64,000 bases of DNA. Source: Candidatus Kapaibacteriales bacterium. GTDB lineage: Bacteria > Bacteroidota > Ignavibacteria > Kapaibacteriales > UBA2268. The translations under genes and the position numbers were made by a program. The DNA lies in NCBI GenBank assembly GCA_965661945.1, contig CBFIFP010000001.1:853592-917591 (forward strand), given 5' to 3'. Below, one piece after another: positions 1-64,000 of this stretch (position 1 is its first letter; every line of letters begins with the position of its first letter). Under the pieces are notes generated by a model. The model saw nothing but the letters and a program-made list of their open reading frames with translations, ran no database searches and was not told where the DNA came from.

Positions 1-601
1 GGAATTGGTCTCCTTTAGTTGTAGTTATAATTACTATATCACCAATTTTTGCAAGCATTTTCTCCGCCGCACCAATCCCTAGAATAATACTATTAGATAC
101 ATTTTTTAAATCCATATAATTTCCTTCTGGAACATAGTCACCAAAGGAATAATATTTTGCTTCTTTTTCAACATCTATACCATTTACCATACCATTCAAT
201 TCGATAGTACCAAGACTATAAAACGCTTGAGCTAAAGTTCTCGGAGCAACACCCTCAACCCTATTATCATTTTCTAAAGTATTCAAGATCGCTTCGACAT
301 TATGAATTTGATTCCTTGCAATTGCTGGTTTAATCGAGCGTACAAAATTATGCGTGCTTCCATATTTTTCGGTCATATCAATTGGCTGAGTCTCTGTCGG
401 TCTTATATCATTATATAATCTAATATGAGGAGTTCTATTTAGAACCAAACTATCTAACAGACCATTCAAGCCCTCCATAAAACCAAGTAAGGTAATAAAC
501 AAAGCAATGCTAAATGTAACCCCTATTGCAGCAATAAGAGTTTGTTTCCATCTAGCAAAAAGCAAAGCTACCGAAATCTCAACTATATGTTTTATTTTCA
601 T
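1..601 (-). CDS. ABC transporter permease, FtsX/MacB-like (N-terminal part; C-terminus runs off the window start)
   Basis: The minus-strand translation from the ATG at 599-601 reads MKIKHIVEISVALLFARWKQTLIAAIGVTFSIALFITLLGFMEGLNG..., a MacB/FtsX-type N-terminal TM helix plus periplasmic domain. It lies directly downstream of the MFP gene. It is absent from the ORF track because it is truncated by the window edge. Confidence 0.65.
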   Translation of the reverse strand, partial: MKIKHIVEISVALLFARWKQTLIAAIGVTFSIALFITLLGFMEGLNGLLDSLVLNRTPHIRLYNDIRPTETQPIDMTEKYGSTHNFVRSIKPAIARNQIHNVEAILNTLENDNRVEGVAPRTLAQAFYSLGTIELNGMVNGIDVEKEAKYYSFGDYVPEGNYMDLKNVSNSIILGIGAAEKMLAKIGDIVIITTTKGDQF

Positions 602-602
602 T

Positions 603-1709
603 TTAAGGTAATACTATTTTAGTGTTTTCATCAATTCCTGATGTAATCTCAACTAATTCAAAATCCATCAAACCTGTTTCAACTTTAATCAACTTCCCAT
701 TCTCTAATAAAACTTCAGAGTTTGAAGTTAAATACTTACGTGGTATAGTTAGCACACTGTCTCTTTTGGTTATTACAATATTTGCCTCAACAGTTAAATT
801 TGGATATAACTTTTTTGGCTTTTCGATAAACTTTGCTTCAATTTTGAACGTTCTAGTTCTATCATTCATTATTGGCTGAATATTACTTACAGTCGCTTCA
901 AAAACTATATCTTTGTAACTATCCATTCTAATAAAAACTTCCTGACCTAATTCAATTTTTACAATATCAATCTCATCAATATTCACCTCAATTATAAAGT
1001 CCTCTGCACCAATAGATGCAATAGCAGATAAATTAGTAACTAACTCACCTTTATCTTTATCAATTTTGTAAATAATACCTTCTACTTCACTTTTAATAAC
1101 ATAATCATCTTCCATTAATTTTGCTATTTTTAAGTTATTTTTACTTTGTTCGGAGTTTAGTCTTAATTGTTTTTTTAAGTCTATTAATTTCAATTTCAAA
1201 GATTCATGAGTATTCTTAGAATTTTCAAAATTCAATTCTTTTAGTTCCAAATCGTACTTACTTCCAATTTTTTTATTCCAAAGATTTTTTTGTCTTTCAA
1301 AAAGAAGCGAATCATTTTTTAATTTTTGCTCTGCTAAATTTATACTATTTTCAATTTCATCTAACTTTGTTTTATTATTCTGATAGTCAGCATTTTTAGC
1401 ATTTAAAAAAGCATTTTTAGTATTAAGAATAGAATTAGAGTTTTCAAGTTGAAACAAAGTATCGCCAATATTTACAAAGTCTCCTTCTTTCACAAATATT
1501 TTTTTCAAAACACCAACATTTTTTGAAAATATCTCATATTGGCTTTTACTCTTAACAAAGCCAGAAGCATAAACACTTTCAGTAATACTTTTCAATTCTG
1601 GTTTTATATATTCCTTCTTCTCAGAACAGGAGAAAGAAAACAACACAACAAAAGTAATAGAATATAATATCTTCATAATTACCCAATAATAACATTTAAT
1701 ACAAATCAA
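603..1709 (-). CDS. HlyD-family efflux membrane fusion protein (periplasmic adaptor); the true start is probably the internal MKILYSITFVVLFSFSCS near position 1676
   Basis: Signal or lipobox-like N-terminus, a long coiled-coil-like middle (LKNDSLLFERQKNLWNKK...KELNFENSKNTHESLKLKLIDLKKQLRLN) and a beta-barrel C-terminus typical of HlyD/MacA adaptors. It overlaps the downstream FtsX-like permease, which indicates an operon. Confidence 0.7.
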   Translation of the reverse strand: MICIKCYYWVIMKILYSITFVVLFSFSCSEKKEYIKPELKSITESVYASGFVKSKSQYEIFSKNVGVLKKIFVKEGDFVNIGDTLFQLENSNSILNTKNAFLNAKNADYQNNKTKLDEIENSINLAEQKLKNDSLLFERQKNLWNKKIGSKYDLELKELNFENSKNTHESLKLKLIDLKKQLRLNSEQSKNNLKIAKLMEDDYVIKSEVEGIIYKIDKDKGELVTNLSAIASIGAEDFIIEVNIDEIDIVKIELGQEVFIRMDSYKDIVFEATVSNIQPIMNDRTRTFKIEAKFIEKPKKLYPNLTVEANIVITKRDSVLTIPRKYLTSNSEVLLENGKLIKVETGLMDFELVEITSGIDENTKIVLP

Positions 1710-1769
1710 TCTTAATACAATTACAAAATTAATAAAATAAACATAACGAATAACATACCTAAAATAAAA

Positions 1770-1800
1770 ATAAAAAAGCCGAGCAATACTGCTCGGCTTA
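1770..1800 (-). terminator. Rho-independent terminator downstream of the 2140-aa gene
   Basis: The hairpin AGCCGAGCA-atact-GCTCGGCT at 1778-1799 is followed on the minus strand by a run of T (plus-strand A7 at 1771-1777). Confidence 0.7.
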
Positions 1801-1827
1801 ATTATTTAGAAAAACTATCTAAAGTAA

Positions 1828-4800
1828 TTATTTGATAATAACTAATTCTTTAGTGATAGAGTTTCCATTTGCAGTGATTTTTATGAAATAAAGACCACTT
1901 GCATTATCACCAGTTTCCCATGTAATTGCATGAGAACCAGCTGTGTAAGTTACATTGCTAACAACAGTTGCTATAGAAGCACCAGTTGCATTGTAGATTT
2001 CAATAGAAACATTTGCAGTTTCAGTTAAATTAAACTCTACAGTTGATTTCTCATTAGCTGGGTTTGGATATGGCTCGTTGATAGATCCAGCGAAGTTCTC
2101 AACAGAAGAAGCTCCTTCAGAAGAGATAGTAAATCTACCAGTTCTAGCATATTCAAGATTTGGTTTATTAACATATATAGCTCTTAAAACTACGTTTTCA
2201 GAGTTAATATTTGGTAATTTCCAATCCCAGTTTTGTCTTAACGCATTAACATTGCTTTGAATAGTTGTAAAGTTCAAACCACCGTCAACTGAAAGTTGAA
2301 CATCAAATTCTACTACAGAATTGTTATTCCATCTAACAGCTTTGATTGGCTCTTCTTTAACAACGATTACATCACCAGTTCTAGGAGTAATGAAGTTAAT
2401 GTTTCCAGAAAGGATTCTGAATGCTTCAGAACTTGCTAAATAGTTACCAGTTGTAGCATCATACATTGCTATTACAGCTTTGTCAGAATTAATGTTACTA
2501 GGTACAGTCCATTCAACTTTTCCAGAAATAGCGTTCACTGAAGTTACCAAAGTAGTCCAGTTGCTTGTTCCATTAGGTGATATTTCAAATCTAACATTTT
2601 CTACTTCTTCAGCAACGAAACGAATTTCACTTGTTTGACCAGCAAAGTAAATTGGGTCAATTGCTTCTGGTTTAGAAACTTTGTTTTTAGGTTGAGCAAT
2701 TGTAAATACATTGTTAGAAACATCTACAACAGTATTATCAACAGCATCAATTAATCTTATTAAACATTCGTTAGATTCGAAGTTTTCAACTGAATACTCA
2801 TAGTTAGCGATAGCAGCACTTACTTGCTCTTCATTCAATCTTATCCAAGAGTTACCTCTATCAAGAGACAATTCAATAAATAAATCTTGATTAAATGATG
2901 GTTTAGACCAAGAGATAAAGTAAGATTTACCAGTACCCCAAGTTTCTCCACCATTAGGAGAAGTAAGAACAGCATTGATACGAGTATCAACTTTCTTAGA
3001 ATCATCAAAGTTACCATATTGAGTTATAGCATTTCCATCAATATCAATAACTGCTGTTGAGTAATGCCAATCAAAGTTGAAAGAATTAGCAACATCAGGA
3101 TTTCTCACTGAGAATACTAAAGTTCCAACAAGTGTTCTTTCGTAAGGCACACTGTAACCAGGGTGTTTGTAGAAAGTATTTGTAGAAGCATTTCTGTATG
3201 GTTTGTTATCATAGTCAATTTCAACTGAACGTACATTATCTAAAGGTTGAGGAGCAACTGGAAGAGGAGCAGAATATGTTTTGAAGTAACCTAATGCTGG
3301 ATCATCATTCCAAGGGCTGTTCTCAGTGTTAGAAATTGTAACAAAAGATAAAGCATTGTTATCATATTCTAAAGCAAATGTACAGTTTCCAAGAGCAAAT
3401 GGCTCACCAGTATTTTCAATAAATACTGAAAGCATAAGTAATCCCTCTTCTTCCATAAATTCTGTTTCAGAAATAACATTATAGCTCAATCCACCTGATT
3501 GTAATTTAGCTTGTCTAATATCTTTAACATTGTCAAAAGTAGGCATTAATCTATCAAGATTTTGACTAGCTGCAATCGCTCTTTGGTTCATCACTTCAGA
3601 ACGAACAAAGCTATTAGTGTTAATCTTGTTAAATTCAGTACCATTGTCGATAGATTCCACACCTGGAACTATACCATAAACTTCAGCCCAGTCTAAATAC
3701 TCAGCTAAAGACCATACTTTACCAAAGTTATTATCAATGATAGAACGGTCAAGTGCGTTTACAGCACCATCACCAGTTACATCAGCAGTTAAATTATTTC
3801 CAAGACCTTCAAGACGAGATTGAACAGCATCCGCTACGTTAATCTGACCGTCTCTAATTACATCACCAGCAACCATTGCAGCCATTTTGCCAACATTAGT
3901 TGTAGAACCTTGACCATCAGAATAAACTAATGCAGTTCTTGAAAAGTCTGGTTGAGTAGGGTCAGTAGAAATTGCGCCTAATGCAGAATATGCATCACCA
4001 AAAGCAGTAGGATCTTGAGCGTTAGCTGATGTTAATACATCTGTTGTATCTCCACCCCAGTTTTGGAAATCCCAACCTGATTCAATTGCCCAAGTAGATT
4101 TATCATCACCTGAGAATTGAAGAGGAGCTGCATATCTTGACATTACTGGTAAGTGATTTTCGTGTTCAACTAAAACATAATAAGTAGAATCCACTATTTC
4201 AGTAAACACAAAGTTTATATCACCAAATAATGAACCATCTGAACCTCTTAGGAAAGCAGTTACACTTCCGTTAGGGTTTTTTTCTTGAAAATCTGCTTCG
4301 TTTTCAGCTGTTGCTTTAACACCAGCAGGAGTGCCTGCTTGGTCAGAATATAATGTGATTCTCACACCATTTTCGTCAAAAGAAGTTCCTAAAATACCTT
4401 GATCAACTCCACCAACATTACCAAAATCAGTAGAACTGTTTAAATGGTAACCTTCCAAATTAACTCTTACAGTAAAGTTAGAAGGAGGTGTTATAGTAAA
4501 TAAATCAGTTTGATGTCTTAGGTCTTTAAAAGTAGTCCACTCAAAAGGAGAAGCTGCATTTATTGTTGCTTCAGCATTCACTCTTAATCTTGCATTTAAT
4601 AATGCAGCAGGGAATGGCTCTTGAGTATTGTCATCAGCATTATATTTTGTAGTAGATACATTTAGTTCACCAGCATATTGAGTATGAGGTGGGTTAGTAC
4701 CTAAGAACTTAAATGATGAAGTTAATGGTAAAGAGAATGAATTTACAAATCCAGCATCATCATTTTCAGAAGAAGTCGGATTATAAGGAATATTCTCAGT

Positions 4801-7800
4801 ACCTCCACCACCAAAGTTTGACCATTCAAAGTCAGATTGTTGACTTAAAACACTGTTACCAGTATTAAAACCAGCTTCATCGTAATTAAATCCAATCCAT
4901 CTTACTCTTAAGTTGGTATTTGATTGAGCTACTCTATCTTCATATTGAGGCTCAGCAAGTTTAACATAAGGTTTGTTTCCTGTATATTTAACACCATTAT
5001 TTATTATAACTTTTGCTGATAAACTGTCATTTGCACCATTGATAACAGAGAAAACAGAGTTGTATTCCATATCATTTGCAACAACAGAAGTACCATCAAA
5101 ATCAAATGATGCAATTAAATTAGTTTGGAAGTTTTGAAGTAATTCAGAACCTTTAACATTTGCTGCACCTTGTATGAATGAAGTCATTTCAGTTGGTTCA
5201 ACACCAGTTGCAGCGCTACCATTTGGTAAACCATTCCAATATCTAAGACCTTTCATTTCACCAATGAAAGATAAGTTAAGAGCTTCAATTTCGCCATCTT
5301 CGTTAGGTAATAAGTTTCTCCATTCGTAAGCAATATAACCAGGGAAAGCATTAGTTGAATTTACAGACACATTAGTAGCTGTTTGTAAAGTTCCTTGAAT
5401 ATCATCCCCTCTTTGTACATTACCATCGATGTAAAATCTTACATCTGGAATTCCAGTACCATTTCCTAAGTTTACATAAACAGCAACATGAGTCCATGCA
5501 GAATCAACAGAAGCTGTATTAGGAATTGAAATTGGTAATAACGGATTTGATTCAGCACTAAACAATTGACCATCAGCAGAACCAATTACTAATTGTAATT
5601 GACCAGAGCGTAATAATCTAAATGCATAGTGAATATTACCAGTTGTTGTATCCATTTTGTTAATAATCGGGAAGAACTCTTCCAATTCAGTTGGGAATCT
5701 ATAAGGTTTAATCCATGCTTCCAATACTGCCGAACCACCTAAGAAATTCATATCTTGATTTGGCTCAATTAAAATTACAGAGTTTTCACCTGTATTTTGT
5801 AAAGAGAAGTAAGGTGCAACCTCAAAGTCTTCAGTTGAATAAGTAATGTTATCTTGATTATTATCATTTGTTCCACTTACTCTTAGTCTAACATTTTTAG
5901 AATAGTTTGAATCACCAGGAGCAACTGCTTGTAAGTCATTATATTGACCAATAACAGTAGCACTTCTGTAAGGCTCCCACAAATCAGTAGTTGATTCTGC
6001 ATTCATTCCATTTAAAAGGTTACCATCATTTTTAATTGCAAAAGCCCAAGTATTTCCACCATCACGGCTAAACTCAAGAACTAAATCATCAGAATCTGTA
6101 GTTGTATTACCAATTCCAAAAGATGCCCATCTTACTTGGTAAGCATTATCTTCTAAATTCGTAACACCAGACATAGCTGAAGGAGAAGTGATTCTAATGT
6201 GTCCTCTATCAGGTCTGAATGGGAATCTTTCTTCATTTAAAGTAGAAACAGTGCCATTATTTATATCTGTGTATAATCTAACAATGTTTGCACCATTTTG
6301 GTCTCCTGAACCTGGACCAGAAGCGTCAGATAAATCAGCAGAAACACCATTGAAAGAATAATAAAATTCTAAAGCATTTCTGTCGTCGCCATTAGCAAAA
6401 GGAGCAGCGTTCGGGCTATTAACTCCAGACATATATTGTCTAACTTCACCTTGTGCTAAAGCTTTTCTCCAAATTTTAACCTCTTTGATACCAGCGTTTA
6501 AATAGTCATTTTCATCAATGCCAGGGTTAGGGTTTACGCCAATCCATATCAATTGAGAACCAGTTGCTGGTCTAATATCATTTGAGTTTTGGTTGGTAGT
6601 TTGTTCCATCAACTCACCATCAACATAGATAGAAACAACATTATTTCTAACTACACCAGCGATATGGTGCCAGTTTCCTGGATGTTCAGTATTGTTATCA
6701 ATTGGAACAGCTGCAGTAGCCGCTGTTAGTGCATCAGGAGATATAACATCAGCAATAAACTGAGTTCCATTTAATCCTCTACCTTCTACTTCTGTTACTC
6801 TAAAAGCAGGGTATTTACCATCTTTAAGATATAACATCCAATTACCTTCAGCATCTTGTGAATTTGGTCCACCTGAAGCAGCAACTATAGCAGGATTTAT
6901 TTCTGATAAAGTATTAGAATTAATACTTGTTAAGTTTATCCAAGCTTCTACTGTAAATTGAGTAGGGTTAGAAAACTGATCATTTGTTCTTAAGTACTCA
7001 GTTTGTCCATCAAGTTGTAAGAAAAATATTCTTGAAAGAATAAAGTTAGCATCACTTATATCATAAGTTCTATCAGCAACTCTACTTCTTAATGAAATAT
7101 CAGCACCAGTTCCAGTAGTATCAAGTTGTCTGATTCTTAATCTTGCTTGCTCAGAACGGAAAGGGAAAAATGCATCATCTTCCCAAATTACTCTTAAAAC
7201 TCCACCATAACCAGTTCCAGAACCTACTGGTAACTGAGCTCCGCTTCCTTGAGTAATCAAGAAACCATCTGCTGCACCGTTTGAAGTTTCAATTTCTCCA
7301 TTTCTTACATTTGCTAGAGTAATAGAAGCATCATTTGCAGCAACTCTATGCTCAGCAACTCTCATAAATTCTGTCCAATCTTGACTTTCGTCGTCAAGTT
7401 GGTCATTATAACCAGCTACAAAGTCAAAAGCATAAGCAAGTTTTTGTGAAGTTCCATATCTACTTGTAGCAGTAGGTCTGAAAAGACCAGAACGCTCGAA
7501 ATAGACTGGGTATCCATCAGCATTTAAAGAGATGTAAGATTTATTTCTATTTACTGCCTCGTTTGGTCCGTTAGGGTTTAATATTGTAATACCCTTTACT
7601 GACATATTAGCAGCATTAACTATAACAGCATTTGCTTTTACATCATTGCCATCAGTATCGATTAATACAAAGTTACCAATAGATTGTAATGTATTAAATT
7701 CAATGTTAGTTAAATCTGTAAGATCTAAATTATCATGGTTGATAATATCAAACACCATTTTACCAACAAAAGAACCAATTCCATTAGTTTCTGGTTGGAA

Positions 7801-8250
7801 ACCTTGAGTAGAAGGAACTGTTGGGATAGCAACGTGCATGATTGAAACATAATTTACTCCATCAGTAACCGGATTTGATGATAATGCACTGTAACCGTTT
7901 ACACTATGGAAATTAGAGGTAAATTCTCTGTAAGGTAATGGTGCAGTTTGCTCTATCATATAATCTATTGAGTCAGTTAAATGCAGATCATAAGTAGCAA
8001 CATCTGCTGGCGATAGATGGTCAGTGTTATATGTAACACCGATTGTCATATTACCTATTTTTGGCACATTACTAGTTGTACCTTTAAGCCAAAATTCAAC
8101 ACCGATTTTATCACCCAATCTTCTTTGTTTCAAAGTGATTGTATAGTCTTGGGCGAATACATCAGGAGCGAATAATAGAACCGTCAGCATCAAGACAAGT
8201 GCCTTTCCTTGGCATACCTGAATTGCTTTTTTTATTCTATTAAGGTTCAT
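1828..8250 (-). CDS. Giant secreted T9SS cargo protein (2140 aa) with a LamG/ConA-like lectin domain, a dockerin-like Ca-binding repeat pair and a T9SS C-terminal sorting domain
   Basis: N-terminal signal peptide (MLTVLLFAPDVFAQ). LamG-like block FTVEAWINLTS...WMLYLKDGKYPAFRV...VSIYVDGEL. Dockerin-like DVTGDGAVNALDRSIIDNNFGK. C-terminus ...GLYFIKITANGNSITKELVIIK is typical of a type-A T9SS CTD. It is a paralog of the 1976-aa gene at 16578..22508. Confidence 0.8.
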   Translation of the reverse strand: MNLNRIKKAIQVCQGKALVLMLTVLLFAPDVFAQDYTITLKQRRLGDKIGVEFWLKGTTSNVPKIGNMTIGVTYNTDHLSPADVATYDLHLTDSIDYMIEQTAPLPYREFTSNFHSVNGYSALSSNPVTDGVNYVSIMHVAIPTVPSTQGFQPETNGIGSFVGKMVFDIINHDNLDLTDLTNIEFNTLQSIGNFVLIDTDGNDVKANAVIVNAANMSVKGITILNPNGPNEAVNRNKSYISLNADGYPVYFERSGLFRPTATSRYGTSQKLAYAFDFVAGYNDQLDDESQDWTEFMRVAEHRVAANDASITLANVRNGEIETSNGAADGFLITQGSGAQLPVGSGTGYGGVLRVIWEDDAFFPFRSEQARLRIRQLDTTGTGADISLRSRVADRTYDISDANFILSRIFFLQLDGQTEYLRTNDQFSNPTQFTVEAWINLTSINSNTLSEINPAIVAASGGPNSQDAEGNWMLYLKDGKYPAFRVTEVEGRGLNGTQFIADVISPDALTAATAAVPIDNNTEHPGNWHHIAGVVRNNVVSIYVDGELMEQTTNQNSNDIRPATGSQLIWIGVNPNPGIDENDYLNAGIKEVKIWRKALAQGEVRQYMSGVNSPNAAPFANGDDRNALEFYYSFNGVSADLSDASGPGSGDQNGANIVRLYTDINNGTVSTLNEERFPFRPDRGHIRITSPSAMSGVTNLEDNAYQVRWASFGIGNTTTDSDDLVLEFSRDGGNTWAFAIKNDGNLLNGMNAESTTDLWEPYRSATVIGQYNDLQAVAPGDSNYSKNVRLRVSGTNDNNQDNITYSTEDFEVAPYFSLQNTGENSVILIEPNQDMNFLGGSAVLEAWIKPYRFPTELEEFFPIINKMDTTTGNIHYAFRLLRSGQLQLVIGSADGQLFSAESNPLLPISIPNTASVDSAWTHVAVYVNLGNGTGIPDVRFYIDGNVQRGDDIQGTLQTATNVSVNSTNAFPGYIAYEWRNLLPNEDGEIEALNLSFIGEMKGLRYWNGLPNGSAATGVEPTEMTSFIQGAANVKGSELLQNFQTNLIASFDFDGTSVVANDMEYNSVFSVINGANDSLSAKVIINNGVKYTGNKPYVKLAEPQYEDRVAQSNTNLRVRWIGFNYDEAGFNTGNSVLSQQSDFEWSNFGGGGTENIPYNPTSSENDDAGFVNSFSLPLTSSFKFLGTNPPHTQYAGELNVSTTKYNADDNTQEPFPAALLNARLRVNAEATINAASPFEWTTFKDLRHQTDLFTITPPSNFTVRVNLEGYHLNSSTDFGNVGGVDQGILGTSFDENGVRITLYSDQAGTPAGVKATAENEADFQEKNPNGSVTAFLRGSDGSLFGDINFVFTEIVDSTYYVLVEHENHLPVMSRYAAPLQFSGDDKSTWAIESGWDFQNWGGDTTDVLTSANAQDPTAFGDAYSALGAISTDPTQPDFSRTALVYSDGQGSTTNVGKMAAMVAGDVIRDGQINVADAVQSRLEGLGNNLTADVTGDGAVNALDRSIIDNNFGKVWSLAEYLDWAEVYGIVPGVESIDNGTEFNKINTNSFVRSEVMNQRAIAASQNLDRLMPTFDNVKDIRQAKLQSGGLSYNVISETEFMEEEGLLMLSVFIENTGEPFALGNCTFALEYDNNALSFVTISNTENSPWNDDPALGYFKTYSAPLPVAPQPLDNVRSVEIDYDNKPYRNASTNTFYKHPGYSVPYERTLVGTLVFSVRNPDVANSFNFDWHYSTAVIDIDGNAITQYGNFDDSKKVDTRINAVLTSPNGGETWGTGKSYFISWSKPSFNQDLFIELSLDRGNSWIRLNEEQVSAAIANYEYSVENFESNECLIRLIDAVDNTVVDVSNNVFTIAQPKNKVSKPEAIDPIYFAGQTSEIRFVAEEVENVRFEISPNGTSNWTTLVTSVNAISGKVEWTVPSNINSDKAVIAMYDATTGNYLASSEAFRILSGNINFITPRTGDVIVVKEEPIKAVRWNNNSVVEFDVQLSVDGGLNFTTIQSNVNALRQNWDWKLPNINSENVVLRAIYVNKPNLEYARTGRFTISSEGASSVENFAGSINEPYPNPANEKSTVEFNLTETANVSIEIYNATGASIATVVSNVTYTAGSHAITWETGDNASGLYFIKITANGNSITKELVIIK

Positions 8251-8298
8251 GATTTAATCCTTTAATTAATTTAAACAAATTTTCGATTTAAAAATTGG

Positions 8299-8327
8299 TA
8301 GGAGTGAAGTCCTTCCACTCCTACCTT
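8299..8327 (-). terminator. Hairpin terminator between giant genes
   Basis: Perfect 10-bp inverted repeat GGTAGGAGTG-aagtccttc-CACTCCTACC immediately after the stop of the 2544-aa gene, followed by a T/A-rich tract on the minus strand. Confidence 0.55.
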
Positions 8328-8332
8328 TAAAA

Positions 8333-11300
8333 TTACTCAACTTGAGAGAAAATCTCATTAGCGCTTGTTGAAACTCTAATTTTGTATGAAGATGATGAGT
8401 AAGCGTCTTCATTTGCTCCTGATACTTTAAGTACGTAAGTTCCTACAGGTGCTTGGTTAAGTATAATAACCTCATCACCAGTTGATAGAACTTTGGAGTC
8501 TCTCAATAATGTTTTAGTACTAAGTCCTGTTATAGCATCATATAATTCTACATCATAATTTGCTGGTAAGTCAGAGATTCTGATTATTATGTTTCTCTTC
8601 TGAGAATTAACATTAAATCTGAACCAATTTACTCCACCTGTAGTAGTAATAGTACTATTTACGTCGATATCTGTTTGAATATTCGCCGGAGCTGATTCAG
8701 ATGTTCCTGAAGTTATATCACCAGTAGAAGTTGTAAATGATATCGGGTTTCTGCTTGTTAAAGATGTATATACCGAACCTGTTGCATAGTTAAAGTTCGG
8801 AGTTGTTCCATTATAATCAAAAACTTGAACGTAGTATCTTGTGTTTGGCATTAAGCCTGTAATGTCATTTGAAAATGCTGCTGCACCAGGTGCTACATTT
8901 GCCATTACAACATAAGATCCTGCTCCTGTTTGACCTACTCCAACTCCTAATCCATCTGCGATGTTTAAGTTTGGAGTGTAAGGAGTGCCATCAGTAGGAG
9001 CATGAGGAGCAGCACCTTGTCTGATTACTACTATTCTTCCGTCAGTAGCTCCAGAATTAGCTGTTATATTAGTAATTCTTGCAGATGTTGCAGTTATGTT
9101 TGCGATTGTAACAACAGCGTCATTTGCTGCTGGCTCTGCTTCTAATACTTTAATTGCACTAGTATTTGCTGATGCTGTTAAACCACCAGTAGCATTTACT
9201 ACTAAGTTAGTCGAACCACCTGCAGCAGTTATTACTGGGCTTAGAATTACATTATTTGTTCCGTTAGCTATTGTTGCTGTGTTTGCACCTACAGTACCAA
9301 CTCCACTTACAAATGCTATAGAAACTGATTGATTAGCACTTACATTCGTAGGGTAACCATCTGCATCAACTGCTCTAACTGTAAAGCCAAGTGTATTCCC
9401 AGTTACAACTGAAGAGTTGTGATGAGCGATTTCAAAAGCAGTAGCTGTTCCAGCAGTTCTTATTGTATGCTCTACCGCTGTTGCAGGTAAAGGTCCAGCT
9501 GCATTTAATTTTGCAGGAGAAGTCAAAGTAACATAGTCTTGACTTGTTAACTGAACTGAAATTTTATTTCCAGCAGTTGCATTACTTCCAACTTTTACAC
9601 CCACTAAATATTTTCTAGCGTCTGTTAAGTTTTGAGTAAACCCAGTGAATTGTAAGTTACCTACTCCAGTAGCTGATGTTAATGTACCATTTGCTACTTT
9701 TTCTGAGTTCTCAGGATATCCATTTTCATTTGAATCATAGTATAATCCCCAGTTTGATAAGTTAGCTGTTTCATTTGCAGAACTTAATGTTACTGTAAAA
9801 TTAACACCTGTAAATTCTGTTGATTGGCTATTATCCGGAGATAATGTAAATCCAAATACTGGTTGTCTGTCAACTCTTGTTCCTAAGTTACTTGCTGCTG
9901 TGTTATTATCTACATTCACAGTAACACTAGAATTTACAAAAGAATATAAGAAACCTGTATGTGAATCAGCAGCATTTCCATCAATATCAGTTCCTCTAAT
10001 TCCTAATTCAGTTGAAGTTATATTAGAGTAAACTAAAGATGGAGTAATGTCGTTTGTTGTGTTTGTTACACCATTTTTAACATCAGCAACCACAAAGAAG
10101 AATCTTGGAGTTGTTCCAATATTAATTTTGTTAAATGCAACAGAAAACTGAGTGCTTGTTATGTCGTTTGTAGTTAAAGTAACTAACTCTGCAACTCCCA
10201 TATTTCTGAAATCATGTTCTGAATTTGATTGATAAACTCTCACATTTTCAAAAATTTCAGAAGGATCTTGGTCAAAATTAATTTTGAATCCAGTGATACC
10301 TGGTGAACCAGTTGCATTCGTAACAGTTGCTTTAAATCCAAATAATGCTACATTATCTTGACCAGGTACTAATGGACTATTTGTTAATCCGATTTCATTT
10401 GGAGATACCATTACTGCCGCTCTAAATGAGTAGTTAGAACCTGTTAAAGTAAACTCTTCGCTTACTCCATCAGTTATTGTAGTCAATAAATTAGTTGTAG
10501 TAGTAGTAATAGTTGCAGTATTTGTAGTTACAGAAGAAATAACATCAATAACTAAAAATAAGTTGATTGGTGATCCTTCGTTTACTCTTTTATAAGTATC
10601 ATTAACGCTAGTTAAATCAAACTGAATATAGTTATCTCCTGACTGACCACCAGTTGTGTTTGCACCACCTGGAGCTACATCAATCAATACGTTATTATCT
10701 TCAGAAGTAGCATAATTTTCATCTTCTGAATAAACAAGTTTCCATTTTTCAACTTCATTTGTTACAGCTAAATTTCTTCCTAAGTTAAATCTTACTGTAG
10801 ATAAATCAACTTGACCGTTTGAAGTATATTGAGCTCCAAATATTGCGTTGTCTTGAGTTCCAGCTGATAATGGAGAAGAAGCTAAACCATTTGTTATTGC
10901 TGTTGCAGATAATAAATCTGGAGTACCAATTGTCCACCACTCTGTTTGACCACTAAACTGGTCAATGGCTTCATTTGGAGTTATTAATCTTTTTATTGAT
11001 TTGTCAAGTGTTGATTCTTGGATTGTCCAGATATCAACTGCAGGATCATCTCCAAACACAAGGATTAAGTTATCTTCATTTAAAATACCTAATTCGCTTT
11101 GGTCGTAAGAAAATGCTAATTTACCATCTAAATTAGCGTTAGCAGTTGTTATTGAATAATATCTTGATGCTTGTTGCTCACTTCCTACAGTTAGAGGAAT
11201 GTGGTATCTTCTTACAGTTGTAGCACCCGGATTAGTTGCTGTTATAAATGCACCTAAACCACCAAGGTTGTTACTTGATAAATTTCCTACTGGAGTAACA

Positions 11301-14300
11301 GTTGCATAAACATGACCTGTTGATGTTTCTGGACCATTGTTTACTACTGTATTTCCAGCACCTTCATTTAATTTTCCTAAACCTTCTTTGTTACCAGCAG
11401 CAGTTAAGTTTACAGTAAAGATGTTGTTACCATTTAGGTCAACATCACCGTTTGTGAAGTTCATTGTAGCATCTAAGTCTAATTGACCTATCATTATATC
11501 ACCACCAGAACCAACTAATCTTAAACCATCTGCATTGTTAAGAGTTACATTGTGTAAGAATGCTCTACCAGATGTTCCTAATGTTCCAGTACTGTTAAGA
11601 GTAATATCTTGTTGACCAGAACCATTAAATGTTAATCTAACATCATTTGCATGACAATCTAACAATGCATCATTCTCAACAGTTAAAGGACCATTAACAG
11701 TAAAGTTAGAATTTGCAGTTGGAGTTAATGTAGTTGAAGCACCAGTTAAAGTTAAACCATAAAAGCGTGCATTTGAGTTAACAGTTGTTGCATTATCTAA
11801 TGCTTGAGCTGCACCACCATTAAACGATACAGTTCCAGCAGTTGCTTGGAATCTACCACCAGTTCCACCACCAATAGTGAAAGTACCAGAGATATTGTAA
11901 TCAGAACTTGTAGAAATATTATTTCCAGCAACATTTGCAATTTCTAAAGAACCAAAAGTTAGAGTTCCGTTGTTTTGAATTTGTTTAGCAGTTGTACCTG
12001 CAAAAACAACATCATCTGCAGCAGCATTTGTTCTAACGAAAGTACCATTAACAAGTAAGTCACCAGTTAAAGTAATATCATTTACTAAAGTAACATCACC
12101 GTCAACAGTAACTGCATTGAATTGTGTAGCACCAGCAGTTGTAGTACCAGTTAAAGTAGTTGTTCCATCAAATTCAATAATACTAGAACCAGTTGCAGCG
12201 AAAGTACCAGCATTTGTAAAGTTACCTTCAACTGCAAAACTTGAAGTAGTAGTTAACGTTCCAGATGAGTTATTAATTCCATTAAATACTAAAGTACCAT
12301 CATTAATAATAGCTTGTGTACCAGTAAAGTTAATAACACCTAATGAGTTCATATCAAACGAACCAGTATTAGTTACTTCTAAATCGCCTGCAATTTGAAC
12401 TACATCTGTACCAGCATTAGTTGCAAGATCATAAGAACCAGTGAAAGTAACATCAACTAAGATTATTTGATTTGTTCCACCAACAGTTATTGTTTCACCA
12501 GTACCAGTGAAAAATAAGTTTGATGTACCTGAACCAGTTAATACCGCTGCAGTAGTTAAACTTCCGTTGATTGAAAAATCAGCAGCGAAGCCAACAGCAG
12601 CAGTTATTGTAACATCACCCAGAGATAAATCATCAAAATCGCCACCATTAACAATTGTAGCAGCTGCATTATTAAAGTCTATAGTTCCAGTATGTTGGAA
12701 ATTACCACCATCTAATAAAGTAACAGCACCAGCACCACCTCTGATTTCTAAATCAGCATCAGAAGTAGCACCTGTAGCAGTTGCAGCTATGTGTAATAAA
12801 CCTACTGATAATAAGCCAGTTCCAGAGATATTCGAACTTGCACCAGAAAGAATAATTTGAGATGTAGCATTACTAGTACCGAAATCAGGTCCATTTTGAA
12901 CGATGTTTCCAGCAACTGTAATTATATCTGTACCATTTAAGATTATAGCACCTGCAGTGTTGTCAAATGTAATATTACGAACAGTTCTTGTACCAAATCC
13001 AACATCAGTTGATTGACCTTCGAATATAATATCTGAAGTTGCGTCAGTTGTTAAAGTACCATTTGTTTCAGCAGCATCATCAAGACCGTTAACGTTTGTT
13101 CCAGATAAATGTAAAGTTCCACCATCACCAAATGTTAGATCTACTGTACCAGCTCCACCCATGGCAGCAGCAGTAGCAGTTAACTCTAAACGACCATCTA
13201 CATCAAAATTAGTATTACTAGGCATTGCCACGGACACTTGTAATTCACAGTTGTCTTCCACTTCTATAGTTCCAGCAGCACCTGCTCCTAAAGTAGTTAC
13301 AGATATAGCAGAAATTTGTTTTGAGTCATTTGTAATTGCAGTTACATCTAAATCATCTGGATCACCAGTAAAAGTAACTGTTCCAGCTGGGTCAAAAGTA
13401 CCAGCACCAATAACATCTTTAATTATTGAATAATTTCCTGTATTTGCAGCTGAAATTGCTGGAAAAGCTAAATTAAAGAATGTCGCACTATTTCCAGAAA
13501 TTGCAAAGTTTCCTGTCCCTGCTTTAGTTACAGTTCCTGAAGATGCCGAAAATACACCAGAAATTGTTACAACACCATCATTATTCCCAAAAGTCATATC
13601 ATTATCAGTTGTAACACCAACAGCATTAGAAATAGTAACTATATCTAATGATAAAGCACCAGTAGCATTTAATTCAATTGTTTGTTCAGATGTACCATTG
13701 AAATCAACATTTGATAATGCTGCACCAGTAATAGTAATACCATCCTCAACATTAAAATCACCAGCTACATTCATATCAGTCATAGTTGCATCTATTGCAG
13801 TAGCAGCTTCAAATGTAACATCATGGAAGTTCACTGTTCCACCAGTACCATCTATTGAAGCAGCGGTACCACCATCAAAATAAATATGAGACTGATTAGT
13901 TACTGCGTCTAAAGTACCTGTTACATTTAATGCATCAGCAACTGCACCTGAAATATAAAAATCTCCTGAAGTTGTTAAAGTTCCAGCCACTAACAAAGAT
14001 GGAATTTTCAAGAAAGATGCACTGCTTGTTGAATTGATCAAATCTGAAGTACCACTAAAATACAACACATCAGAAGCAGTAGCTGTCATAGAACCTGCAC
14101 TAAGATTTAGATCACCTAACATTGTTAAAGTTGAACTACCATCAATGTAGTTCCCCGCAATTGCGGCTCCATTAACAGTCAAATCTGTTAATGTTGCTAA
14201 ATCTGTTCCAGAACCATCTACGTCATTTAAACCTAATACTAATGCACCAGAATTGTATTCCAAATTAATATTAGTATTATTAGTCATTGTTGTACTAGTT

Positions 14301-15967
14301 AAGTTTCCTGCAAGACCTGTAGCAGCAGATGTTTTTAGCGTAGCGCCAGCTGCAGTTGTAAATGTTCCAGTTGTTAAAGTATTCGCTTGGAAATCAACTG
14401 TGGCATTTGCTTGAACATTGAAAACCCTTGAACCGTCATTAACTGATGAGTTAAAAGTTAGTTCTCCAGATACCTCAATTTCCCCATTAGCTGGAATAGT
14501 TAAAGTACCGTCAATATCAATAATTGCATCTGCATCAAAAGTTAAAACATCATTACCAGTGTTTGTGCCTGCTGTTAATATATCACCTGTTGCAACTCCT
14601 AAGAAATTATTAATAATAATATTTCTATCAGCTTCAATAGTTACAGTATTAGTTGTACCGTCAATCAATAATCCGTAAAAATCTAAAACTTCACCATTTG
14701 TAGTGATTGCTTTAGTTCCAGTCATAGTAATTGTACCAGAAGTAGCTGTTACAGTAGTTACATTTGTATTAGCATTAATTACTAAATTTCCACTCATTGT
14801 GAAGCCATCTGTTATAGTTATAGCTAAAACAGCATTTGGATCTGCAGCAGGTCCAAAAGTTACATCATCAGCAGTAGTGATACTTGCTGCAGTAAATCCA
14901 GTTATACCACCTTCGATAACGTAGTTTGTTGCAGCGTTAAACGAATAAGTTGCTAAGTCAATAGCACCAGCAACACCATCACCGTCATTAACATTAATAG
15001 TTGAACCAGCACTAGTTGTAATCGAACCAGTTCCACTTATGCTGTTAGTAGCAGTAACTTTTAATAGACTTGAAGCTCCAACATTCAAGTCACCAGCAAA
15101 GTTTGCTAAGTCACCAACTAAAGTAGTATTTGCCTCAATATTTAATGAACTTCCAGAATTGAAAGTTAAAGTACCATTATTTGTTAATGTTTTATCTGTA
15201 CCATCTAAAGTAACAATAGCAGCACTATTAACAACAAAAGAAGAACCACTTGCTACTGTCAAATCACCATTGATTGTCATATCAGTATTAGTAGTATAAG
15301 AAGAGTTGTTATCAAAAGTAACTGTATTAAGTTCTAATGAACCATTATTTGTAATAGTTCCACCAGTACCTTTGAAATATATATGAGAGTGAGTTGCTGT
15401 AGCACTTGGAATTAGTGTTCCATTGATAGCAAGGTTTCCATATATTTCAAAATTACCATCACCAGCTGCAGCAGGAGTAGTAATAGCACTACTAATAGTA
15501 ACATTGTGGAATTGCAATTTTGTTGCATCAGCGTCAGCTCTAAGATTCTCAATAGTGTTAGTAGCACCAGCACCATCGAAAGTCCAAGATAGACGACCTG
15601 TTCCACCTGCATTAGTGTACAAGATTGAACCATTAGTTAATCTTGCAAAATCTCTAATACGCATTGTTCTTGCATTACTTGCATCTGGTCTTAGAACAAT
15701 ATCAGCGCCATTCACAATAAGTGAATTTACATCACCATTTGTATTGACATTTACTGTGTAAGCTCCGGCAACAGAAGAGTTGTCAAGAGTTACATCGTCA
15801 ACATCCGTTGGAACTGCATCGTTTGACCAGTTGAGAGCATCGTTCCAATTACTTGTACCTGCTCCACCATCCCAGGTAACTGCGGCAGAGTACACATTAA
15901 TGCTGGAAAAGCCCAGTAGCATTGCCATGAGCAAGCCAAGCATTATAAGTTTATTTTTAGATTTCAT
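8333..15967 (-). CDS. Giant secreted beta-helix adhesin-like protein (2544 aa) with an FN3-like region and a C-terminal PPC (pre-peptidase C-terminal) domain
   Basis: Signal peptide MLGLLMAMLLGFSSINVYSA. About 1500 aa of T/G/N/S-rich repeats (TLTGT..., NGTLTF...) typical of right-handed parallel beta-helix or autotransporter-like adhesins. FN3-like ...MPNTRYYVQVFDYNG. The C-terminus NWFRFNVNSQKRNIIIRISDLPANYDVELYDA...GTYVLKVSG...YKIRV matches a PPC domain. No T9SS CTD is recognisable. Confidence 0.75.
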   Translation of the reverse strand: MKSKNKLIMLGLLMAMLLGFSSINVYSAAVTWDGGAGTSNWNDALNWSNDAVPTDVDDVTLDNSSVAGAYTVNVNTNGDVNSLIVNGADIVLRPDASNARTMRIRDFARLTNGSILYTNAGGTGRLSWTFDGAGATNTIENLRADADATKLQFHNVTISSAITTPAAAGDGNFEIYGNLAINGTLIPSATATHSHIYFKGTGGTITNNGSLELNTVTFDNNSSYTTNTDMTINGDLTVASGSSFVVNSAAIVTLDGTDKTLTNNGTLTFNSGSSLNIEANTTLVGDLANFAGDLNVGASSLLKVTATNSISGTGSITTSAGSTINVNDGDGVAGAIDLATYSFNAATNYVIEGGITGFTAASITTADDVTFGPAADPNAVLAITITDGFTMSGNLVINANTNVTTVTATSGTITMTGTKAITTNGEVLDFYGLLIDGTTNTVTIEADRNIIINNFLGVATGDILTAGTNTGNDVLTFDADAIIDIDGTLTIPANGEIEVSGELTFNSSVNDGSRVFNVQANATVDFQANTLTTGTFTTAAGATLKTSAATGLAGNLTSTTMTNNTNINLEYNSGALVLGLNDVDGSGTDLATLTDLTVNGAAIAGNYIDGSSTLTMLGDLNLSAGSMTATASDVLYFSGTSDLINSTSSASFLKIPSLLVAGTLTTSGDFYISGAVADALNVTGTLDAVTNQSHIYFDGGTAASIDGTGGTVNFHDVTFEAATAIDATMTDMNVAGDFNVEDGITITGAALSNVDFNGTSEQTIELNATGALSLDIVTISNAVGVTTDNDMTFGNNDGVVTISGVFSASSGTVTKAGTGNFAISGNSATFFNLAFPAISAANTGNYSIIKDVIGAGTFDPAGTVTFTGDPDDLDVTAITNDSKQISAISVTTLGAGAAGTIEVEDNCELQVSVAMPSNTNFDVDGRLELTATAAAMGGAGTVDLTFGDGGTLHLSGTNVNGLDDAAETNGTLTTDATSDIIFEGQSTDVGFGTRTVRNITFDNTAGAIILNGTDIITVAGNIVQNGPDFGTSNATSQIILSGASSNISGTGLLSVGLLHIAATATGATSDADLEIRGGAGAVTLLDGGNFQHTGTIDFNNAAATIVNGGDFDDLSLGDVTITAAVGFAADFSINGSLTTAAVLTGSGTSNLFFTGTGETITVGGTNQIILVDVTFTGSYDLATNAGTDVVQIAGDLEVTNTGSFDMNSLGVINFTGTQAIINDGTLVFNGINNSSGTLTTTSSFAVEGNFTNAGTFAATGSSIIEFDGTTTLTGTTTAGATQFNAVTVDGDVTLVNDITLTGDLLVNGTFVRTNAAADDVVFAGTTAKQIQNNGTLTFGSLEIANVAGNNISTSSDYNISGTFTIGGGTGGRFQATAGTVSFNGGAAQALDNATTVNSNARFYGLTLTGASTTLTPTANSNFTVNGPLTVENDALLDCHANDVRLTFNGSGQQDITLNSTGTLGTSGRAFLHNVTLNNADGLRLVGSGGDIMIGQLDLDATMNFTNGDVDLNGNNIFTVNLTAAGNKEGLGKLNEGAGNTVVNNGPETSTGHVYATVTPVGNLSSNNLGGLGAFITATNPGATTVRRYHIPLTVGSEQQASRYYSITTANANLDGKLAFSYDQSELGILNEDNLILVFGDDPAVDIWTIQESTLDKSIKRLITPNEAIDQFSGQTEWWTIGTPDLLSATAITNGLASSPLSAGTQDNAIFGAQYTSNGQVDLSTVRFNLGRNLAVTNEVEKWKLVYSEDENYATSEDNNVLIDVAPGGANTTGGQSGDNYIQFDLTSVNDTYKRVNEGSPINLFLVIDVISSVTTNTATITTTTTNLLTTITDGVSEEFTLTGSNYSFRAAVMVSPNEIGLTNSPLVPGQDNVALFGFKATVTNATGSPGITGFKINFDQDPSEIFENVRVYQSNSEHDFRNMGVAELVTLTTNDITSTQFSVAFNKINIGTTPRFFFVVADVKNGVTNTTNDITPSLVYSNITSTELGIRGTDIDGNAADSHTGFLYSFVNSSVTVNVDNNTAASNLGTRVDRQPVFGFTLSPDNSQSTEFTGVNFTVTLSSANETANLSNWGLYYDSNENGYPENSEKVANGTLTSATGVGNLQFTGFTQNLTDARKYLVGVKVGSNATAGNKISVQLTSQDYVTLTSPAKLNAAGPLPATAVEHTIRTAGTATAFEIAHHNSSVVTGNTLGFTVRAVDADGYPTNVSANQSVSIAFVSGVGTVGANTATIANGTNNVILSPVITAAGGSTNLVVNATGGLTASANTSAIKVLEAEPAANDAVVTIANITATSARITNITANSGATDGRIVVIRQGAAPHAPTDGTPYTPNLNIADGLGVGVGQTGAGSYVVMANVAPGAAAFSNDITGLMPNTRYYVQVFDYNGTTPNFNYATGSVYTSLTSRNPISFTTSTGDITSGTSESAPANIQTDIDVNSTITTTGGVNWFRFNVNSQKRNIIIRISDLPANYDVELYDAITGLSTKTLLRDSKVLSTGDEVIILNQAPVGTYVLKVSGANEDAYSSSSYKIRVSTSANEIFSQVE

Positions 15968-16577
15968 AACTAAATCCTTTTAGAAATTATTAAAGACATT
16001 TAATTTACTTTTTTAAATATTAATTTTCTTTGCGAAAATTTTTTTTAACGGAGCAGTTTAACTTTTTAAACCGATGCTTATATTAAATGATATTATCCAC
16101 ATACCGGTGAACGAATATCGGGAAATCCCAACTCTTTCATTAATCCTCCATAATTTTATTCATATAAACACATCCTTTGTGTATTTTTTAATTTTCTTAA
16201 TTTTCAATTACTTAGTCATATTATAGATATACTTTACAAGTTTTTCTACTATTTCAATATAAATATCGACACAAAAACTAAAAACTTTAGTAAAATGGAA
16301 AAAAATTTCCATTTCAGTAAGTTATTAATCACTAATGTACTAAATTAGTCTAATAATAGCCATAAAACACTATATTTTTATGTTTTTATGTCTATTTAAC
16401 TAAATTCCAATTTAATTGCCAAATTTTTCTTTTTCAGTTTCATTTTTTAAATAATGAATAGTTAATGTTTACAATTTTTATGAATTTCTAATTATATTGA
16501 GGTGAGTTTTTTTTCACTCTTGTAACAATTATACTTGCTTGAATATTTTTGGAATATTAAACTCCTTTCAATCCAAT

Positions 16578-19500
16578 TTAATCTTTAATGAACTTTTCAA
16601 AAAATACGCCGTCGTCTGTTTCTAATACCAGAAAATAAATCCCGTTTGTCAAGTTATTATTCAAATAAAGAACATTGTTACCAAGTGTAAAATATGTTTT
16701 GATTTCAGTTGTTAATTGTCCTCTTATATCGTAAACTTTAGCATTTACTTTTATATTTCTTTTAGAGTTTATCTTTATACTATTATTTATCGACTCAAAA
16801 TTTACTAACTTAAATATTTTTTCTTGATTTTGAGTAAATTCAGTAGAACTGCTTAGGTCAATGGCAAAGGGTGAAGTCATATCATAAAGCATCTCTGGAT
16901 CATCACTCCAAATCGCTCTAATCATTGCATTATCTGTAATTATACTCGGTATATCCCAATTATAATATCTTGCTGTTGCATTCACATTTCTTGATATATC
17001 TAACCAATTCACTCCACCGTCAAGTGAAAATTGAAGAGTAAACCTGTCAACTCCTGCAGAAGTCCATCTAACTCTTTCATTGCTACCTGCATTCCATTCA
17101 GTTGAAGAGTTTGGCGTATTAATATTTAAAGAGCCATTCAAAACTCTAATTCTATCAGAAATATCAATAATCTCATTTCCACTTAATATTCTAAAATAAA
17201 ATACATTTGTATTAGTTCTAGGGAATGTCCAAGAAAATTTTTCACTATCAGCATCTACTCCTTTTTTCACAACCTTCCAACTATCTCCACCATCTTCTGT
17301 GTATTCTATATCAATTTTATCATAGCCAGTTGTAGAAAAATAAACCTGAACAAACTCTCCCCCTTTATAAATTCTATCATTCGAAGAAGGACTAACAATC
17401 TGCCCAAATCTTCTTTCAATTCTAAACGGTTCTGATCTTACAAGTTCTATACTTAAACTTGCATCTATTATTCGAACTCTTGCATTTTCAATCTCATTAT
17501 TTGGTAATCTCCATTCAAAGGATTCAGCTTCTTTCGAAAAAACAGAGTCAGTTATTTTCTGCCAAGTTGTTCCATTAAAATATTCAAGTTGAATTGGATT
17601 ACCTTCGTTTACCCATTTTAATTCTATTTGCTGACCTACACCAAAATTCTTAGTTCCATCAGGATTAAGCAACCTAACATCAAACTGCTTAATCGGCGAA
17701 ATAATTTCTTTAATTCCAAGCGGATTAACATTTTGCCTTTGATTATCATAAACTATCGAGCTATTATGCCAATTAAATTGAATGATAGCATCATCAGTTT
17801 TTATTTTGAATTGTAATTTACCAAGTGAGCTTGCTATATCTGGCACAAGAGAGCCATTTTTATCTTGTGCCAATACTATTTCAATAGTTCTCATATTTTT
17901 ATAAGGCAAAGTTGTATTTTCATTGGGAGCAGAAAAAGAATTTAAATAACCAGCTTCTTGGTTATTACTAAAAAGAATTCCTGAATTATCATAATTTAGA
18001 TAATCCAATTTAAGAGTATCAAAAGTAAAAGCAAATGATGCATTACCAAGATATAAATCAGCGCCGCTTGATTTAATAAAAAACTCCACCGTTGCAATAT
18101 CATTATTCACAGTTGTCTGCGAAGTAATTTCATAAGCAACATTATTTAATAATGAATTAATCTCTTTTGTTTTATTAAATTTATTTAGTCTATTTAATTT
18201 ATTTATTTGTTCTTCATTTTTATCATCAAAATCAATTGATGAAGTAAATGTATCAGAATTTCCATATACAAGATAATTATACTCACCCAAAGAACTCACT
18301 TTACCAATATTGCGTTGAGTAAGTATTCTATCAACGGCATTAACAATTGAATCAGCGTTTAAGTCATATTGAATATTACTTCCACCAGTATTAATAAGTA
18401 TATCTTGAATATCTGTAGAGTCTATTCTTCCATCTTGGTTTGCATCGCCAGCAACCATTGCTGGAAATGGACTTACAACTGCATCAATCAAACCATCGTT
18501 GAAATTCAAACCAGTTGAAACCCACAAAGCAGAATCTTTAATCGCCTCTCCATTACCAAAAGCAGTATATCTTTGTTGAGTCCAAGGGTTTTCTCCTTCA
18601 ACAAGAAAGTTATTATTGCTACCATTCCATGAAGTAAAATCCCAACCGGATTCTATTGCCCAAGTTGATTTATCCTCACCTTTATATTTGAAAGGAGCAG
18701 GAAATCGACTCATAATTGGAAGGTGGTTAATTTGTTCAACTAAAACCCAATAATTGCCATCATTCACATCAAGAAATAAAAAAGGAAGATTTGCAAAGTT
18801 TCTTTGCCCAGAATTTTGATGAAAAACATTTTGCTCTTCATAGCCCCTAACCGCCTCAGCACTCGCTAATTTTGTTCCAGGTTTTCCGTAATTATCTTCA
18901 AGCAAAGTAACTTTAATTCCGCCTTCTTCATATTTTGTTTTTATTTGTTCGATTGGCGAAGTTCTGCCACGATGTTTCCCTTCTAGTAACACACGTAAAG
19001 TGAAATTCTCTCCCGGTATTACAGTATAAAGCGGACTCTCGGAACGAACTTGAAAAGGAGTACTTTCAACAACATATCTACTTGTTAATCTGAATCTTAG
19101 ATTATCTGTAACAATTGGTAAAGCTCCTTGGTCGATAAATAAATTATCATTATTCAAGTCTGGGTTTGCAATTGAAATATTAACAGAAGCCGCAAAAATT
19201 ATATTATTTCCAAATTCTTTAAATCTATAATTATTTGAATCTGGTAATGAAAGCGAATTTCTTGTATTTCCTGTAAAATAATTTGAACCTACATATTGAT
19301 AAGGTACAGCGCTATTACCTGCCCCTCCTTTTTCCGAAAATTGAAGCGATGGAGGATTTCCAAATCTCTGCCCAGCGGTAAAGCCATTATTATCTAATCC
19401 AAACCCAACCCAACGGATTTTTAAATTTGTATTAGTTTGTTTTATAGTAGTAAATTCTTGTGGCTCTACAATTCTCATATATGGCTTGTTACCTGAATAA

Positions 19501-22500
19501 ACTGGATTAAACCCAACAAATTCAAACACCATTGAAGAATCTATCGAACCAGGAATTACCTTTGTCCTACCAAATTTATGGAACAAACCTCCATTAAAAG
19601 AAAAACTATTAATAACATTTAATGTGTCTAATCTTGTAAATCTATCTACCCTTGCGGTTAATGCACCTTGTATAAATTCTGTAACTTTACCATTATTATA
19701 ATTTCTTTTTGCAGGGAATCCCCTCCAAAATCTTAACTCCCTAAACTCTCCCTCAAATCCATTACTCCTCTTCCCACCCTGCATTATTGGAGTATATCCA
19801 AGATACATTCTTTTATTATTTAACGTGTCATAATTCAAATCATAAAAATCTTCTTCGCCGAAATCGTTTTCTAATTCAATACCATCTACCCATAATAAAT
19901 AAGGACTTTCCTGATTAAATGGATTAAAATAAAAAGCTATATGAACCCAAGCCGTGTCTGTTGTTGTTGAAATCGGCTCTGGAAGTCCTTTATTCGCATC
20001 AGATATTGCTCGCTTTAATTGATTATTGCTATTTCTGTAGGTGAACTCTAATAGCCCAAATTGATTCAATGACAAGTCATATTTAATATCATTTGTTAAA
20101 GAATCAAGCATTGAAAGAATTGGGAACACACTTTCACTTTCTGTAGGGAATCTATGTGGCTTTATCCAAGTTTCAATAAAAATTCCTTCCTTATTTGGCA
20201 GTAATTTACTTGTGCTATCTGAATAAATTTTATTACTTTTTGTCTTACGTAATGAAAATTCTCTTGAAACTATAAACTCATCAGTAGTGTTTGAAATAGT
20301 TCTTTGATTATGATTTTCGTGTCCTGTAATGCGAAGCATCACTCTCTTTTCGTATGGCTCTACATCTCTTAAACTTCCTCCAACATCATTACTTTGGTAT
20401 GGTTCCCAAGTTGCTCGGTTATCTTCCACATCAATCGCTCCATTACCACCAAGTTTTAAGCCCTGCTGGTTTTCCACCTGTACCCAAGTTGAGCCGCTAT
20501 TAGTTGAAAACTCTAAATACAAATCTCGTGAAAATCTTTGAGAATTATTCCCCAATCCAAAACTTATAAATCTAATGGGATAGTTCTGACCCTGCTCTAT
20601 AACTAAGCCAGTTCCTCTACTCGGAGATGTAATCCTTCCGTGTGGCAAATCTGGAACAAATTTTGGAATCTCGCTTATTTGTGTTCCTACAATATGTTGA
20701 AGATTATTTATTCCATTCTGAAATTGCGTATTTGTAGCATAATCTTTTAAATCATCACTAAGTTTATAATATAAATCTAAACCGGTTCTTGTATCCGGAA
20801 GCTGATTAATATCAATTGTAGCTGGATTTATAACTCCGGTAGAATACTTTCTAATTGAATCCTGACCAAAAGCCGTCCTCCATACTTTCACTTCTTTAAT
20901 TGCACCTGCGAAGTAATTTTTAGCATCTAACTTATTATTCGGATTAACTCCTACCCAAATTGGATGGTCTGTAATTAATAGTCTGTAATCGTTATTTTTA
21001 TTAATTATATCAGTTGCAACCAACTCGCCATCAACATATAAATATGCAATTGAGTTTTCCAATATTGCCGAAATATGTGTCCAATTTCTTGAAAATCCAT
21101 CTTCATTATCTGAAAATGCACTTGCTTTTATTGGGTCTTCTGCTACAAGATTTACAATATATCCGCCTGCACCCCTATTTTGATTTTCTCTTGCTCGGAA
21201 AGCAGGATATTTTCCATCCTTCAAATATAAAAGCCAAGCACCTTCTTTACTGCCAAATATTTCAGCTTGATTAGGCCCACCAGACGATGCAACAATTCCA
21301 ACTTCACCTGAATTTAATTTAGTTGGATTTACCCATGCTTCAATTGTTAGATGTGTCGGATTTGAAAATGTTTTTTCTGTTTTAAAATATTCATTTGCAC
21401 CATTCAAAAAACTTGTGAAATATACTCCCATTGCTTGAGTTTGTGCAGATTCTGAAACAAGATTAGTTTTTTCTCTATCTTCAATATTATCTTCTACACT
21501 ACCGCTAAGCATTGAAATTCTTAACTTTACATTGCTATTTCTTTCTCTAATATTTGTTGGTTTTGACCATAAAACTCTCATTGGGTTTCTGTAATTTGAT
21601 GTTCCAATAGCTTGCCCAGCAGATGAAGTTATAACTAAAGTTCCAACCCCTGTAGGTCTTGCAATATCACCAGAACGATAAAATACTGAACTACCTAACG
21701 CCCGATTATTGTGGTCGGCTACTCTTCCTATTTCTTTCCAACTTCCATCATTATATTCAAAACTATATGCAATATTACCGTTTAATATCCCAGGGTTTGC
21801 CTGCGGATTAACCGAACGCTCAAAATAAATTGGATAGCCAACTCCTTGATATGTATTTGCAAGTGATAAGTATGGCTTATCTCTATCAATTACTTGTCCT
21901 GTGAATTTTGGTGATAAAAGCGTTACACCGATAATCGTGAAGTTGCTTGGCTGTTTTAATGTTGCTTTGCTTGTGATATTAGTTGAGTTTACATCAAGAA
22001 CATTAGTTGCTGGGTTTGAAGTTAAAAATTTTATTCCTGTTTGAGTGTTAATTGCTGGGCTGTTTATAATATCAAATACAACTTTGCCAAGGAAAGAACC
22101 ACGTCCTGTTTGAAGTGGAATGAAACCCCCGCTCCCCATACTGATTAATCTTGCTCGGATGCCAATATTAGTTTGATTATTCAATGCCGATAAACTGGCA
22201 TATCCATTTGTGCTGTTGTAAACCGAATTAATTTGAATAAGTGGGTTTGCTTGGTCTATATTACTTGAGATTGAATCAGCAATACCATTCACGGTATTTG
22301 TGTTTGGTCTTAGAAAAGCAGAATTATACTCTAACCAAATTTGTGCATCACCAATAACCGGCGGATTTGGCTTTAGCGATTTAACCCAAATTTCTGCGTG
22401 TATTTGGTCATATTTGCGACGTTGGACAATATTGAACTCATAGTCTTGTCCTATAACATCAATAGCAAACATAAGCAAAAGCATTGCTATTACTACATTT

Positions 22501-22508
22501 CTTGACAT
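16578..22508 (-). CDS. Giant secreted T9SS cargo protein (1976 aa) with a LamG-like domain, a dockerin-like repeat pair and a T9SS CTD; paralog of the 2140-aa protein
   Basis: Signal peptide MLLLMFAIDVIGQ. LamG block LTIEAWVNPTKL...AWLLYLKDGKYPAFRA...IAYLYVDGELV. Dockerin AMVAGDANQDGRIDSTDIQDIL...DLNADSIVNAVDRIL. Shared block HLPIMSRFPAPFKYKGEDKSTWAIESGWDF. C-terminus ...GIYFLVLETDDGVFFEKFIKD (T9SS CTD). Confidence 0.8.
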   Translation of the reverse strand: MSRNVVIAMLLLMFAIDVIGQDYEFNIVQRRKYDQIHAEIWVKSLKPNPPVIGDAQIWLEYNSAFLRPNTNTVNGIADSISSNIDQANPLIQINSVYNSTNGYASLSALNNQTNIGIRARLISMGSGGFIPLQTGRGSFLGKVVFDIINSPAINTQTGIKFLTSNPATNVLDVNSTNITSKATLKQPSNFTIIGVTLLSPKFTGQVIDRDKPYLSLANTYQGVGYPIYFERSVNPQANPGILNGNIAYSFEYNDGSWKEIGRVADHNNRALGSSVFYRSGDIARPTGVGTLVITSSAGQAIGTSNYRNPMRVLWSKPTNIRERNSNVKLRISMLSGSVEDNIEDREKTNLVSESAQTQAMGVYFTSFLNGANEYFKTEKTFSNPTHLTIEAWVNPTKLNSGEVGIVASSGGPNQAEIFGSKEGAWLLYLKDGKYPAFRARENQNRGAGGYIVNLVAEDPIKASAFSDNEDGFSRNWTHISAILENSIAYLYVDGELVATDIINKNNDYRLLITDHPIWVGVNPNNKLDAKNYFAGAIKEVKVWRTAFGQDSIRKYSTGVINPATIDINQLPDTRTGLDLYYKLSDDLKDYATNTQFQNGINNLQHIVGTQISEIPKFVPDLPHGRITSPSRGTGLVIEQGQNYPIRFISFGLGNNSQRFSRDLYLEFSTNSGSTWVQVENQQGLKLGGNGAIDVEDNRATWEPYQSNDVGGSLRDVEPYEKRVMLRITGHENHNQRTISNTTDEFIVSREFSLRKTKSNKIYSDSTSKLLPNKEGIFIETWIKPHRFPTESESVFPILSMLDSLTNDIKYDLSLNQFGLLEFTYRNSNNQLKRAISDANKGLPEPISTTTDTAWVHIAFYFNPFNQESPYLLWVDGIELENDFGEEDFYDLNYDTLNNKRMYLGYTPIMQGGKRSNGFEGEFRELRFWRGFPAKRNYNNGKVTEFIQGALTARVDRFTRLDTLNVINSFSFNGGLFHKFGRTKVIPGSIDSSMVFEFVGFNPVYSGNKPYMRIVEPQEFTTIKQTNTNLKIRWVGFGLDNNGFTAGQRFGNPPSLQFSEKGGAGNSAVPYQYVGSNYFTGNTRNSLSLPDSNNYRFKEFGNNIIFAASVNISIANPDLNNDNLFIDQGALPIVTDNLRFRLTSRYVVESTPFQVRSESPLYTVIPGENFTLRVLLEGKHRGRTSPIEQIKTKYEEGGIKVTLLEDNYGKPGTKLASAEAVRGYEEQNVFHQNSGQRNFANLPFLFLDVNDGNYWVLVEQINHLPIMSRFPAPFKYKGEDKSTWAIESGWDFTSWNGSNNNFLVEGENPWTQQRYTAFGNGEAIKDSALWVSTGLNFNDGLIDAVVSPFPAMVAGDANQDGRIDSTDIQDILINTGGSNIQYDLNADSIVNAVDRILTQRNIGKVSSLGEYNYLVYGNSDTFTSSIDFDDKNEEQINKLNRLNKFNKTKEINSLLNNVAYEITSQTTVNNDIATVEFFIKSSGADLYLGNASFAFTFDTLKLDYLNYDNSGILFSNNQEAGYLNSFSAPNENTTLPYKNMRTIEIVLAQDKNGSLVPDIASSLGKLQFKIKTDDAIIQFNWHNSSIVYDNQRQNVNPLGIKEIISPIKQFDVRLLNPDGTKNFGVGQQIELKWVNEGNPIQLEYFNGTTWQKITDSVFSKEAESFEWRLPNNEIENARVRIIDASLSIELVRSEPFRIERRFGQIVSPSSNDRIYKGGEFVQVYFSTTGYDKIDIEYTEDGGDSWKVVKKGVDADSEKFSWTFPRTNTNVFYFRILSGNEIIDISDRIRVLNGSLNINTPNSSTEWNAGSNERVRWTSAGVDRFTLQFSLDGGVNWLDISRNVNATARYYNWDIPSIITDNAMIRAIWSDDPEMLYDMTSPFAIDLSSSTEFTQNQEKIFKLVNFESINNSIKINSKRNIKVNAKVYDIRGQLTTEIKTYFTLGNNVLYLNNNLTNGIYFLVLETDDGVFFEKFIKD

Positions 22509-22627
22509 ATTTCAACTCAATTTTATAAACAACACTACTAAGATGTCAATTAATGTGCCACTTGTTTTTTTTAGATATTACAAAATTGAGGAATATCTAT
22601 TGAAAAGTAAATAGGAGGAAATACTGA
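22437..22627. repeat. Direct repeat A (~191 bp). It covers the first ~20 codons, RBS and promoter region of the 1976-aa giant gene and is ~93% identical to 31022..31212.
   Basis: Aligned by eye. ...cctataacatcaatagcaaacataagcaaaagcattgctattactacatttcttgacatatttcaac...aatgtgccacttgttttttt...attgaggaatatctattgaaaagtaaataggaggaaatactga recurs at 31022-31212. Confidence 0.85.
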
Positions 22628-22642
22628 ATTGAAAATAAAAAG

Positions 22643-22673
22643 TGAAAAAAAGGAATTTACCTTTTTTTCACTT
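22643..22673. terminator. AT-rich perfect hairpin (GTGAAAAAAAGG-aattta-CCTTTTTTTCAC), a candidate terminator
   Basis: 12-bp perfect inverted repeat just downstream of the stop of the 22697..23113 gene. Confidence 0.4.
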
Positions 22674-22696
22674 GAATAATATTTAAATTTGATTTA

Positions 22697-23113
22697 CTAC
22701 TTGCTGTTAAGATTTAAATTCTTTATCTTTTTAACTTTGTCTTTATATTGTTTAATAAAAAAGTAAGTTAAATTCATGTAGTAAATTAAATTTAAACCAA
22801 CAAATAAATAATTTAAAATTTCTTTACTTTCAACTAAAAAATTTAGCAAAAAAGTAATAGAGATTATTACAATTAAAAAACTGTGCACCAAATTTAAATC
22901 AAATTCTGATGAATCAATTTTATTTTGATTATTATCCAAATTTGAAATTATTTTTAAAATCAAATTCTGAAAAATAATAAAAGAAAACATCACCATTTGA
23001 CTTTTAAAATTTTTGATTTCCAAAACATTTTCTTCAAAAAATGGAATCAAAAATATTTCAATTAATAGTATAATTGAAAATATTTGAATAAGTGTTTTTA
23101 ATGTATTTTTCAT
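22697..23113 (-). CDS. Small multi-pass membrane protein (138 aa), a candidate immunity protein of cassette 1
   Basis: Several hydrophobic helices (IFSIILLIEIFLIPFF, VMFSFIIFQNLILKII, FLIVIISITFLLNFLV). It sits directly downstream of the lipoprotein remnant and overlaps it by 4 bp. Confidence 0.5.
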   Translation of the reverse strand: MKNTLKTLIQIFSIILLIEIFLIPFFEENVLEIKNFKSQMVMFSFIIFQNLILKIISNLDNNQNKIDSSEFDLNLVHSFLIVIISITFLLNFLVESKEILNYLFVGLNLIYYMNLTYFFIKQYKDKVKKIKNLNLNSK

Positions 23114-23262
23114 ATTAATCCTTTACCATAAGTCAAAAGCATCCCAGATTGTTTCAACTGCTTCACCAATTCCTTTACCGGCGGTTCCTCTTTACAAGAC
23201 CATAGAAAAGTTGATAAAAATATCAAAGAAACAATGCTTAGTTTTTTTATAGTTATGCGTGT
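23110..23262 (-). pseudogene. Truncated remnant of the cassette lipoprotein: signal peptide plus ~25 aa only
   Basis: RBS AAGGAG followed by an ATG. Translation MTRITIKKLSIVSLIFLSTFLWSCKEEPPVKELV..., then stop. Paralogs continue for ~270 more aa. Confidence 0.6.
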
Positions 23263-23321
23263 CATAACATCTCCTTTAAAAAAGTTTAACAAAAAATTTC
23301 AAATATTTTTAAAAATTTCTG

Positions 23322-23380
23322 CTAAATTAAGCACTGATAAATTAAGCACTGCTAAATTAATATGCAAGAACTTTTTTTTC
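23322..23380. repeat. 15-bp tandem repeat array (~2.5 units: GCTAAATTAAGCACT-like) upstream of cassette 1
   Basis: gctaaattaagcactgataaattaagcactgctaaattaatatgcaag. The same unit family occurs upstream of all five cassettes. Confidence 0.8.
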
Positions 23381-23394
23381 ACAAAAGAGAAAGT

Positions 23395-23445
23395 TTTCCA
23401 CATTTTGTTGAGATTATTGGGGTTGGGTGGAAATTTTTTTTTAAA
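23395..23445 (-). promoter_or_regulatory. Conserved cassette box (TTTTCCACA-TTT-TTGA-ATTATTGGGGTTGGGTGGAAA), occurrence 1
   Basis: Nearly identical sequence at 28138-28190. Related copies at 26575-26625, 30783-30835 and 32740-32790. It contains the inverted repeat TTTCCAC...GTGGAAA. Confidence 0.5.
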
Positions 23446-23518
23446 ATATGGTTATAAAATAAAACATAATTATAATAGTCAATAGCAATAGTAACGCAAA
23501 ATAAATAAAAGATAAAAT

Positions 23519-23707
23519 ATGTTAATATTTGATGAAAAAATAGAAGCAAATAAATTAATCTTAAATCTACCAAATGAATTTATTGGTAAAGAGTTGGAAG
23601 TGCATATCTTTAGTAAAAAAGATAAAAACAAAATTAAATTCAAAAATTTAAGATTATTGAAAACAAAAGAATATAAATTTAATCGTGATTTAGCAAATGA
23701 ACGATAA
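23519..23707 (+). CDS. Type II antitoxin (VapB-like), 62 aa
   Basis: Small ORF overlapping the downstream PIN-domain gene by 11 bp. Classic TA operon arrangement. Confidence 0.55.
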   Translation: MLIFDEKIEANKLILNLPNEFIGKELEVHIFSKKDKNKIKFKNLRLLKTKEYKFNRDLANER

Positions 23708-24104
23708 AGTTTTTATTGATTCTAATATCTGCATATATTGCTATTCTGATGATGAATTAGAAAAATCAGAAATTGCAAGAAAAATAATTATTAAAAATAA
23801 TTCATTTACAAGTATTCAAGTATTAAAAGAGTTATCAAATACTTTAATTAAAAAATTCAAATTAGATTTTAAAAATATTGAAAATATTATAAAAGAACAA
23901 ATTGAATTAAATAATGTTTATTTAAATAATGAAACAGATATTTTAAATGCTTTAAAAATATCAAATAAATACCAATTTAGTTTTTATGATAGTTTAATTA
24001 TATCTTCTGCTATATCTACAAATTCAAATATATTATATTCTGAAGATATGCAACACAATCAGATGATTGAAAGTAAATTAAAAATCATCAACCCGTTTTT
24101 ATGA
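23697..24104 (+). CDS. PIN-domain toxin (VapC-like ribonuclease), 135 aa
   Basis: N-terminal VFIDSNICIY (first acidic PIN residue) and C-terminal FYDSLIISSAI motif. Confidence 0.7.
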   Translation: MNDKVFIDSNICIYCYSDDELEKSEIARKIIIKNNSFTSIQVLKELSNTLIKKFKLDFKNIENIIKEQIELNNVYLNNETDILNALKISNKYQFSFYDSLIISSAISTNSNILYSEDMQHNQMIESKLKIINPFL

Positions 24105-24111
24105 TTATCTC

Positions 24112-24345
24112 TTATTTTGAATAGAATAGAATTAAGTAAAAAACTAATCTTCTACCCTTCGGTGTTGGAATTTCTAGGTTCTCATTTTTAGCTACTTCTA
24201 ACCATAACTCAATAGCATCGTTTATATTATTTAGAGCATCAAATTCGGTATCACCATGAGCCATACAACCCGGTAATTCTGGGACATCAATAACGAAACA
24301 ATCGTCTTCATCGCTCCAGTATATTATTTTTTCATATTTATTCAT
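24112..24345 (-). CDS. HicB-family (UPF0150-like) antitoxin, 77 aa
   Basis: IIYWSDEDDCFVIDVPELPGCMAHGDTEFDALNNINDAIELWLE matches the HicB/UPF0150 signature (YSxxIEWSDEDxxYVAxVPELPGCxAxGDT). Confidence 0.65.
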   Translation of the reverse strand: MNKYEKIIYWSDEDDCFVIDVPELPGCMAHGDTEFDALNNINDAIELWLEVAKNENLEIPTPKGRRLVFYLILFYSK

Positions 24346-24590
24346 TTTCTTCCCAACTGAATGAAAAGATGTAAAAAATTTTTATTATATCTTTTTTGTC
24401 TTACAGCATCAACTTCCTTGATTATCTCTTCCATAGATATATCATTTGGATTTGTTTTTAGCTTTGCTAACGTTTTTAAAAATCTATCATCAACGTCATC
24501 TGAAACAATCTTAGTTATATTCATTGTTTCTAAATCGTTTAATAGATTTTTAGCAAGAGGATTATTTAATTCTATTGATAATCTTTCCAT
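24342..24590 (-). CDS. Small antitoxin-like protein (82 aa); paralog of the antitoxin paired with a PIN toxin at 28584..28805
   Basis: MERLSIELNNPLAKNLLNDLETMNITKIVSDD... is ~85% identical to the 28584..28805 product. It overlaps the downstream HicB-like gene by 4 bp. Confidence 0.5.
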   Translation of the reverse strand: MERLSIELNNPLAKNLLNDLETMNITKIVSDDVDDRFLKTLAKLKTNPNDISMEEIIKEVDAVRQKRYNKNFLHLFIQLGRK

Positions 24591-24711
24591 TTTATCTTTT
24601 AATTTATATATTTTAAATAAAGACGTAGAATTAGAATACTTTATTATTTTGAATTTAATTTATAAAATATTGAAAATAGATATTCGTTAATAGACAAAAC
24701 AAAGAATAACT

Positions 24712-24915
24712 ATGCAAGAAAATTTAAAATCAAATATTATAAGCAAAATAAATGAATTAAATGATACAGATGTATTATTCGAAATAGATTCTTTATTGCA
24801 AAATCATAAAAAAATGACACTCGAAGAATATCAGTTAAAAATCAACAATGCTGAAAAAGATATTTTGGAAAATAACCTTTATTCTTCTGAAGAAATATCA
24901 AATTTACTATTATGA
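24712..24915 (+). CDS. Type II antitoxin (ParD/RelB-like), 67 aa
   Basis: Small acidic protein whose stop overlaps the start of the RelE/ParE toxin gene (ATGA). Duplicate at 28928..29131. Confidence 0.55.
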   Translation: MQENLKSNIISKINELNDTDVLFEIDSLLQNHKKMTLEEYQLKINNAEKDILENNLYSSEEISNLLL

Positions 24916-25208
24916 AATATATTGTTTCCTGGACAAATTCTACGAAAATTGACCTTCAAGAAATTTTAGATTATTATTTAATAAATGAAAATTTTAGTAT
25001 AGCTAAAAACCTATTAAATAAAATATTAAAATCCGTGACTTTATTAGAAAGGAATCCCAAACTAGGAAAATCTGAAACTTTGTTAGATGGTGATTACAGA
25101 TTTATTCAATCAGGAATTTATAAAATAGTTTATAAAATAAATAATAAACGAATATATATAATAGCAATATTTGATAACAGAAGAAACCCAGATGAATTAG
25201 TTATTTAG
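24912..25208 (+). CDS. RelE/ParE-family toxin, 98 aa
   Basis: ...LLDGDYRFIQSGIYKIVYKINNKRIYIIAIFDNRRNP is the hallmark C-terminal region of RelE/ParE toxins. Near-identical copy at 29128..29424. Confidence 0.75.
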   Translation: MKYIVSWTNSTKIDLQEILDYYLINENFSIAKNLLNKILKSVTLLERNPKLGKSETLLDGDYRFIQSGIYKIVYKINNKRIYIIAIFDNRRNPDELVI

Positions 25209-25227
25209 TGCAATTATTTTCTTATTA

Positions 25228-25262
25228 AGTAACATCAACAAGGGGTTTTGATGCCCCTTGTT
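25228..25262. terminator. Recurrent hairpin element CAACAAGGGG-ttttgatg-CCCCTTGTTG (bidirectional terminator between convergent genes)
   Basis: Perfect ~10-bp stem. The same element is found at 26773-26810 and 29445-29480. Confidence 0.6.
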
Positions 25263-25277
25263 GAGTGATAAGTTGTT

Positions 25278-25478
25278 TTATTTTAAATTATCTATATTTT
25301 TATTTGAAAAATAAATTACATTCCCAAGTAAAATCCCTAAAATAATTTCAAATAAAAATGTTGGTTCATAGTCTTCAAAAATAAATATTGCAACATTAAA
25401 AGCAAAGACTGAAAATATTATACACATTAGCATTGTTAAAATGTAATTAATTTTTCTATTTTTTGTTATTTTTTTCAT
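25278..25478 (-). CDS. Small membrane protein (66 aa, 2 TM), a candidate immunity protein of cassette 2
   Basis: Hydrophobic helices YILTMLMCIIFSVFAFNVAIFIF and LFEIILGILLGNVIYF. Directly downstream of the cassette-2 lipoprotein. Confidence 0.5.
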   Translation of the reverse strand: MKKITKNRKINYILTMLMCIIFSVFAFNVAIFIFEDYEPTFLFEIILGILLGNVIYFSNKNIDNLK

Positions 25479-25505
25479 ATTTATAATTCTCTTATTATAA
25501 TATAA

Positions 25506-26419
25506 TTACCAATCCAACCACCAAGGTAGCCCACCGGCTGCTTCTCCAATAGCTGCTTTAACTGAGTTTATTCCTGCTCCTACCATAGCAGCACCAAGGG
25601 TAATAGCTGCTATTCCACCTGGTCCAGTAGCAACAACCGCTTCTGGATTTGTAGCAAAAAACATCAAAGCTCCACCAGCTCCACCTACTGCTCCACCGAT
25701 ATCTTTTCCCATAACATTTTTTGCAGCAGGACTTAAATCTAATAATTTTGTTTTTGAGGAATTAGATTTATTTTTATTAATACTTATTTTGATAGTTTCA
25801 TCTACATTACCCAATTCTACCCAATCATCTTAATTAGAAGTCCAATAATTTATTGTATATTTTGCTACCATTAATGTTGCACCTACTATATATTTTTCTA
25901 TCAAACTATCTAAACTATATGCTACTGGTATTTCAGAATCACAATATTGATTAAATTGTACTAAAGTCATATTTTCATCAACATATTCATTAAATACACT
26001 ATCCAAATCAGATAACATATTAAATGCTTCTTCTGTTATATCTGGATTTGAGTTCAAATAATCACTTAATGTAGCGTAAATATTAACTTCCATAGAGTCA
26101 ATATATGACAAATCGTAATTTTTATCTTCCGCAAAATTTATGACTTCATTATAAATAAAATCATTAATTGAATCTTGTGGATGAGGATCAATTTCATTTT
26201 TTATTCGAAGCAATTTGTTGTAAATGTGTCCATACATTCATTATGATGAGTACCTACATCATTTACAGCAGTTAAATAATCATTATATGTTATTGTAGCA
26301 GAATTAGTTATCCTAATCCCATCACCACTCCTAACTGGCGGTTCCTCATTACAAGAGAATAATATTGTTGATAATAAAATCATAGAATAAATGCTTAGTT
26401 TTAGTGTTATGTATTTCAT
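25506..26419 (-). pseudogene. Cassette-2 surface lipoprotein with a Gly-zipper/microcin-like C-terminus, disrupted by one -1 frameshift (~26215) and one in-frame TAA (25827-25829)
   Basis: Three ORF-track pieces (26201..26455, 25830..26237, 25506..25814) are collinear with the intact paralog 27108..27977. The N-terminus is MKYITLKLSIYSMILLSTILFSCNEEPPV. The VGTHHNE motif is present. The C-terminus is ...GGAVGGAGGALMFFATNPEAVVATGPGGIAAITLGAAMVGAGINSVKAAIGEAAGGLPWWLDW. Confidence 0.7.
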
Positions 26420-26469
26420 AATCACTCCTTTTATTAATTTAACAAAATTATTCAAATAAAATTTGAATT

Positions 26470-26560
26470 TCTGCTAAATTAAGCAATGCTGAATTAAGCA
26501 ATGCTGAATTAAGCAATGCTGAATTAAGCAATGCTAAATTAAGCAATGCTAAATTTAGTA
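26470..26560. repeat. 15-bp tandem repeat array, ~5.5 units of GCTGAATTAAGCAAT / GCTAAATTAAGCAAT
   Basis: ctgctaaattaagcaatgctgaattaagcaatgctgaattaagcaatgctgaattaagcaatgctaaattaagcaatgctaaatttag. Confidence 0.9.
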
Positions 26561-26574
26561 GAAAATTATTTTTT

Positions 26575-26625
26575 TTCCACACAAGGAGTATTTTTCCACA
26601 ATCTATTGATATATATAGATATATA
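26575..26625 (-). promoter_or_regulatory. Conserved cassette box variant (TTTTCCACAATCTATTGATATATATAGATATATA)
   Basis: Shares TTTTCCACAAT-TATTGATAT with the other four cassette upstream regions. Confidence 0.45.
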
Positions 26626-26772
26626 AGTTTATTTTTTTTTATTATTTTTTTTATATATGGACTTAGGAAGCATAAATTGGTTAATAGTTGTGTTTGTTTT
26701 TGGGTTTTGATTAATATTCAACATCGGAGATGTTGAATAGAATAGAATTAATTTAATATAATTAATAAATTA

Positions 26773-26810
26773 TTTAATACAACATCAACAAGAGGTTTTG
26801 TTGCCCCTTG
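26773..26810. terminator. Recurrent hairpin CAACAAGAGG-ttttgttg-CCCCTTGTTG
   Basis: Same element family as 25228-25262. It lies between cassette 3 and the upstream region of cassette 2. Confidence 0.5.
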
Positions 26811-26829
26811 TTGAGTAAAATTTGTTTTA

Positions 26830-27135
26830 TTACAAATTGTTCTTGCTTTTTATTTTGCTTTTTTTATATTTTTCTAGCTCAAAACAAAAAATACCACACA
26901 TCAAGCCAAAAACAATTGAAACAATAATTACTGAAGAGTCATAAACATCATCAGTTCCAAAAAGTAAAATATAGACAATTATTTGTAACAAAAACATTTC
27001 AATTATTGAAAATATAGTGAGTTTAATTCGAGATTTATATTTAAAATCAAAATATATTTTTATAACTGATAATAAAATCTTCTTTGAATTATGCTCTTTC
27101 ATATTTATCAACCAGTTATGCCTTGCAACCACCAT
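26830..27135 (-). CDS. Small membrane protein (≤101 aa; the start may be the internal MKEHNSKK), a candidate immunity protein of cassette 3
   Basis: Two hydrophobic helices (LTIFSIIEMFLLQIIVYILLF; VIIVSIVFGLMCGIFCF). It overlaps the 3' end of the lipoprotein gene. Confidence 0.5.
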   Translation of the reverse strand: MVVARHNWLINMKEHNSKKILLSVIKIYFDFKYKSRIKLTIFSIIEMFLLQIIVYILLFGTDDVYDSSVIIVSIVFGLMCGIFCFELEKYKKSKIKSKNNL

Positions 27136-27977
27136 GGAACATCTATCACAATAGAAAGTGCTGATACACCAGACGCAGCTGCACCACCGACTAGTCCTGC
27201 ATTAATTGTAATGGCAATAGCTACTGCTGGTCCTCCAACCCAACTATAGTATAGTCCGTGAACAGCACCTCCTACTGCCCCAGCAACATCTGCTGATATG
27301 ACTCTTTTAGCTTCTGGGCTTAATGCTAATAATCTATTATTATTTTTATTCTGATGTTTCAATTCATTCTTTATTTGTATAGAACTTTCTTCCTCAAGCA
27401 AGTCAATCCAATCATCAAAATTAGTATTCCAATAATTAGCCGAATTTTTTGCTACACTTAATGCAATACCAACAACGTAAGCTTCAGTGATTGAATCTAA
27501 TGAATATGCTATGTTTATATTTGTATTGCAATACGTTTCAAATTGCATAAGAGTTATTCCATCATTAGAATACACATTAAAAACACTATCTAAACTAATC
27601 AGCATATTTTTTGCAGATTGACTTAAAATAGTATCAGTTGTTAAAATATCATTAATTGCAATTGGGTTAAAATAAAAATCTGATATCCCAGTAGTATCAA
27701 CATTGGAATTATCAAACCCATTAACATAAGCAAAAGATAGTGAATTTCCTATTAGGTAATCCAGTAGAGGAATATCTGGTTGTTCTATTTCATCGTTTTT
27801 TATTTTAGAAAGCAAAGTATACATACTGTCTAAGTACTCATTATGTAAAGAACCAACTGTATTTACATCATTTGTAAAATCATACAAACTTACACTATTT
27901 AATATTCTTAAATTTTGTGTAGAATTAACCGGCGGTTCCTCTTTACAAGAGAATAAAATTGTTGATAATAATATCAT
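27108..27977 (-). CDS. Cassette-3 surface lipoprotein with a Gly-zipper/microcin-like C-terminus (289+ aa). The body is intact, but the ancestral ATG of the signal peptide is ATC here, so the ORF track starts at an internal Met.
   Basis: Upstream in frame: AAAGGAGctgttATCAAGCACATAACACAAAAACTAAGCATTTTTTCT... = (I)KHITQKLSIFSMILLSTILFSCKEEPPV. Conserved VGSLHNEYLD motif. C-terminus ...RVISADVAGAVGGAVHGLYYSWVGGPAVAIAITINAGLVGGAAASGVSALSIVIDVPWWLQGITG with GxxxG zippers. Confidence 0.7.
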   Translation of the reverse strand: MILLSTILFSCKEEPPVNSTQNLRILNSVSLYDFTNDVNTVGSLHNEYLDSMYTLLSKIKNDEIEQPDIPLLDYLIGNSLSFAYVNGFDNSNVDTTGISDFYFNPIAINDILTTDTILSQSAKNMLISLDSVFNVYSNDGITLMQFETYCNTNINIAYSLDSITEAYVVGIALSVAKNSANYWNTNFDDWIDLLEEESSIQIKNELKHQNKNNNRLLALSPEAKRVISADVAGAVGGAVHGLYYSWVGGPAVAIAITINAGLVGGAAASGVSALSIVIDVPWWLQGITG

Positions 27978-28064
27978 AGAAAAAATGCTTAGTTTTTGTG
28001 TTATGTGCTTGATAACAGCTCCTTTATCTTAATTTAACAATTATTCAAATAAAATTTGAATTTC

Positions 28065-28125
28065 TGCTTAATTAAGCAATGCTAAATTAAGTAATGCTAA
28101 ATTAAGATGCAAGAACTTTTTTTTC
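28065..28125. repeat. 15-bp tandem repeat array (~2.5 units) upstream of cassette 3
   Basis: ctgcttaattaagcaatgctaaattaagtaatgctaaattaagatgcaag. Confidence 0.8.
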
Positions 28126-28137
28126 AAAAAAAGAGAA

Positions 28138-28190
28138 AGTTTTCCACAATTTATTGATATTATTGGGGTTGGGTGGAAATTTTTTTTTGG
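28138..28190 (-). promoter_or_regulatory. Conserved cassette box, occurrence 3 (nearly identical to 23395-23445)
   Basis: agttttccacaatttattgatattattggggttgggtggaaatttttttt. Confidence 0.5.
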
Positions 28191-28192
28191 TA

Positions 28193-28600
28193 TTAATAAT
28201 CTTTTAAGATAAATTCAAATTCACTATATTTTATGATTTTAGTATATCCAATTTGATTTAAAACTAATAAGTCATAGTCCCCAGTAATTATAAAATCTGA
28301 ATTGCTATCAACTGCAAGATTTAAAATAAAATTGTCTTTTCTATCTCTACAAATTTTTATGTTTGATTCAATGTGAATTTGTAAACCATATTTTTTCAAT
28401 AAATCTATAATATTATTGACATCATCTTCTTCAAAATACTTTTTAAATTTTTTTCTTTTAGATACATCTTTAATTTCATCTAATAGTTCATCAGAATAAA
28501 CTAAAGTAATAATATTATTCTTCAATAAATTATAAATCACTTCGAATTTATTTGATATTAAAAAATAAATCCAAACATTAGTATCAAATATTATTTTCAT
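28193..28600 (-). CDS. PIN-domain toxin (TIGR00305-like putative TA toxin), 135 aa
   Basis: MKIIFDTNVWIYFL (first PIN acidic residue) and DFIITGDYDLL near the C-terminus. It overlaps the upstream antitoxin gene. Confidence 0.7.
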   Translation of the reverse strand: MKIIFDTNVWIYFLISNKFEVIYNLLKNNIITLVYSDELLDEIKDVSKRKKFKKYFEEDDVNNIIDLLKKYGLQIHIESNIKICRDRKDNFILNLAVDSNSDFIITGDYDLLVLNQIGYTKIIKYSEFEFILKDY

Positions 28601-28805
28601 TATATCTTTTCTGTCTTACAACATCAACTTCCTTGATTATTTCTTCCACAGAAATATCATTTTTTTTAGTCTTTAGCTTAGCTAAAGTTTGTAAAAATCT
28701 TTCATCAACGTCATCTGAAACAATTTTAATCAAATTAAGTGTTTCTAAATCATTTAATAGATTTTTAGCAAGCGGATTAGTTAATTCTATTGATAATCTT
28801 TCCAT
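28584..28805 (-). CDS. Antitoxin partner of the PIN toxin (73 aa)
   Basis: MERLSIELTNPLAKNLLNDLETLNLIKIVSDD... It overlaps the PIN gene by 17 bp. Paralog of 24342..24590. Confidence 0.55.
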   Translation of the reverse strand: MERLSIELTNPLAKNLLNDLETLNLIKIVSDDVDERFLQTLAKLKTKKNDISVEEIIKEVDVVRQKRYNENNI

Positions 28806-28927
28806 TTTTTTTTATTTAATTTATGTATCTTAAATAAAGACGAAGATTAGAATACTTTATTTTTTGAATTTAATTTATAAAATATTGAAAATAGATATTC
28901 GTTAATAGACAAAAACAAAGAGTATCT

Positions 28928-29131
28928 ATGCAAGAAAATTTAAAATCAAATATTATAAACAAAATAAATGAATTAAATGATACAGATGTATTATTTGAAA
29001 TAGATTCTTTATTGCAAAATCATAAAAAAATGACACTCGAAGAATATCAGTTAAAAATCAACAATGCTGAAAAAGATATTTTGGAAAATAACCTTTATTC
29101 TTCTGAAGAAATAGCAAATTTACTATTATGA
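28928..29131 (+). CDS. Type II antitoxin (ParD/RelB-like), duplicate of 24712..24915
   Basis: 67 aa, ~98% identical to the 24712 copy. It overlaps the downstream toxin start. Confidence 0.55.
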   Translation: MQENLKSNIINKINELNDTDVLFEIDSLLQNHKKMTLEEYQLKINNAEKDILENNLYSSEEIANLLL

Positions 29132-29424
29132 AATATATTGTAAGGTGGACTAATTCTGCGAAAATTGACCTTCAAGAAATTTTAGATTATTATTTAATAA
29201 ATGAAAATTATAGTATTGCTAAAAACCTATTAAATAAAATATTAAAATCCGTGACTTTATTAGAAAGGAATCCCAAACTAGGAAAATCTGAAACTTTGTT
29301 AGATGGTGATTACAGATTTATTCAATCAGGAATTTATAAAATAGTTTATAAAATAAATAATAAACGAATATATATAATAGCAATATTTGATAGCAGAAGG
29401 AACCCAGATGAATTAGTTATTTAG
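29128..29424 (+). CDS. RelE/ParE-family toxin, duplicate of 24912..25208
   Basis: 98 aa differing at ~4 residues from the 24912 copy. The flanking non-coding sequence is also duplicated. Confidence 0.75.
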   Translation: MKYIVRWTNSAKIDLQEILDYYLINENYSIAKNLLNKILKSVTLLERNPKLGKSETLLDGDYRFIQSGIYKIVYKINNKRIYIIAIFDSRRNPDELVI

Positions 29425-29444
29425 TGCATTTATCTTTTTATTTA

Positions 29445-29480
29445 GTAACATCAACAAGGGGTTTTGATGCCCCTTGTTGA
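29445..29480. terminator. Recurrent hairpin CAACAAGGGG-ttttgatg-CCCCTTGTTG (third copy)
   Basis: Identical to the element at 25228-25262. Confidence 0.6.
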
Positions 29481-29524
29481 TTTGGGAATAAAACAAGAAT
29501 TATTTATAATATTTTAATAAAATC

Positions 29525-29785
29525 TTACTTTTTTAAATTACTATCTAAGTTTTTATTTCTTTTATTAGCTATAAAATAAATAATATAGCCACCAAAAGAA
29601 CCTGCAATTATAGATCCTAAAATAGATGGTTTACTTTTAGTCAAATTAAAACCATACATTATAAAGTCAATTACTAAAAGCAAAATGATTGTAAAAATCA
29701 TTATATTTACAACTCTTTTAGTTAGAAATCTTCTAAATTTTAGAAAATTATTTACTAATTTATTTAAAGCCAATCTAACCACCAT
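29525..29785 (-). CDS. Small membrane protein (86 aa, 2 TM), a candidate immunity protein of cassette 4
   Basis: IMIFTIILLLVIDFIMYGF and ILGSIIAGSFGGYIIYFIA helices. It overlaps the lipoprotein 3' end. Confidence 0.5.
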   Translation of the reverse strand: MVVRLALNKLVNNFLKFRRFLTKRVVNIMIFTIILLLVIDFIMYGFNLTKSKPSILGSIIAGSFGGYIIYFIANKRNKNLDSNLKK

Positions 29786-30659
29786 GGAGCTCCTGCAGCG
29801 ATTTTTACTGCCTTTTTCAAAGATTTAGTTCCAGCATAGACCATTGACACACCAATTGCACCAGCAAAAGCACCACCTGGACCTGCAGATAATCCTCCAG
29901 CGATTAATACAGCAAAAGCTCCTTGTTTGGCACCCTCCAAATCCTGATTAATCACATCTTTGCCATCTTGACTTATTTCAAGTAATTTATTACTTTTTGA
30001 ATTAGATTTAGATTTTGAAACCAAATTAGTACTTTCTTCTATATCATTCATAAGGTTAAACCAGTCATCGTAATTTTGATTCCAATAGTTAGCAGTATGT
30101 TTAGCCACTGCAAAAGTTAACCCTATAGAAATTTTTTCTGAAAGACTATCTAAATTATATGCTAAATTTATATTTGAGTTACAATATGAATCAAATTGAG
30201 CAATTGTAATATTATTATTAGCTAATTCAGTAACCATACTGTCTAAATTTAATAACATTTGCTCAGATTGTTCTGTTAAGTTCGGACTTGTTTGTAAATA
30301 CCCTACTATATCTCTTGGATAAATTATTGAAGATGTATCTAAATAATCTAAAATATAACCTTTATTATCAGCAAAATTGTAAACTTCAATTCTTATAAAA
30401 TCATCTATAGATATGTGTGGTTGAGTATCAATTCCTTCTTTAATTCTATATAGTTTTTCATATAACGTGTCAAGAACTTCATTATGATGAAGACCTACCA
30501 TATTGACTGTATCAACATAGCCAGAATAAGTAATATTAGTAGTTAAATTTTGATAGAACTCTCCACCACTTCTAACTGGTTATTCCTCTTTACAAGAGAA
30601 TAATATTGTTGATAATAATATCATAGAAACAATGCTTAGTTTAAGTGTTATGTGCTTCA
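29764..30659 (-). pseudogene. Cassette-4 surface lipoprotein with a Gly-zipper C-terminus. It carries an in-frame TAA replacing the Pro codon directly after the lipobox Cys-Lys-Glu-Glu. The ORF track shows only the piece from the internal Met (29764..30501).
   Basis: ATGAAGCACATAACACTTAAACTAAGCATTGTTTCTATGATATTATTATCAACAATATTATTCTCTTGTAAAGAGGAATAACCAGTTAGAAGT... = MKHITLKLSIVSMILLSTILFSCKEE*PVRSGG, in frame with MVGLHHNEVLD... The C-terminus ends ...GGLSAGPGGAFAGAIGVSMVYAGTKSLKKAVKIAAGAPWWLDWL. Confidence 0.65.
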
Positions 30660-30711
30660 TAACAGCTCCTTTATATTAATTTAACAAAATTATTCAAATA
30701 AAATTTGAATT

Positions 30712-30770
30712 TCTGCTAAATTAAGCAATACTAAATTAAGCAATGCTAAATTAATATGCAAGAACTTTTT
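30712..30770. repeat. 15-bp tandem repeat array (~2.5 units) upstream of cassette 4
   Basis: ctgctaaattaagcaatactaaattaagcaatgctaaattaatatgcaag. Confidence 0.8.
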
Positions 30771-30782
30771 TTTCACAAAAGA

Positions 30783-30835
30783 AAAAGTTTTCCACAAATC
30801 ATTGGGGTTGTTGGGTTTGGGTGGTGAATTAAATT
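30783..30835 (-). promoter_or_regulatory. Conserved cassette box, degenerate occurrence 4
   Basis: gttttccacaaatcattggggttgttgggtttgggtggtgaatt. Confidence 0.4.
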
Positions 30836-31021
30836 TTTTTGATTTGTTAAAATTCAACATCTCCAATATTGTGGGTAGGTGGTAGGTTTATTTTTCTACA
30901 AATATTTTACATCTCCGATGTGGGTTAGAAAATTAAATATATTTGATTTAGATTATTATGATTGAATTTTACAATTATTTATAAATTTCATTGCTTCGGA
31001 GAAGCATAATATTTGTAGCAT

Positions 31022-31212
31022 AATTTACCCCCCTGCCCTACAACATCCATAGCAAACATAAGCAAAAGCATTGCTATTACTACATTTCTTGACATATTTC
31101 AACCCAATTTTATAAACAACACTTTAATAGGTCAATTAATGTGCCACTTGTTTTTTTAGATTTTACAAAATTGAGGAATATCTATTGAAAAGTAAATAGG
31201 AGGAAATACTGA
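31022..31212. repeat. Direct repeat B (~191 bp), a copy of the promoter/5'-end region of the 1976-aa giant gene. It encodes only a truncated signal peptide (MSRNVVIAMLLLMFAMDVVGQGG... then stop).
   Basis: ~93% identity to 22437-22627. The minus-strand translation gives the giant protein's first 20 residues, then diverges and terminates. Confidence 0.85.
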
Positions 31213-31224
31213 GAAAATTAAAAA

Positions 31225-31256
31225 AACAAGGGCAATGATGCCCTTGTTTTAATTAT
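31225..31256 (-). terminator. Hairpin terminator (ACAAGGGCA-atga-TGCCCTTGT) downstream of the 31273..31644 gene
   Basis: 9-bp perfect stem flanked by A/T runs on both sides. Confidence 0.55.
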
Positions 31257-31272
31257 TTTAATATGATTATCG

Positions 31273-31644
31273 TCAAAGTTTCTTTAAAATTGGTGTGATA
31301 ATATCAGACTTAAAATCATTATAACTTAAAATATCTCTCTTAAATCGAGGAAAGTATTCTAATCTAATTTGATCTTTAAATAAATCCAATTTTATAAAAT
31401 ACCCAAAATCATTAAATTTTATTTTACTTTCAAATATGGTTGTATTTTCTTTAGTTGCTAATTTTTTTAAATCAATACCTTTTAATACATCAACAATAAA
31501 TTTATATTTTGTTTTATCATTTGATATATGGTAAACATAATAGGCTCTCCTTTTTCCTGAAAATTTTCGTATTCTGAAATAAGAATATATTAAAAAATTT
31601 ACTATTAGAAATGATAAAGATAAGACAATTAAATTAAATTCCAT
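31273..31644 (-). CDS. Membrane-anchored small protein (123 aa; one N-terminal TM), a candidate immunity protein of cassette 5
   Basis: MEFNLIVLSLSFLIVNFLIYSYF TM helix followed by a charged soluble domain. It lies downstream of the cassette-5 lipoprotein pieces. Confidence 0.45.
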   Translation of the reverse strand: MEFNLIVLSLSFLIVNFLIYSYFRIRKFSGKRRAYYVYHISNDKTKYKFIVDVLKGIDLKKLATKENTTIFESKIKFNDFGYFIKLDLFKDQIRLEYFPRFKRDILSYNDFKSDIITPILKKL

Positions 31645-31662
31645 TTGTTTATTCCTTTGTAT

Positions 31663-32555
31663 TTATTCACAAGGTACAGGTTGTTTACATTGAACACAGT
31701 AGCAAGGCCAAACTGGATCTTCGTCACCTTCTGAGTTAGAAGTTGCAATCCCTAAAATCATTATACCAGAAGTAACAGCAGCACCAAATCCACCTAGTAC
31801 AGTACCTAAGGCATCTGCACCTAAAACTGCAATGGCTTCATTTGCTTGGTCAAGAGCTTCATAATTTGGAGCCATTAATAAACTTGCCGCTTTAGTCTCG
31901 AAACCATTTGGATACCAATATTCTTTCGATTTTCTATATACTGCTTCAAATTTCAGTGCGTTAGAATAGACACTTGTATTTAAGGTATCCCAAGGAAAAT
32001 TTTCAATTCTGTTATTAAAACTAATTAAATCTAAATTTTTATAATCATTTATCATAGGGGATAAAATAGAATAATTAATTGAGTCAATATAATTCATAAC
32101 AAATGCTTCTTCAAAAATATCATCTACATGATCAAATAAAAAATTTAGAACTAAAGTATCATTTAGTTTACTAAATAAACCTACCTCCATAAAAAAATCT
32201 TTGATATTTTCTCTTTGTGAATCTACTTGACTCTCAGAATAAATATTATTTACAATATAATAATCACCCATAATCTCTAAAAATTATCAAGATCACCTAC
32301 AGTTGCAAAAAAATCACCCTCAAAATTATATAACATTAAATGAGTACTATCATGAGGTAAATTGTTATTATGGTAATAAGCTAACAAATTATTGTGTTCA
32401 ACTCCAACACTATCATAAGGATTTGAAAAGGTTGTAGAAGTTGTATAATTAATATCATTCCCAATTTTAGCGAGTGGCTCCTCCTTACAAGACCAAAGAA
32501 ATGTAGATAATAAAATCATAGAAAAAATACTTAGTTTAAGTGCTATGTGTTTCAT
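31663..32555 (-). pseudogene. Cassette-5 lipoprotein family member split into two ORFs (32277..32555 N-terminal signal part; 31663..32271 C-terminal part) by a frame change. Its C-terminus diverges: a Gly/Ala zipper followed by a Cys-rich tail CYCVQCKQPVPCE.
   Basis: N-terminal part MKHIALKLSIFSMILLSTFLWSCKEEPLAKIG...VGVEHNNLLAYYHNN... with RBS AAGGAGttgttATG. The second ORF is in a different frame and ends ...AIAVLGADALGTVLGGFGAAVTSGIMILGIATSNSEGDEDPVWPCYCVQCKQPVPCE. It may alternatively be two genuine genes. Confidence 0.5.
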
Positions 32556-32609
32556 AACAACTCCTTAAATAAATTAAACAAAAATATTACTTTCGTAAAA
32601 AGTAATTTC

Positions 32610-32710
32610 TGCTAATTTAAGCAATGCTAATTTAAGCAATGCTAATTTAAGCAATGCTAATTTAAGCAATGCTAATTTAAGCAATGCTAATTTAAGCAAT
32701 GCTAATTTAA
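32610..32710. repeat. 15-bp tandem repeat array, ~6.5 units of GCTAATTTAAGCAAT
   Basis: ctgctaatttaagcaatgctaatttaagcaatgctaatttaagcaatgctaatttaagcaatgctaatttaagcaatgctaatttaatatcc. Confidence 0.9.
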
Positions 32711-32739
32711 TATCCAAATTATTTTTTTCGATACAAGGA

Positions 32740-32790
32740 TTAGTTTTCCACAATTTATTGATATATATAGATATATAATTAAATTTTTTT
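32740..32790 (-). promoter_or_regulatory. Conserved cassette box, occurrence 5 (TTTTCCACAATTTATTGATATATATAGATATATA)
   Basis: Same as 26575-26625 and related to the boxes at 23395, 28138 and 30783. Confidence 0.45.
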
Positions 32791-33150
32791 TTAATATTTT
32801 TTAATGATTTGAAGATTCGTTTTTTTAGGTGAGTTTGGCTATGTTTTTTCTACAACTATTTCACATCTCCGATGTGTATTAAATAAATATAAATATAAAT
32901 ATTTAAATTAATATTATTAATTAAATAATATTTATATAAAATATAATAAAATACATTTTTTAATATATTCTTAATAAATATAATTGTTTATTTAACATAG
33001 CATATAATAAAATAATTAATATTTAAAATAAAAAATAACTCAATCAGAAAATAAATTGAATAAAAATGCTAAATATTTTAACCTAAATAAATAAAATAAA
33101 TCCCCATAAAAATAATTTTTAAGGGGATTAAATTAAAATATTTTATTAAT

Positions 33151-34287
33151 TTATTTACCGAAGTTTATATCAATATCTTCAGGTTCTTCTATCCAATCAG
33201 CAACAAAAATATTTGTAACTCTGCTTGGTTGTCTATCAATATTTCTATTAGAAGCAAATACTATTTTTTTTCCATCGTAACTGAACATTGGAAATGCATC
33301 GAATAAACCAGAATTTGAAACTTTATACATATTTGTTCCATCAAGATTTATAGAGTAAATGTAAAATACTCTTCCTTTGGGGTCTTCGTGATTCGAACAA
33401 AATAATATTTTATCCCCACTTGGGTGAAAAAATGGAGCCCAATTAGCTTTTGGTAAATTTGTAATTTGTTTTGGATTTTTTCCATCAATATCAGCCACAA
33501 ATACCTGAAGTTCAAATGGTTCTACTAGATTTTGTGATAAAAGTTCTTTATAATTATCTGCATCTTCTCCTTTAGGTCTGCTTGCTCTCCAAACAATTTT
33601 TTTACTATCTCTAGAGAAAAAAGCACCACCATCATAACCAAGTTCATTTGTAATTTGTATAATTTCTTTGGTTTCAAATTCATATCTATACAAATCTAAG
33701 TCTCCATTTCTTGTAGAGGTAAAAAGCATATATTTACCATCAGGAGATACTGTAGGTTCTGCGTCGTATGAATCGCCAGATATTAGCACTTCTAAAGTTC
33801 CATCTTTATCTCTTTTGTAGATATTATAAGTAGGGTATATGCCCCATACATATCTACCTGTCAGAGAAATAACTTCTGGACATTCGTGTTTATCATCATG
33901 AGTAGATGCAAATATCATACTACCATCTTTTAAAAAATATCCACAAGTAGTTCTTCCATTTCCAGTTGAGACCAACTTGTATTTTTCGCCAGTTTCATAA
34001 GCGGAGCCATCGGTTTTCATAATAAATTGTTGGTCGCACCCCTGAGTATTTATTTCATCCCAATCGGATTGAAAAATTAGTTCTTTATCATCAAAACTCC
34101 AGTAAGCTTCAGCGTTATTTCCGCCAAAAGTAAGTTGTTTTACATTTCTAAAATGTATTTCACCCTCGAACCTAAGCGAATCCATCTCAGGTTTATAATC
34201 AAGTTCTGAGATTTCTAACTCATTTTCTTTTTTTCCGCCACAAGAAATTAGAAATCCAATAACTAATAAAAGCAAGATTTTTTTCAT
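33151..34287 (-). CDS. PD40/TolB-like beta-propeller lipoprotein (378 aa)
   Basis: Lipoprotein signal LLLLVIGFLISCGG. Repeated PD40-like units (S-DGK-I-F-S-R-G---DLY-). Confidence 0.6.
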   Translation of the reverse strand: MKKILLLLVIGFLISCGGKKENELEISELDYKPEMDSLRFEGEIHFRNVKQLTFGGNNAEAYWSFDDKELIFQSDWDEINTQGCDQQFIMKTDGSAYETGEKYKLVSTGNGRTTCGYFLKDGSMIFASTHDDKHECPEVISLTGRYVWGIYPTYNIYKRDKDGTLEVLISGDSYDAEPTVSPDGKYMLFTSTRNGDLDLYRYEFETKEIIQITNELGYDGGAFFSRDSKKIVWRASRPKGEDADNYKELLSQNLVEPFELQVFVADIDGKNPKQITNLPKANWAPFFHPSGDKILFCSNHEDPKGRVFYIYSINLDGTNMYKVSNSGLFDAFPMFSYDGKKIVFASNRNIDRQPSRVTNIFVADWIEEPEDIDINFGK

Positions 34288-34425
34288 TATTTTTGATATT
34301 AATAAAACATATAATTCAAAATTAAGGAATATAATTTAATTAAATATTCTTGTAAAGATTTTTTTAATAATTGTAATTTTTGTGTTGTCTATTTTTATTT
34401 GTTAAATCAGCACTATACCTTAAAT

Positions 34426-35946
34426 TCACTCTGCCCAACTTGGATTAACTCCCATATCAATATCTAAAATGTAATTGCCAATCAAAGCGAAAAGCAAAGG
34501 AACTAATATTGCTGCAATTATATTAATCCAAAGACCAGTATTTGCCATCTCTGCGATTTTGATTTTACCAGAGCCAAACACTATTGCATTTGGGGGAGTT
34601 GCAACTGGTAACATAAATGCAAGGGAAGCGCTAATTGTAGCAGGAATCATTAATATCATGGGATTTACATCTATCGCAACAGATATTGAAGCAAGTATTG
34701 GTAAAAATGTATATGTTGTCGCTGTATTTGAGGTAAATTCTGTTAAAAAAATAACAACAAAGCATATAAAAAAACTAATCAAAAGAGGGGGAACATTTTG
34801 CATTCCGGCAAATCCATTTCCAATTATTTCAGATAAACCAGTAGTTTGAAATCCCTTAGCCATTGCAAATCCACCACCAAATAAAAGTAGTATATCCCAG
34901 GGAATATTTATTATTGTATCTTTAGTCATTAATCTAAAATCTGTTCCTAAATTACTCAAAGTCGCTGGAATAATAAACAATAAAATAGATAATCCAATAG
35001 CAACAGTTGAATCATCTACAAGCGAAGGATCAGGTAGTATATTACTCCAGCCAGGAATAGTCATAAATCCCAAATCTACATTTACTCGGAAAATCCATAA
35101 AAGTGATGCAGAAACCATTGTGTAAAGAATAATTGTCTCTTGAATTGATATTTTACCTAGTTTTTTAATTTCTTTATTTATATATTGTTTATCAACGCTT
35201 ATTTCATCATCAATTTTAAATAAAAAGTTATTCAAAACAAACCACACCACTACCATCAAAACCACAGACATAGGTAGGGCAAATGACATCCATTTAACAA
35301 AAGAAATCTCTGGGGCAGCAGGAAAAGTCATCTCAAATATACTTTTAAATGCAATGTTAGGAACTGTTCCAACCAGCGTTGCAATTCCTCCAATAGATGA
35401 CGAATATGCAATACCAAGAAGCAATGCAACACTAAAATTATGAACCGCCTTATCTGAAAATTTACCTTCTAATCCTTTAATTACCGCAGTTCCAATAGGT
35501 AACATCATTATTGTTGTGGCGGTGTTAGTTATAAACATAGATAATAGCCAACTTGAAAGGAAAAACCCCCTTAAAATACCTTTTGCATCACCACCCAAAA
35601 AGCGTATGATATATAAGGATATACGTTTGTGCAACTCCCATCGTTCCATTGCTTGAGCGAGTAAAAAACCACCCAAAAATAGAAAAATGGTTGAGTTAAT
35701 ATATTGATTTGCAGTTTCATTAGCAGAGTGAATCTCTAAAAATGGAAATAAAATAAGCGGTAGCATAGAGGTAACAGAAAGAGGAACGGCTTCTGTCATC
35801 CACCAAATAGCCATAAGAATAGTAACTCCAGCCATTGCATTAGCAAGTGGGCTTTCTACAATTCCAAGATAATAAAAAATTAAAGCAAATAAAGGTCCAA
35901 TAATAAGCCCAATTGCTTCTATTTCTTTTTTTTCAAGTTTTATCAT
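34426..35946 (-). CDS. DASS/SLC13-family anion:Na+ symporter (ArsB/NhaD permease superfamily), 506 aa
   Basis: Around 12 or more TM helices. Duplicated hairpin-loop motifs (…SNTATT…) and ILLLFGGGFAMAKGFQTTGLSEIIG typical of divalent-anion sodium symporters. Confidence 0.65.
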   Translation of the reverse strand: MIKLEKKEIEAIGLIIGPLFALIFYYLGIVESPLANAMAGVTILMAIWWMTEAVPLSVTSMLPLILFPFLEIHSANETANQYINSTIFLFLGGFLLAQAMERWELHKRISLYIIRFLGGDAKGILRGFFLSSWLLSMFITNTATTIMMLPIGTAVIKGLEGKFSDKAVHNFSVALLLGIAYSSSIGGIATLVGTVPNIAFKSIFEMTFPAAPEISFVKWMSFALPMSVVLMVVVWFVLNNFLFKIDDEISVDKQYINKEIKKLGKISIQETIILYTMVSASLLWIFRVNVDLGFMTIPGWSNILPDPSLVDDSTVAIGLSILLFIIPATLSNLGTDFRLMTKDTIINIPWDILLLFGGGFAMAKGFQTTGLSEIIGNGFAGMQNVPPLLISFFICFVVIFLTEFTSNTATTYTFLPILASISVAIDVNPMILMIPATISASLAFMLPVATPPNAIVFGSGKIKIAEMANTGLWINIIAAILVPLLFALIGNYILDIDMGVNPSWAE

Positions 35947-36087
35947 ATTTAAATTATTTCAATATTTAATTTTAAAAGTAATATAAATTTGTAAAATTTA
36001 CATTGCAAAATTATGAAATATATTGGAAAGAAGGGAAAAAGTTGAGCTAAATAATATTTTTAAATATTAAAGAAAATATAAAAAAAT

Positions 36088-36112
36088 AGCCCATATTTCT
36101 ATGAGCTATTTT
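36088..36112 (-). terminator. Rho-independent terminator after the OmpA-family gene
   Basis: Minus strand ATAGCTCAT-agaaat-ATGGGCTAT followed by T7. Confidence 0.55.
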
Positions 36113-36134
36113 GTACAAATTTTGTAAATAGTTC

Positions 36135-37143
36135 TTACTTAGTTCTAACAAACTCAATTCTTCTATTTCTGGCTCTATTTTCAGCACTTGTATTTGGTAC
36201 TAAAGGATTATCAGGACCTAAACCCGAAGTAGTTATTTTATTAGATTGAATTCCTCTGCTTGTTAACCAATTTTTAACAGATACAGCTCTCTTTTTTGAT
36301 AAATCAATATTATATTGTCTATCTCCAGTATCATCTGTATAACCAACTATTTCAACTTCCCAATCTTAGTGGTTCTTTAAAGTTTTTAATGCTCTTAGTA
36401 ATATAATTTCTGAATCATCTGTTAAGTCACTAGAATTTGTTTTAAAAGTAACACCCTCTAAAACTAATTTATCACCAACGTTAGTATTATATTCTTCTAC
36501 ATTTGAGTATGCATCACTATTTAGATTGAAAATATCTCCAACATTATAAGATACAGTTATATAGCCAGTCCAAAAAGCATCGTTTATACCATCTAACCAA
36601 GGGTTAATATTATCATTGAATGCAAAATTTGGTCCTGCCGCAAAATCAACTGTCCAATATTTATTAATCAGATAACTAATCCCACCACCAAAATTATACA
36701 TCAAATCAGTACCCGTAATTTCATTTCCATCAAAATCAGGTTTTGTAATACCTGGCATAGGATCCAAAGCGGAATTATATTTACTTGAATAATTAACTAC
36801 TCCCAATCCTCCATAAACATAAGGTGAAATATTCCAACCCAAAAAGCTTAAAAAATAAAACCTAGCTCTTAAATCACCGAGTTACATATCAGATTCAAAA
36901 TATGATGGTATGTCTTGATCATGTTTCTCCTTTGCATAAGCCAAACCTAGCTCTAGGTGAACGTAATCTCCTAAAAGGTTAGTATACACAGCATTTGCCT
37001 TTAAACCATAACCCAAACTTCTTTCGTTATTTGCAGATTCGTTTATACCATAAACAGGTCATGCTCCAACACCAATGAACATAGCTCTGTCAGATGCGTT
37101 TAGCCACGGAGCTAAAAAGAATAATGCGATTAATATTTTTAAC
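36135..37143 (-). pseudogene. OmpA-family outer-membrane protein (N-terminal beta-barrel plus C-terminal OmpA peptidoglycan-binding domain) interrupted by three in-frame stop codons (TGA ~37060, TAA ~36886, TAA 36363-36365) with no frameshift
   Basis: A single reading frame reads MLKILIALFFLAPWLNASDRAMFIGVGA*PVYGINESANNERSLGYGLKANAVYTNLLGDYVHLELGLAYAKEKHDQDIPSYFESDM*LGDLRARFYFLSFLGWNISPYVYGG...LKTLKNH*DWEVEIVGYTDDTGDRQYNIDLSKKRAVSVKNWLTSRGIQSNKITTSGLGPDNPLVPNTSAENRARNRRIEFVRTK. The OmpA_C signature is VEIVGYTD...YN..LS..RA..V...L...G.....I...G.G...P...N......RNRR.E. Confidence 0.7.
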
Positions 37144-37267
37144 ATATCTATTTATTTAAAAATTAAATTTAACATTTGCATAATTATGAATAAATATTAA
37201 TATTATTGATAAGTATTTTTACCTATAAATTAAAAATAATTTTTTATAGTTTATATAATAGTGTAAT

Positions 37268-38860
37268 TCACCCTAAGATCTCATCTGGGCTTTGCGGTTT
37301 GACCATCACTACATTTTCTTTCTGCACTAAAACGCTACCTGAATTTGCTCCTTTAGGTTTGCGAACATATTTCTTCTCGGTATAAATTACAGGAACTAAT
37401 CCCGCCTTTCTCGATTGCGAGTAATATGCAGCAAGCGATGCAACTTTTTCTAATACTGCGTTGCTTAATTTTTCTTTTGAGTTAATTTTGATTAATGTGT
37501 GCGAGCCAGGGACACCTCTAGCGTGCAACCAAATATCATTAGGACGGGCGAACTTCATTGTTAATTCGTCATTATTGCTTGCGGATTTGCCTATAAAAAC
37601 TTGGTAGCCGTCTATTTCAAACTGTCTGAATTTACTTTCTTGTTCCATTTTTGGATTTATTTTTAACATTAAATCTTTTGCAAAATTAACTTTAAAATTC
37701 TTTATTTCCTTAATATTCTTAATTTTTTCAAATTCGGATTTTATAAAATTAAATCGCTCTAATCTTTCTAGAATATTTGGCAATTCAACTTTTTTTAATT
37801 CTGCATCTTTTTCTGTTTTCTTAGCTTTCTTGTAATATCTTTCTGCATTTTTAATTAAATTTAATTTTTTATCTAAATCAATTTTCAAATCATCGCCTGA
37901 CCAATCTTGGACTATTATTTCACTTCCAGAGTTAGACTTTGGATTGGGAGAGGACATAAGCAAATCACCATAATGCCGATATTCGCCTGAAAGTTCTAAA
38001 AGTTGTGAATAATTTGAAAATTGTTTATGTTTTGCATTTAATTTCTTTAATTCTTGATTTATTTTTCCTTCAATTCCTTTTTTTTCTTCATTAATTACAT
38101 CGGAATTAATTGATTTAATTTTTCCCCATTTAATGGCTTTAGAAATAGATTCTTCTTTTTGTACTACTTCTAATTCAGTCAGATGAGTAAGTTCAATTGG
38201 TGATATTAAATATTTATTATTTTCAAAATAAATATAATTTTTAGATTTTTTTAACATTAAAATAAAATCATTTACTAAATTAATTAAATCTTTTTCTGAT
38301 TTATTTGCTAATTGATTTTTATTTAAATTATTTCTAAATATTAATTCATTAGCAAGTTTATTTCCCATAATAAAAGGCAATTTAGCTAGATTATCAAAAA
38401 CTGAATTATCAGGAATTAGTTCAATATTTTTCTTTTTAATTTCCAATTTAGTACCAATTAGAAATTTGCTATCTTCTAAAGAATCAATAATTATTTTATC
38501 TTTTTTTGTGATAATTAAATTAGAAGATCCACGACCAAATAAAATTAAATATATATCAGAATTAATTAATTCAATTTTTATTATTCTATCGAAATTAAAT
38601 ATTTTAATATCTTGGACTATATCTCCAATGGCATCATCAAAAAGTGTAACTGTATTCTTACCTGCACGTTTGAAATCATCTCGCAGAAAACAAGAGGAAT
38701 ATTTATTATCCGAAGAAAAATCTAAAAACATTGGCGCATCTGAATCAAATTCTATAATAACAGAGTCTTTTTCTTGCGTGAAAACATCTGTTATTCTCTC
38801 ACCAATTAAGGTTTTTAATTCGTCATTTAGTTTTAGTAATGTGTAATAGTTTAAAAGCAT
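37268..38860 (-). CDS. NFACT-family protein (FbpA/RqcH-like ribosome quality-control factor), 530 aa
   Basis: N-terminal NFACT-N-like region, a coiled-coil middle and a C-terminal NFACT-R/DUF814 block DIWLHARGVPGSHTLIKI. Confidence 0.55.
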   Translation of the reverse strand: MLLNYYTLLKLNDELKTLIGERITDVFTQEKDSVIIEFDSDAPMFLDFSSDNKYSSCFLRDDFKRAGKNTVTLFDDAIGDIVQDIKIFNFDRIIKIELINSDIYLILFGRGSSNLIITKKDKIIIDSLEDSKFLIGTKLEIKKKNIELIPDNSVFDNLAKLPFIMGNKLANELIFRNNLNKNQLANKSEKDLINLVNDFILMLKKSKNYIYFENNKYLISPIELTHLTELEVVQKEESISKAIKWGKIKSINSDVINEEKKGIEGKINQELKKLNAKHKQFSNYSQLLELSGEYRHYGDLLMSSPNPKSNSGSEIIVQDWSGDDLKIDLDKKLNLIKNAERYYKKAKKTEKDAELKKVELPNILERLERFNFIKSEFEKIKNIKEIKNFKVNFAKDLMLKINPKMEQESKFRQFEIDGYQVFIGKSASNNDELTMKFARPNDIWLHARGVPGSHTLIKINSKEKLSNAVLEKVASLAAYYSQSRKAGLVPVIYTEKKYVRKPKGANSGSVLVQKENVVMVKPQSPDEILG

Positions 38861-38926
38861 TTTTTCAATTAAAAAAAGATATTTCGTAAATTGCAGTTTT
38901 AAAAATGTAAATTAGAAAATTATTAT

Positions 38927-39691
38927 ATGAATACGAAAAAAGATTTAGCAATTGTGATTTTAGCAGCGGGTCAAGGCAAAAGAATGAAAAACCCAGATAT
39001 TCCAAAAGTTCTTGCAGATTTAAACTCTAAGCCATTATTATCTTATGTATTAGATGTATCTTCGAAATTAAATCCTAATAGAATTATTTCGATTATTGGG
39101 CATAAAAAAGAATTAGTGGAAGAATTTTTAAAAAATAATTTTTCAAATGTTGAGGTTGCATATCAGCTCCAACAACTCGGAACCGGACATGCAGTAATGC
39201 AAGCAAATGAAAAATTAGCTGATTTTGAAGGTAATGTTTTGATTTTATGCGGAGATGTTCCACTACTTCGAGCAAAGACTATTGAGACGTTTGCAAATAA
39301 TCATCAAAATTATGGTGCTGACTTATCTGTTCTAAGTGCAGTTACAAAAAATCCAACAGGATATGGAAGAATAGTGCGTAATGAATCAGGGGAGTTTTAT
39401 AAAATTACAGAAGAAAAAGATGCAAATGATTTTGTGAAGAAAATAAAAGAGATAAATAGCGGTATATTTCTTGTAAATAGTAAGTTACTTTTTGATGCTC
39501 TTAGCAAAATCTCAAATTCAAACGCTCAAGGCGAATATTACTTAACTGATATAGTAGAAGTATTTGTAAAAGAAAATAAAAAATGTGCTGCATTTATAGG
39601 AGTAAGTTTTGATGAATTACAGGGAATTAACTCTCCTGAAGATTTGGAGCGTGCAGCTAAATATTTACAACCAATTTTCCCAGCAAGTTAA
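38927..39691 (+). CDS. Sugar-phosphate nucleotidyltransferase (GlmU N-terminal pyrophosphorylase-like domain only), 254 aa
   Basis: LAIVILAAGQGKRMK... G-loop, LCGDVPLL, and YYLTD... motifs of the GlmU uridyltransferase domain. No left-handed beta-helix acetyltransferase domain follows. Confidence 0.6.
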   Translation: MNTKKDLAIVILAAGQGKRMKNPDIPKVLADLNSKPLLSYVLDVSSKLNPNRIISIIGHKKELVEEFLKNNFSNVEVAYQLQQLGTGHAVMQANEKLADFEGNVLILCGDVPLLRAKTIETFANNHQNYGADLSVLSAVTKNPTGYGRIVRNESGEFYKITEEKDANDFVKKIKEINSGIFLVNSKLLFDALSKISNSNAQGEYYLTDIVEVFVKENKKCAAFIGVSFDELQGINSPEDLERAAKYLQPIFPAS

Positions 39692-40096
39692 ATGATAAAG
39701 TCAATTAATCACATAGGTATAGCAGTTAAGAACTTGGAAGAAAGTTTGAGTTTATATTTAAAAATATTCCAACCAACTGATATTCACAGAGAAAGCGTAG
39801 AAGAGCAAAAAGTAAATATTGCTTCATTTAAAGTTGGAGATGTTTTACTCGAATTAACCGAAGCAATGGACGAAACTTCGCCAATTCATAAATTCATAGA
39901 AAAAAAAGGCGAAGGAATTCACCATATTGCTTTTGAGAGTAGTAATGTGCAAGAAGATTTAGACCGATTAAAAAGCGAGGGGATAAACTTAATCAATGAA
40001 GAACCCAGATTAGGCGCCCACGATATGCTGATTGCCTTTATGCACCCAAAATCGACTGGTAGCGTATTGATGGAGTTATGTCAGGGGAAGGAATGA
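39692..40096 (+). CDS. mce: Methylmalonyl-CoA epimerase (VOC/glyoxalase-fold), 134 aa
   Basis: INHIGIAVKNLEESLSLY...GEGIHHIAFESSNVQEDLDRLKSEGINLINEEPRLGAH..ML.AFMHPKSTGSVL.EL. matches the methylmalonyl-CoA epimerase family layout. Confidence 0.65.
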   Translation: MIKSINHIGIAVKNLEESLSLYLKIFQPTDIHRESVEEQKVNIASFKVGDVLLELTEAMDETSPIHKFIEKKGEGIHHIAFESSNVQEDLDRLKSEGINLINEEPRLGAHDMLIAFMHPKSTGSVLMELCQGKE

Positions 40097-40835
40097 GGAA
40101 ACATTTTATACTTCACAGCAATAAATCCACCCAATTAAAAGTTCGATGTAAGTATAACACTTTCACAAAAGGAATTATGCAGGTGAAACTCTATAGAAAT
40201 TCTTAAATATCTTTAAAAAAAATAATACATAATTAAATAAAACGTTCCAACTTTTATGATAACATTAAGAAAAAAAAGAATTAGAAATACTTACAATCCC
40301 TCAATTAAAGCAATTTATTGGGATTAACCCTGTTTAAATTAAGAATTAAAGGTATAACTGTTCCGTATTAAAATGTTTTAATTGCTACATTAGCACTTAA
40401 AAAGAATTTAAAATTGTGAACATTTGATAAACATTTTACATTTATAAAAAAAGAATTAAAAGAATTAGATTTAATTAAATAAGCTCATAGGCACAAGAAG
40501 GCTTTGCAACGTGGTAACCAGAAAATATTTCTTACTCTCTTGCAATAAATTCATCTGCTGATACGTTTAGTGTAAAAATATTTTATTACAAATTTTTAAT
40601 GGATTATAATCTTCAATAATATTATAATTAATATTTAAAATCTAAACTATTATCATAAATTTTAGATTTTGTGTAGATTTTTACACATAAAAGCCGTGAA
40701 TTTCGTAATTTTGTAAAATTTATAATAAAAATTGCTAAATTTTATTAATTCTCATTATTTCTTTTGAGAAATAATTAATAATTTTAAAATATTTTAAAAA
40801 CAGTTTTAAACATAATATAAAATCCAAAGGAAAAA

Positions 40836-42296
40836 ATGTCTGTTAGAGTAAGATTTGCTCCATCACCAACTGGCTATCTCCACGTAGGTGGTTTAAGAAC
40901 AGCACTTTACAACTATCTTTTTGCAAGAAATAAAGGCGGAAAGATGATTCTTAGAATTGAAGATACCGATAGAACAAGATTTGTTGAGAATGCTCAAGAA
41001 AATCTTATTAAATCTTTAGAGTGGGCTGGGATAACATTTGATGAAGGACCTGGTTTTGGTGGTGATTTTGGACCTTATATCCAAAGCGAAAGATTTGATT
41101 TATATGCTAAGTATGCAAAAGAATTAATTGATAATGGAACTGCTTATTATGCTTTTGATACTGCAGAGGAAATTGAAGCAATGCGTGAGAGACAAAAGAA
41201 AGCAGGCATTGCTCCTAAATATGATAGAACTTCTATGAAAAATCAATTTACTCTTGGAGAGCAAGAAACTAAACGGTTGATTGATGATGGAGTTGAAAAA
41301 GTTGTTCGTCTTAAAGTTCCATTTAATGAAGAAGTGAAATTTAAAGATATTATTCGTGGTGATGTAAGTGTCAAGACAAAAGATGTTGATGACCAAATTC
41401 TTTTAAAGTCAGATGGCTTTCCAACTTACCATTTAGCAAATGTTGTAGATGATTATTTAATGCAAATAACCCATGTTATCAGAGGTGAAGAATGGTTGCC
41501 ATCCACCCCTAAACACGTGATACTCTATAAATCTTTTGGTTGGGAAATGCCAGAGTTTGCTCATCTTCCATTGCTTTTGAATAATAATAAAACTAAACTA
41601 TCCAAAAGACACGGAGATGTTGCTGTTGAAGATTTTAAGCAAAAAGGTTATATAAAAGAGGCATTTGTAAATTTTGTGGCACTTTTGGGCTGGAATCCTT
41701 CTGGTGATAATGAAATACACTCAATGCAATATTTAATTGACCATTTCAATCTTGAGAAAGTAAACAAAGGAGGCGCAATCTTCGATAGACCTAAATTACT
41801 TTGGATGAACTCATTATATTTGAGAAATCAATCAGATGAAGAGATTTATGAAATGCTTAAAGAAGAATTAAAAGAAAGTGGAATAGAAAAAAATAAAGAT
41901 TATGTTCTTCAAGTGATTAACTTACTAAAAGAAAGAATAAATTTTGCTGGAGATTTAGTTGATTTTGCTGATTATATGTGGAATAAACCGACAGTTTATG
42001 ACCCTCAGTATAAATCTAAACAATGGAAAGAAGATACACCAAATCTTGTTTTACCAGTAATTGAAATGTTTAAACAAGTAAATAATTGGGACTTTGATAC
42101 ATTACACAAAATAGTTGAAGATTATTTGAATGAAAAAGGTGTTGGATTTGGTAAATTAATGAATCCTTTAAGACTTATGATAACTGGGAAACCTGTTGGA
42201 GCTGGTATGTTCGAAACTATGGTTATCCTAGGAAAGGAAGAAAGTTTAGAAAGATTTGATATTTTTATGAAAAAATTGAATGATGGTGAAGTTTAA
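40836..42296 (+). CDS. gltX: Glutamate--tRNA ligase
   Basis: VRFAPSPTGYLHVGGLRTALYNYLFAR (HIGH-type motif), EDTDRTR, and KLSKRHG (KMSKS) class-I signature; 486 aa. Confidence 0.9.
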   Translation: MSVRVRFAPSPTGYLHVGGLRTALYNYLFARNKGGKMILRIEDTDRTRFVENAQENLIKSLEWAGITFDEGPGFGGDFGPYIQSERFDLYAKYAKELIDNGTAYYAFDTAEEIEAMRERQKKAGIAPKYDRTSMKNQFTLGEQETKRLIDDGVEKVVRLKVPFNEEVKFKDIIRGDVSVKTKDVDDQILLKSDGFPTYHLANVVDDYLMQITHVIRGEEWLPSTPKHVILYKSFGWEMPEFAHLPLLLNNNKTKLSKRHGDVAVEDFKQKGYIKEAFVNFVALLGWNPSGDNEIHSMQYLIDHFNLEKVNKGGAIFDRPKLLWMNSLYLRNQSDEEIYEMLKEELKESGIEKNKDYVLQVINLLKERINFAGDLVDFADYMWNKPTVYDPQYKSKQWKEDTPNLVLPVIEMFKQVNNWDFDTLHKIVEDYLNEKGVGFGKLMNPLRLMITGKPVGAGMFETMVILGKEESLERFDIFMKKLNDGEV

Positions 42297-42789
42297 GTTA
42301 TTAATAATTTTAGCTATTTTAATGTTTGTTGGGGCTTGTAATATCTTCAAAAAAGATTTTTACAAAGATCATCCATGCGTGAACGAAAAAACTAAAAATC
42401 TTAGTATTGAGTGGGGTTATTATCTAAGTCAAACTAAAGATTATTATGGATTCAAACTAACTACAAAAGGTGATATTTATTCAATAACAAAAACAAACTC
42501 GGAAGGCGAATATTTGCTTTCAATCTCAAAAGAAGTTTATTGTAGTTTATATGCAGATTTGAATAAAGAAGTTTTTAAATCACAAACGTTAAATGTTCCA
42601 AGAGATACTAATTGTTATTTTTTGATTGAAAATAAAGAAAATAACTACATGTTTAGAGCATTGTGGGACCCTAAATTTAAAAATATAGGTTCTGATGGCT
42701 TTAAATCAGTATGGAAAAAATTTAACAACAAATTACCAATAATTAAAGATGGTAAAAAAACATATTACAACTTTGAATTTAACGACTGA
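42280..42789 (+). CDS. Hypothetical lipoprotein (169 aa)
   Basis: Signal/lipobox LLIILAILMFVGAC. No recognisable domain. Confidence 0.4.
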   Translation: MMVKFKLLIILAILMFVGACNIFKKDFYKDHPCVNEKTKNLSIEWGYYLSQTKDYYGFKLTTKGDIYSITKTNSEGEYLLSISKEVYCSLYADLNKEVFKSQTLNVPRDTNCYFLIENKENNYMFRALWDPKFKNIGSDGFKSVWKKFNNKLPIIKDGKKTYYNFEFND

Positions 42790-42794
42790 AAAAT

Positions 42795-44189
42795 ATGAAA
42801 ATACTAATTGCAGATGATAATAAGGATTTTTGCTCTACAATGGCTGAGATTGTGGGTTCTATGAATTTCGAGACTGAAATGTTTAACACTCCAGATTCAG
42901 CAATTAGCTTTATTGCATTAAATCATAATAAAATTGCATTAATGTTATTAGATATAGAATTCGGTCCAGGTGAAGAAAAAAATGGGTTGGATATTCTAGA
43001 CTATACAAGAAAAAATTATCCTCAAATCCCCGTTATAATGATATCTGGAAAGGGAACTATAGAAACTGCGGTAAAAGCAACAAAGTTTGGAGCGTCAAAT
43101 TTTATTGAAAAATCTACAATATCAAAAGATAAAATAAAAGAGGTAATTAATTCAATTATTGGATTAAATGACCCAAATAATATAGAATCTCTTGAAATTA
43201 AAAAGTTTCTCGAAATGAATGGTATCATAGGAAAAAGCAAGGAAATGATTGCCTTAGGCGATAATATAATAAGATATGGAAGAACCGAATTAAATGTATT
43301 AGTAACAGGCGAGACCGGAACTGGAAAGAAATTAGTAGCTAAAGCTCTTCATAATATTAGCAGAAGAAACCGTCAGCAATTTGTAACGGTTGATATTCCA
43401 AATATACCTGCTGATTTATTTCAAAGTGAATTATTTGGTCATGTAAAAGGTTCATTCTCAGGAGCATTTGAAAATAAAAAAGGACTTTTTCATCAAGCTC
43501 ACAAAGGTACCTTGTTTTTAGACGAAATCGGGGATTTACCTTTAGAGTTACAATCAAATCTTTTGTTACCTGTGGAAGAAAAAAATATAAGAAGAGTTGG
43601 ATCTGTAACCAATGAAGATGTTGATATAAGATTTATTTCTGCTACAGATAAAGATTTACTTAATTCAATTAAAGATAATAAATATAGAGAACAACTCTAC
43701 CATCGATTAAGAGAATGCGAAATACACCTACCACCTCTTAGAGAAAGAAGAGAAGATATTCCAGATATTTGCGATTATTACTTAAAAAGTCATAATGAGC
43801 ATTTCTCGGAACAAAAAGTATTTTCACCATCTTCATTAGAGTTTTTATGCGAACAAGAGTGGAACGGAAACATCAGAGAACTTATATCCACTCTAAAATT
43901 ATCGCTTCAAACTATACAAAAAGAAGTAATTGAAGTTTCTGATTTACATAAAGTGCTTTCTACTGATGGAAAAAATAAAGATAAGGGCGCAACTACTATT
44001 GAAGAAGTTAGAACTCTAAAAGAGGATTTGGAAGAGGTTGATAAGAAAAAAATAGAAACTACCTTATCTCTTACTAATGGAAACGTTTCCAAATCAGCTG
44101 CGAAATTAGGAGTATCAAGAGAAACACTTCATAGTAAAATTAGAAAATATGGAATTGATGTTCAGACTTTCCGATTGAAAAAGAAATAA
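42795..44189 (+). CDS. Sigma-54-dependent response regulator (NtrC family: REC + AAA+ sigma-54 activator + C-terminal HTH)
   Basis: REC domain MKILIADDNKDF...LLDIEFG. Walker A GETGTGKKLVAKALH. GHVKGSFSGA (GAFTGA-like sigma-54 contact loop). LFLDEIGDL Walker B. C-terminal Fis-type HTH NVSKSAAKLGVSRETLHSKIRKYGI. Confidence 0.85.
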   Translation: MKILIADDNKDFCSTMAEIVGSMNFETEMFNTPDSAISFIALNHNKIALMLLDIEFGPGEEKNGLDILDYTRKNYPQIPVIMISGKGTIETAVKATKFGASNFIEKSTISKDKIKEVINSIIGLNDPNNIESLEIKKFLEMNGIIGKSKEMIALGDNIIRYGRTELNVLVTGETGTGKKLVAKALHNISRRNRQQFVTVDIPNIPADLFQSELFGHVKGSFSGAFENKKGLFHQAHKGTLFLDEIGDLPLELQSNLLLPVEEKNIRRVGSVTNEDVDIRFISATDKDLLNSIKDNKYREQLYHRLRECEIHLPPLRERREDIPDICDYYLKSHNEHFSEQKVFSPSSLEFLCEQEWNGNIRELISTLKLSLQTIQKEVIEVSDLHKVLSTDGKNKDKGATTIEEVRTLKEDLEEVDKKKIETTLSLTNGNVSKSAAKLGVSRETLHSKIRKYGIDVQTFRLKKK

Positions 44190-44190
44190 A

Positions 44191-45228
44191 TTAATTTAAA
44201 AATAATATTTTATTAGGATTTATACCAGTTGTAAAAGTATTTATTTTTTTTGAAGAATTAAATATTATAAGTTCACCAGGGATTTGATGATTAAATGCAT
44301 TTAATATATATATATTATTTGCATCTATTTCAAATGAATACCAAATATCTTGAGTATCATTTTTAATTTCATTATATATTTGTTTGTCATATAAATTTAA
44401 ATAATTTAAACCATTTTTATTAATAAAATATATTTTATTATTATAATATTTTATTTTTGAATGAATTTCTGCTCTATATTCATTAATTTTATTTAAAGTT
44501 TTGAGGTCATACTCAATAATAGCTCCAATAGAATCAGACCAATGAAAATTAATATAACTTGCATATAATTTATTATCTATTATTTCTAAATCCATTGTGT
44601 TTGGTCCGCAATATAATTTATTTATTTCTTTATCTTCATTAATATCAATTACTGATATTGTTCTAGCACCCTGCTCGTTATCTTTAATTTCACCAATCGC
44701 AGAATTAGAAACAAATAGCATATTATTATAAGAATTTAACCCTTCGGGACCTGGTCCAACAACTATTTCAGATAGAATATCTAAATTAATTGGAGAAATT
44801 TTTAAAACTGTATTATTTAATAAATCCGAAATAAAAAGATAATTATTAAAATGTATTTTTTTTAAAAATCTATTTTTAGAAAATATATGTGCTTTTTCAA
44901 TTAGTCCCGTGTTTTTATTAATTTTTAGAAGCTTATTAGTATGTGAAATAATTATGTAGATATAATTATTAATTATAATCATATCATTTGCAGTATCTCC
45001 TAATTTTGATTTATTTATTTGTTCATAATAATTAATGTTATTTTTATTACTATCTAAATTAATTAATTGAAGTTTAGAATTATCTTGCCCCAATAATCCT
45101 TCGGACAAAACGATTATATCACCTTCAATATTATTATCCTTTAATTTAGTATCAGGAGTTTCAACACACGAAATTAAAAATAATATTATTATTAAATTAA
45201 TTGTTTTTAAAATGTTTTGTAATTTCAT
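44191..45228 (-). CDS. Hypothetical lipoprotein (345 aa), the last gene of the riboswitch-controlled operon
   Basis: Lipobox LIIILFLISC. Repetitive beta-rich sequence. Co-oriented with the upstream genes, and overlaps them. Confidence 0.4.
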   Translation of the reverse strand: MKLQNILKTINLIIILFLISCVETPDTKLKDNNIEGDIIVLSEGLLGQDNSKLQLINLDSNKNNINYYEQINKSKLGDTANDMIIINNYIYIIISHTNKLLKINKNTGLIEKAHIFSKNRFLKKIHFNNYLFISDLLNNTVLKISPINLDILSEIVVGPGPEGLNSYNNMLFVSNSAIGEIKDNEQGARTISVIDINEDKEINKLYCGPNTMDLEIIDNKLYASYINFHWSDSIGAIIEYDLKTLNKINEYRAEIHSKIKYYNNKIYFINKNGLNYLNLYDKQIYNEIKNDTQDIWYSFEIDANNIYILNAFNHQIPGELIIFNSSKKINTFTTGINPNKILFLN

Positions 45229-45973
45229 TATTCTTAGTTTTTATATAATATCCAGTATGTAAATTAATATTTTCCAATTTATTACCAAATAAATCATAAT
45301 ATTCAATTTTATTATTTTCAATTTTAGCTACTCTTACAGAACTTACATTTAATGTACTATTTATTATAGCAACAGCGTCTAAATCAAACCCTGAAAGTGT
45401 TGGATCATAATTATTATGATTTGTATCATCTAAAATTCTTTTGGTAATATCCTCAATTTTTATGTATTTAACTGAATCTAATCCAATATCAGACAAATCA
45501 AAAGAATTGCCCCCAGATTCAGAAGAGTTGAAAGGGTTTCTATTTCCAATAGTTGGATTAGTGCCTGCAAGTCCTTCCAAAGTTTGAAAATCATAAGGAA
45601 ATTCAATAAAATTAATTCCATCTTTTGAAACAGAAATTATTGCTGGTTCAGCATAAACTTTATCATTAAATTGATTTATAAAAGCATTTTCAAAGATTGT
45701 AAAATCTGCCCCTTCACCATCAATAATATAATTATCTTTTATACCAACAATTATTACTCCTCCCAAACCAATAGATAATACTTCTACAGGGCTTGATTCT
45801 GGAATAAACTTACTAGCATTTAAAGATGGTCCTCCAAAAATATTTTGCGGATAGTACATAGTTGATTGTCCAGCATTTTGTCCACTGCCAGGAGTGAATG
45901 AATAAACTGTATCAATAAATACTTGCGCTTTTGATGAAGAAAGAATTAGCAAAAATAAAATTAAGTATTTCAT
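45197..45973 (-). CDS. Hypothetical secreted protein (258 aa) in the putative B12-uptake operon
   Basis: Signal peptide MKYLILFLLILSSSKAQ. It overlaps the flanking genes. Confidence 0.4.
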   Translation of the reverse strand: MKYLILFLLILSSSKAQVFIDTVYSFTPGSGQNAGQSTMYYPQNIFGGPSLNASKFIPESSPVEVLSIGLGGVIIVGIKDNYIIDGEGADFTIFENAFINQFNDKVYAEPAIISVSKDGINFIEFPYDFQTLEGLAGTNPTIGNRNPFNSSESGGNSFDLSDIGLDSVKYIKIEDITKRILDDTNHNNYDPTLSGFDLDAVAIINSTLNVSSVRVAKIENNKIEYYDLFGNKLENINLHTGYYIKTKNNEITKHFKNN

Positions 45974-47844
45974 TTCAATTCATAGTTTAAGGTTAATAAA
46001 AAATTAATCCCTGGCATTGGGAAATTGTGAACTAAGTAATAATTTTTATTTAATAAGTTTTTTATTGAAAATATAAGTTTATAGTTATTTTCTAATAAAT
46101 TAATATTTTTATTAAAAATTATATCTATTAATAAAAATGGATCAATTACAGAATTTGCATCATTCCCTTGATTAAAATATCTAAAAGAATTATATGATAA
46201 TAATAAATTAGTGTTAATAATATTATTTTCATAATAAATATTAGAATTAATTATTTCATTAGGGATATACGGCAAATCGGTGTTTTTTAATATTGTATTT
46301 TCAACAAATATTGCTTTTTGATAAGTATAATTAAAATCAAATTTAATTTTATTATAATTAACATTTAACTTAGATTCTATTCCATAATTATTAACTTTTT
46401 CTAAATTCGAAGCACTCCATACTACAGGAGATAAAGGCATAGATAAAATATAATTATCAACTAAAGAATAATATGGATTAATACTAATTTCTATAAATTT
46501 AGTCATTTTAAATTTATTGTTGAAATTAATTGAATTTGATATTTCCGGTAATAAATCAGAATTGCCAAAATTCAAATAGTACATCTCGTTAAAACTAGGC
46601 GCTCTAAAATTTCTTGAGAGTGTGATTGCTGAGTTGTAATAATTCGAAACATAAGAAATAGAAAACATTGGCGAAAAATTATTGTTTGTATAATTTATCG
46701 CATCATATCTCATACAAATTAATAAATTTATTAATTTATTTTTTATTTTTATTTGTTTATTAATATTTCCCGCAACACCAAATAAATTTCCTAATATATT
46801 ATTTTCGTTAAGTAAATTATCTCCATTTAAATAAATTAAATCATTATCTATTCTAAAATTATAATTAATTGAGTTTGTTTTATATTTTAATTCACTAAAT
46901 AATTGAATGTTATTAGTGTAATAACTGTTATTTATACCATTAGAATTTATAATTTTATTTAAACTATCTTGATAATTTAATTCAGAATAATTATAAAATA
47001 TTCCATTATTTATTAGTATTTTATTGTTTTGATAATCTAAATTATAATAAATATAATGGTTATTATTAGTTAAATTTGCAGCATTATTTTCTAACTTATC
47101 TTGAATTACTGAACCAGGTACTCCTTGCTCTGTATAATTTAAAAAATATCTTATTTTTTGACTTATATTATTTTTGATAAATAATTTTGTAAAATTAATA
47201 TTAACATTATTTAATTGACTATTCTTTCTTTTTAATATTAAATCTTGATTGTTAATATTAACACTTATAGGATAATTAGCTTTATTATTTCTATAATCAA
47301 CTGATAATGATGTAGTTTTATTAATTGGATATGTAATACTTCCATTATAATTATTAAAAGAACCAAAATTAAATGTTATTGATTTTTTTTCTGGAATTGT
47401 TGAATTAAAAATAACATTTCCAAATAATGAATTACTACCATAAACACTCGAAGTTCCTATATTTTGTAATTCTATATTACTGATATTATTTGTATTAATT
47501 AAAGCGGTGTTAAAAACACCTGAACTTTTATCATTTATTTTAAAGCCATCATATATATATGCTATTTGGTTTGCTGTGGAGCCACGCAATGAAACCATTT
47601 TCATTCCGCCAGCACCTCCATAATCTCTAAGTGATATCCCACTTTTTTTACTTATTACATCTGATAAGTCAAGTGAATTTGTTTTGATTATTTCTGATTT
47701 ATTTATATAAGTTCTACTAAACATTATATTATTCACTTCTTGTTTACTATCAATTATTTCTAATGAATCAATTTGATAAAAAAGGGTGTCCTGCTGTTGA
47801 GACAACAGAACACCAATGAATATAAAAAAACTACTTAATAACAT
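45970..47844 (-). CDS. TonB-dependent receptor, BtuB-like in size (624 aa)
   Basis: Signal peptide. Plug-domain motifs (SLDLSDVISKKSGISLRDYGGAGGMKMVSLRGSTANQIAYIYDGFKIND). A long N/Y-rich beta-barrel. Terminal aromatic residues ...LNYELK. It is in an operon preceded by a cobalamin riboswitch. Confidence 0.65.
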   Translation of the reverse strand: MLLSSFFIFIGVLLSQQQDTLFYQIDSLEIIDSKQEVNNIMFSRTYINKSEIIKTNSLDLSDVISKKSGISLRDYGGAGGMKMVSLRGSTANQIAYIYDGFKINDKSSGVFNTALINTNNISNIELQNIGTSSVYGSNSLFGNVIFNSTIPEKKSITFNFGSFNNYNGSITYPINKTTSLSVDYRNNKANYPISVNINNQDLILKRKNSQLNNVNINFTKLFIKNNISQKIRYFLNYTEQGVPGSVIQDKLENNAANLTNNNHYIYYNLDYQNNKILINNGIFYNYSELNYQDSLNKIINSNGINNSYYTNNIQLFSELKYKTNSINYNFRIDNDLIYLNGDNLLNENNILGNLFGVAGNINKQIKIKNKLINLLICMRYDAINYTNNNFSPMFSISYVSNYYNSAITLSRNFRAPSFNEMYYLNFGNSDLLPEISNSINFNNKFKMTKFIEISINPYYSLVDNYILSMPLSPVVWSASNLEKVNNYGIESKLNVNYNKIKFDFNYTYQKAIFVENTILKNTDLPYIPNEIINSNIYYENNIINTNLLLSYNSFRYFNQGNDANSVIDPFLLIDIIFNKNINLLENNYKLIFSIKNLLNKNYYLVHNFPMPGINFLLTLNYELK

Positions 47845-50161
47845 TAAATTTAGCAGTTTTTATTTCTTTGTCAGTAGTTAGTTTTACAATGTAAGTTCCG
47901 TTTCCAAGGTTTAATCCCACAACATCAACTTTAGTAATTGCTCCATAAAAATCAGAATAATAAACTTTTTTTCCAGTAATATCATAAACTTCTATGTTAG
48001 TTTGAGCTGGCTCATTCTGACGAATATATACAAATTCAGTAGTTGGATTAGGATAAACTTGTAGCTGAATTTCCTCTTTAGAATTATTCTCTACACTTTT
48101 CATAAGTTGTCCAAGATATGCAACTTCTTTACTTGGTGAATAATCATCATTATTAATAACACAAGTCATTAAAAATTCTTCTTCCATATCTATAAACATA
48201 TCTTCTAATTTGCCCTTAACTTTAATTATCTCTAATAATCCATAATTATCAATTAATCTAATATCTCCTTGATATGTTGTAGTTAATACTTCAGCATCTC
48301 CGAAATATAAATTTCTTGGTCCATTCCATCCATTTGTTCCAGTCCAGAAAGTTAAAACTTCATCAGTATTAAAATCAATTACATTTAATTCATGTGAACC
48401 ATTCGACACAGTGTAAAGAACTTCATCGCTATAAATCATATCATTACCACCATCACCAATATTTAACTCTTTCAATTCTGGCATTTGCTGGTGAGGTAGA
48501 TTACCGTACATAATTGTAGAATTTCCTTGCCCAAAGAAACCTTCATTTAACATCGCAACACCTAATCCTCCAGTATGAGTAAAATATAATGTCTGAAGCA
48601 AATTATCTCCTGCAGGTATATTTTGTAGAATTGAAGAATTATCTCTATCAAAAACTTGAACTTGGTCTGCTTGATCAGAATTTCTAACTGAAAATAATAA
48701 GTGAGGACCTGCCAAGTCTATTGAAATAGCATTAACTTCCGCAACTGTTTCTTCAATTACCGAATGTTCATAAATATCATAAGATGCAATTCTATCTTTA
48801 TGAGGTATGTATAAAACACCTATTTCCTTATCATAAGCTAATCTTGTTGGAAATTTAATATCACCCATCCCAAATTCTAATACTTTTTCTGTTAAAGCAA
48901 TACTACCTGCTCCCTTTACAATCCACCATGATGGTAGTTCATCACCGTCATCAAATTCACCATTAAAATTAGCATCTACACCAAGACAGAATACATTATA
49001 CGTATCATTTTCTTCAGAGTAAACTATCTTAGATGGTTGACTTCCAACATTAACATATTTAAAAGTATAGTCATCATCAACTTTTCCTCTACCAACATAT
49101 ACTTTGTCATTTTCAAGCTCTTCTGTATCAAATAAGATAACATAATCTTGATTATTCCAAAAACTAAATTTATTAGAAAAATACTCAGAATATAAATCAG
49201 AAATAAAGTCAATAGCATCATTTTTATCTAAAGTTCTAATGTCATTATATTTAGTTAGAATAAATAAATTCTCACCTTTAGTAACCATTGATTGTGTTCC
49301 ATAAAAATCCCATTCCTCATTATATGCTAATCCGTTAGATAATTCTAAGATTGAACCATCAGGGCTTATTTTAGTAATTTCAGAACTACCAAAATATGAA
49401 ACATAAATCGCATTATTGAATTGAATGAACGACGAAACTTCTTCCTCTAAAGTCAAGGTTTCTAATTCAGGCATTTGTTGGTGAGGTAAAATACCATATT
49501 GTATTTGGTAATTAGGAACCATAAAAGATGGCTCAGATAAAAATCCAACTGCAAGTTCACCATCTTCGGTTTGATAATATATCACATCAATAGCATTAGG
49601 AAGCAAAGGTATTTCTTGCAATATCATTGACATATTAATATCAAATACAACTAATTTGCAATTTTCATAATCACCTGTATCATCATTCATCTCACCTTTG
49701 TCAATAATCAACAAATGAGGTCCTGCACTTCTAACTGCCTCAATGTTTCCTTCATATATAGCATCTTCTATTAAATTAGTTGTTTGTAAATCATAAGAAC
49801 TAATTTTATTTTTAAAAGGAATATATATTATTCTATTTTGAAAATCTATAGCTGGTTTAAAATCTTGGTTTATTGAGCTGAATTCAAATTGTTTCATATT
49901 ATTAGAAATAAATCTACCACCAGATCTGCCAATAGTCCACCAAGTAGGATATGAATCTCCTTGTTGAGATTGGTAAATACCATCATTATTAGCATCATAA
50001 CCAGCGCAAAAGACATTAGTATTGGTTCCCCAATGAAATGAATATACTGGTTGCATCCCAACAGACAATTCATCAAAATCGTTATAATCATAATATTGAG
50101 AATGCAAATTTGTTTGGCTTAAAATAGATAAAGCCAACAAAAGTAAAATTAATTTACTCAT
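47831..50161 (-). CDS. T9SS-CTD surface protein with two internal ~330-aa repeats (776 aa); the first gene downstream of the cobalamin riboswitch
   Basis: Signal peptide MSKLILLLLALSILSQTNLHSQ. Duplicated blocks (...DANNDGIYQSQQGDSYPTWWTIGRSGG... / ...DANFNGEFDDGDELPSWWIVKGAGS... and LPHQQMPELETLTL / LPHQQMPELKELNI). C-terminus ...GTYIVKLTTDKEIKTAKFNVIK (T9SS CTD). Confidence 0.6.
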   Translation of the reverse strand: MSKLILLLLALSILSQTNLHSQYYDYNDFDELSVGMQPVYSFHWGTNTNVFCAGYDANNDGIYQSQQGDSYPTWWTIGRSGGRFISNNMKQFEFSSINQDFKPAIDFQNRIIYIPFKNKISSYDLQTTNLIEDAIYEGNIEAVRSAGPHLLIIDKGEMNDDTGDYENCKLVVFDINMSMILQEIPLLPNAIDVIYYQTEDGELAVGFLSEPSFMVPNYQIQYGILPHQQMPELETLTLEEEVSSFIQFNNAIYVSYFGSSEITKISPDGSILELSNGLAYNEEWDFYGTQSMVTKGENLFILTKYNDIRTLDKNDAIDFISDLYSEYFSNKFSFWNNQDYVILFDTEELENDKVYVGRGKVDDDYTFKYVNVGSQPSKIVYSEENDTYNVFCLGVDANFNGEFDDGDELPSWWIVKGAGSIALTEKVLEFGMGDIKFPTRLAYDKEIGVLYIPHKDRIASYDIYEHSVIEETVAEVNAISIDLAGPHLLFSVRNSDQADQVQVFDRDNSSILQNIPAGDNLLQTLYFTHTGGLGVAMLNEGFFGQGNSTIMYGNLPHQQMPELKELNIGDGGNDMIYSDEVLYTVSNGSHELNVIDFNTDEVLTFWTGTNGWNGPRNLYFGDAEVLTTTYQGDIRLIDNYGLLEIIKVKGKLEDMFIDMEEEFLMTCVINNDDYSPSKEVAYLGQLMKSVENNSKEEIQLQVYPNPTTEFVYIRQNEPAQTNIEVYDITGKKVYYSDFYGAITKVDVVGLNLGNGTYIVKLTTDKEIKTAKFNVIK

Positions 50162-50162
50162 A

Positions 50163-50402
50163 ATAATACCTTTAATAAATTTAAAAAATAGAGGGTTTAA
50201 TAATTTGGAATGCCCTCATTGTTTCTGTTATCCGCAGAATACAAAATGAGAAATTAATAGAGGTCTTCTGACTTAAACTTCATCCTTTCGCTAAACCTTC
50301 CCAGATTTACTCCAGTGGTTGCTCACATTAGAGCTTTTAGCAATCGTCAGTTATTACAGCGGCGGAACCGTGTGGGAATTTCACCCAGCTTCCGGAGATA
50401 TT
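50163..50402 (-). ncRNA. Cobalamin (AdoCbl) riboswitch with a terminator-type expression platform
   Basis: Minus strand ...GCUGGGUGAAAUUCCCACACGGUUCCGCCGCUGUAAUAACUGACG...GUGAGCAACCACUGGAGUAAAUCUGGGAAGGUUUAGCGAAAGGAUGAAGUUUAAGUCAGAAGACCUCUAUUAAUU... It contains GGUGnnAAnUCC, CCGCCGCUGUAA (GCCACUG-like), GGGAAGG and a B12-box-like AGUCAGAAGACCUC. It is followed by the hairpin GAGGGcauuccaaauuauuaaaCCCUC + UAUUUUUU just 5' of the start codon at 50161. Confidence 0.75.
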
Positions 50403-50423
50403 TTTATCTCCAAATCTATTAAT

Positions 50424-50744
50424 TTATTCATCTTTTGATTGAATAACGTAAATGATTTCATTTTCTTTTACGTATCCATATTTTTCACGAGCAGTTCTTT
50501 CTATCTCTGTTGAATCATTTAAAAGATTATACTTTTTACGTTTTAAATCTTCTATTTCAGTAAGTCGGTTTTGTATTCGATTTTCAATTTTATTTTTGTC
50601 ATAAATCATTGTAAATCTTTTAATCATTCCGAAATCTGAAAAAACAATAAAGAATAAAATTAAAATAAATAAAGATGTCCCAATTACTAAATGGCGTTTT
50701 TTGGAACTTTGAGTTAATTTTTCAATTATTTTGTCTTTATTCAT
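50424..50744 (-). CDS. FtsB/DivIC-like septum formation initiator (106 aa)
   Basis: Single N-terminal TM (VIGTSLFILILFFIVF) followed by coiled-coil heptads (IENRIQNRLTEIEDLKRKKYNL) and the typical size. Confidence 0.5.
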   Translation of the reverse strand: MNKDKIIEKLTQSSKKRHLVIGTSLFILILFFIVFSDFGMIKRFTMIYDKNKIENRIQNRLTEIEDLKRKKYNLLNDSTEIERTAREKYGYVKENEIIYVIQSKDE

Positions 50745-50770
50745 TTTTAAAATTTGATAGAACTAAAATA

Positions 50771-52138
50771 CTAAACTAATAAAAAATCTTCTTTTTTTGC
50801 AAATTTGTTCAAAAATTCTACAAAAGAATCCATTTCATCTTTGTTTCTTTTTTCTGTAACAGCAATTAAAAGTCCGTGCATTTCCTTATCAGCAGTTAAC
50901 TTAGTATTTATCCCAGCTAAGAAACCATTTTTAACCGCCTCATCAATTATTATTTGTGGGTCCACTGGTGTTTTAACGCAAAATTCATATAAAAATGGAT
51001 TACCAGAAGCAAGAGAATAACCTTCTATTTTACAAATTTCATTTTGTAAGTAATGCGCATTTTGATAAGAATTGAAAGCAACTTCTTTAAGTCCTTCTCT
51101 TCCCATCGTTTCCATATAAACAGTTGCTGCAAGCATGAACAAACCTTGATTAGTACAAATATTTGATGTTGCTTTTTCGCGCTTAATTTGTTGCTCTCTT
51201 GTTTGAAGAGTTAAAACAAAACCTTTTTTACCATCCTGGTCAACTGTCATACCAGCAATTCTTCCAGGTAGTTTTCTAATGTACTTTTCTTTACACGCAA
51301 AAATACCCAAATATGGTCCGCCATAGCTTAAAGGAATTCCTAAACCTTGACCTTCCCCAACAACAACATCAGCATTATAATTTCCAGGGGGGTCAATAAT
51401 AGCAAGAGAAGTAATATCCGCAACTACAATAAATAAAGTTTTATCGATTGAATGTGTTATTTTTTCAACTTCATAAACCTCTTCTAAGTTTCCGTAGAAG
51501 TTTGGTTGTTGAATAACAACTGCAGCAGTGTTGTCGCTTACTACTTTTGATAATTTATCTAAATCTACCAAACCTTCTTCGTTTTTAACAGATTTAAAAG
51601 TTAAACCTTTACCATAACAGATAGTTTTTACAACCTCAATATAATTTGGATGTATTGTTCCAGCAAATACAATTTCAGTTTTCTTATTTTCAGCATTTGC
51701 CATCAAGCATGCTTCAGCGAGAGAAGAAGCGCCATCATACAAAGAGGCATTTGCAATTTCCATTTTAGTAAGTTCGCAAATCATAGATTGAAATTCATAC
51801 ATTGATTGAAGAGTACCTTGAGAGACCTCAGCTTGGTATGGAGTGTAAGCAGTTCTAAACTCTGGTCTATCCATTGTTGCAGGAACAATTGCAGGGATAA
51901 ACCTATCATAAGCCCCTCCTCCCATAAAGCAAATATGAGAGTCAGTAGAAATATTTTTTGATGCGTATTTTTTTAATAACTTTTCAACTTCATACTCTGA
52001 TAACTGAGGCAACAAGTCAAGTTCACCGTTGAATTTTACTGATTTTGGAATACAACCTACTAACTCGTCAAAATTATTAACACCTATTGTTTCAAGCATT
52101 TGCTTTCTATCTTCATCTGAATTCGGTATGAATGGCAT
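50771..52138 (-). CDS. gcvPA: Glycine dehydrogenase (aminomethyl-transferring) subunit 1 (glycine cleavage system P protein, N-terminal subunit)
   Basis: MPFIPNSDEDRKQMLETIGV...LPQLSEYEVEKLLKKYASKN N-terminus and the PLP-fold body are typical of GcvPA; 455 aa. Confidence 0.85.
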   Translation of the reverse strand: MPFIPNSDEDRKQMLETIGVNNFDELVGCIPKSVKFNGELDLLPQLSEYEVEKLLKKYASKNISTDSHICFMGGGAYDRFIPAIVPATMDRPEFRTAYTPYQAEVSQGTLQSMYEFQSMICELTKMEIANASLYDGASSLAEACLMANAENKKTEIVFAGTIHPNYIEVVKTICYGKGLTFKSVKNEEGLVDLDKLSKVVSDNTAAVVIQQPNFYGNLEEVYEVEKITHSIDKTLFIVVADITSLAIIDPPGNYNADVVVGEGQGLGIPLSYGGPYLGIFACKEKYIRKLPGRIAGMTVDQDGKKGFVLTLQTREQQIKREKATSNICTNQGLFMLAATVYMETMGREGLKEVAFNSYQNAHYLQNEICKIEGYSLASGNPFLYEFCVKTPVDPQIIIDEAVKNGFLAGINTKLTADKEMHGLLIAVTEKRNKDEMDSFVEFLNKFAKKEDFLLV

Positions 52139-52279
52139 TTATTTCTCCAAATTGAATTATTTTAATTTACAAAATTATTAATGTATAGACTATTAACCAA
52201 AACAAATCTTTTATTTTGTTAAAAAAATTAATTTCTTTAAATTGAGAAAATATTTTATCATAAAAGTAAAAATTCTTTA

Positions 52280-53761
52280 ATGATTAAGCTTAAAATACCT
52301 TTACATATACAGATAATTATTGGATTAGTTTTAGGGACTCTTTTTGGGGTGCTTTTTTCAGTAGATAAAAACAAAATAGAAATTATCTATCAAAAAAACA
52401 ATAAAAATATAAGCCACAAAATTGAAAACTGGGATGAAATTTATTTTATAAAAAATGGTGAAGAACAAGTTAAGTTTTCAAATTCCGATCAAATAGCAAT
52501 TATAAAATACTTTAAAAAACACAAGAATGATAATCTTACTTTAAATAAAATTAAAAGAGATAAGTTTGAGGTTTATGAAAACATTAGAGAAATAAACAAA
52601 ATATCTACTATTGCTACACAAATAAAACCAATAGGTGATTTGTTTATTCGGCTTTTAAGTTTTTTAGCTATACCTCTTGTTGTAGCATCTTTAATTGTTG
52701 GTGCGTCTTCTTTGGGAGATATTAAAAAACTTGGAAGAATTGGATCTAAAACCTTTGGTTTATATATCCTTACAACTGCAATTGCAATAACTATTGGTTT
52801 AACAACAGCTAATATAATCAAGCCAGGACATAGAGTTGAACAAGAAACTAAAAATAGATTATTAAGTACATTTGAAGATGAAAGCGCAGAGAAAGCTGTT
52901 CAAACACTAGACATAGATATAATTGACTTTTTTTTAAATATTGTACCAAAAAATCCAATTGACGCTCTTGCCTCAGGTAATATGTTACAAATTGTTTTCT
53001 TAGCAGTAATTTTTGGAATTACATTAACTTATCTTGACAAAAAACACAACGAACCAGTAATCATATTTTTTGAAGGTGTAAGCCAGACAATGATAAAAAT
53101 GGTGGATATTTTTATGAAAATAGCCCCAATTGGAGTGTTTGCGCTAATAGCCGCCACAATAGCTGATTTTGGCTTTGAGATACTTGAAACTCTAATTTGG
53201 TATTGTTTTGCTGTAGTGTTAGCCCTTGCGATACAAACAATATTTATTTATGGTTCAATAGTAAAGATTTTTAGTAATCTATCATTAAAGCAATTTTATT
53301 TTGGACTAAGAAATGCCCACGCTATAGCTTTTTCAACAAGTTCAAGTGCTGCCACTTTACCTTTAACATTTGACTGCGTTGAAAACAACTTAGGTGTAAA
53401 AAAACAAATAAGTGGATTTGTTTTACCTCTTGGTGCTACAATAAATATGGATGGTACTGCTCTTTATCAGGGAGTAGCAGCAATATTTATTGCACAAGTT
53501 TATGGTTTAGATTTATCCTTAACAGAACAATTAACTGTAATTTTCACAGCGGTTCTAGCATCTATAGGAACAGCTCCGGTTCCTGGTGTTGGTATTATTA
53601 TGTTAGTATTAATTTTAAATGCAGTACATATTCCAGCACAAGGAATTGCTTTAATATTAGGAGTTGATAGAATTCTTGATATGTTAAGAACAATAACTAA
53701 TGTTACTGGAGATGCTGCTGTTGCTGTAGCAATTAATGGTATAGAGAGTAAAAATGCTTAG
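52280..53761 (+). CDS. Dicarboxylate/amino acid:cation symporter (DAACS/GltP family) with an N-terminal insertion
   Basis: ...SSSAATLPLTFDCVENNLGV... (HP2-like), ...LPLGATINMDGTALYQGVAAIFIAQ..., ...GTAPVPGVGIIML... are signatures of the family. Confidence 0.75.
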   Translation: MIKLKIPLHIQIIIGLVLGTLFGVLFSVDKNKIEIIYQKNNKNISHKIENWDEIYFIKNGEEQVKFSNSDQIAIIKYFKKHKNDNLTLNKIKRDKFEVYENIREINKISTIATQIKPIGDLFIRLLSFLAIPLVVASLIVGASSLGDIKKLGRIGSKTFGLYILTTAIAITIGLTTANIIKPGHRVEQETKNRLLSTFEDESAEKAVQTLDIDIIDFFLNIVPKNPIDALASGNMLQIVFLAVIFGITLTYLDKKHNEPVIIFFEGVSQTMIKMVDIFMKIAPIGVFALIAATIADFGFEILETLIWYCFAVVLALAIQTIFIYGSIVKIFSNLSLKQFYFGLRNAHAIAFSTSSSAATLPLTFDCVENNLGVKKQISGFVLPLGATINMDGTALYQGVAAIFIAQVYGLDLSLTEQLTVIFTAVLASIGTAPVPGVGIIMLVLILNAVHIPAQGIALILGVDRILDMLRTITNVTGDAAVAVAINGIESKNA

Positions 53762-55766
53762 AATTTTTATAATATTTCTTGTTTTAAATTCTTTATCTTT
53801 TTCAAGAACATATTTATCAGAAATAGATTCATTGAAAAAAATCATAAAGACTGCTGATCCTACAAAAATGGATTATCATAATGCTAATTTAGAATTATTT
53901 AGACGTTATAGATTTAATAATAGAGATTCAGCAAAATATTTTATAGACAATGGTTTTAAAGTTTCTAAGAAATATAATTTTGAGGGAGCGTTAAAAGATT
54001 ATCATAATGTTCAAGGGCTATATTATTTTGACGAAGGAAATTTTTCTGATGCTTTAGAACAATTTTACAAATGTATGCAAATCTCAGTTAATTTAAAGGA
54101 ATATGGAGCAGTAGGATATTCATATAATGATATTGGCTATGTCTTTTATGTTCAGGGATTATGGGACTTAGCATTACAGCACTATAGGGAAGGATTAGAG
54201 GGAATGAAAATTCAAGATTCTTCAAAATTATCACCTATTCCATATTTATTTCAAAATATTGGATTAAGCTATGGACATCTGGGACAAATAGACAGTTCTA
54301 AAAAATATTTTGATTTAACTATTAAATTTGCTGAAAGAAATAATGATAGTGTTAGAATTAATCATACTCTAATGTACTTAGCTAATATTTACTCAAGGCA
54401 TAATATTAATAGAATTAAAGCAGATTCTTTATATAGAGAAGTTTTGAATTACTTTTCAAGAGATAAAAGTTGGATAGAAGGTTACCCTTATACTTTATAT
54501 TATATGGCGATAAATTTTCAAGAAATGGATCAGCTAGATTCAGCTGAAAAATACTTTATGCTTGCTAATAATGAACTTTTTGATTTAGGATGGGAAAAGA
54601 AAACAATTGATATTAACTATGCCTTGGCAATTTTATTTTTAAAAAATAATAAATTTCAAAAATCAGAATACTATATTAATTTAAATGATTCTTTAATTAA
54701 CAAATTTGATTCCCACGATTTAAAAGCTGATCAGTATTATTATAAATATTTATTTTTTGAAAAAAAGAATGTAATTGATTCTGCTTTCTATTACTTAAAA
54801 GAATATAGTGATTCAAAGGATAGTATGTTATATTCTAGTGTAACAGGTAAAGTATCTACACTATCAAAGAATATGCAAATCTTGAAAAACAAACAAGAAA
54901 AGCAAATTATGATGGAAAAGAATGTTCAAAGAATTTATCTTTTATTGTTTATTATAATTATGACAGTATTTTTAATTATTCTTTTTTATTCAAGATTAAG
55001 AATTCAAAAGAAAAACATTGTTATTATTAACGAAAAAAATGAAGCTTTAGAAAAAGCAAATCTACTTTTAGATGATGCAAATAAAACAAAGGATAAATTC
55101 TTTTCAATTATTGCTCATGATTTAAAAAATCCAATTGGAGCAATTAAGTCAACAAGTGAGATTTTAAATAATGAGTATGATTTATTTGAATCTACTGATA
55201 TTAAAGAAAGTATTGAAGATATTTATAAATCATCTGTTTCTGTACTTAATTTACTTGAAAGTTTACTCTCTTGGTCTAGGTCTCAAAGAGGAATTATTGA
55301 CTTTACTCCCGAAAATTTTCATTTAATTTTATTGATTAATAATATTTTCCAACTTTTTAAAAATTCAGTTGTTAATAAAAATATAAAATTAACTAAAAAT
55401 ATTGATGAAGACTTTTTGATATATGCAGATTCTAATATGCTAAACACAATCATTAGAAATTTAGTCTCAAATTCAATAAAATTTACTCCTGAAAATGGAG
55501 AAATTAATATAACTGCAATAAAAGAAGAAAATAATTCTATTATCATTATTTCTGATACAGGTGTTGGAATTAGTAAAGAGAATCAAGAAAAATTATTTAA
55601 TTTTGGTACTAATATTACTACACCAGGTACTAATAATGAGAAAGGAACGGGATTAGGATTAATATTAGTTTACGAGTTTGTACAAAAGCACGATGGTAAA
55701 ATCGAGATTGAGAGCGAAGTTGGAAAAGGAACTAAATTTATTATTACATTACCAAATGAACAATAA
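53754..55766 (+). CDS. TPR-repeat sensor histidine kinase (extracytoplasmic TPR region, one TM, HisKA + HATPase_c)
   Basis: H-box FFSIIAHDLKNPIGAI. N-box/G-boxes ...NLVSNSIKFTPENGEINI... ISDTGVGIS... GTGLGLILVYEFVQKHDGKIEIESEVGKGTKFIITLP. TM IYLLLFIIIMTVFLIILFY. TPR-like repeats in the N-terminal ~350 aa. Confidence 0.8.
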   Translation: MLRIFIIFLVLNSLSFSRTYLSEIDSLKKIIKTADPTKMDYHNANLELFRRYRFNNRDSAKYFIDNGFKVSKKYNFEGALKDYHNVQGLYYFDEGNFSDALEQFYKCMQISVNLKEYGAVGYSYNDIGYVFYVQGLWDLALQHYREGLEGMKIQDSSKLSPIPYLFQNIGLSYGHLGQIDSSKKYFDLTIKFAERNNDSVRINHTLMYLANIYSRHNINRIKADSLYREVLNYFSRDKSWIEGYPYTLYYMAINFQEMDQLDSAEKYFMLANNELFDLGWEKKTIDINYALAILFLKNNKFQKSEYYINLNDSLINKFDSHDLKADQYYYKYLFFEKKNVIDSAFYYLKEYSDSKDSMLYSSVTGKVSTLSKNMQILKNKQEKQIMMEKNVQRIYLLLFIIIMTVFLIILFYSRLRIQKKNIVIINEKNEALEKANLLLDDANKTKDKFFSIIAHDLKNPIGAIKSTSEILNNEYDLFESTDIKESIEDIYKSSVSVLNLLESLLSWSRSQRGIIDFTPENFHLILLINNIFQLFKNSVVNKNIKLTKNIDEDFLIYADSNMLNTIIRNLVSNSIKFTPENGEINITAIKEENNSIIIISDTGVGISKENQEKLFNFGTNITTPGTNNEKGTGLGLILVYEFVQKHDGKIEIESEVGKGTKFIITLPNEQ

Positions 55767-56415
55767 ACAAATACCATATCAACAGGAGTTACTAAGGAAA
55801 ACAATTCATCTTTGTTCTCTTTCGCTTCCACTTTTGTACTATTTTACAGATTTAGTTATTACTTTATATTTTATTGTTCCTTTACTTGTAATAGTTTTAG
55901 CTCTTGACCTTCTTTCAAAAAAAGGGAGAATTTTACACGATTTTGTGTTTAAATATTTTGGCTCTATGCTCAGGGAACATGAAAAACAAGATGGCTTTGT
56001 GCTGAATGGTGCCTCTTGGGTATTGATTTCAGCTGTTTTGATATTTACTATTTTCCCAAAAACACTTTCTGTTGTTTCGTTTACAATTCTTATAATCTCA
56101 GATTTATCAGCTGCTTTAATTGGCAGACGTTTTGGAAAGAATCCTCTTTTTGATAAATCATGGGAAGGAACTTTTGCTTTTTTTATAAGTTCATCAATAA
56201 TTGTAACTTTATTTTGGCGTTTTTTATTAGATTTTAACTATTATTTTTTAATATTTGGAGTTTTTGCCTCGGCTGCAACTGCTTTTGCAGAAGCCGCCTC
56301 CAAAGTTTTAAAAATTGATGATAATATTTCAATACCTACTTCTTTTTGTATAGTTATGTGGGCATTACATCCTATTGCCGTAAATAATGGTTTTCCTTTT
56401 ATTAATCAAATTTGA
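55756..56415 (+). CDS. Polytopic membrane protein, CTP-dependent lipid kinase / phosphatidate cytidylyltransferase-like (dolichol/phytol kinase family) - tentative
   Basis: The likely start is MNNKQ just before the HK stop, in the same frame as ORF 55678. About 6 TM helices, with a conserved-looking SDLSAALIGRRFGK motif resembling CTP-transferase family 1 proteins. Confidence 0.4.
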   Translation: MNNKQIPYQQELLRKTIHLCSLSLPLLYYFTDLVITLYFIVPLLVIVLALDLLSKKGRILHDFVFKYFGSMLREHEKQDGFVLNGASWVLISAVLIFTIFPKTLSVVSFTILIISDLSAALIGRRFGKNPLFDKSWEGTFAFFISSSIIVTLFWRFLLDFNYYFLIFGVFASAATAFAEAASKVLKIDDNISIPTSFCIVMWALHPIAVNNGFPFINQI

Positions 56416-56921
56416 ATATGAAAAGAGATTTATTAATTTACTTTATGACTTTTTTAGCTTTATTTTTAATTTTGTTTTATATCAAGTTTGATTATGAAGC
56501 TAATTATAAGTTTAAACTTAGTAATTTTTTTACAGAGAATAATGATAATGGGCTTATGTCTTTTATTTTTATTGAAACTCAAGTTAAAACTACTAATGAA
56601 TTAAAAGATTATTCTAATCTTGTGTTTAAAGAACATATTTCCTTAGCTACTAACTCTGATTCAACTAAAATAGTTGTTATTTATTTTTTTGATAAATCAG
56701 ATTCTGCTAAAATTCCAGATGATTATCTAAGTCGATTAAAGATGAAGTATCCTAAGGTTAATAATCTTAGTAATAAAATTAATTATTATCCGAATGGCTT
56801 TGTTTATACTTCCTATAGTTCTAGACATAAAGTAAAAAACATTGCCAAGGACTCCTTATTTAAAACAGCTGTTTTTGCTCCAAAAACAGGTGTTAATGCT
56901 AAAGATATTTTAAAAAATTAG
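56412..56921 (+). CDS. Hypothetical secreted/membrane-anchored protein (169 aa)
   Basis: N-terminal hydrophobic helix LLIYFMTFLALFLILFYI. No recognisable domain. Confidence 0.35.
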   Translation: MNMKRDLLIYFMTFLALFLILFYIKFDYEANYKFKLSNFFTENNDNGLMSFIFIETQVKTTNELKDYSNLVFKEHISLATNSDSTKIVVIYFFDKSDSAKIPDDYLSRLKMKYPKVNNLSNKINYYPNGFVYTSYSSRHKVKNIAKDSLFKTAVFAPKTGVNAKDILKN

Positions 56922-57177
56922 TTCTTATTTTGATTTATTTTGTTTGATTTATTATGTTTAAGAACTTATTCTTATGCAAATAGATATGAAATGTGAATAA
57001 TATTAGGTAAACTAAATATTTTTAATATTAATTTTTGCAAAACATTTATTTTTGCAATCTAAAGAAAAATATTAAAAATTTTTACCTATAAAGTTTATAT
57101 ATTTTAATAATTTTTAAAATATTGTGATTTTATTTTATAATTATTTTAAAATTTAGATTGATCTTTTTTAATTAATA

Positions 57178-57918
57178 TTACAGTTTTAATTTTTTAAATA
57201 TGGATTCTGGTATCCATTTTATTATTGTCATTATGATTTTCCAATATCTTGGTGTGTATATTATGTCTTTCTTTTTCCTAATTGCGTTGAATATGTCTTT
57301 TCCAACTTTTTCAGGTTTTGCAAAAAGTGGGGAATCTGGCATTCCTAAAGTCATCGGGGTTTTTACCATTCCAGGTTTGATTGTTACTACAGTTACTCCA
57401 AATTCGAACATTCTGTTTCTTAATCCTTGTAAGTAAGCTGATACACCAGCTTTAGCAGAACCATATATGTAATTACTTTGCCTTCCTCTTTCACCTGCAA
57501 CTGAACTTATTACTGCAATAGTACCATTTTTTTGTTTTTCGAAGTAGTTAGAGCAAATTGTACAAAGGGAAATTACACTCAGGCAGTTAATATTGAATTC
57601 TTTTAGTGTTTCTTCTTGGCTTCTCCTTGTTTTTTCGTTGTCTGGTAATGTTCCATGAGCAACGAAAAATGTATCTAAACCGCCTAACTTTTGGATAGCA
57701 TTATTAAACATTTCTTGATGCTTTTCATATTCTAAGGCATTTAAAACATAGGTAAAATATTCAACTTCTGGATTCCAAGTTTTTAAATCTTTATGAACTA
57801 TTTCTAATTTTTCTTTGTTAGATGCAACAAGCATAACTTTGGTTTCAACCCCTTTGATATGTCTTACTGTTTCTTCTGCTAATTTTGAAGTTGCTCCGAA
57901 AACTAATATTTTATTCAT
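57178..57918 (-). CDS. SDR-family NAD(P)-dependent oxidoreductase
   Basis: N-terminal ILVFGATSKLAEE Rossmann motif and the catalytic YGSAKAG (YxxxK) motif. Confidence 0.75.
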   Translation of the reverse strand: MNKILVFGATSKLAEETVRHIKGVETKVMLVASNKEKLEIVHKDLKTWNPEVEYFTYVLNALEYEKHQEMFNNAIQKLGGLDTFFVAHGTLPDNEKTRRSQEETLKEFNINCLSVISLCTICSNYFEKQKNGTIAVISSVAGERGRQSNYIYGSAKAGVSAYLQGLRNRMFEFGVTVVTIKPGMVKTPMTLGMPDSPLFAKPEKVGKDIFNAIRKKKDIIYTPRYWKIIMTIIKWIPESIFKKLKL

Positions 57919-57960
57919 GTTTTTAACTTTTTAATTTTAATATTTTTTAGTTTAAATATA

Positions 57961-59568
57961 TTACATTCTGAAAATACCAAATTTAGCATCTTCTATTGGT
58001 GCATTTAATGATGCTGATATTCCTAATCCAAGTACTTTTCGCATATCAAGTGGGTCGATTACTCCATCGTCCCAAAGTCTAGCACTACTATAATAAGGTG
58101 TTGCTTGATATTCATAAAGATCTAAAATTGGTTGTCTTATTTTATCTATATCTTCATTTGATAATTTTTTACCTTTAGCCTCAAGTTGTTTGACTTTTAC
58201 TTGTGCAAGTACGTTTGCTGCTTGCTCTCCTCCCATAACTGAGATTTTACCAGTTGGTAGCATCCACAAGAAATTGGGGTCATATCCTCTGCCACACATT
58301 GCATAATTTCCAGCACCGTAAGAGCCACCAACCATAATTGTAAATTTTGGAACAGGTGCGTTTGCTACAGCGTGAACAAGTTTTGCTCCGTCACGTGCTA
58401 TTCCACTATGTTCGTATTTTTTTCCTACCATAAATCCAGTGATATTTTGTAAAAATATTAATGGTATTTTACGCATGCTGCATAGTTCGATAAAGTGGGC
58501 ACCTTTTTGGCTTGATTCTCCAAAGATTACCCCATTATTAGCAATAATTCCAACAGGATAACCCATAATACTTGCAAAACAAGTTACTATAGATTTACCA
58601 TAATTCTCTTTAAATTCTTGAATTTTTGATCCATCAACAATTCTTGCTATAATTTCTCTCATATCAAATGGTGTTCTGATATTTTTGGTAATTATTCCAT
58701 AAATTTCGTTTTGAGAATAAAATGGTTCTTCATAAGATTTTCTACCAATATCTGTTTTTGGTCTGATTCCAAAATTCTCAACAATATTTCTTGCAATAGA
58801 TAAAGCGTGTTCATCACTTTCTGCAAGGTGGTCAGCAACTCCTGATATTTTAGTATGGACATCTGCCCCACCAAGTTCTTCATCTGTTACGATTTCACCA
58901 GTAGCTGCTTTTACAAGTGGTGGACCTCCTATAAAAATTGTTGCTTGATTTCTTACCATTATTACTTCATCACTCATTGCAGGAACGTAAGCTCCTCCAG
59001 CGGTACAAGACCCCATTACTACAGCAATTTGAGGGATACCCATTGCAGACATTTGGGCTTGATTATAAAATATGTTGCCGAAATGATCTTTGTCTGCGAA
59101 AGTATCTGCTTGGTGTGGAAGAAATATCCCTCCAGAGTCTACAAGATAAATACATGGTAAATGGTTTTTCATTGCAATTAATTGAGCTCTTACGTGCTTT
59201 TTAATTGTCATTGGGAAGTAAGTACCTCCTTTGACGGTTGCATCGTTTGCTACTATAATACATTCCTGACCATGAATAACTCCAATACCTGTAACTACAC
59301 CAGCGCTAGGTGCTTCTGCTTCATACATATCATAAGCGGCAAGAGCAGAGAGTTCTAAAAAAGGAGTATTTTTATCAATTAACATTTTAATTCTATCTCG
59401 AACTAATAGTTTACCTCTTTCTTGATGTCTTTGCCTATGTCTTTCAGGTCCGCCAAGTTTTATTTTTGCAATTTCGGCACTTAGCTTGTCAGTTAATTCT
59501 TTATTAAATTTATAGTTTTCTTTGTAATCTGGTGAATTTGTAGAGATACTTGATTTGAATCTTTTCAT
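57961..59568 (-). CDS. Acyl-CoA carboxylase carboxyltransferase (beta) subunit, methylcrotonoyl-/propionyl-CoA carboxylase beta-like
   Basis: 535 aa with the two crotonase-like CoA-carboxyltransferase halves (…[11 protein letters not shown]...F.EL......VVTG.G.I.G....[12 protein letters not shown]… and …[11 protein letters not shown]…). Confidence 0.75.
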
Positions 59569-59783
59569 TTTTTAGAAAAATTATTATTTGATAATGGTAA
59601 AATTAAGGAAAATTGAGTTTAATAACAAATTTAATGATTTTGAGGATTTAAGATTATTTAATTTTGAGATATTTTTAAATTGAGTAATCTTTTTTAAAAC
59701 ATTATTTTTGTTATTTAAAACACACAAATTGACAGAAAACAAGTTTAAGTTAAATAAGACTATTTTAATCTTAATTTTGAACT

Positions 59784-61952
59784 ATGAAATTTACAATTTT
59801 GATTTTTATTTGTCACTATCTGGGTTTTGGGTATCAAAAAGATACAACCACATACAACGTACCAGAGGTAAATATAGAATCTAATAATTTTAATTCAATT
59901 GGTGTTGGACATTTATTACCTGTTGAAAAATCTGCTATTTATGCTGGAAGAAAAACTGAATTAATAAATTTAAAAGATGTTATTGGTAATCTTGCAACAA
60001 ATAATGCTCGTCAAATTTTTTCTAAAATATCTGGTTTAAATATATGGGAAGGTGATGCCGGCGGGCTTCAGCTTTCTATTGGTGGAAGAGGTTTATCTCC
60101 CAATAGAGTTTCTAATTTTAATACAAGACAAAATGGTTATGATATAGCAGCCGACGCTCTTGGTTATCCCGAGAGTTATTATACTCCGCCAATGGAGTCG
60201 ATTAAAAGAGTTGAAATTGTAAGGGGCGCTGCTTCTTTACAATATGGAACTCAGTTTGGTGGTTTTATAAATTTTAAAATGCACGAACCAAATATGAATG
60301 ATGAAACTGAAATTATCTCAAGACAAACTGGTGGTTCATTTGGTTTATTTAATAGTTTTAACTCAGTTAATACTAATATTAATGATGTTGGTATTTATAG
60401 TTATTTACAATTTAAAAGTGGGCAGGGCTGGAGAGATTTCTCAAACTTCAATCAATATGGCGGTCATATCAATACTAAATATAAGGTAAATGACAAGTTA
60501 GAAGTTGGATTAGAGATAACTAAAATGTATTATCTGGCAAGACAACCCGGTGGACTAACTGACCAAGAATTTCAATTTAATCCGATGCTTGCTAAACGAA
60601 CTCGAAATTGGTTTGAGGTTGATTGGAATATCTTAGCAAATACTATTGATTATGAGATTAATGCCACCACCAAGTTAAATATTAGAAATTTTGGATTGAT
60701 TGGTAAAAGAAATTCATTAGGAATATTAGAAAGACCTGATAGGGTTGATTTAGGCGGAGAAAGAGATTTGATTCTTGGAAATTATTTTAATTTTGGGAAT
60801 GAATCTAGGTTGATGAAGAACTATCAGATTGGCCAGATGCCTCAAACTTTTTTAACTGGTTTTAGGTTATATCAGGGAAGAACTGAGCAGATGCAAGGTT
60901 TTGGAAACGATGGAAGTGATGCTGACTTTAGAATGACTTCAACAAATTCAAGTTACTTGTATCCTGGAACAAATATTTCGGTTTTTGCGGAGAATCTATT
61001 TAATATTACAAAAAATTTAAGCATTACCCCTGGTATTAGGTTTGAACATATTAATACTCAAGCAGAGGGAAATTATAATAATAGGATTAGAGATTTAGCT
61101 GGTAATATTATTTTTGAAGAAGATATCTTTGAAAAAAGAGATAATAAAAGAAGTTTTTTTTTAATGGGTGTTGGAGCAGCATATTTTTTTAATAAGTCAA
61201 TTGAGTTTTATTCAAATTTTTCACAAAATTACAGAGCTATTAATTTTTCGGATATGAGGATTGTTAATCCAAATTTCAGGATTGACCCCAATTTGAGAGA
61301 TGATAATGGCTGGACTTATGATTTTGGTGTAAGAGGAAATATTGATAATTATGTTGATTATGATTTTACTTTTTTTGTTTTAACTTATAATGAAAGAATT
61401 GGTGAGATTATAAGCGTTGACTCTAATCTTTTTATTCCATTTAGATTAAGAACTAATGTTTCAGATGCGCGAACTCTTGGCCTTGAGTCTATGGTGGAGT
61501 TTAATGTTTTTAAAATACTTGGCTTGAATTATTCTTCATTTTTAAGTTATTTTATGAATTTATCTTTGATTGATGCAAAGTATGTAAACTCAAAAGACAA
61601 AACAATAGAAGGAAATAATGTAGAGTTATCTCCGAATATAATTGTGAAAACAGGGCTAAACTATAAATATAAAAGTTTGATTGGGAATTTTCAAGTATCT
61701 TATATGAGCGAGCAATTTACGGAGGCATCTAATACCAGATATTCAAATAATGCAATATATGGGGTGATAAATTCGTTTATAGTAGTAGATTTTGGGTTAA
61801 AATATAATTTTAAAAACTACGGCATTGAAGCTGGAGTGAATAATATGCTTAACCAAATGTATTTTACTCGTAGAGCTGCAGGTTACCCTGGTCCCGGTAT
61901 AATTCCATCTGATGGAGTTAATTTTTATCTAAACTTCAACTTAGGTTTATAA
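59784..61952 (+). CDS. TonB-dependent receptor (722 aa)
   Basis: Plug-domain region (…IKRVEIVRGAASLQYGTQFGGFINFK…), a long beta-barrel, and C-terminal ...VNFYLNFNLGL with the terminal aromatic/aliphatic pattern. Confidence 0.65.
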   Translation: MKFTILIFICHYLGFGYQKDTTTYNVPEVNIESNNFNSIGVGHLLPVEKSAIYAGRKTELINLKDVIGNLATNNARQIFSKISGLNIWEGDAGGLQLSIGGRGLSPNRVSNFNTRQNGYDIAADALGYPESYYTPPMESIKRVEIVRGAASLQYGTQFGGFINFKMHEPNMNDETEIISRQTGGSFGLFNSFNSVNTNINDVGIYSYLQFKSGQGWRDFSNFNQYGGHINTKYKVNDKLEVGLEITKMYYLARQPGGLTDQEFQFNPMLAKRTRNWFEVDWNILANTIDYEINATTKLNIRNFGLIGKRNSLGILERPDRVDLGGERDLILGNYFNFGNESRLMKNYQIGQMPQTFLTGFRLYQGRTEQMQGFGNDGSDADFRMTSTNSSYLYPGTNISVFAENLFNITKNLSITPGIRFEHINTQAEGNYNNRIRDLAGNIIFEEDIFEKRDNKRSFFLMGVGAAYFFNKSIEFYSNFSQNYRAINFSDMRIVNPNFRIDPNLRDDNGWTYDFGVRGNIDNYVDYDFTFFVLTYNERIGEIISVDSNLFIPFRLRTNVSDARTLGLESMVEFNVFKILGLNYSSFLSYFMNLSLIDAKYVNSKDKTIEGNNVELSPNIIVKTGLNYKYKSLIGNFQVSYMSEQFTEASNTRYSNNAIYGVINSFIVVDFGLKYNFKNYGIEAGVNNMLNQMYFTRRAAGYPGPGIIPSDGVNFYLNFNLGL

Positions 61953-62043
61953 AATATTTTTTAGAAAAGTTTTAGGATAAAAAAGTATTATTTGTTAATT
62001 TTGCAAAATATTTTTCATAATTATAAAAATATAAAGGTTTTAA

Positions 62044-63303
62044 ATGAAATTAGTTTCACTTTTCATATTATTTGTTAGCTTACTAACTGCCGAAGAAATA
62101 AGAGTTACCACAGAGGGTGGTTCAAAAAATGTCTATTTTAGTTTAAAAAATAGCGAAGTAGCAAGAGTTGAGTCTGACGGATGGCAATTATCATTCAAGA
62201 CAGGAAATATAGCAGGAACTATCAGGGCAAACAAAAACACTAGAGTTTATGCTGCTTTAAGTTTAGGAATAGATGACTTCAAATCACCAATAGAGGTGTC
62301 TGATTTATCTAACAAAGAATTATTTGAAGAACTACATAATGATGTATCAAGTTGGAAGATGGGAGCTTTTAATACTGGTGGAGCTCCAGAAGAAGATTTT
62401 AACTACGGATGGGGAGAATATGTTCAAGGGGACGGAATTTACGGGACTAAGTTATTTGTTTTGGAAATAACAAATAATGGAAGAAAAGAATATAAACAAT
62501 TTATAATAAATTCTGTTTACAATAATTCTTACTTTTTAGAAGCATGTGATTTAGATGGAGAAAATCCGATTGAAAAAGTAATAAACAAAGGTAATTACAT
62601 CGGTAAAAACTTTGTTATGTACGATGTTTTTGAAAATGAAATTATTGACCAAGAGCCAAATAAAACTGATTGGGATTTATTGTTTACTGAATATGTTACA
62701 CCTATTCAGGCGGGTCCACAGTTAATGTATTATACTGTTGCAGGTATTCAGCAAAATGAAATGACTTGGGTGTCTAAAGTGGCTGGTATTAATTCTGATG
62801 AGCCAACTTCTGACTCTTACAGTTCAATAATAAATACTATTGGATATGATTGGAAAACTTTCTCTAATGGTTATATTATTGAGGATTATGCTTATTTTGT
62901 TCAGAGGTTTACTTATGGACAAGATTTAACTCCAATTCCATCTGGTGAAGTATATAAAATAGTTTTCACTAATTATGAAGGTGGAGCGGATAAAGCTTCT
63001 TCTTTTGAAATTAATCCAATTACTGCTTCTGTAGATAAAGATGGAAATACCAGATTTGCTATTTATCCCAATGTTATCTCAAACGGTGAAGAATTTAATA
63101 TTATTTGGAATGATAATCAAAGAACAATAGCTAATCAAGTGAAAGTTATTAATTCTGTTGGTGAGGTGGTTTATTCTAAAAATATAAATTCTGTGAATGA
63201 ACTTACAAACATGAAAATTAATACAAATTTAAGCACTGGTTTATATTTTGTAGTGTTTTCAAATGGAAGCGAAGTGTTTACCCAAAAACTAATGGTTAAG
63301 TAA
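62044..63303 (+). CDS. T9SS C-terminal-domain secreted protein (419 aa), possibly a surface ligand-binding partner of the flanking TonB receptors
   Basis: Signal peptide MKLVSLFILFVSLLTAEE. C-terminus ...LSTGLYFVVFSNGSEVFTQKLMVK (T9SS CTD). Confidence 0.55.
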   Translation: MKLVSLFILFVSLLTAEEIRVTTEGGSKNVYFSLKNSEVARVESDGWQLSFKTGNIAGTIRANKNTRVYAALSLGIDDFKSPIEVSDLSNKELFEELHNDVSSWKMGAFNTGGAPEEDFNYGWGEYVQGDGIYGTKLFVLEITNNGRKEYKQFIINSVYNNSYFLEACDLDGENPIEKVINKGNYIGKNFVMYDVFENEIIDQEPNKTDWDLLFTEYVTPIQAGPQLMYYTVAGIQQNEMTWVSKVAGINSDEPTSDSYSSIINTIGYDWKTFSNGYIIEDYAYFVQRFTYGQDLTPIPSGEVYKIVFTNYEGGADKASSFEINPITASVDKDGNTRFAIYPNVISNGEEFNIIWNDNQRTIANQVKVINSVGEVVYSKNINSVNELTNMKINTNLSTGLYFVVFSNGSEVFTQKLMVK

Positions 63304-63307
63304 ATTA

Positions 63308-64000
63308 ATGATTCTTTTCCTTTTGTTTTCTTTGTTTTCTAGTGTTGAATCAAAAGAATTTAAGGTAATTAATGCAGAAACCGGACTAACAGTAAGTTCG
63401 GTTTCTGCATATTTTTTTCCGGTAGATACTACTCAAAATCCAAAAAGAGTGTTTACAAATGAAAAGGGAATAGCTAATGTTACTAAAATTAAATTTAATA
63501 GGGTTACTTTTCGTCATATTTCATTTGAAGAACTTACTCTTGATATATCAAGCGAAGATGTTTTCCCAGATGTTATAAAACTCACACCTACTACTTTTTA
63601 CATAGAAGAAGTGGTTACAACTGGACAGATTCGTCCGACTACAATCCAAAAATCTGTTTTCGATATTAAAGTAATAGATAAAGAAAGTATAAACGCTCGG
63701 GCTGCTCCTACTCTCAGAGAAGTTTTGATGAATGAAAATAATGTAAGAGTAAGCAAAGATGGAGTATTGGGCTCCTCTATGAGTATTAATGGGATAGATG
63801 GTCAGAATGTGAAGATAATGATAGACGGTGTTCCTATGATTGGAAGAGAAAATGGGAATATTAATCTAGACCAAATTAATGTAAAAAATGCTGAGAGAAT
63901 TGAAATTATTCAGGGTCCAATGTCGGCGATTTATGGCTCTGACGCACTCGGTGGTGTTATTAATATTATTACAAAAGACCCAGATAAAAAACTTTTGTTG
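63308..64000 (+). CDS. TonB-dependent receptor (N-terminal carboxypeptidase-regulatory-like and plug domains; continues beyond the window)
   Basis: ...TTGQIRPTTIQKSVFDIKVIDKESINARAAPTLREVLMNENNVRVSKDG... IMIDGVPMIGRENGNINLDQINVKNAERIEIIQGPMSAIYGSDALGGVINIITK is a canonical TBDR plug. Confidence 0.75.
   Translation, partial: MILFLLFSLFSSVESKEFKVINAETGLTVSSVSAYFFPVDTTQNPKRVFTNEKGIANVTKIKFNRVTFRHISFEELTLDISSEDVFPDVIKLTPTTFYIEEVVTTGQIRPTTIQKSVFDIKVIDKESINARAAPTLREVLMNENNVRVSKDGVLGSSMSINGIDGQNVKIMIDGVPMIGRENGNINLDQINVKNAERIEIIQGPMSAIYGSDALGGVINIITKDPDKKLLL

Follow-up and report, generated by a model that had tools for sequence, protein, structure and literature searches.

The window (the whole stretch of DNA analysed, 64 kb in length) comes from an uncultured marine Ignavibacteria/Bacteroidota-like bacterium and carries five paralogous cassettes on the minus strand, each consisting of a surface-lipoprotein gene (helical body, glycine-zipper tail) followed by a gene for a small membrane protein. 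The lipoprotein gene is damaged in all five. That of cassette 1 (23110-23265) is a stub of ~51 aa, and in strains L023 and L024 a gene of 374-386 aa stands at this position; cassette 2 (25506-26419) has a frameshift and an in-frame stop; cassette 3 (27108-28013) has an intact body with ATC in place of the conserved start codon; cassette 4 (29764-30660) has one in-frame TAA at codon 27; and cassette 5 (31663-32555) is frameshifted after codon 92, the gene being intact in L016 (297 aa). The small membrane-protein genes downstream are intact 5 out of 5 times (22697-23113, encoding 138 aa, after cassette 1; 25278-25478, 26830-27135, 29525-29785 and 31273-31644 after cassettes 2-5, all on the minus strand). 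The original prediction for this locus made no mention of the damaged genes.

Tandem arrays of a palindromic unit

Tandem Repeats Finder identifies five head-to-tail arrays of period 15 (2.6-6.7 copies), one for each lipoprotein paralogue, and no period-15 array of comparable score elsewhere in the 64-kb window. Because the genes are on the minus strand, window coordinates place each array, which is read on the same strand, to the right of its gene. Array 1 (about 23319-23360; 2.8 copies, 92% matches) is composed of a distal 11-mer and two full 15-bp units with the GTGC type of linker, array 2 (26472-26557; 5.6 copies, 97%) of a degenerate distal 11-mer and five full units, three of which are the TTAATTCAGCA variant. 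Arrays 3 (28065-28106; 2.8 copies) and 4 (30714-30754; 2.6 copies) each have a distal 11-mer and two full units, and the unit of array 3 nearest the promoter, TGCTTAATTAAGCA, is a perfect palindrome. Array 5 (32610-32710; 6.7 copies, 100%) has a distal 11-mer and six identical full units (TTGCTTAAATTAGCA). In all five cassettes the array lies upstream of the ATG, 51-54 nt away from it. An array ~45-60 bp from the start codon of every cassette is what had been predicted, and all the unit variants listed at the time were found; the three short arrays end ~20 bp sooner than had been proposed.

With up to two mismatches allowed, the 13-mer GCTAAATTAAGCA has 30 matches in the window compared with 5.3 ± 2.2 in shuffled sequences (0 of 100 shuffles reach 30). 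All but two of the 30 fall inside the five arrays, and the search found no single copy of the palindrome outside them in the 64 kb. In two related MAGs the arrays are likewise limited to one locus each. In these sequences a search for the repeat away from the cassettes, as the original prediction had proposed, finds the arrays confined to these genes.

Of the 15 bp in a unit, 14 form an imperfect palindrome, TGCTTAA-W-TTAGCA, and the remaining base is a free linker; this dyad had previously gone unnoticed. Among 55 units taken from 17 arrays, three bases occur at position 1 (T, G or A) and two at position 9 (A or T). The remaining 13 positions are invariant or nearly so, and the variation thus clusters at the linker and at the centre of the dyad. 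Over nine promoter types from several species the unit averages 93% identity, with a minimum of 87%, and the flanks on either side 74-75%, with a minimum of 60%. All complete arrays have the distal 11-mer and two or more full units. Three units of one array in strain SRR26630446 have AACA in place of the AGCA arm, so the constraint on the palindrome arm is not absolute. The predicted fold of array 2 has an energy of -24.6 kcal/mol (z = -5.4).

The promoter and signal-peptide module

Each array sits within a promoter and signal-peptide module that is conserved and is found again in related genomes and metagenomes with the distance to the ATG unchanged. Distant homologues with other signal peptides have no array. 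Judged by these comparisons, it is the module, rather than the protein body, that the array accompanies.

Between array and start codon lies a proximal block (minus strand throughout) that includes AAGGAG as ribosome-binding site in all five cassettes. In cassette 2 (26420-26471) the block also holds a palindrome, ATTCAAAT-TTT-ATTTGAAT, and a putative -7 box, TAATTTTG, at 26443-26450. Cassette 3 (28014-28064) has the same palindrome and a -7 box broken by a 2-nt deletion (TAATTG); cassette 4 (30661-30713) has a palindrome and TAATTTTG at 30685-30692; and cassette 5 (32556-32609) has a compensated palindrome, ATTACTTT-TTACG-AAAGTAAT, and TATTTTTG at 32579-32586. The block of cassette 1 (23266-23319) contains no exact TAnnTTTG. 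This palindrome just downstream of the array keeps its two arms complementary where their sequences differ (ATTCAAAT/ATTTGAAT, ATTCAAAA/TTTTGAAT and ATTACTTT/AAAGTAAT) and is missing from cassette 1, L010 and L016b. On the far side of each array is a distal conserved block, which in cassette 1 (23361-23405, from alignment) reads TGTGGAAAAC, ~10 nt and then TGTGAAAAAAAAG; those of cassettes 2-5 lie at ~26558-26603, 28106-28151, 30755-30800 and 32711-32756, also on the minus strand.

In cassettes 2, 4 and 5 a distance of 31-32 nt separates the putative -7 box from the ATG. A study of transcription start sites in Chlorobi describes an RpoD motif resembling TTG-N17-23-TAnnTTTG (bioRxiv 10.1101/172254). 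In the window TAATTTTG occurs 40 times (17.8 expected) and stands upstream of many genes. C-terminal sorting domains of type IX secretion (Por_Secre_tail) and GltX relatives assign the organism to the Ignavibacteria/Bacteroidota group, in keeping with such a promoter context. A TTG at the -33 spacing is absent from all five cassettes. The predicted arrangement of a Bacteroidetes-type -7 element and AAGGAG between array and ATG is thus borne out for AAGGAG everywhere and for an exact match to the putative -7 box in cassettes 2, 4 and 5, not in cassettes 1 and 3.

Copy number and hybrid arrays between strains

Strain KOPF15-1 is ~99% identical to the window across 19.5 kb. Only three indels larger than 3 bp separate the two in this region (-45, +75 and -45 bp) and all lie within arrays, array 2 being shorter by 45 bp and array 3 longer by 75 bp in KOPF15-1; one of the three sits in a 3.5-kb stretch without substitutions. 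In numbers of 11-mer cores, part of which are taken from short-read assemblies, KOPF15-1 (ENA assembly) has eight where the window has three and four where the window has seven. Copy number does, as had been suggested, vary between strains, and a near-identical strain differs by exact multiples of 15 bp. Linked to these genes and polymorphic in copy number, the arrays are thus neither invariant nor a generic interspersed repeat. Five independent assemblies agree on four cores for the cassette-5-type array (four being the number in L001 and in the orthologues of cassette 5); the window strain has seven. Such constancy argues against a fast switch, and the pattern looks like occasional VNTR change rather than change at the rate of a contingency locus.

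Locus content varies from strain to strain, the unit variants of array 4 differ in L001, and in two other strains the arrays are hybrids, with one cassette's flank on one side and another cassette's gene on the other. In L038 the cassette-5 distal flank is followed by six units, five of cassette-5 type and one of another, which lead into a different cassette. L050/L051 has a single cassette between a PD40-repeat (WD40-like beta-propeller) gene and a giant gene, and here the cassette-5 distal flank leads into a mixed array, a cassette-1-type promoter and a cassette-3-like body. Together with array 4 of L001, these cases point to recombination inside the arrays. Going by the junctions, of which two or three are informative, the arrays are evidently crossover points between cassettes, a role that the original prediction had missed.

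Possible roles of the arrays

Our preferred reading, to which we give a probability of roughly 0.45, is that the arrays are stacked operators for a putative dimeric regulator, placed beside a Bacteroidota-type -7 box, and that their number changes through slippage and recombination. Protein binding, the promoter position and any effect on expression are inferences here. Each 15-bp unit would offer a single site to a dimeric regulator that binds DNA, and an array would comprise two to seven complete operators and a distal half-site, the stack stopping ~21-23 bp upstream of the -7 box, at the place expected of a -33 element or of a class-II activator site. Because the units are identical, direct and quasi-palindromic, hairpins could form in single-stranded DNA and lead to gain or loss of whole units by slippage, leaving strains with different numbers of regulator sites per promoter; recombination with the arrays of neighbouring cassettes could swap or delete cassettes. 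Most likely the arrays serve as stacked regulator-binding sites and also as recombination joints. Counted against operators are the lack of a lone palindrome elsewhere in the window, the inexact -7 boxes of cassettes 1 and 3, the missing TTG at the -33 spacing, the AACA arms in SRR26630446, the damaged genes that follow most of the longest arrays, and the absence of a cassette-linked regulator gene (by way of DNA-binding proteins, a sigma-54 activator and the antitoxins of toxin-antitoxin systems are all that was found in the window). Operator or activator sites and a slipped-strand switch had both been proposed; the fixed position just upstream of a plausible -7 box and a ribosome-binding site holds in every cassette, and the palindromic unit favours the former over a plain slippage spacer.

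A quasi-palindromic repeat that arose once in the shared module could also expand, contract and recombine as a neutral minisatellite with no regulatory role. Identical-unit arrays can form hairpins that favour slippage, arm mutations have spread within one array (SRR26630446), the homogeneity within arrays fits concerted evolution, and genes with frameshifts or stops follow most of the longest arrays (7, 8, 6 and at least 5 cores). We nevertheless regard neutrality as rather unlikely, since the unit exceeds both flanks in cross-species conservation (93% versus ~75%), varies mainly at the linker and dyad centre, never falls below two full copies and keeps its position across species, and the membrane-protein genes that the same putative promoters would serve are intact. 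Alternatively the array might be mainly a ruler that fixes how far, and in what helical phase, the core promoter stands from the distal block (TGTGGAAAAC, then an A-tract); one more unit would add 15 bp or ~1.4 helical turns. The conserved distal block beside every array and the many different phases given by three to eight copies agree with this, and there is a precedent in Neisseria meningitidis nadA, where a 4-bp TAAA tract with high-frequency switching spaces the NadR operators (PMC2791445). As in nadA, a length-variable tract lies upstream of the core promoter and is flanked by conserved elements, regulatory ones in the case of nadA; unlike nadA, the unit here looks like the operator itself and the strain data suggest much slower change. 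A ruler has no need of a conserved palindrome and the observed copy numbers show no preferred parity or phase class, which makes this improbable.

Adjacent units read, in gene orientation, TTG-N17-TAnnTTAG, one mismatch from the Bacteroidota/Flavobacterium consensus, and all ten matches to this string in the window are inside arrays on the gene strand. Transcription might therefore start in or just past the array, unit number being promoter number, with the compensated palindrome downstream being what is expected of a 5'-terminal mRNA hairpin if the repeats belong to the 5' UTR. We strongly doubt both versions: the first T of TTG is the linker position (G or A in three of nine array types), box position seven is always A instead of T, the closer match TAATTTTG stands nearer the gene, and the hairpin is missing where cassette 1, L010 and L016b lack the palindrome. 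The L038 and L050/L051 junctions and the variable locus content could also mean that the arrays are mainly hot spots of unequal crossing-over that reshuffle, fuse and delete toxin-like cassettes, copy-number change being a by-product. No recombinase gene was found in the cassette locus, however, the informative junctions are few, and homology of ~250 bp surrounds each array, so recombination there requires no special site; we give this little credence as the main role. Many short-read contigs end inside arrays and several perfect arrays in short-read assemblies have exactly four cores, as collapse of perfect repeats by de Bruijn-graph assemblers could produce. It is highly improbable that the copy-number differences are such an artefact, given that they go both ways in one assembly pair, that the ENA KOPF15-1 assembly itself holds an ~86 bp run of identical units, that a k=141 MEGAHIT contig matches other assemblies on four and three cores, and that Logan contigs from the window's own sample run through array 3, which is short, and break in arrays 2 and 5, which are long.

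Stacked operators for a dimeric regulator would have counterparts in the metboxes of MetJ (an 8-bp palindrome present two to five times) and in the heptads bound by the omega repressor of pSM19035, contiguous arrays of short symmetric or oriented units of 7-8 bp, each bound by one dimer of ribbon-helix-helix fold with cooperative binding, so that unit number sets affinity. These arrays are fixed per promoter and are not known to behave as strain-variable VNTRs. The vlp, vsp and vsa families of Mycoplasma are clustered lipoprotein paralogues with near-identical promoter, 5' UTR and signal peptide and divergent bodies, whose expression is varied through a promoter tract (poly-A in vlp) or by recombination in the conserved 5' region; the vlp tract is a homopolymer between -35 and -10, and these families serve host-associated antigenic variation and are not known to involve a palindromic unit.

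A promoter VNTR is a known way of varying expression, and the present arrays are most likely an unusual form of it. In the Vibrio cholerae ctxAB promoter, TTTTGAT heptad repeats bind ToxR, ToxT and H-NS, and their number varies between strains and is linked to promoter activity (bioRxiv 10.1101/2021.05.14.444153). Both there, at a toxin operon, and here the repeats are direct and in tandem and adjoin the core promoter on its upstream side. In ctxAB the unit is non-palindromic and 7 bp long, the regulators are known and a single locus is involved, whereas here each 15-bp unit contains a full 14-bp dyad and an array is found at every paralogue, within a movable promoter and signal-peptide module. 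In Haemophilus influenzae an intergenic repeat upstream of the surface-protein genes hmw1A/hmw2A also has expression following copy number; those are reported to be 7-bp repeats in the transcribed 5' UTR that act via mRNA structure and processing (PMC12721329). The cassette proteins themselves have no sequence or fold similarity to the Cdz or SitA families. The cassette proteins share surface association and a glycine-zipper character with the contact-dependent Cdz bacteriocins reported from Caulobacter (PMC5380434), surface association and lipoprotein anchoring with the myxobacterial SitA polymorphic toxins (PMC5562445), and with both a polymorphic cassette organization, a small downstream protein (putatively for immunity), strain-variable loci and decayed copies.

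The repeat unit and the promoter module

Tandem Repeats Finder calls five period-15 arrays in the window, each in front of a minus-strand gene: array 1 at 23319–23360 (2.8 copies), array 2 at 26472–26555 (5.6 copies), array 3 at 28065–28106 (2.8 copies), array 4 at 30716–30754 (2.6 copies) and array 5 at 32610–32710 (6.7 copies, 100% identical). Comparable scores are not reached by any further period-15 array in the 64 kb. A 13-mer core, with up to two mismatches allowed, has 30 matches compared with 5.3 ± 2.2 in shuffled sequence, and 28 of the 30 lie inside the arrays; the other two are weak (two mismatches each), both are intragenic and no further regulon site is seen in the 64 kb. The calls and the enrichment confirm the five 15-bp arrays of the original prediction, and all the unit variants it listed are present; its locations hold, the three small arrays ending slightly earlier than it had placed them.

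The unit was re-registered from 55 units of 17 arrays. It consists of one free linker base (T, G or A, depending on the array) followed by a 14-bp dyad, T-G-C-T-T-A-A/W-T-T-A-G-C-A, a single site being TGCTTAAWTTAGCA. Across these 55 units there is appreciable variation at the linker and the central W only. All complete arrays have the same architecture, a distal 11-mer without the left arm plus two to seven full units. Among nine promoter types, drawn from several species, the consensus of the unit has a mean identity of 93% (minimum 87%), compared with 74–75% (minimum 60%) for the ~45 nt flanking either side of the array. Arm mutations have been propagated in one strain, SRR26630446, where AACA replaces AGCA in three units of a mixed array.

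The order of elements is the same in all cassettes (in gene orientation: distal block, array, GCAGAAATT, short palindrome, TAnnTTTG box, AAGGAG, ATG), and the distance from array to ATG is 51–54 nt for all five lipoprotein genes in the window. The distal block, which reads TGTGGAAAAC, ~10 nt, then T(G/T)TG(G)AAAAAAA, also written TGTG(G)AAAAAAAA, is found beside every array (23361–23405, 26558–26603, 28106–28151, 30755–30800 and 32711–32756) and is conserved across species. Behind each array the gene begins with a nearly invariant signal peptide of the lipoprotein type, MK(N/H)ITLKLSIFSMILLSTILFSCKEEPP.

The exact TAnnTTTG box is present in cassettes 2, 4 and 5 only, as TAATTTTG or TATTTTTG 31–32 nt from the ATG; cassettes 1 and 3 carry degenerate versions. 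In cassettes 2, 4 and 5 the array ends 21–23 bp upstream of the predicted box, a position that would suit a −33 element or a class-II activator site. A transcription-start-site study of the related Chlorobi describes an RpoD motif resembling TTG-N17-23-TAnnTTTG (bioRxiv 10.1101/172254). The octamer TAATTTTG occurs 40 times in the window against 17.8 expected (2.2-fold enriched) and is found 12–130 nt upstream of many gene starts. A sigma-54 activator and C-terminal sorting domains of type IX secretion (Por_Secre_tail) are encoded by the host, and its GltX is closest to proteins of Ignavibacteria and Bacteroidetes MAGs (66–67% identity). Given these Ignavibacteria/Bacteroidota traits, the enrichment of the octamer in the window and its place upstream of many genes, a Bacteroidota-type −7 box in the cassette promoters is plausible. 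A TTG −33 element 17–23 nt upstream of the −7 box is absent from every cassette, and most other gene-proximal −7 boxes in the window likewise have no TTG at this spacing. A scan for sigma-70 −35/−10 sites was uninformative, the window having fewer matches than its shuffled versions.

Between array and −7 box lies a palindrome with 8-bp arms (26452–26470, 28044–28062, 30694–30712 and 32588–32608, minus strand). Its pairing is kept with different sequences, ATTCAAAT/ATTTGAAT in cassettes 2–4, ATTACTTT/AAAGTAAT in cassette 5 and ATTCAAAA/TTTTGAAT in the related locus L016, and it is missing from cassette 1 and from the related loci L010 and L016b. It could form a 5′ mRNA hairpin or serve as a second operator. 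Each cassette operon is followed by the same GC-rich hairpin, CAACAAGGGG...CCCCTTGTTG (25235–25264, 26785–26814, ~29445–29480 and 31223–31250), which looks like a shared, partly bidirectional terminator.

Relatives, copy number and rearrangement

Relatives were obtained from scans of genome and metagenome collections and as contigs retrieved via neighbouring proteins. The module is carried by Logan ERR15116713 (100% identical to the window), by the near-identical strains ENA KOPF15-1, GCA_964452265.1, ENA JING18-1 and SRR26630446, by MAG Co_bin.282 (GCA_030431515.1), from a related species, where the neighbouring giant gene is just 74% identical at the DNA level, and by JGI marine metagenomes. 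A more distant MAG (L010) has a single cassette at a different chromosomal site. In all relatives found the array lies 49–55 nt upstream of a lipoprotein gene with the conserved signal peptide. Since no array is present at L048 and L026, two loci coding for distant protein homologues with other signal peptides, the array belongs to the promoter and signal-peptide module and not to the protein body. In both MAGs reached by the collection scan the array matches are confined to one locus, so that the repeat is linked to these genes and not scattered. The other matches of the scan are cyanobacterial pentapeptide-repeat genes, unrelated to the locus, which are hit because the unit encodes A-N-L-S-N. 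Viral contigs gave no match to the junction pattern, and on this search a phage or mobile origin was rejected.

The window was aligned over 19.5 kb to KOPF15-1, a ~99% identical strain. The alignment contains 91 substitutions and ten indel events; only three of the latter exceed 3 bp, and all three are within arrays. Relative to the window, KOPF15-1 has lost 45 bp from array 5, gained 75 bp in array 3 and lost 45 bp from array 2, all whole units, so copy number does vary between strains, as had been predicted. Array 5 has seven cores (an 11-mer counted once per copy) in the window and four in KOPF15-1, within a 3.5-kb stretch free of any substitution. Arrays 1 and 4 keep their length and differ in unit sequence. 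The array beside the gene with PD40 repeats (WD40-like β-propeller) has seven, four and six cores in different strains. The arrays change far faster than single nucleotide sites. To judge from the sequences, they do not resemble contingency tracts of the classical high-frequency kind: the cassette-5-type array has four cores in five independent assemblies, one of them a k=141 MEGAHIT contig, which points away from fast switching.

It is highly improbable that the copy-number differences reflect collapse of perfect repeats during assembly. They go both ways between a single pair of assemblies (the window and KOPF15-1), the ENA KOPF15-1 assembly holds an eight-core array with a long run of identical units, and Logan contigs from the window's own sample cross the short array 3 and break in the long arrays 2 and 5; collapse cannot explain this combination. 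Intact lipoprotein genes are preceded by 3, 3, 3, 4, 4, 4 and 6 cores and damaged ones by 3, 3, 3, 3, 4, at least 5, 6, 7 and 8, a weak trend towards longer arrays with damaged genes, in cases too few and too interdependent to serve as evidence.

Arrays also coincide with junctions between cassettes. In JING18-1 (L038) the array beside the PD40-repeat gene has the distal flank of cassette 5, five cassette-5-type units and one unit of another type, and leads into a different cassette. Two Logan contigs of SRR26630446, one ending after the PD40-repeat gene (L051) and one beginning before the cassette (L050), both stop in a mixed array (L051 6560–6616; L050 1–120). There the distal flank of cassette 5 is followed by a cassette-1-type promoter and signal peptide, a cassette-3-like body with a TTG start codon and then, directly, the giant gene. 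With the adjacency of the two contigs taken from their overlap, this strain appears to have one cassette in the interval from the PD40-repeat gene to the giant gene, compared with five in the window. The cassette 1 lipoprotein gene, a stub in the window, is a gene of 374–386 aa in the related loci L023 and L024. A 90-nt direct repeat (22447–22536 and 31034–31123, 96% identical) duplicates the promoter and initial codons of the giant gene that encodes 1976 aa; the second copy is located just downstream of the cassette-5 operon, and the two bracket cassettes 1–4. The repeat looks like a scar of the insertion or amplification of this block. The giant-gene segment is also found between cassettes in the related locus L049.

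Because the arrays are direct repeats along the chromosome, crossovers between them would delete or fuse cassettes. The units are quasi-palindromic, so an array can fold on itself in single-stranded DNA, which we offer as a physical reason for instability; the folding energy of array 2 is −24.6 kcal/mol (z = −5.4), and z is −1.2 for array 5. The arrays also mark an island prone to recombination, with a different set of cassettes in each strain compared. No recombinase is encoded at this locus in any strain, the domains found being just PIN, ParE, HicB-like and YafQ, and the arrays are internal to the conserved module and not at its edges. An integron-like or site-specific cassette array is rejected on these two grounds, the lack of an adjacent recombinase and the position of the arrays away from cassette boundaries.

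Possible roles of the arrays

Three readings of the unit were rejected. On the plus strand it reads A-(N/K/E)-L-S-N, the pentapeptide-repeat consensus (GCT AAT TTA AGC AAT gives A-N-L-S-N). In arrays 2 and 5 the repeat frame on this strand has a stop two to four codons upstream and then no ATG, GTG or TTG, and pentapeptide-repeat coding is rejected on this ground; just one plus-strand ORF is listed over the arrays, a chance ORF at array 1 that runs antisense to the signal peptide. We judge the likeness to be a coincidence of AT-rich codons. An NtrC-type sigma-54 activator is encoded at 42795–44189, but a sigma-54 promoter or enhancer is not supported, as there is by eye no GG-N10-GC between array and ATG and the unit misfits TGGCAC-N5-TTGC. 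No known RNA family is matched: the Rfam covariance models gave only chance matches to eukaryotic microRNA precursors and snoRNAs, far below gathering scores.

We favour, with a probability of about 0.45, the reading that the arrays are stacked sites for a putative dimeric regulator at the predicted core promoter. Each unit would be a binding site for the dimer, and the number of sites would be reset by slippage and by recombination between arrays. This reading is favoured by the dyad symmetry with variation confined to linker and centre, the conservation of the unit above that of its flanks, the presence of at least two full units in every array and the fixed position abutting the predicted core promoter. 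Against it, there is no site elsewhere in the window and no regulator near the locus: a gene for a candidate cognate regulator is lacking both within the locus and next to it, for the window as well as for the related loci, and Pfam scans of the neighbouring ORFs and of a 187-aa ORF beside the locus in L028 identified none. The arm mutations propagated in SRR26630446 and the tendency of the longest arrays to precede damaged genes also count against stacked operators. A neutral minisatellite, beside which the symmetry, conservation and fixed position of the unit have to be set, is unlikely.

The original prediction, that array length may tune or phase-vary cassette expression, is partly supported, namely for the repeat tract beside predicted promoters and for the whole-unit differences between strains. 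We regard a spacer switch of the nadA kind as improbable. Equally improbable are two other roles, that the repeats form tandem TTG-N17-TAnnTTAG promoters with a hairpin in the 5′ UTR, and that the arrays serve primarily in recombination, for which the mixed arrays and the lack of a recombinase have to be weighed together. Some of these rivals are compatible with stacked operators. An extended form of the operator reading, in which a dedicated regulator would count operators, strains would set the expression of each toxin-like lipoprotein and immunity cassette in 15-bp units and the arrays would double as portable joints for swapping and deletion of promoters and cassettes, is distinctly unlikely. 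If true, it would make the arrays an expression rheostat and a cassette-shuffling device in one, in marine Ignavibacteria-like bacteria and for a new family of glycine-zipper lipoproteins at the surface.

Tandem operator arrays such as the MetJ metboxes are among the closest known systems, as are the variable lipoprotein families of mycoplasmas with their conserved promoter and signal-peptide modules. Nearly all known cases of promoter repeat tracts that vary expression come from host-adapted pathogens, with units of 1–7 bp. The closest known systems also include the TTTTGAT heptads of ctxAB (bioRxiv 10.1101/2021.05.14.444153), the TAAA tract of nadA (PMC2791445) and the 7-bp repeats of hmw (PMC12721329). 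Promoter VNTRs are already known at surface or toxin genes; what is non-standard here is that a unit of 15 bp forms a complete dyad, is present at every paralogue within a portable module, serves as a crossover point and occurs in an uncultured, free-living marine lineage. Should the units be operators, the arrays would provide a natural promoter series with two to seven identical sites, useful for relating site number to output, and would represent strain-level tuning of a toxin/immunity-like arsenal outside pathogens. Until there is proof of a regulator or of an effect on expression, the arrays have modest practical value.

Cassette proteins and neighbouring genes

The lipoprotein family is small and rare, with seven clusters, one of which is named ‘glycine zipper family protein’ by NCBI. 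Common to its members are the motifs VG..HNE.LD and SANYWN and a hydrophobic tail rich in glycine. The structure predicted by AlphaFold is all-helical (pLDDT 74, pTM 0.77); a Foldseek search of the PDB with this model returned no fold match, and there is no Pfam or NCBIfam match to suggest a function. All five lipoprotein genes of the island (22697–32555) are damaged in the window: that of cassette 1 is reduced to a stub, that of cassette 2 carries both a frameshift and a stop, in cassette 3 the start codon is replaced by ATC, cassette 4 is interrupted by a single in-frame TAA (codon 27) and cassette 5 is frameshifted. Other strains have intact versions; the intact cassette of L016, for instance, consists of genes for 297 and 123 aa. 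Each lipoprotein gene is followed by a small membrane-protein gene, and all five of these are intact in the window, so that the damaged lipoproteins with their intact partners resemble an island of orphan immunity genes. By analogy to the Cdz (PMC5380434) and SitA (PMC5562445) systems, it is a reasonable guess that the cassettes are a polymorphic toxin and immunity-like system.

The cassettes are separated by toxin–antitoxin modules (PIN, ParE and HicB-like), with PIN-domain genes at 23697–24104 and 28193–28600 and a HicB-like gene at 24112–24345. One segment is duplicated (24378–25208 and 28593–29424, 88–96% identical over aligned stretches) and contains a small minus-strand ORF and a pair formed by a 67-aa ORF and a ParE-family toxin.

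Three consecutive giant ORFs on the minus strand (2140, 2544 and 1976 aa; 1828–22508) adjoin the cassette island. The precomputed annotation of an orthologue of the 1976-aa protein has Laminin_G_3 matches, and the tail of this protein resembles, by eye, a type IX secretion sorting domain. An OmpA-like gene at ~36366–37100 (minus strand) is split in ways that differ from strain to strain: it encodes 158 aa in the window and 87 + 235 aa in the related locus L001, and there is a 1-bp indel and a cluster of substitutions near it. In L042 and L046 the OmpA-like gene is intact and encodes 336 aa with a β-barrel domain.

Follow-up and report, generated by a model that had tools for sequence, protein, structure and literature searches.

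A single reading frame on the minus strand of the window, the whole 64,000-nucleotide stretch of DNA that was analyzed, runs from an ATG at 37145-37143 to a terminal TAA at 36137-36135. Translation of these 337 codons, in which there are no insertions or deletions, gives a conceptual protein that reads MLKILIALFFLAPWLNASDRAMFIGVGA*PVYG...YFESDM*LGDL...LKTLKNH*DWEVEIVGYTDD...NRRIEFVRTK*, each asterisk standing for a stop codon. Translation, Pfam matches and alignment confirmed the initial annotation of this locus as one minus-strand OmpA-like frame with three in-frame stops and no frameshift, and the stop coordinates given there were right to about 3 nt. The following features were assigned to the locus:

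36135..37145, minus strand: OmpA-family pseudogene with a putative signal peptide, a putative N-terminal beta-barrel region and OmpA_C (translation, Pfam and gap-free alignment).
37104..37106, minus strand: codon 14, TGG (Trp), in the putative signal peptide; TTG (Leu) in 14 of the 14 other covering contigs.
37059..37061, minus strand: in-frame TGA at codon 29, after FIGVGA; ancestral GGA (Gly), changed by G>T; common to contigs L012-L016.
36882..36884, minus strand: in-frame TAA at codon 88, after YFESDM; ancestral TTA (Leu), changed by T>A; also in contigs L001 and L012-L018.
36642..37103, minus strand: putative beta-barrel region, residues 15-168 (PF13505, sub-threshold).
36366..36368, minus strand: in-frame TAA at codon 260, after LKTLKNH; ancestral GAA (Glu), changed by G>T; in the window's genome only.
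36162..36449, minus strand: OmpA_C-like peptidoglycan-binding domain, residues 233-328, with NIDLSKKRA (Pfam PF00691).
36083..36112, minus strand: terminator-like hairpin and T-run, 23 nt past the stop codon (sequence).

The conceptual protein matched PF00691 over the entire profile (75.6 bits against a cut-off of 27.2, E=4e-21; residues 233-328, profile positions 1-98 of 98), and the stop at codon 260 falls in the N-terminal part of this match, ahead of the conserved core. The match to PF13505 (OMP_b-brl) over residues 15-168 was below threshold (24.6 bits against a cut-off of 28.7, E=3e-5); this family is precomputed for four orthologues (P0001-P0003 and P0005) and is labelled 'weak' for P0070, the intact allele described below. 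The segment MLKILIALFFLAPLLNA/SD looks by eye like a Sec signal peptide and is treated as putative. Because a hairpin and T-run are present 3' of the gene, the signals of the transcription unit look undamaged. An Rfam match to sroB at 36080-36160 (minus strand; 37.1 bits against a gathering threshold of 44, E=0.005) covers the 3' end of ompA and this hairpin, and is most likely a chance match driven by the terminator.

Protein searches identified intact orthologues at 66-81% identity, all of them metagenomic: P0001, P0002 and P0005 (336 aa) and P0003 (353 aa). The frame aligned without gaps to these and to the intact 336-aa allele P0070. Scanning of species-representative genomes found 1 orthologous locus, and its orthologue, 73% identical, was used as an outgroup. 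At the sites of the three stops the orthologues have Gly (29), Leu, Ile or Phe (88) and Glu, Lys or Asp (260). The peptidoglycan-binding motif of OmpA_C is defined as N-x-x-L-S-x-x-R-A, which the conceptual protein contains as NIDLSKKRA, and the N, L, S, R and A of the motif were invariant across the full-length orthologues aligned. Sixty-seven solved OmpA-like domains matched at E<=1e-3, the closest C-domains being the PA0833 periplasmic domain (6jfw, E=2.7e-24) and YiaD (2k1s, E=1.9e-19), which aligned to residues ~221-333; comparison of the barrel region with solved barrels gave no detectable sequence match. The top NCBIfam domain match was YiaD_Gzip_OmpA. None of the NCBIfam equivalog cut-offs was reached by the conceptual protein: the porin OmpA model NF008071 scored 57.1 bits against a cut-off of 277, over the C-terminal domain only, and the Omp38 model scored 57 against 500. 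Judged by these scores, the proper name should be 'OmpA family protein' and not OmpA itself.

Strains of the same species were compared through fifteen syntenic metagenome contigs (L001 and L005-L018), all at least 98.8% identical across the gene. Wherever the flanks are covered, the order NFACT / ompA / Na-sulfate symporter / PD40 is the same as in the window, and contigs longer than ~7 kb are 99.4-99.6% identical to it. An intact 336-aa allele (P0070) was present in 5 samples, in the same gene context and with 99.0-99.1% DNA identity to the window gene; the window allele differs from it at 9 of 1011 bases. The gene alignment of 1011 bp contained 19 variable sites and 0 indels.

The stops were nested among these strains. 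No stop was found in the contigs from the 5 samples with the intact allele (L005-L009), in which codons 29, 88 and 260 are GGA, TTA and GAA. TAA88 occurred alone in three contigs (L001, L017 and L018), TAA88 occurred together with TGA29 in five aligned contigs (L012-L016), and TAA88, TGA29 and TAA260, together with L14W, occurred only in the window. L14W was identified in the codon table of the 15 contigs as a missense change specific to the window's lineage. TAA88 was found in every pseudogene-clade contig that covers codon 88, and the exact proteins of the two-stop form were recorded on at least 12 contigs. One further contig (L010) carried an independent GGA>TGA change at codon 112 on the intact haplotype, and another (L011) starts at codon 129 and is stop-free from there on. 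A single transversion separates each stop from its intact sense codon (G>T, T>A and G>T at codons 29, 88 and 260, and G>T at 112). The initial annotation had suggested that a recent loss was possible and had named truncation in relatives as what ordinary decay would look like. Both suggestions were borne out, as strains with one-stop and two-stop alleles exist and intact alleles with 99.1% DNA identity still circulate. The locus thus carries disabling mutations (stops at 29, 88 and 260) where a syntenic intact allele of 99% identity is found in other strains.

Clustering at 90% identity placed the 158-aa fragment from the window with P0070 (5 contigs), with C-terminal ORFs of 235 aa and 207 aa, and with a 321-aa allele; the N-terminal ORFs of 87 aa and 111 aa formed a separate cluster. 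The 321-aa allele (P0074) is from the same species, on a JGI contig of 1137 bp, and has an in-frame deletion of 15 residues (AKEKHDQDIPSYFES, codons 71-85) and an A-to-D change in an otherwise open frame. One gene call (P0079, on L013:31-294) shows 'W' at codon 29, and was considered as a TGA>TGG reversion; the DNA reads TGA, so the residue is an artefact of the gene caller, which apparently used code 4. Nonsense variants were also seen outside this set of alleles. A contig from a sister species (L021:148-1158, from ERZ27245830; 1.6 kb, 2.2x coverage) has an in-frame TCA>TAA change at codon 238 of the orthologue, which is ~72% identical to the window's at the protein level; the 336-aa frame is unbroken in the 7 other sequences of the same cluster. 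Two contigs (L010 and L016) have CAA>TAA at codon 248 of 254 of the nucleotidyl-transferase gene (equivalent to window position 39668), which shortens the product by 7 residues and is a further nonsense variant segregating in the same population.

Informative sites from window positions 33130-40270 were compared across nine strains. Their pattern is a mosaic in which the four-gamete test is violated many times, a sign that homologous recombination is frequent in this population and that its tracts are short. TGA29 in the window is flanked by markers of the strains with TAA88 alone, at 36519 and 36645 on one side and at 37177-37225 on the other, and so it would have been either brought in by a recombination tract of less than ~530 bp or gained anew through a parallel GGA>TGA change. 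Given TGA29 on such flanks and the four-gamete violations, a linear order of mutation is unproven, and a simple linear series is not fully supported for a population that is a recombination mosaic.

In other species, purifying selection on the orthologues of this gene is strong. Nei-Gojobori dN/dS between species was 0.07 against L019 and 0.16-0.18 against L002 and L004, with 0.016 between L002 and L004 and a range of 0.016-0.215 overall. The pattern within the species was different. Here variable sites were denser in ompA than in the other genes of the eight compared, at 18.8 per kb, with 14 nonsynonymous changes (4 of them nonsense) to 5 synonymous and 5 transitions to 14 transversions, against 10.4 variable sites per kb, 34:43 and 46:31 in the seven flanking genes (Fisher p=0.039 for the nonsynonymous-to-synonymous ratio and p=0.011 for transitions to transversions, on a small sample). 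The neutral ratio of sites calculated from the intact allele is ~3.7:1, close to the observed 14:5. Several of the derived changes on the pseudogene alleles (S43I, W192R, E288V and D312N) are at residues invariant in all orthologues compared, E265K replaces a conserved acidic residue, and S239C is also derived on stop-carrying alleles; across the outgroups these sites are invariant or conservatively replaced. A within-species pattern of this kind marks a gene whose constraint was relaxed once it had been inactivated.

The initial annotation had considered three stops without an indel to be unusual in a pseudogene. This premise fails for a pseudogene that differs from an intact allele at 9 of 1011 positions, since so few differences lead to an expectation of zero indels. 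Mismatches outnumbered gaps between strains in this 10-kb region by ~7:1 to 41:1 (pooled ~16:1), and all indels in the multiple alignment outside contig ends were intergenic; at such a ratio, and with indels confined to intergenic DNA, zero among the ~10 substitutions after inactivation is unremarkable. In the intact allele, 5.6% of all possible single substitutions are nonsense; among G>T and T>A changes, the classes seen here, the share is 13%. About 10 substitutions followed the first inactivation in the TAA88 clade and 2 of them were nonsense, for which P(>=2) is ~0.1-0.26 depending on the spectrum. For four nonsense changes among 19 variable sites, P is ~0.02 with a uniform mutation spectrum and 0.05-0.11 when the spectrum is weighted towards transversions, in a post-hoc calculation on a locus picked for its multiple stops. 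The three stops are thus only a modest excess over chance.

In-frame stops had also been described as over-represented in the window, with in-frame TAAs in the lipoproteins of repeated cassettes as a further instance. This held for a lipoprotein paralogue at 26455..25506, probably one of those meant, and not for the 28 long ORFs of the window, which contain none. The paralogue is an intact 304-aa gene in L014 (10415-11329); the window copy has a 1-bp deletion and a TAC>TAA change and is split into ORFs of 84, 135 and 102 aa. The paralogue belongs to a low-GC (24-27%) island at 22600-32900, mostly on the minus strand, in which paralogous lipoprotein cassettes share a conserved signal peptide/lipobox (...MILLSTxLxSC.EEPPV) and a Gly/Ala-rich C-terminus ending in PWWLDW. 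Tandem repeats of 15 bp (TGCTAAATTAAGCAA, 2.6-6.7 copies) lie upstream of the cassettes. Interspersed among the cassettes are small ORFs in two near-duplicate sets, which by eye resemble toxin-antitoxin pairs and are candidates for such. L014 joins window position ~32877 straight to ~26650, and ~6 kb of cassettes is strain-variable. The repeats and small ORFs of the island are:

23319-23360, 26472-26555, 28065-28106, 30716-30754 and 32610-32710: repeats upstream of cassettes.
23697-24104 and 28193-28600: near-duplicate 135-aa ORFs within the cassette island.
24712-25208 and 28928-29424: near-duplicate 67+98 aa ORFs within the cassette island.

Three other regions of the window were recorded. 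Between a glyoxalase-family gene and gltX, a spacer of 740 bp (40097-40835) has no ORF longer than 42 aa; of the 41 substitutions that distinguish the window from L001, 9 fall in it, together with a 1-bp indel, a density several-fold above that of the region, and an Rfam search of the spacer gave no match at E<=1. This may be what is left of a decayed gene, or a spacer without constraint. The minus strand has a cobalamin riboswitch (RF00174, 77 bits) at 50242-50435, directly upstream of a 776-aa ORF at 47831..50161. Three consecutive giant ORFs of 2140, 2544 and 1976 aa occupy 1828-22508 on the minus strand, and the last of these ends in what looks by eye like a type IX secretion sorting domain motif, a putative assignment.

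The stops, their ancestral codons, their nested distribution among strains, the standard code of the surrounding genes (described below) and purifying selection between species set against relaxed constraint within the species all point to the same explanation, namely that the locus is, very probably, a young and still-polymorphic pseudogene of an OmpA-family outer-membrane protein in which stops were gained stepwise as point mutations. The host would be an uncultured bacterium of the FCB group (Ignavibacteria/Bacteroidota-like), an approximate placement, the closest named relatives of the window's GltX being MAGs labelled Ignavibacteria or Bacteroidota at 66-67% identity. As TAA88 is common to all covering contigs of the pseudogene clade, it is likely the first inactivating hit, and the first knock-out was probably a single T>A transversion from TTA to TAA. 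The non-functional gene may then have gained further point mutations free of selection: GGA to TGA at codon 29 would have come next, in a subgroup of strains, and the lineage of the window itself would then have acquired TAA in place of GAA at codon 260, along with L14W. The locus would now give no product. The frame is still perfect because little time has elapsed (9 differences in 1011 bp), and stops are easily hit for two reasons: the sequence is AT-rich and has many GGA, GAA, TTA, AAA and TAT codons, and the mutations seen at this locus in the absence of selection are rich in transversions. Against this explanation, the nonsense fraction (4/19) is somewhat high, TGA29 sits between markers of strains with TAA88 alone, and TAA260 was seen in the window's genome only.

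Stepwise decay of a dispensable gene and positive selection for its loss make many of the same predictions. Loss would be favored if the surface protein served as a phage receptor or as a target of grazing or immunity, which we consider unlikely, although more credible than any other alternative; on this reading, knock-outs would arise repeatedly, rise in frequency and be kept as a polymorphism of function beside the intact allele. At least two independent first-hit knock-outs are present in one species (TAA88, and TGA112 on an intact-type haplotype), to which may be added the in-frame deletion of 15 aa in P0074, a TGA29 that possibly arose twice, and the TAA at codon 238 in the sister species (72% protein identity). 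Stop-carrying alleles also came from more samples than the intact allele. However, the same patterns are equally expected of a dispensable gene under relaxed selection, and the ratio of 14:5 fits the neutral ~3.7:1. Sample counts differ from allele frequencies, the sister-species contig has a coverage of only 2.2x, evidence for a phage or receptor is absent, and the second and third stops could not have been selected once the first was present. Were loss shown to be selected, this locus would become a candidate receptor at the cell surface, with phages or predators as the source of pressure on an uncultured lineage.

The recurrence of the stops in independent data argues against sequencing, base-calling or assembly artefacts in a gene that is truly intact, and such artefacts are very improbable. 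TAA88 was found in at least eight contigs and TGA29 in at least five, from different runs and assemblers, and the sources spanned SRR26630446, ERZ23491156, ERR4674194, DRR816227/238/241, SRR29965070 and ERZ23491063. Error had been raised in the initial annotation as one explanation of all three stops; it fails for TGA29 and TAA88, and a narrow opening is left at TAA260, which like L14W was seen in the window's genome alone. The 158-aa ORF between TAA88 and TAA260 was recorded only from NCBI and Logan, possibly from the same data. Damage or frequent errors in the window's genome were considered as the source of the G>T changes and rejected, because the window-specific singletons in 9.8 kb look ordinary: of the 12 window-specific substitutions in the multiple alignment of this region, 2 are in ompA and the others are mostly synonymous or intergenic.

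It is less probable still that the fragments retain function as parts of a split gene, one of which might be a C-terminal, peptidoglycan-binding piece translated on its own. Strains with TAA88 alone do keep a TTG-start ORF of 235 aa that includes part of the barrel and the whole of OmpA_C and has been called as a gene. Lacking a signal peptide, the product of this ORF would have no route to the periplasm; TAA260 cuts the ORF near the start of OmpA_C in the window, and the region has accumulated radical missense changes (W192R, E265K and D312N).

Least probable of all, with hardly any chance of being right, is that a full-length protein is made because the stops are decoded, by reassignment (code 4 or code 25), by selenocysteine at UGA or by programmed readthrough. 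At codon 29 and at codon 112 it is a Gly codon that TGA has replaced, and UGA encodes Gly in genetic code 25; in addition, the automatic call P0079 translated TGA as Trp. The 'W' in that call is an artefact of the gene caller over TGA DNA, and TAA is outside the reach of all these mechanisms. The window has ~30% GC, and 28 long ORFs amounting to 50,010 nt (78%) can be read with code 11 without meeting an internal TGA, TAA or TAG. All three stop codons are used as terminators (TAA in 17 of the 28, TGA in 7 and TAG in 4), including in genes with full-length Pfam matches: the neighbors of ompA, an NFACT-family protein and a Na/sulfate symporter, both end in TGA. Genome-wide recoding by code 4, code 25 or TAA reassignment was ruled out by this ORF structure and terminator usage. 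No tRNA genes were found within the window. The initial annotation had proposed looking for a SECIS-like structure 3' of the TGA. The 75 nt starting just before TGA29 fold no better than shuffled sequences (z=-0.36) and Rfam gave no SECIS match at gathering or at E<=1, so that no SECIS hairpin was detected 3' of TGA29. Relatives have Gly (GGA/GGT) at this position, and selenocysteine was ruled out by the fold, Rfam and the orthologues. With ancestral codons of GGA, TTA and GAA, and with all three stop codons terminating ORFs nearby, the possibility of readthrough, selenocysteine or other recoding raised in that annotation was not sustained.

These data are mainly a negative result, in that the stops speak neither for faulty sequence nor for readthrough, selenocysteine or an alternative genetic code, and the ompA locus should be annotated as a pseudogene. 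Because stages with 0, 1, 2 and 3 stops were all recovered from independent metagenomes, the locus is also a clean natural time-series of early gene decay, and it indicates that a dead gene in an AT-rich genome can gain several nonsense codons ahead of its first indel.

Comparison with known systems places both the protein and its decay. Like E. coli OmpA, A. baumannii Omp38/OmpA and P. aeruginosa OprF, the conceptual protein has a signal peptide (putative here), a putative barrel region of ~200 residues (weak PF13505) and PF00691, with a C-terminal domain that can be aligned to the solved C-domains of OmpA, Omp38 and OprF and an NxxLSxxRA-type motif, here NIDLSKKRA. Unlike them, it is an equivalog of no named member, and the gene is inactivated here. 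The likeness to the PA0833 domain and YiaD is confined to the C-terminal domain, with scores under the equivalog cut-offs, and YiaD is a lipoprotein without the N-terminal region present in the window's protein. The feature is real and its explanation is ordinary. Young, polymorphic nonsense pseudogenes have been described in recently host-restricted pathogens, among them Salmonella Typhi, Yersinia pestis and Shigella. As in those organisms, the gene was knocked out by point mutation in a frame that is otherwise whole, intact alleles are present in close relatives, constraint was relaxed after the first hit, and the disabling mutations differ among strains. Unlike those pathogens, the lineage studied here is uncultured, environmental and seen in metagenomes only, and it has three stops in one allele, with all of the intermediates recovered.
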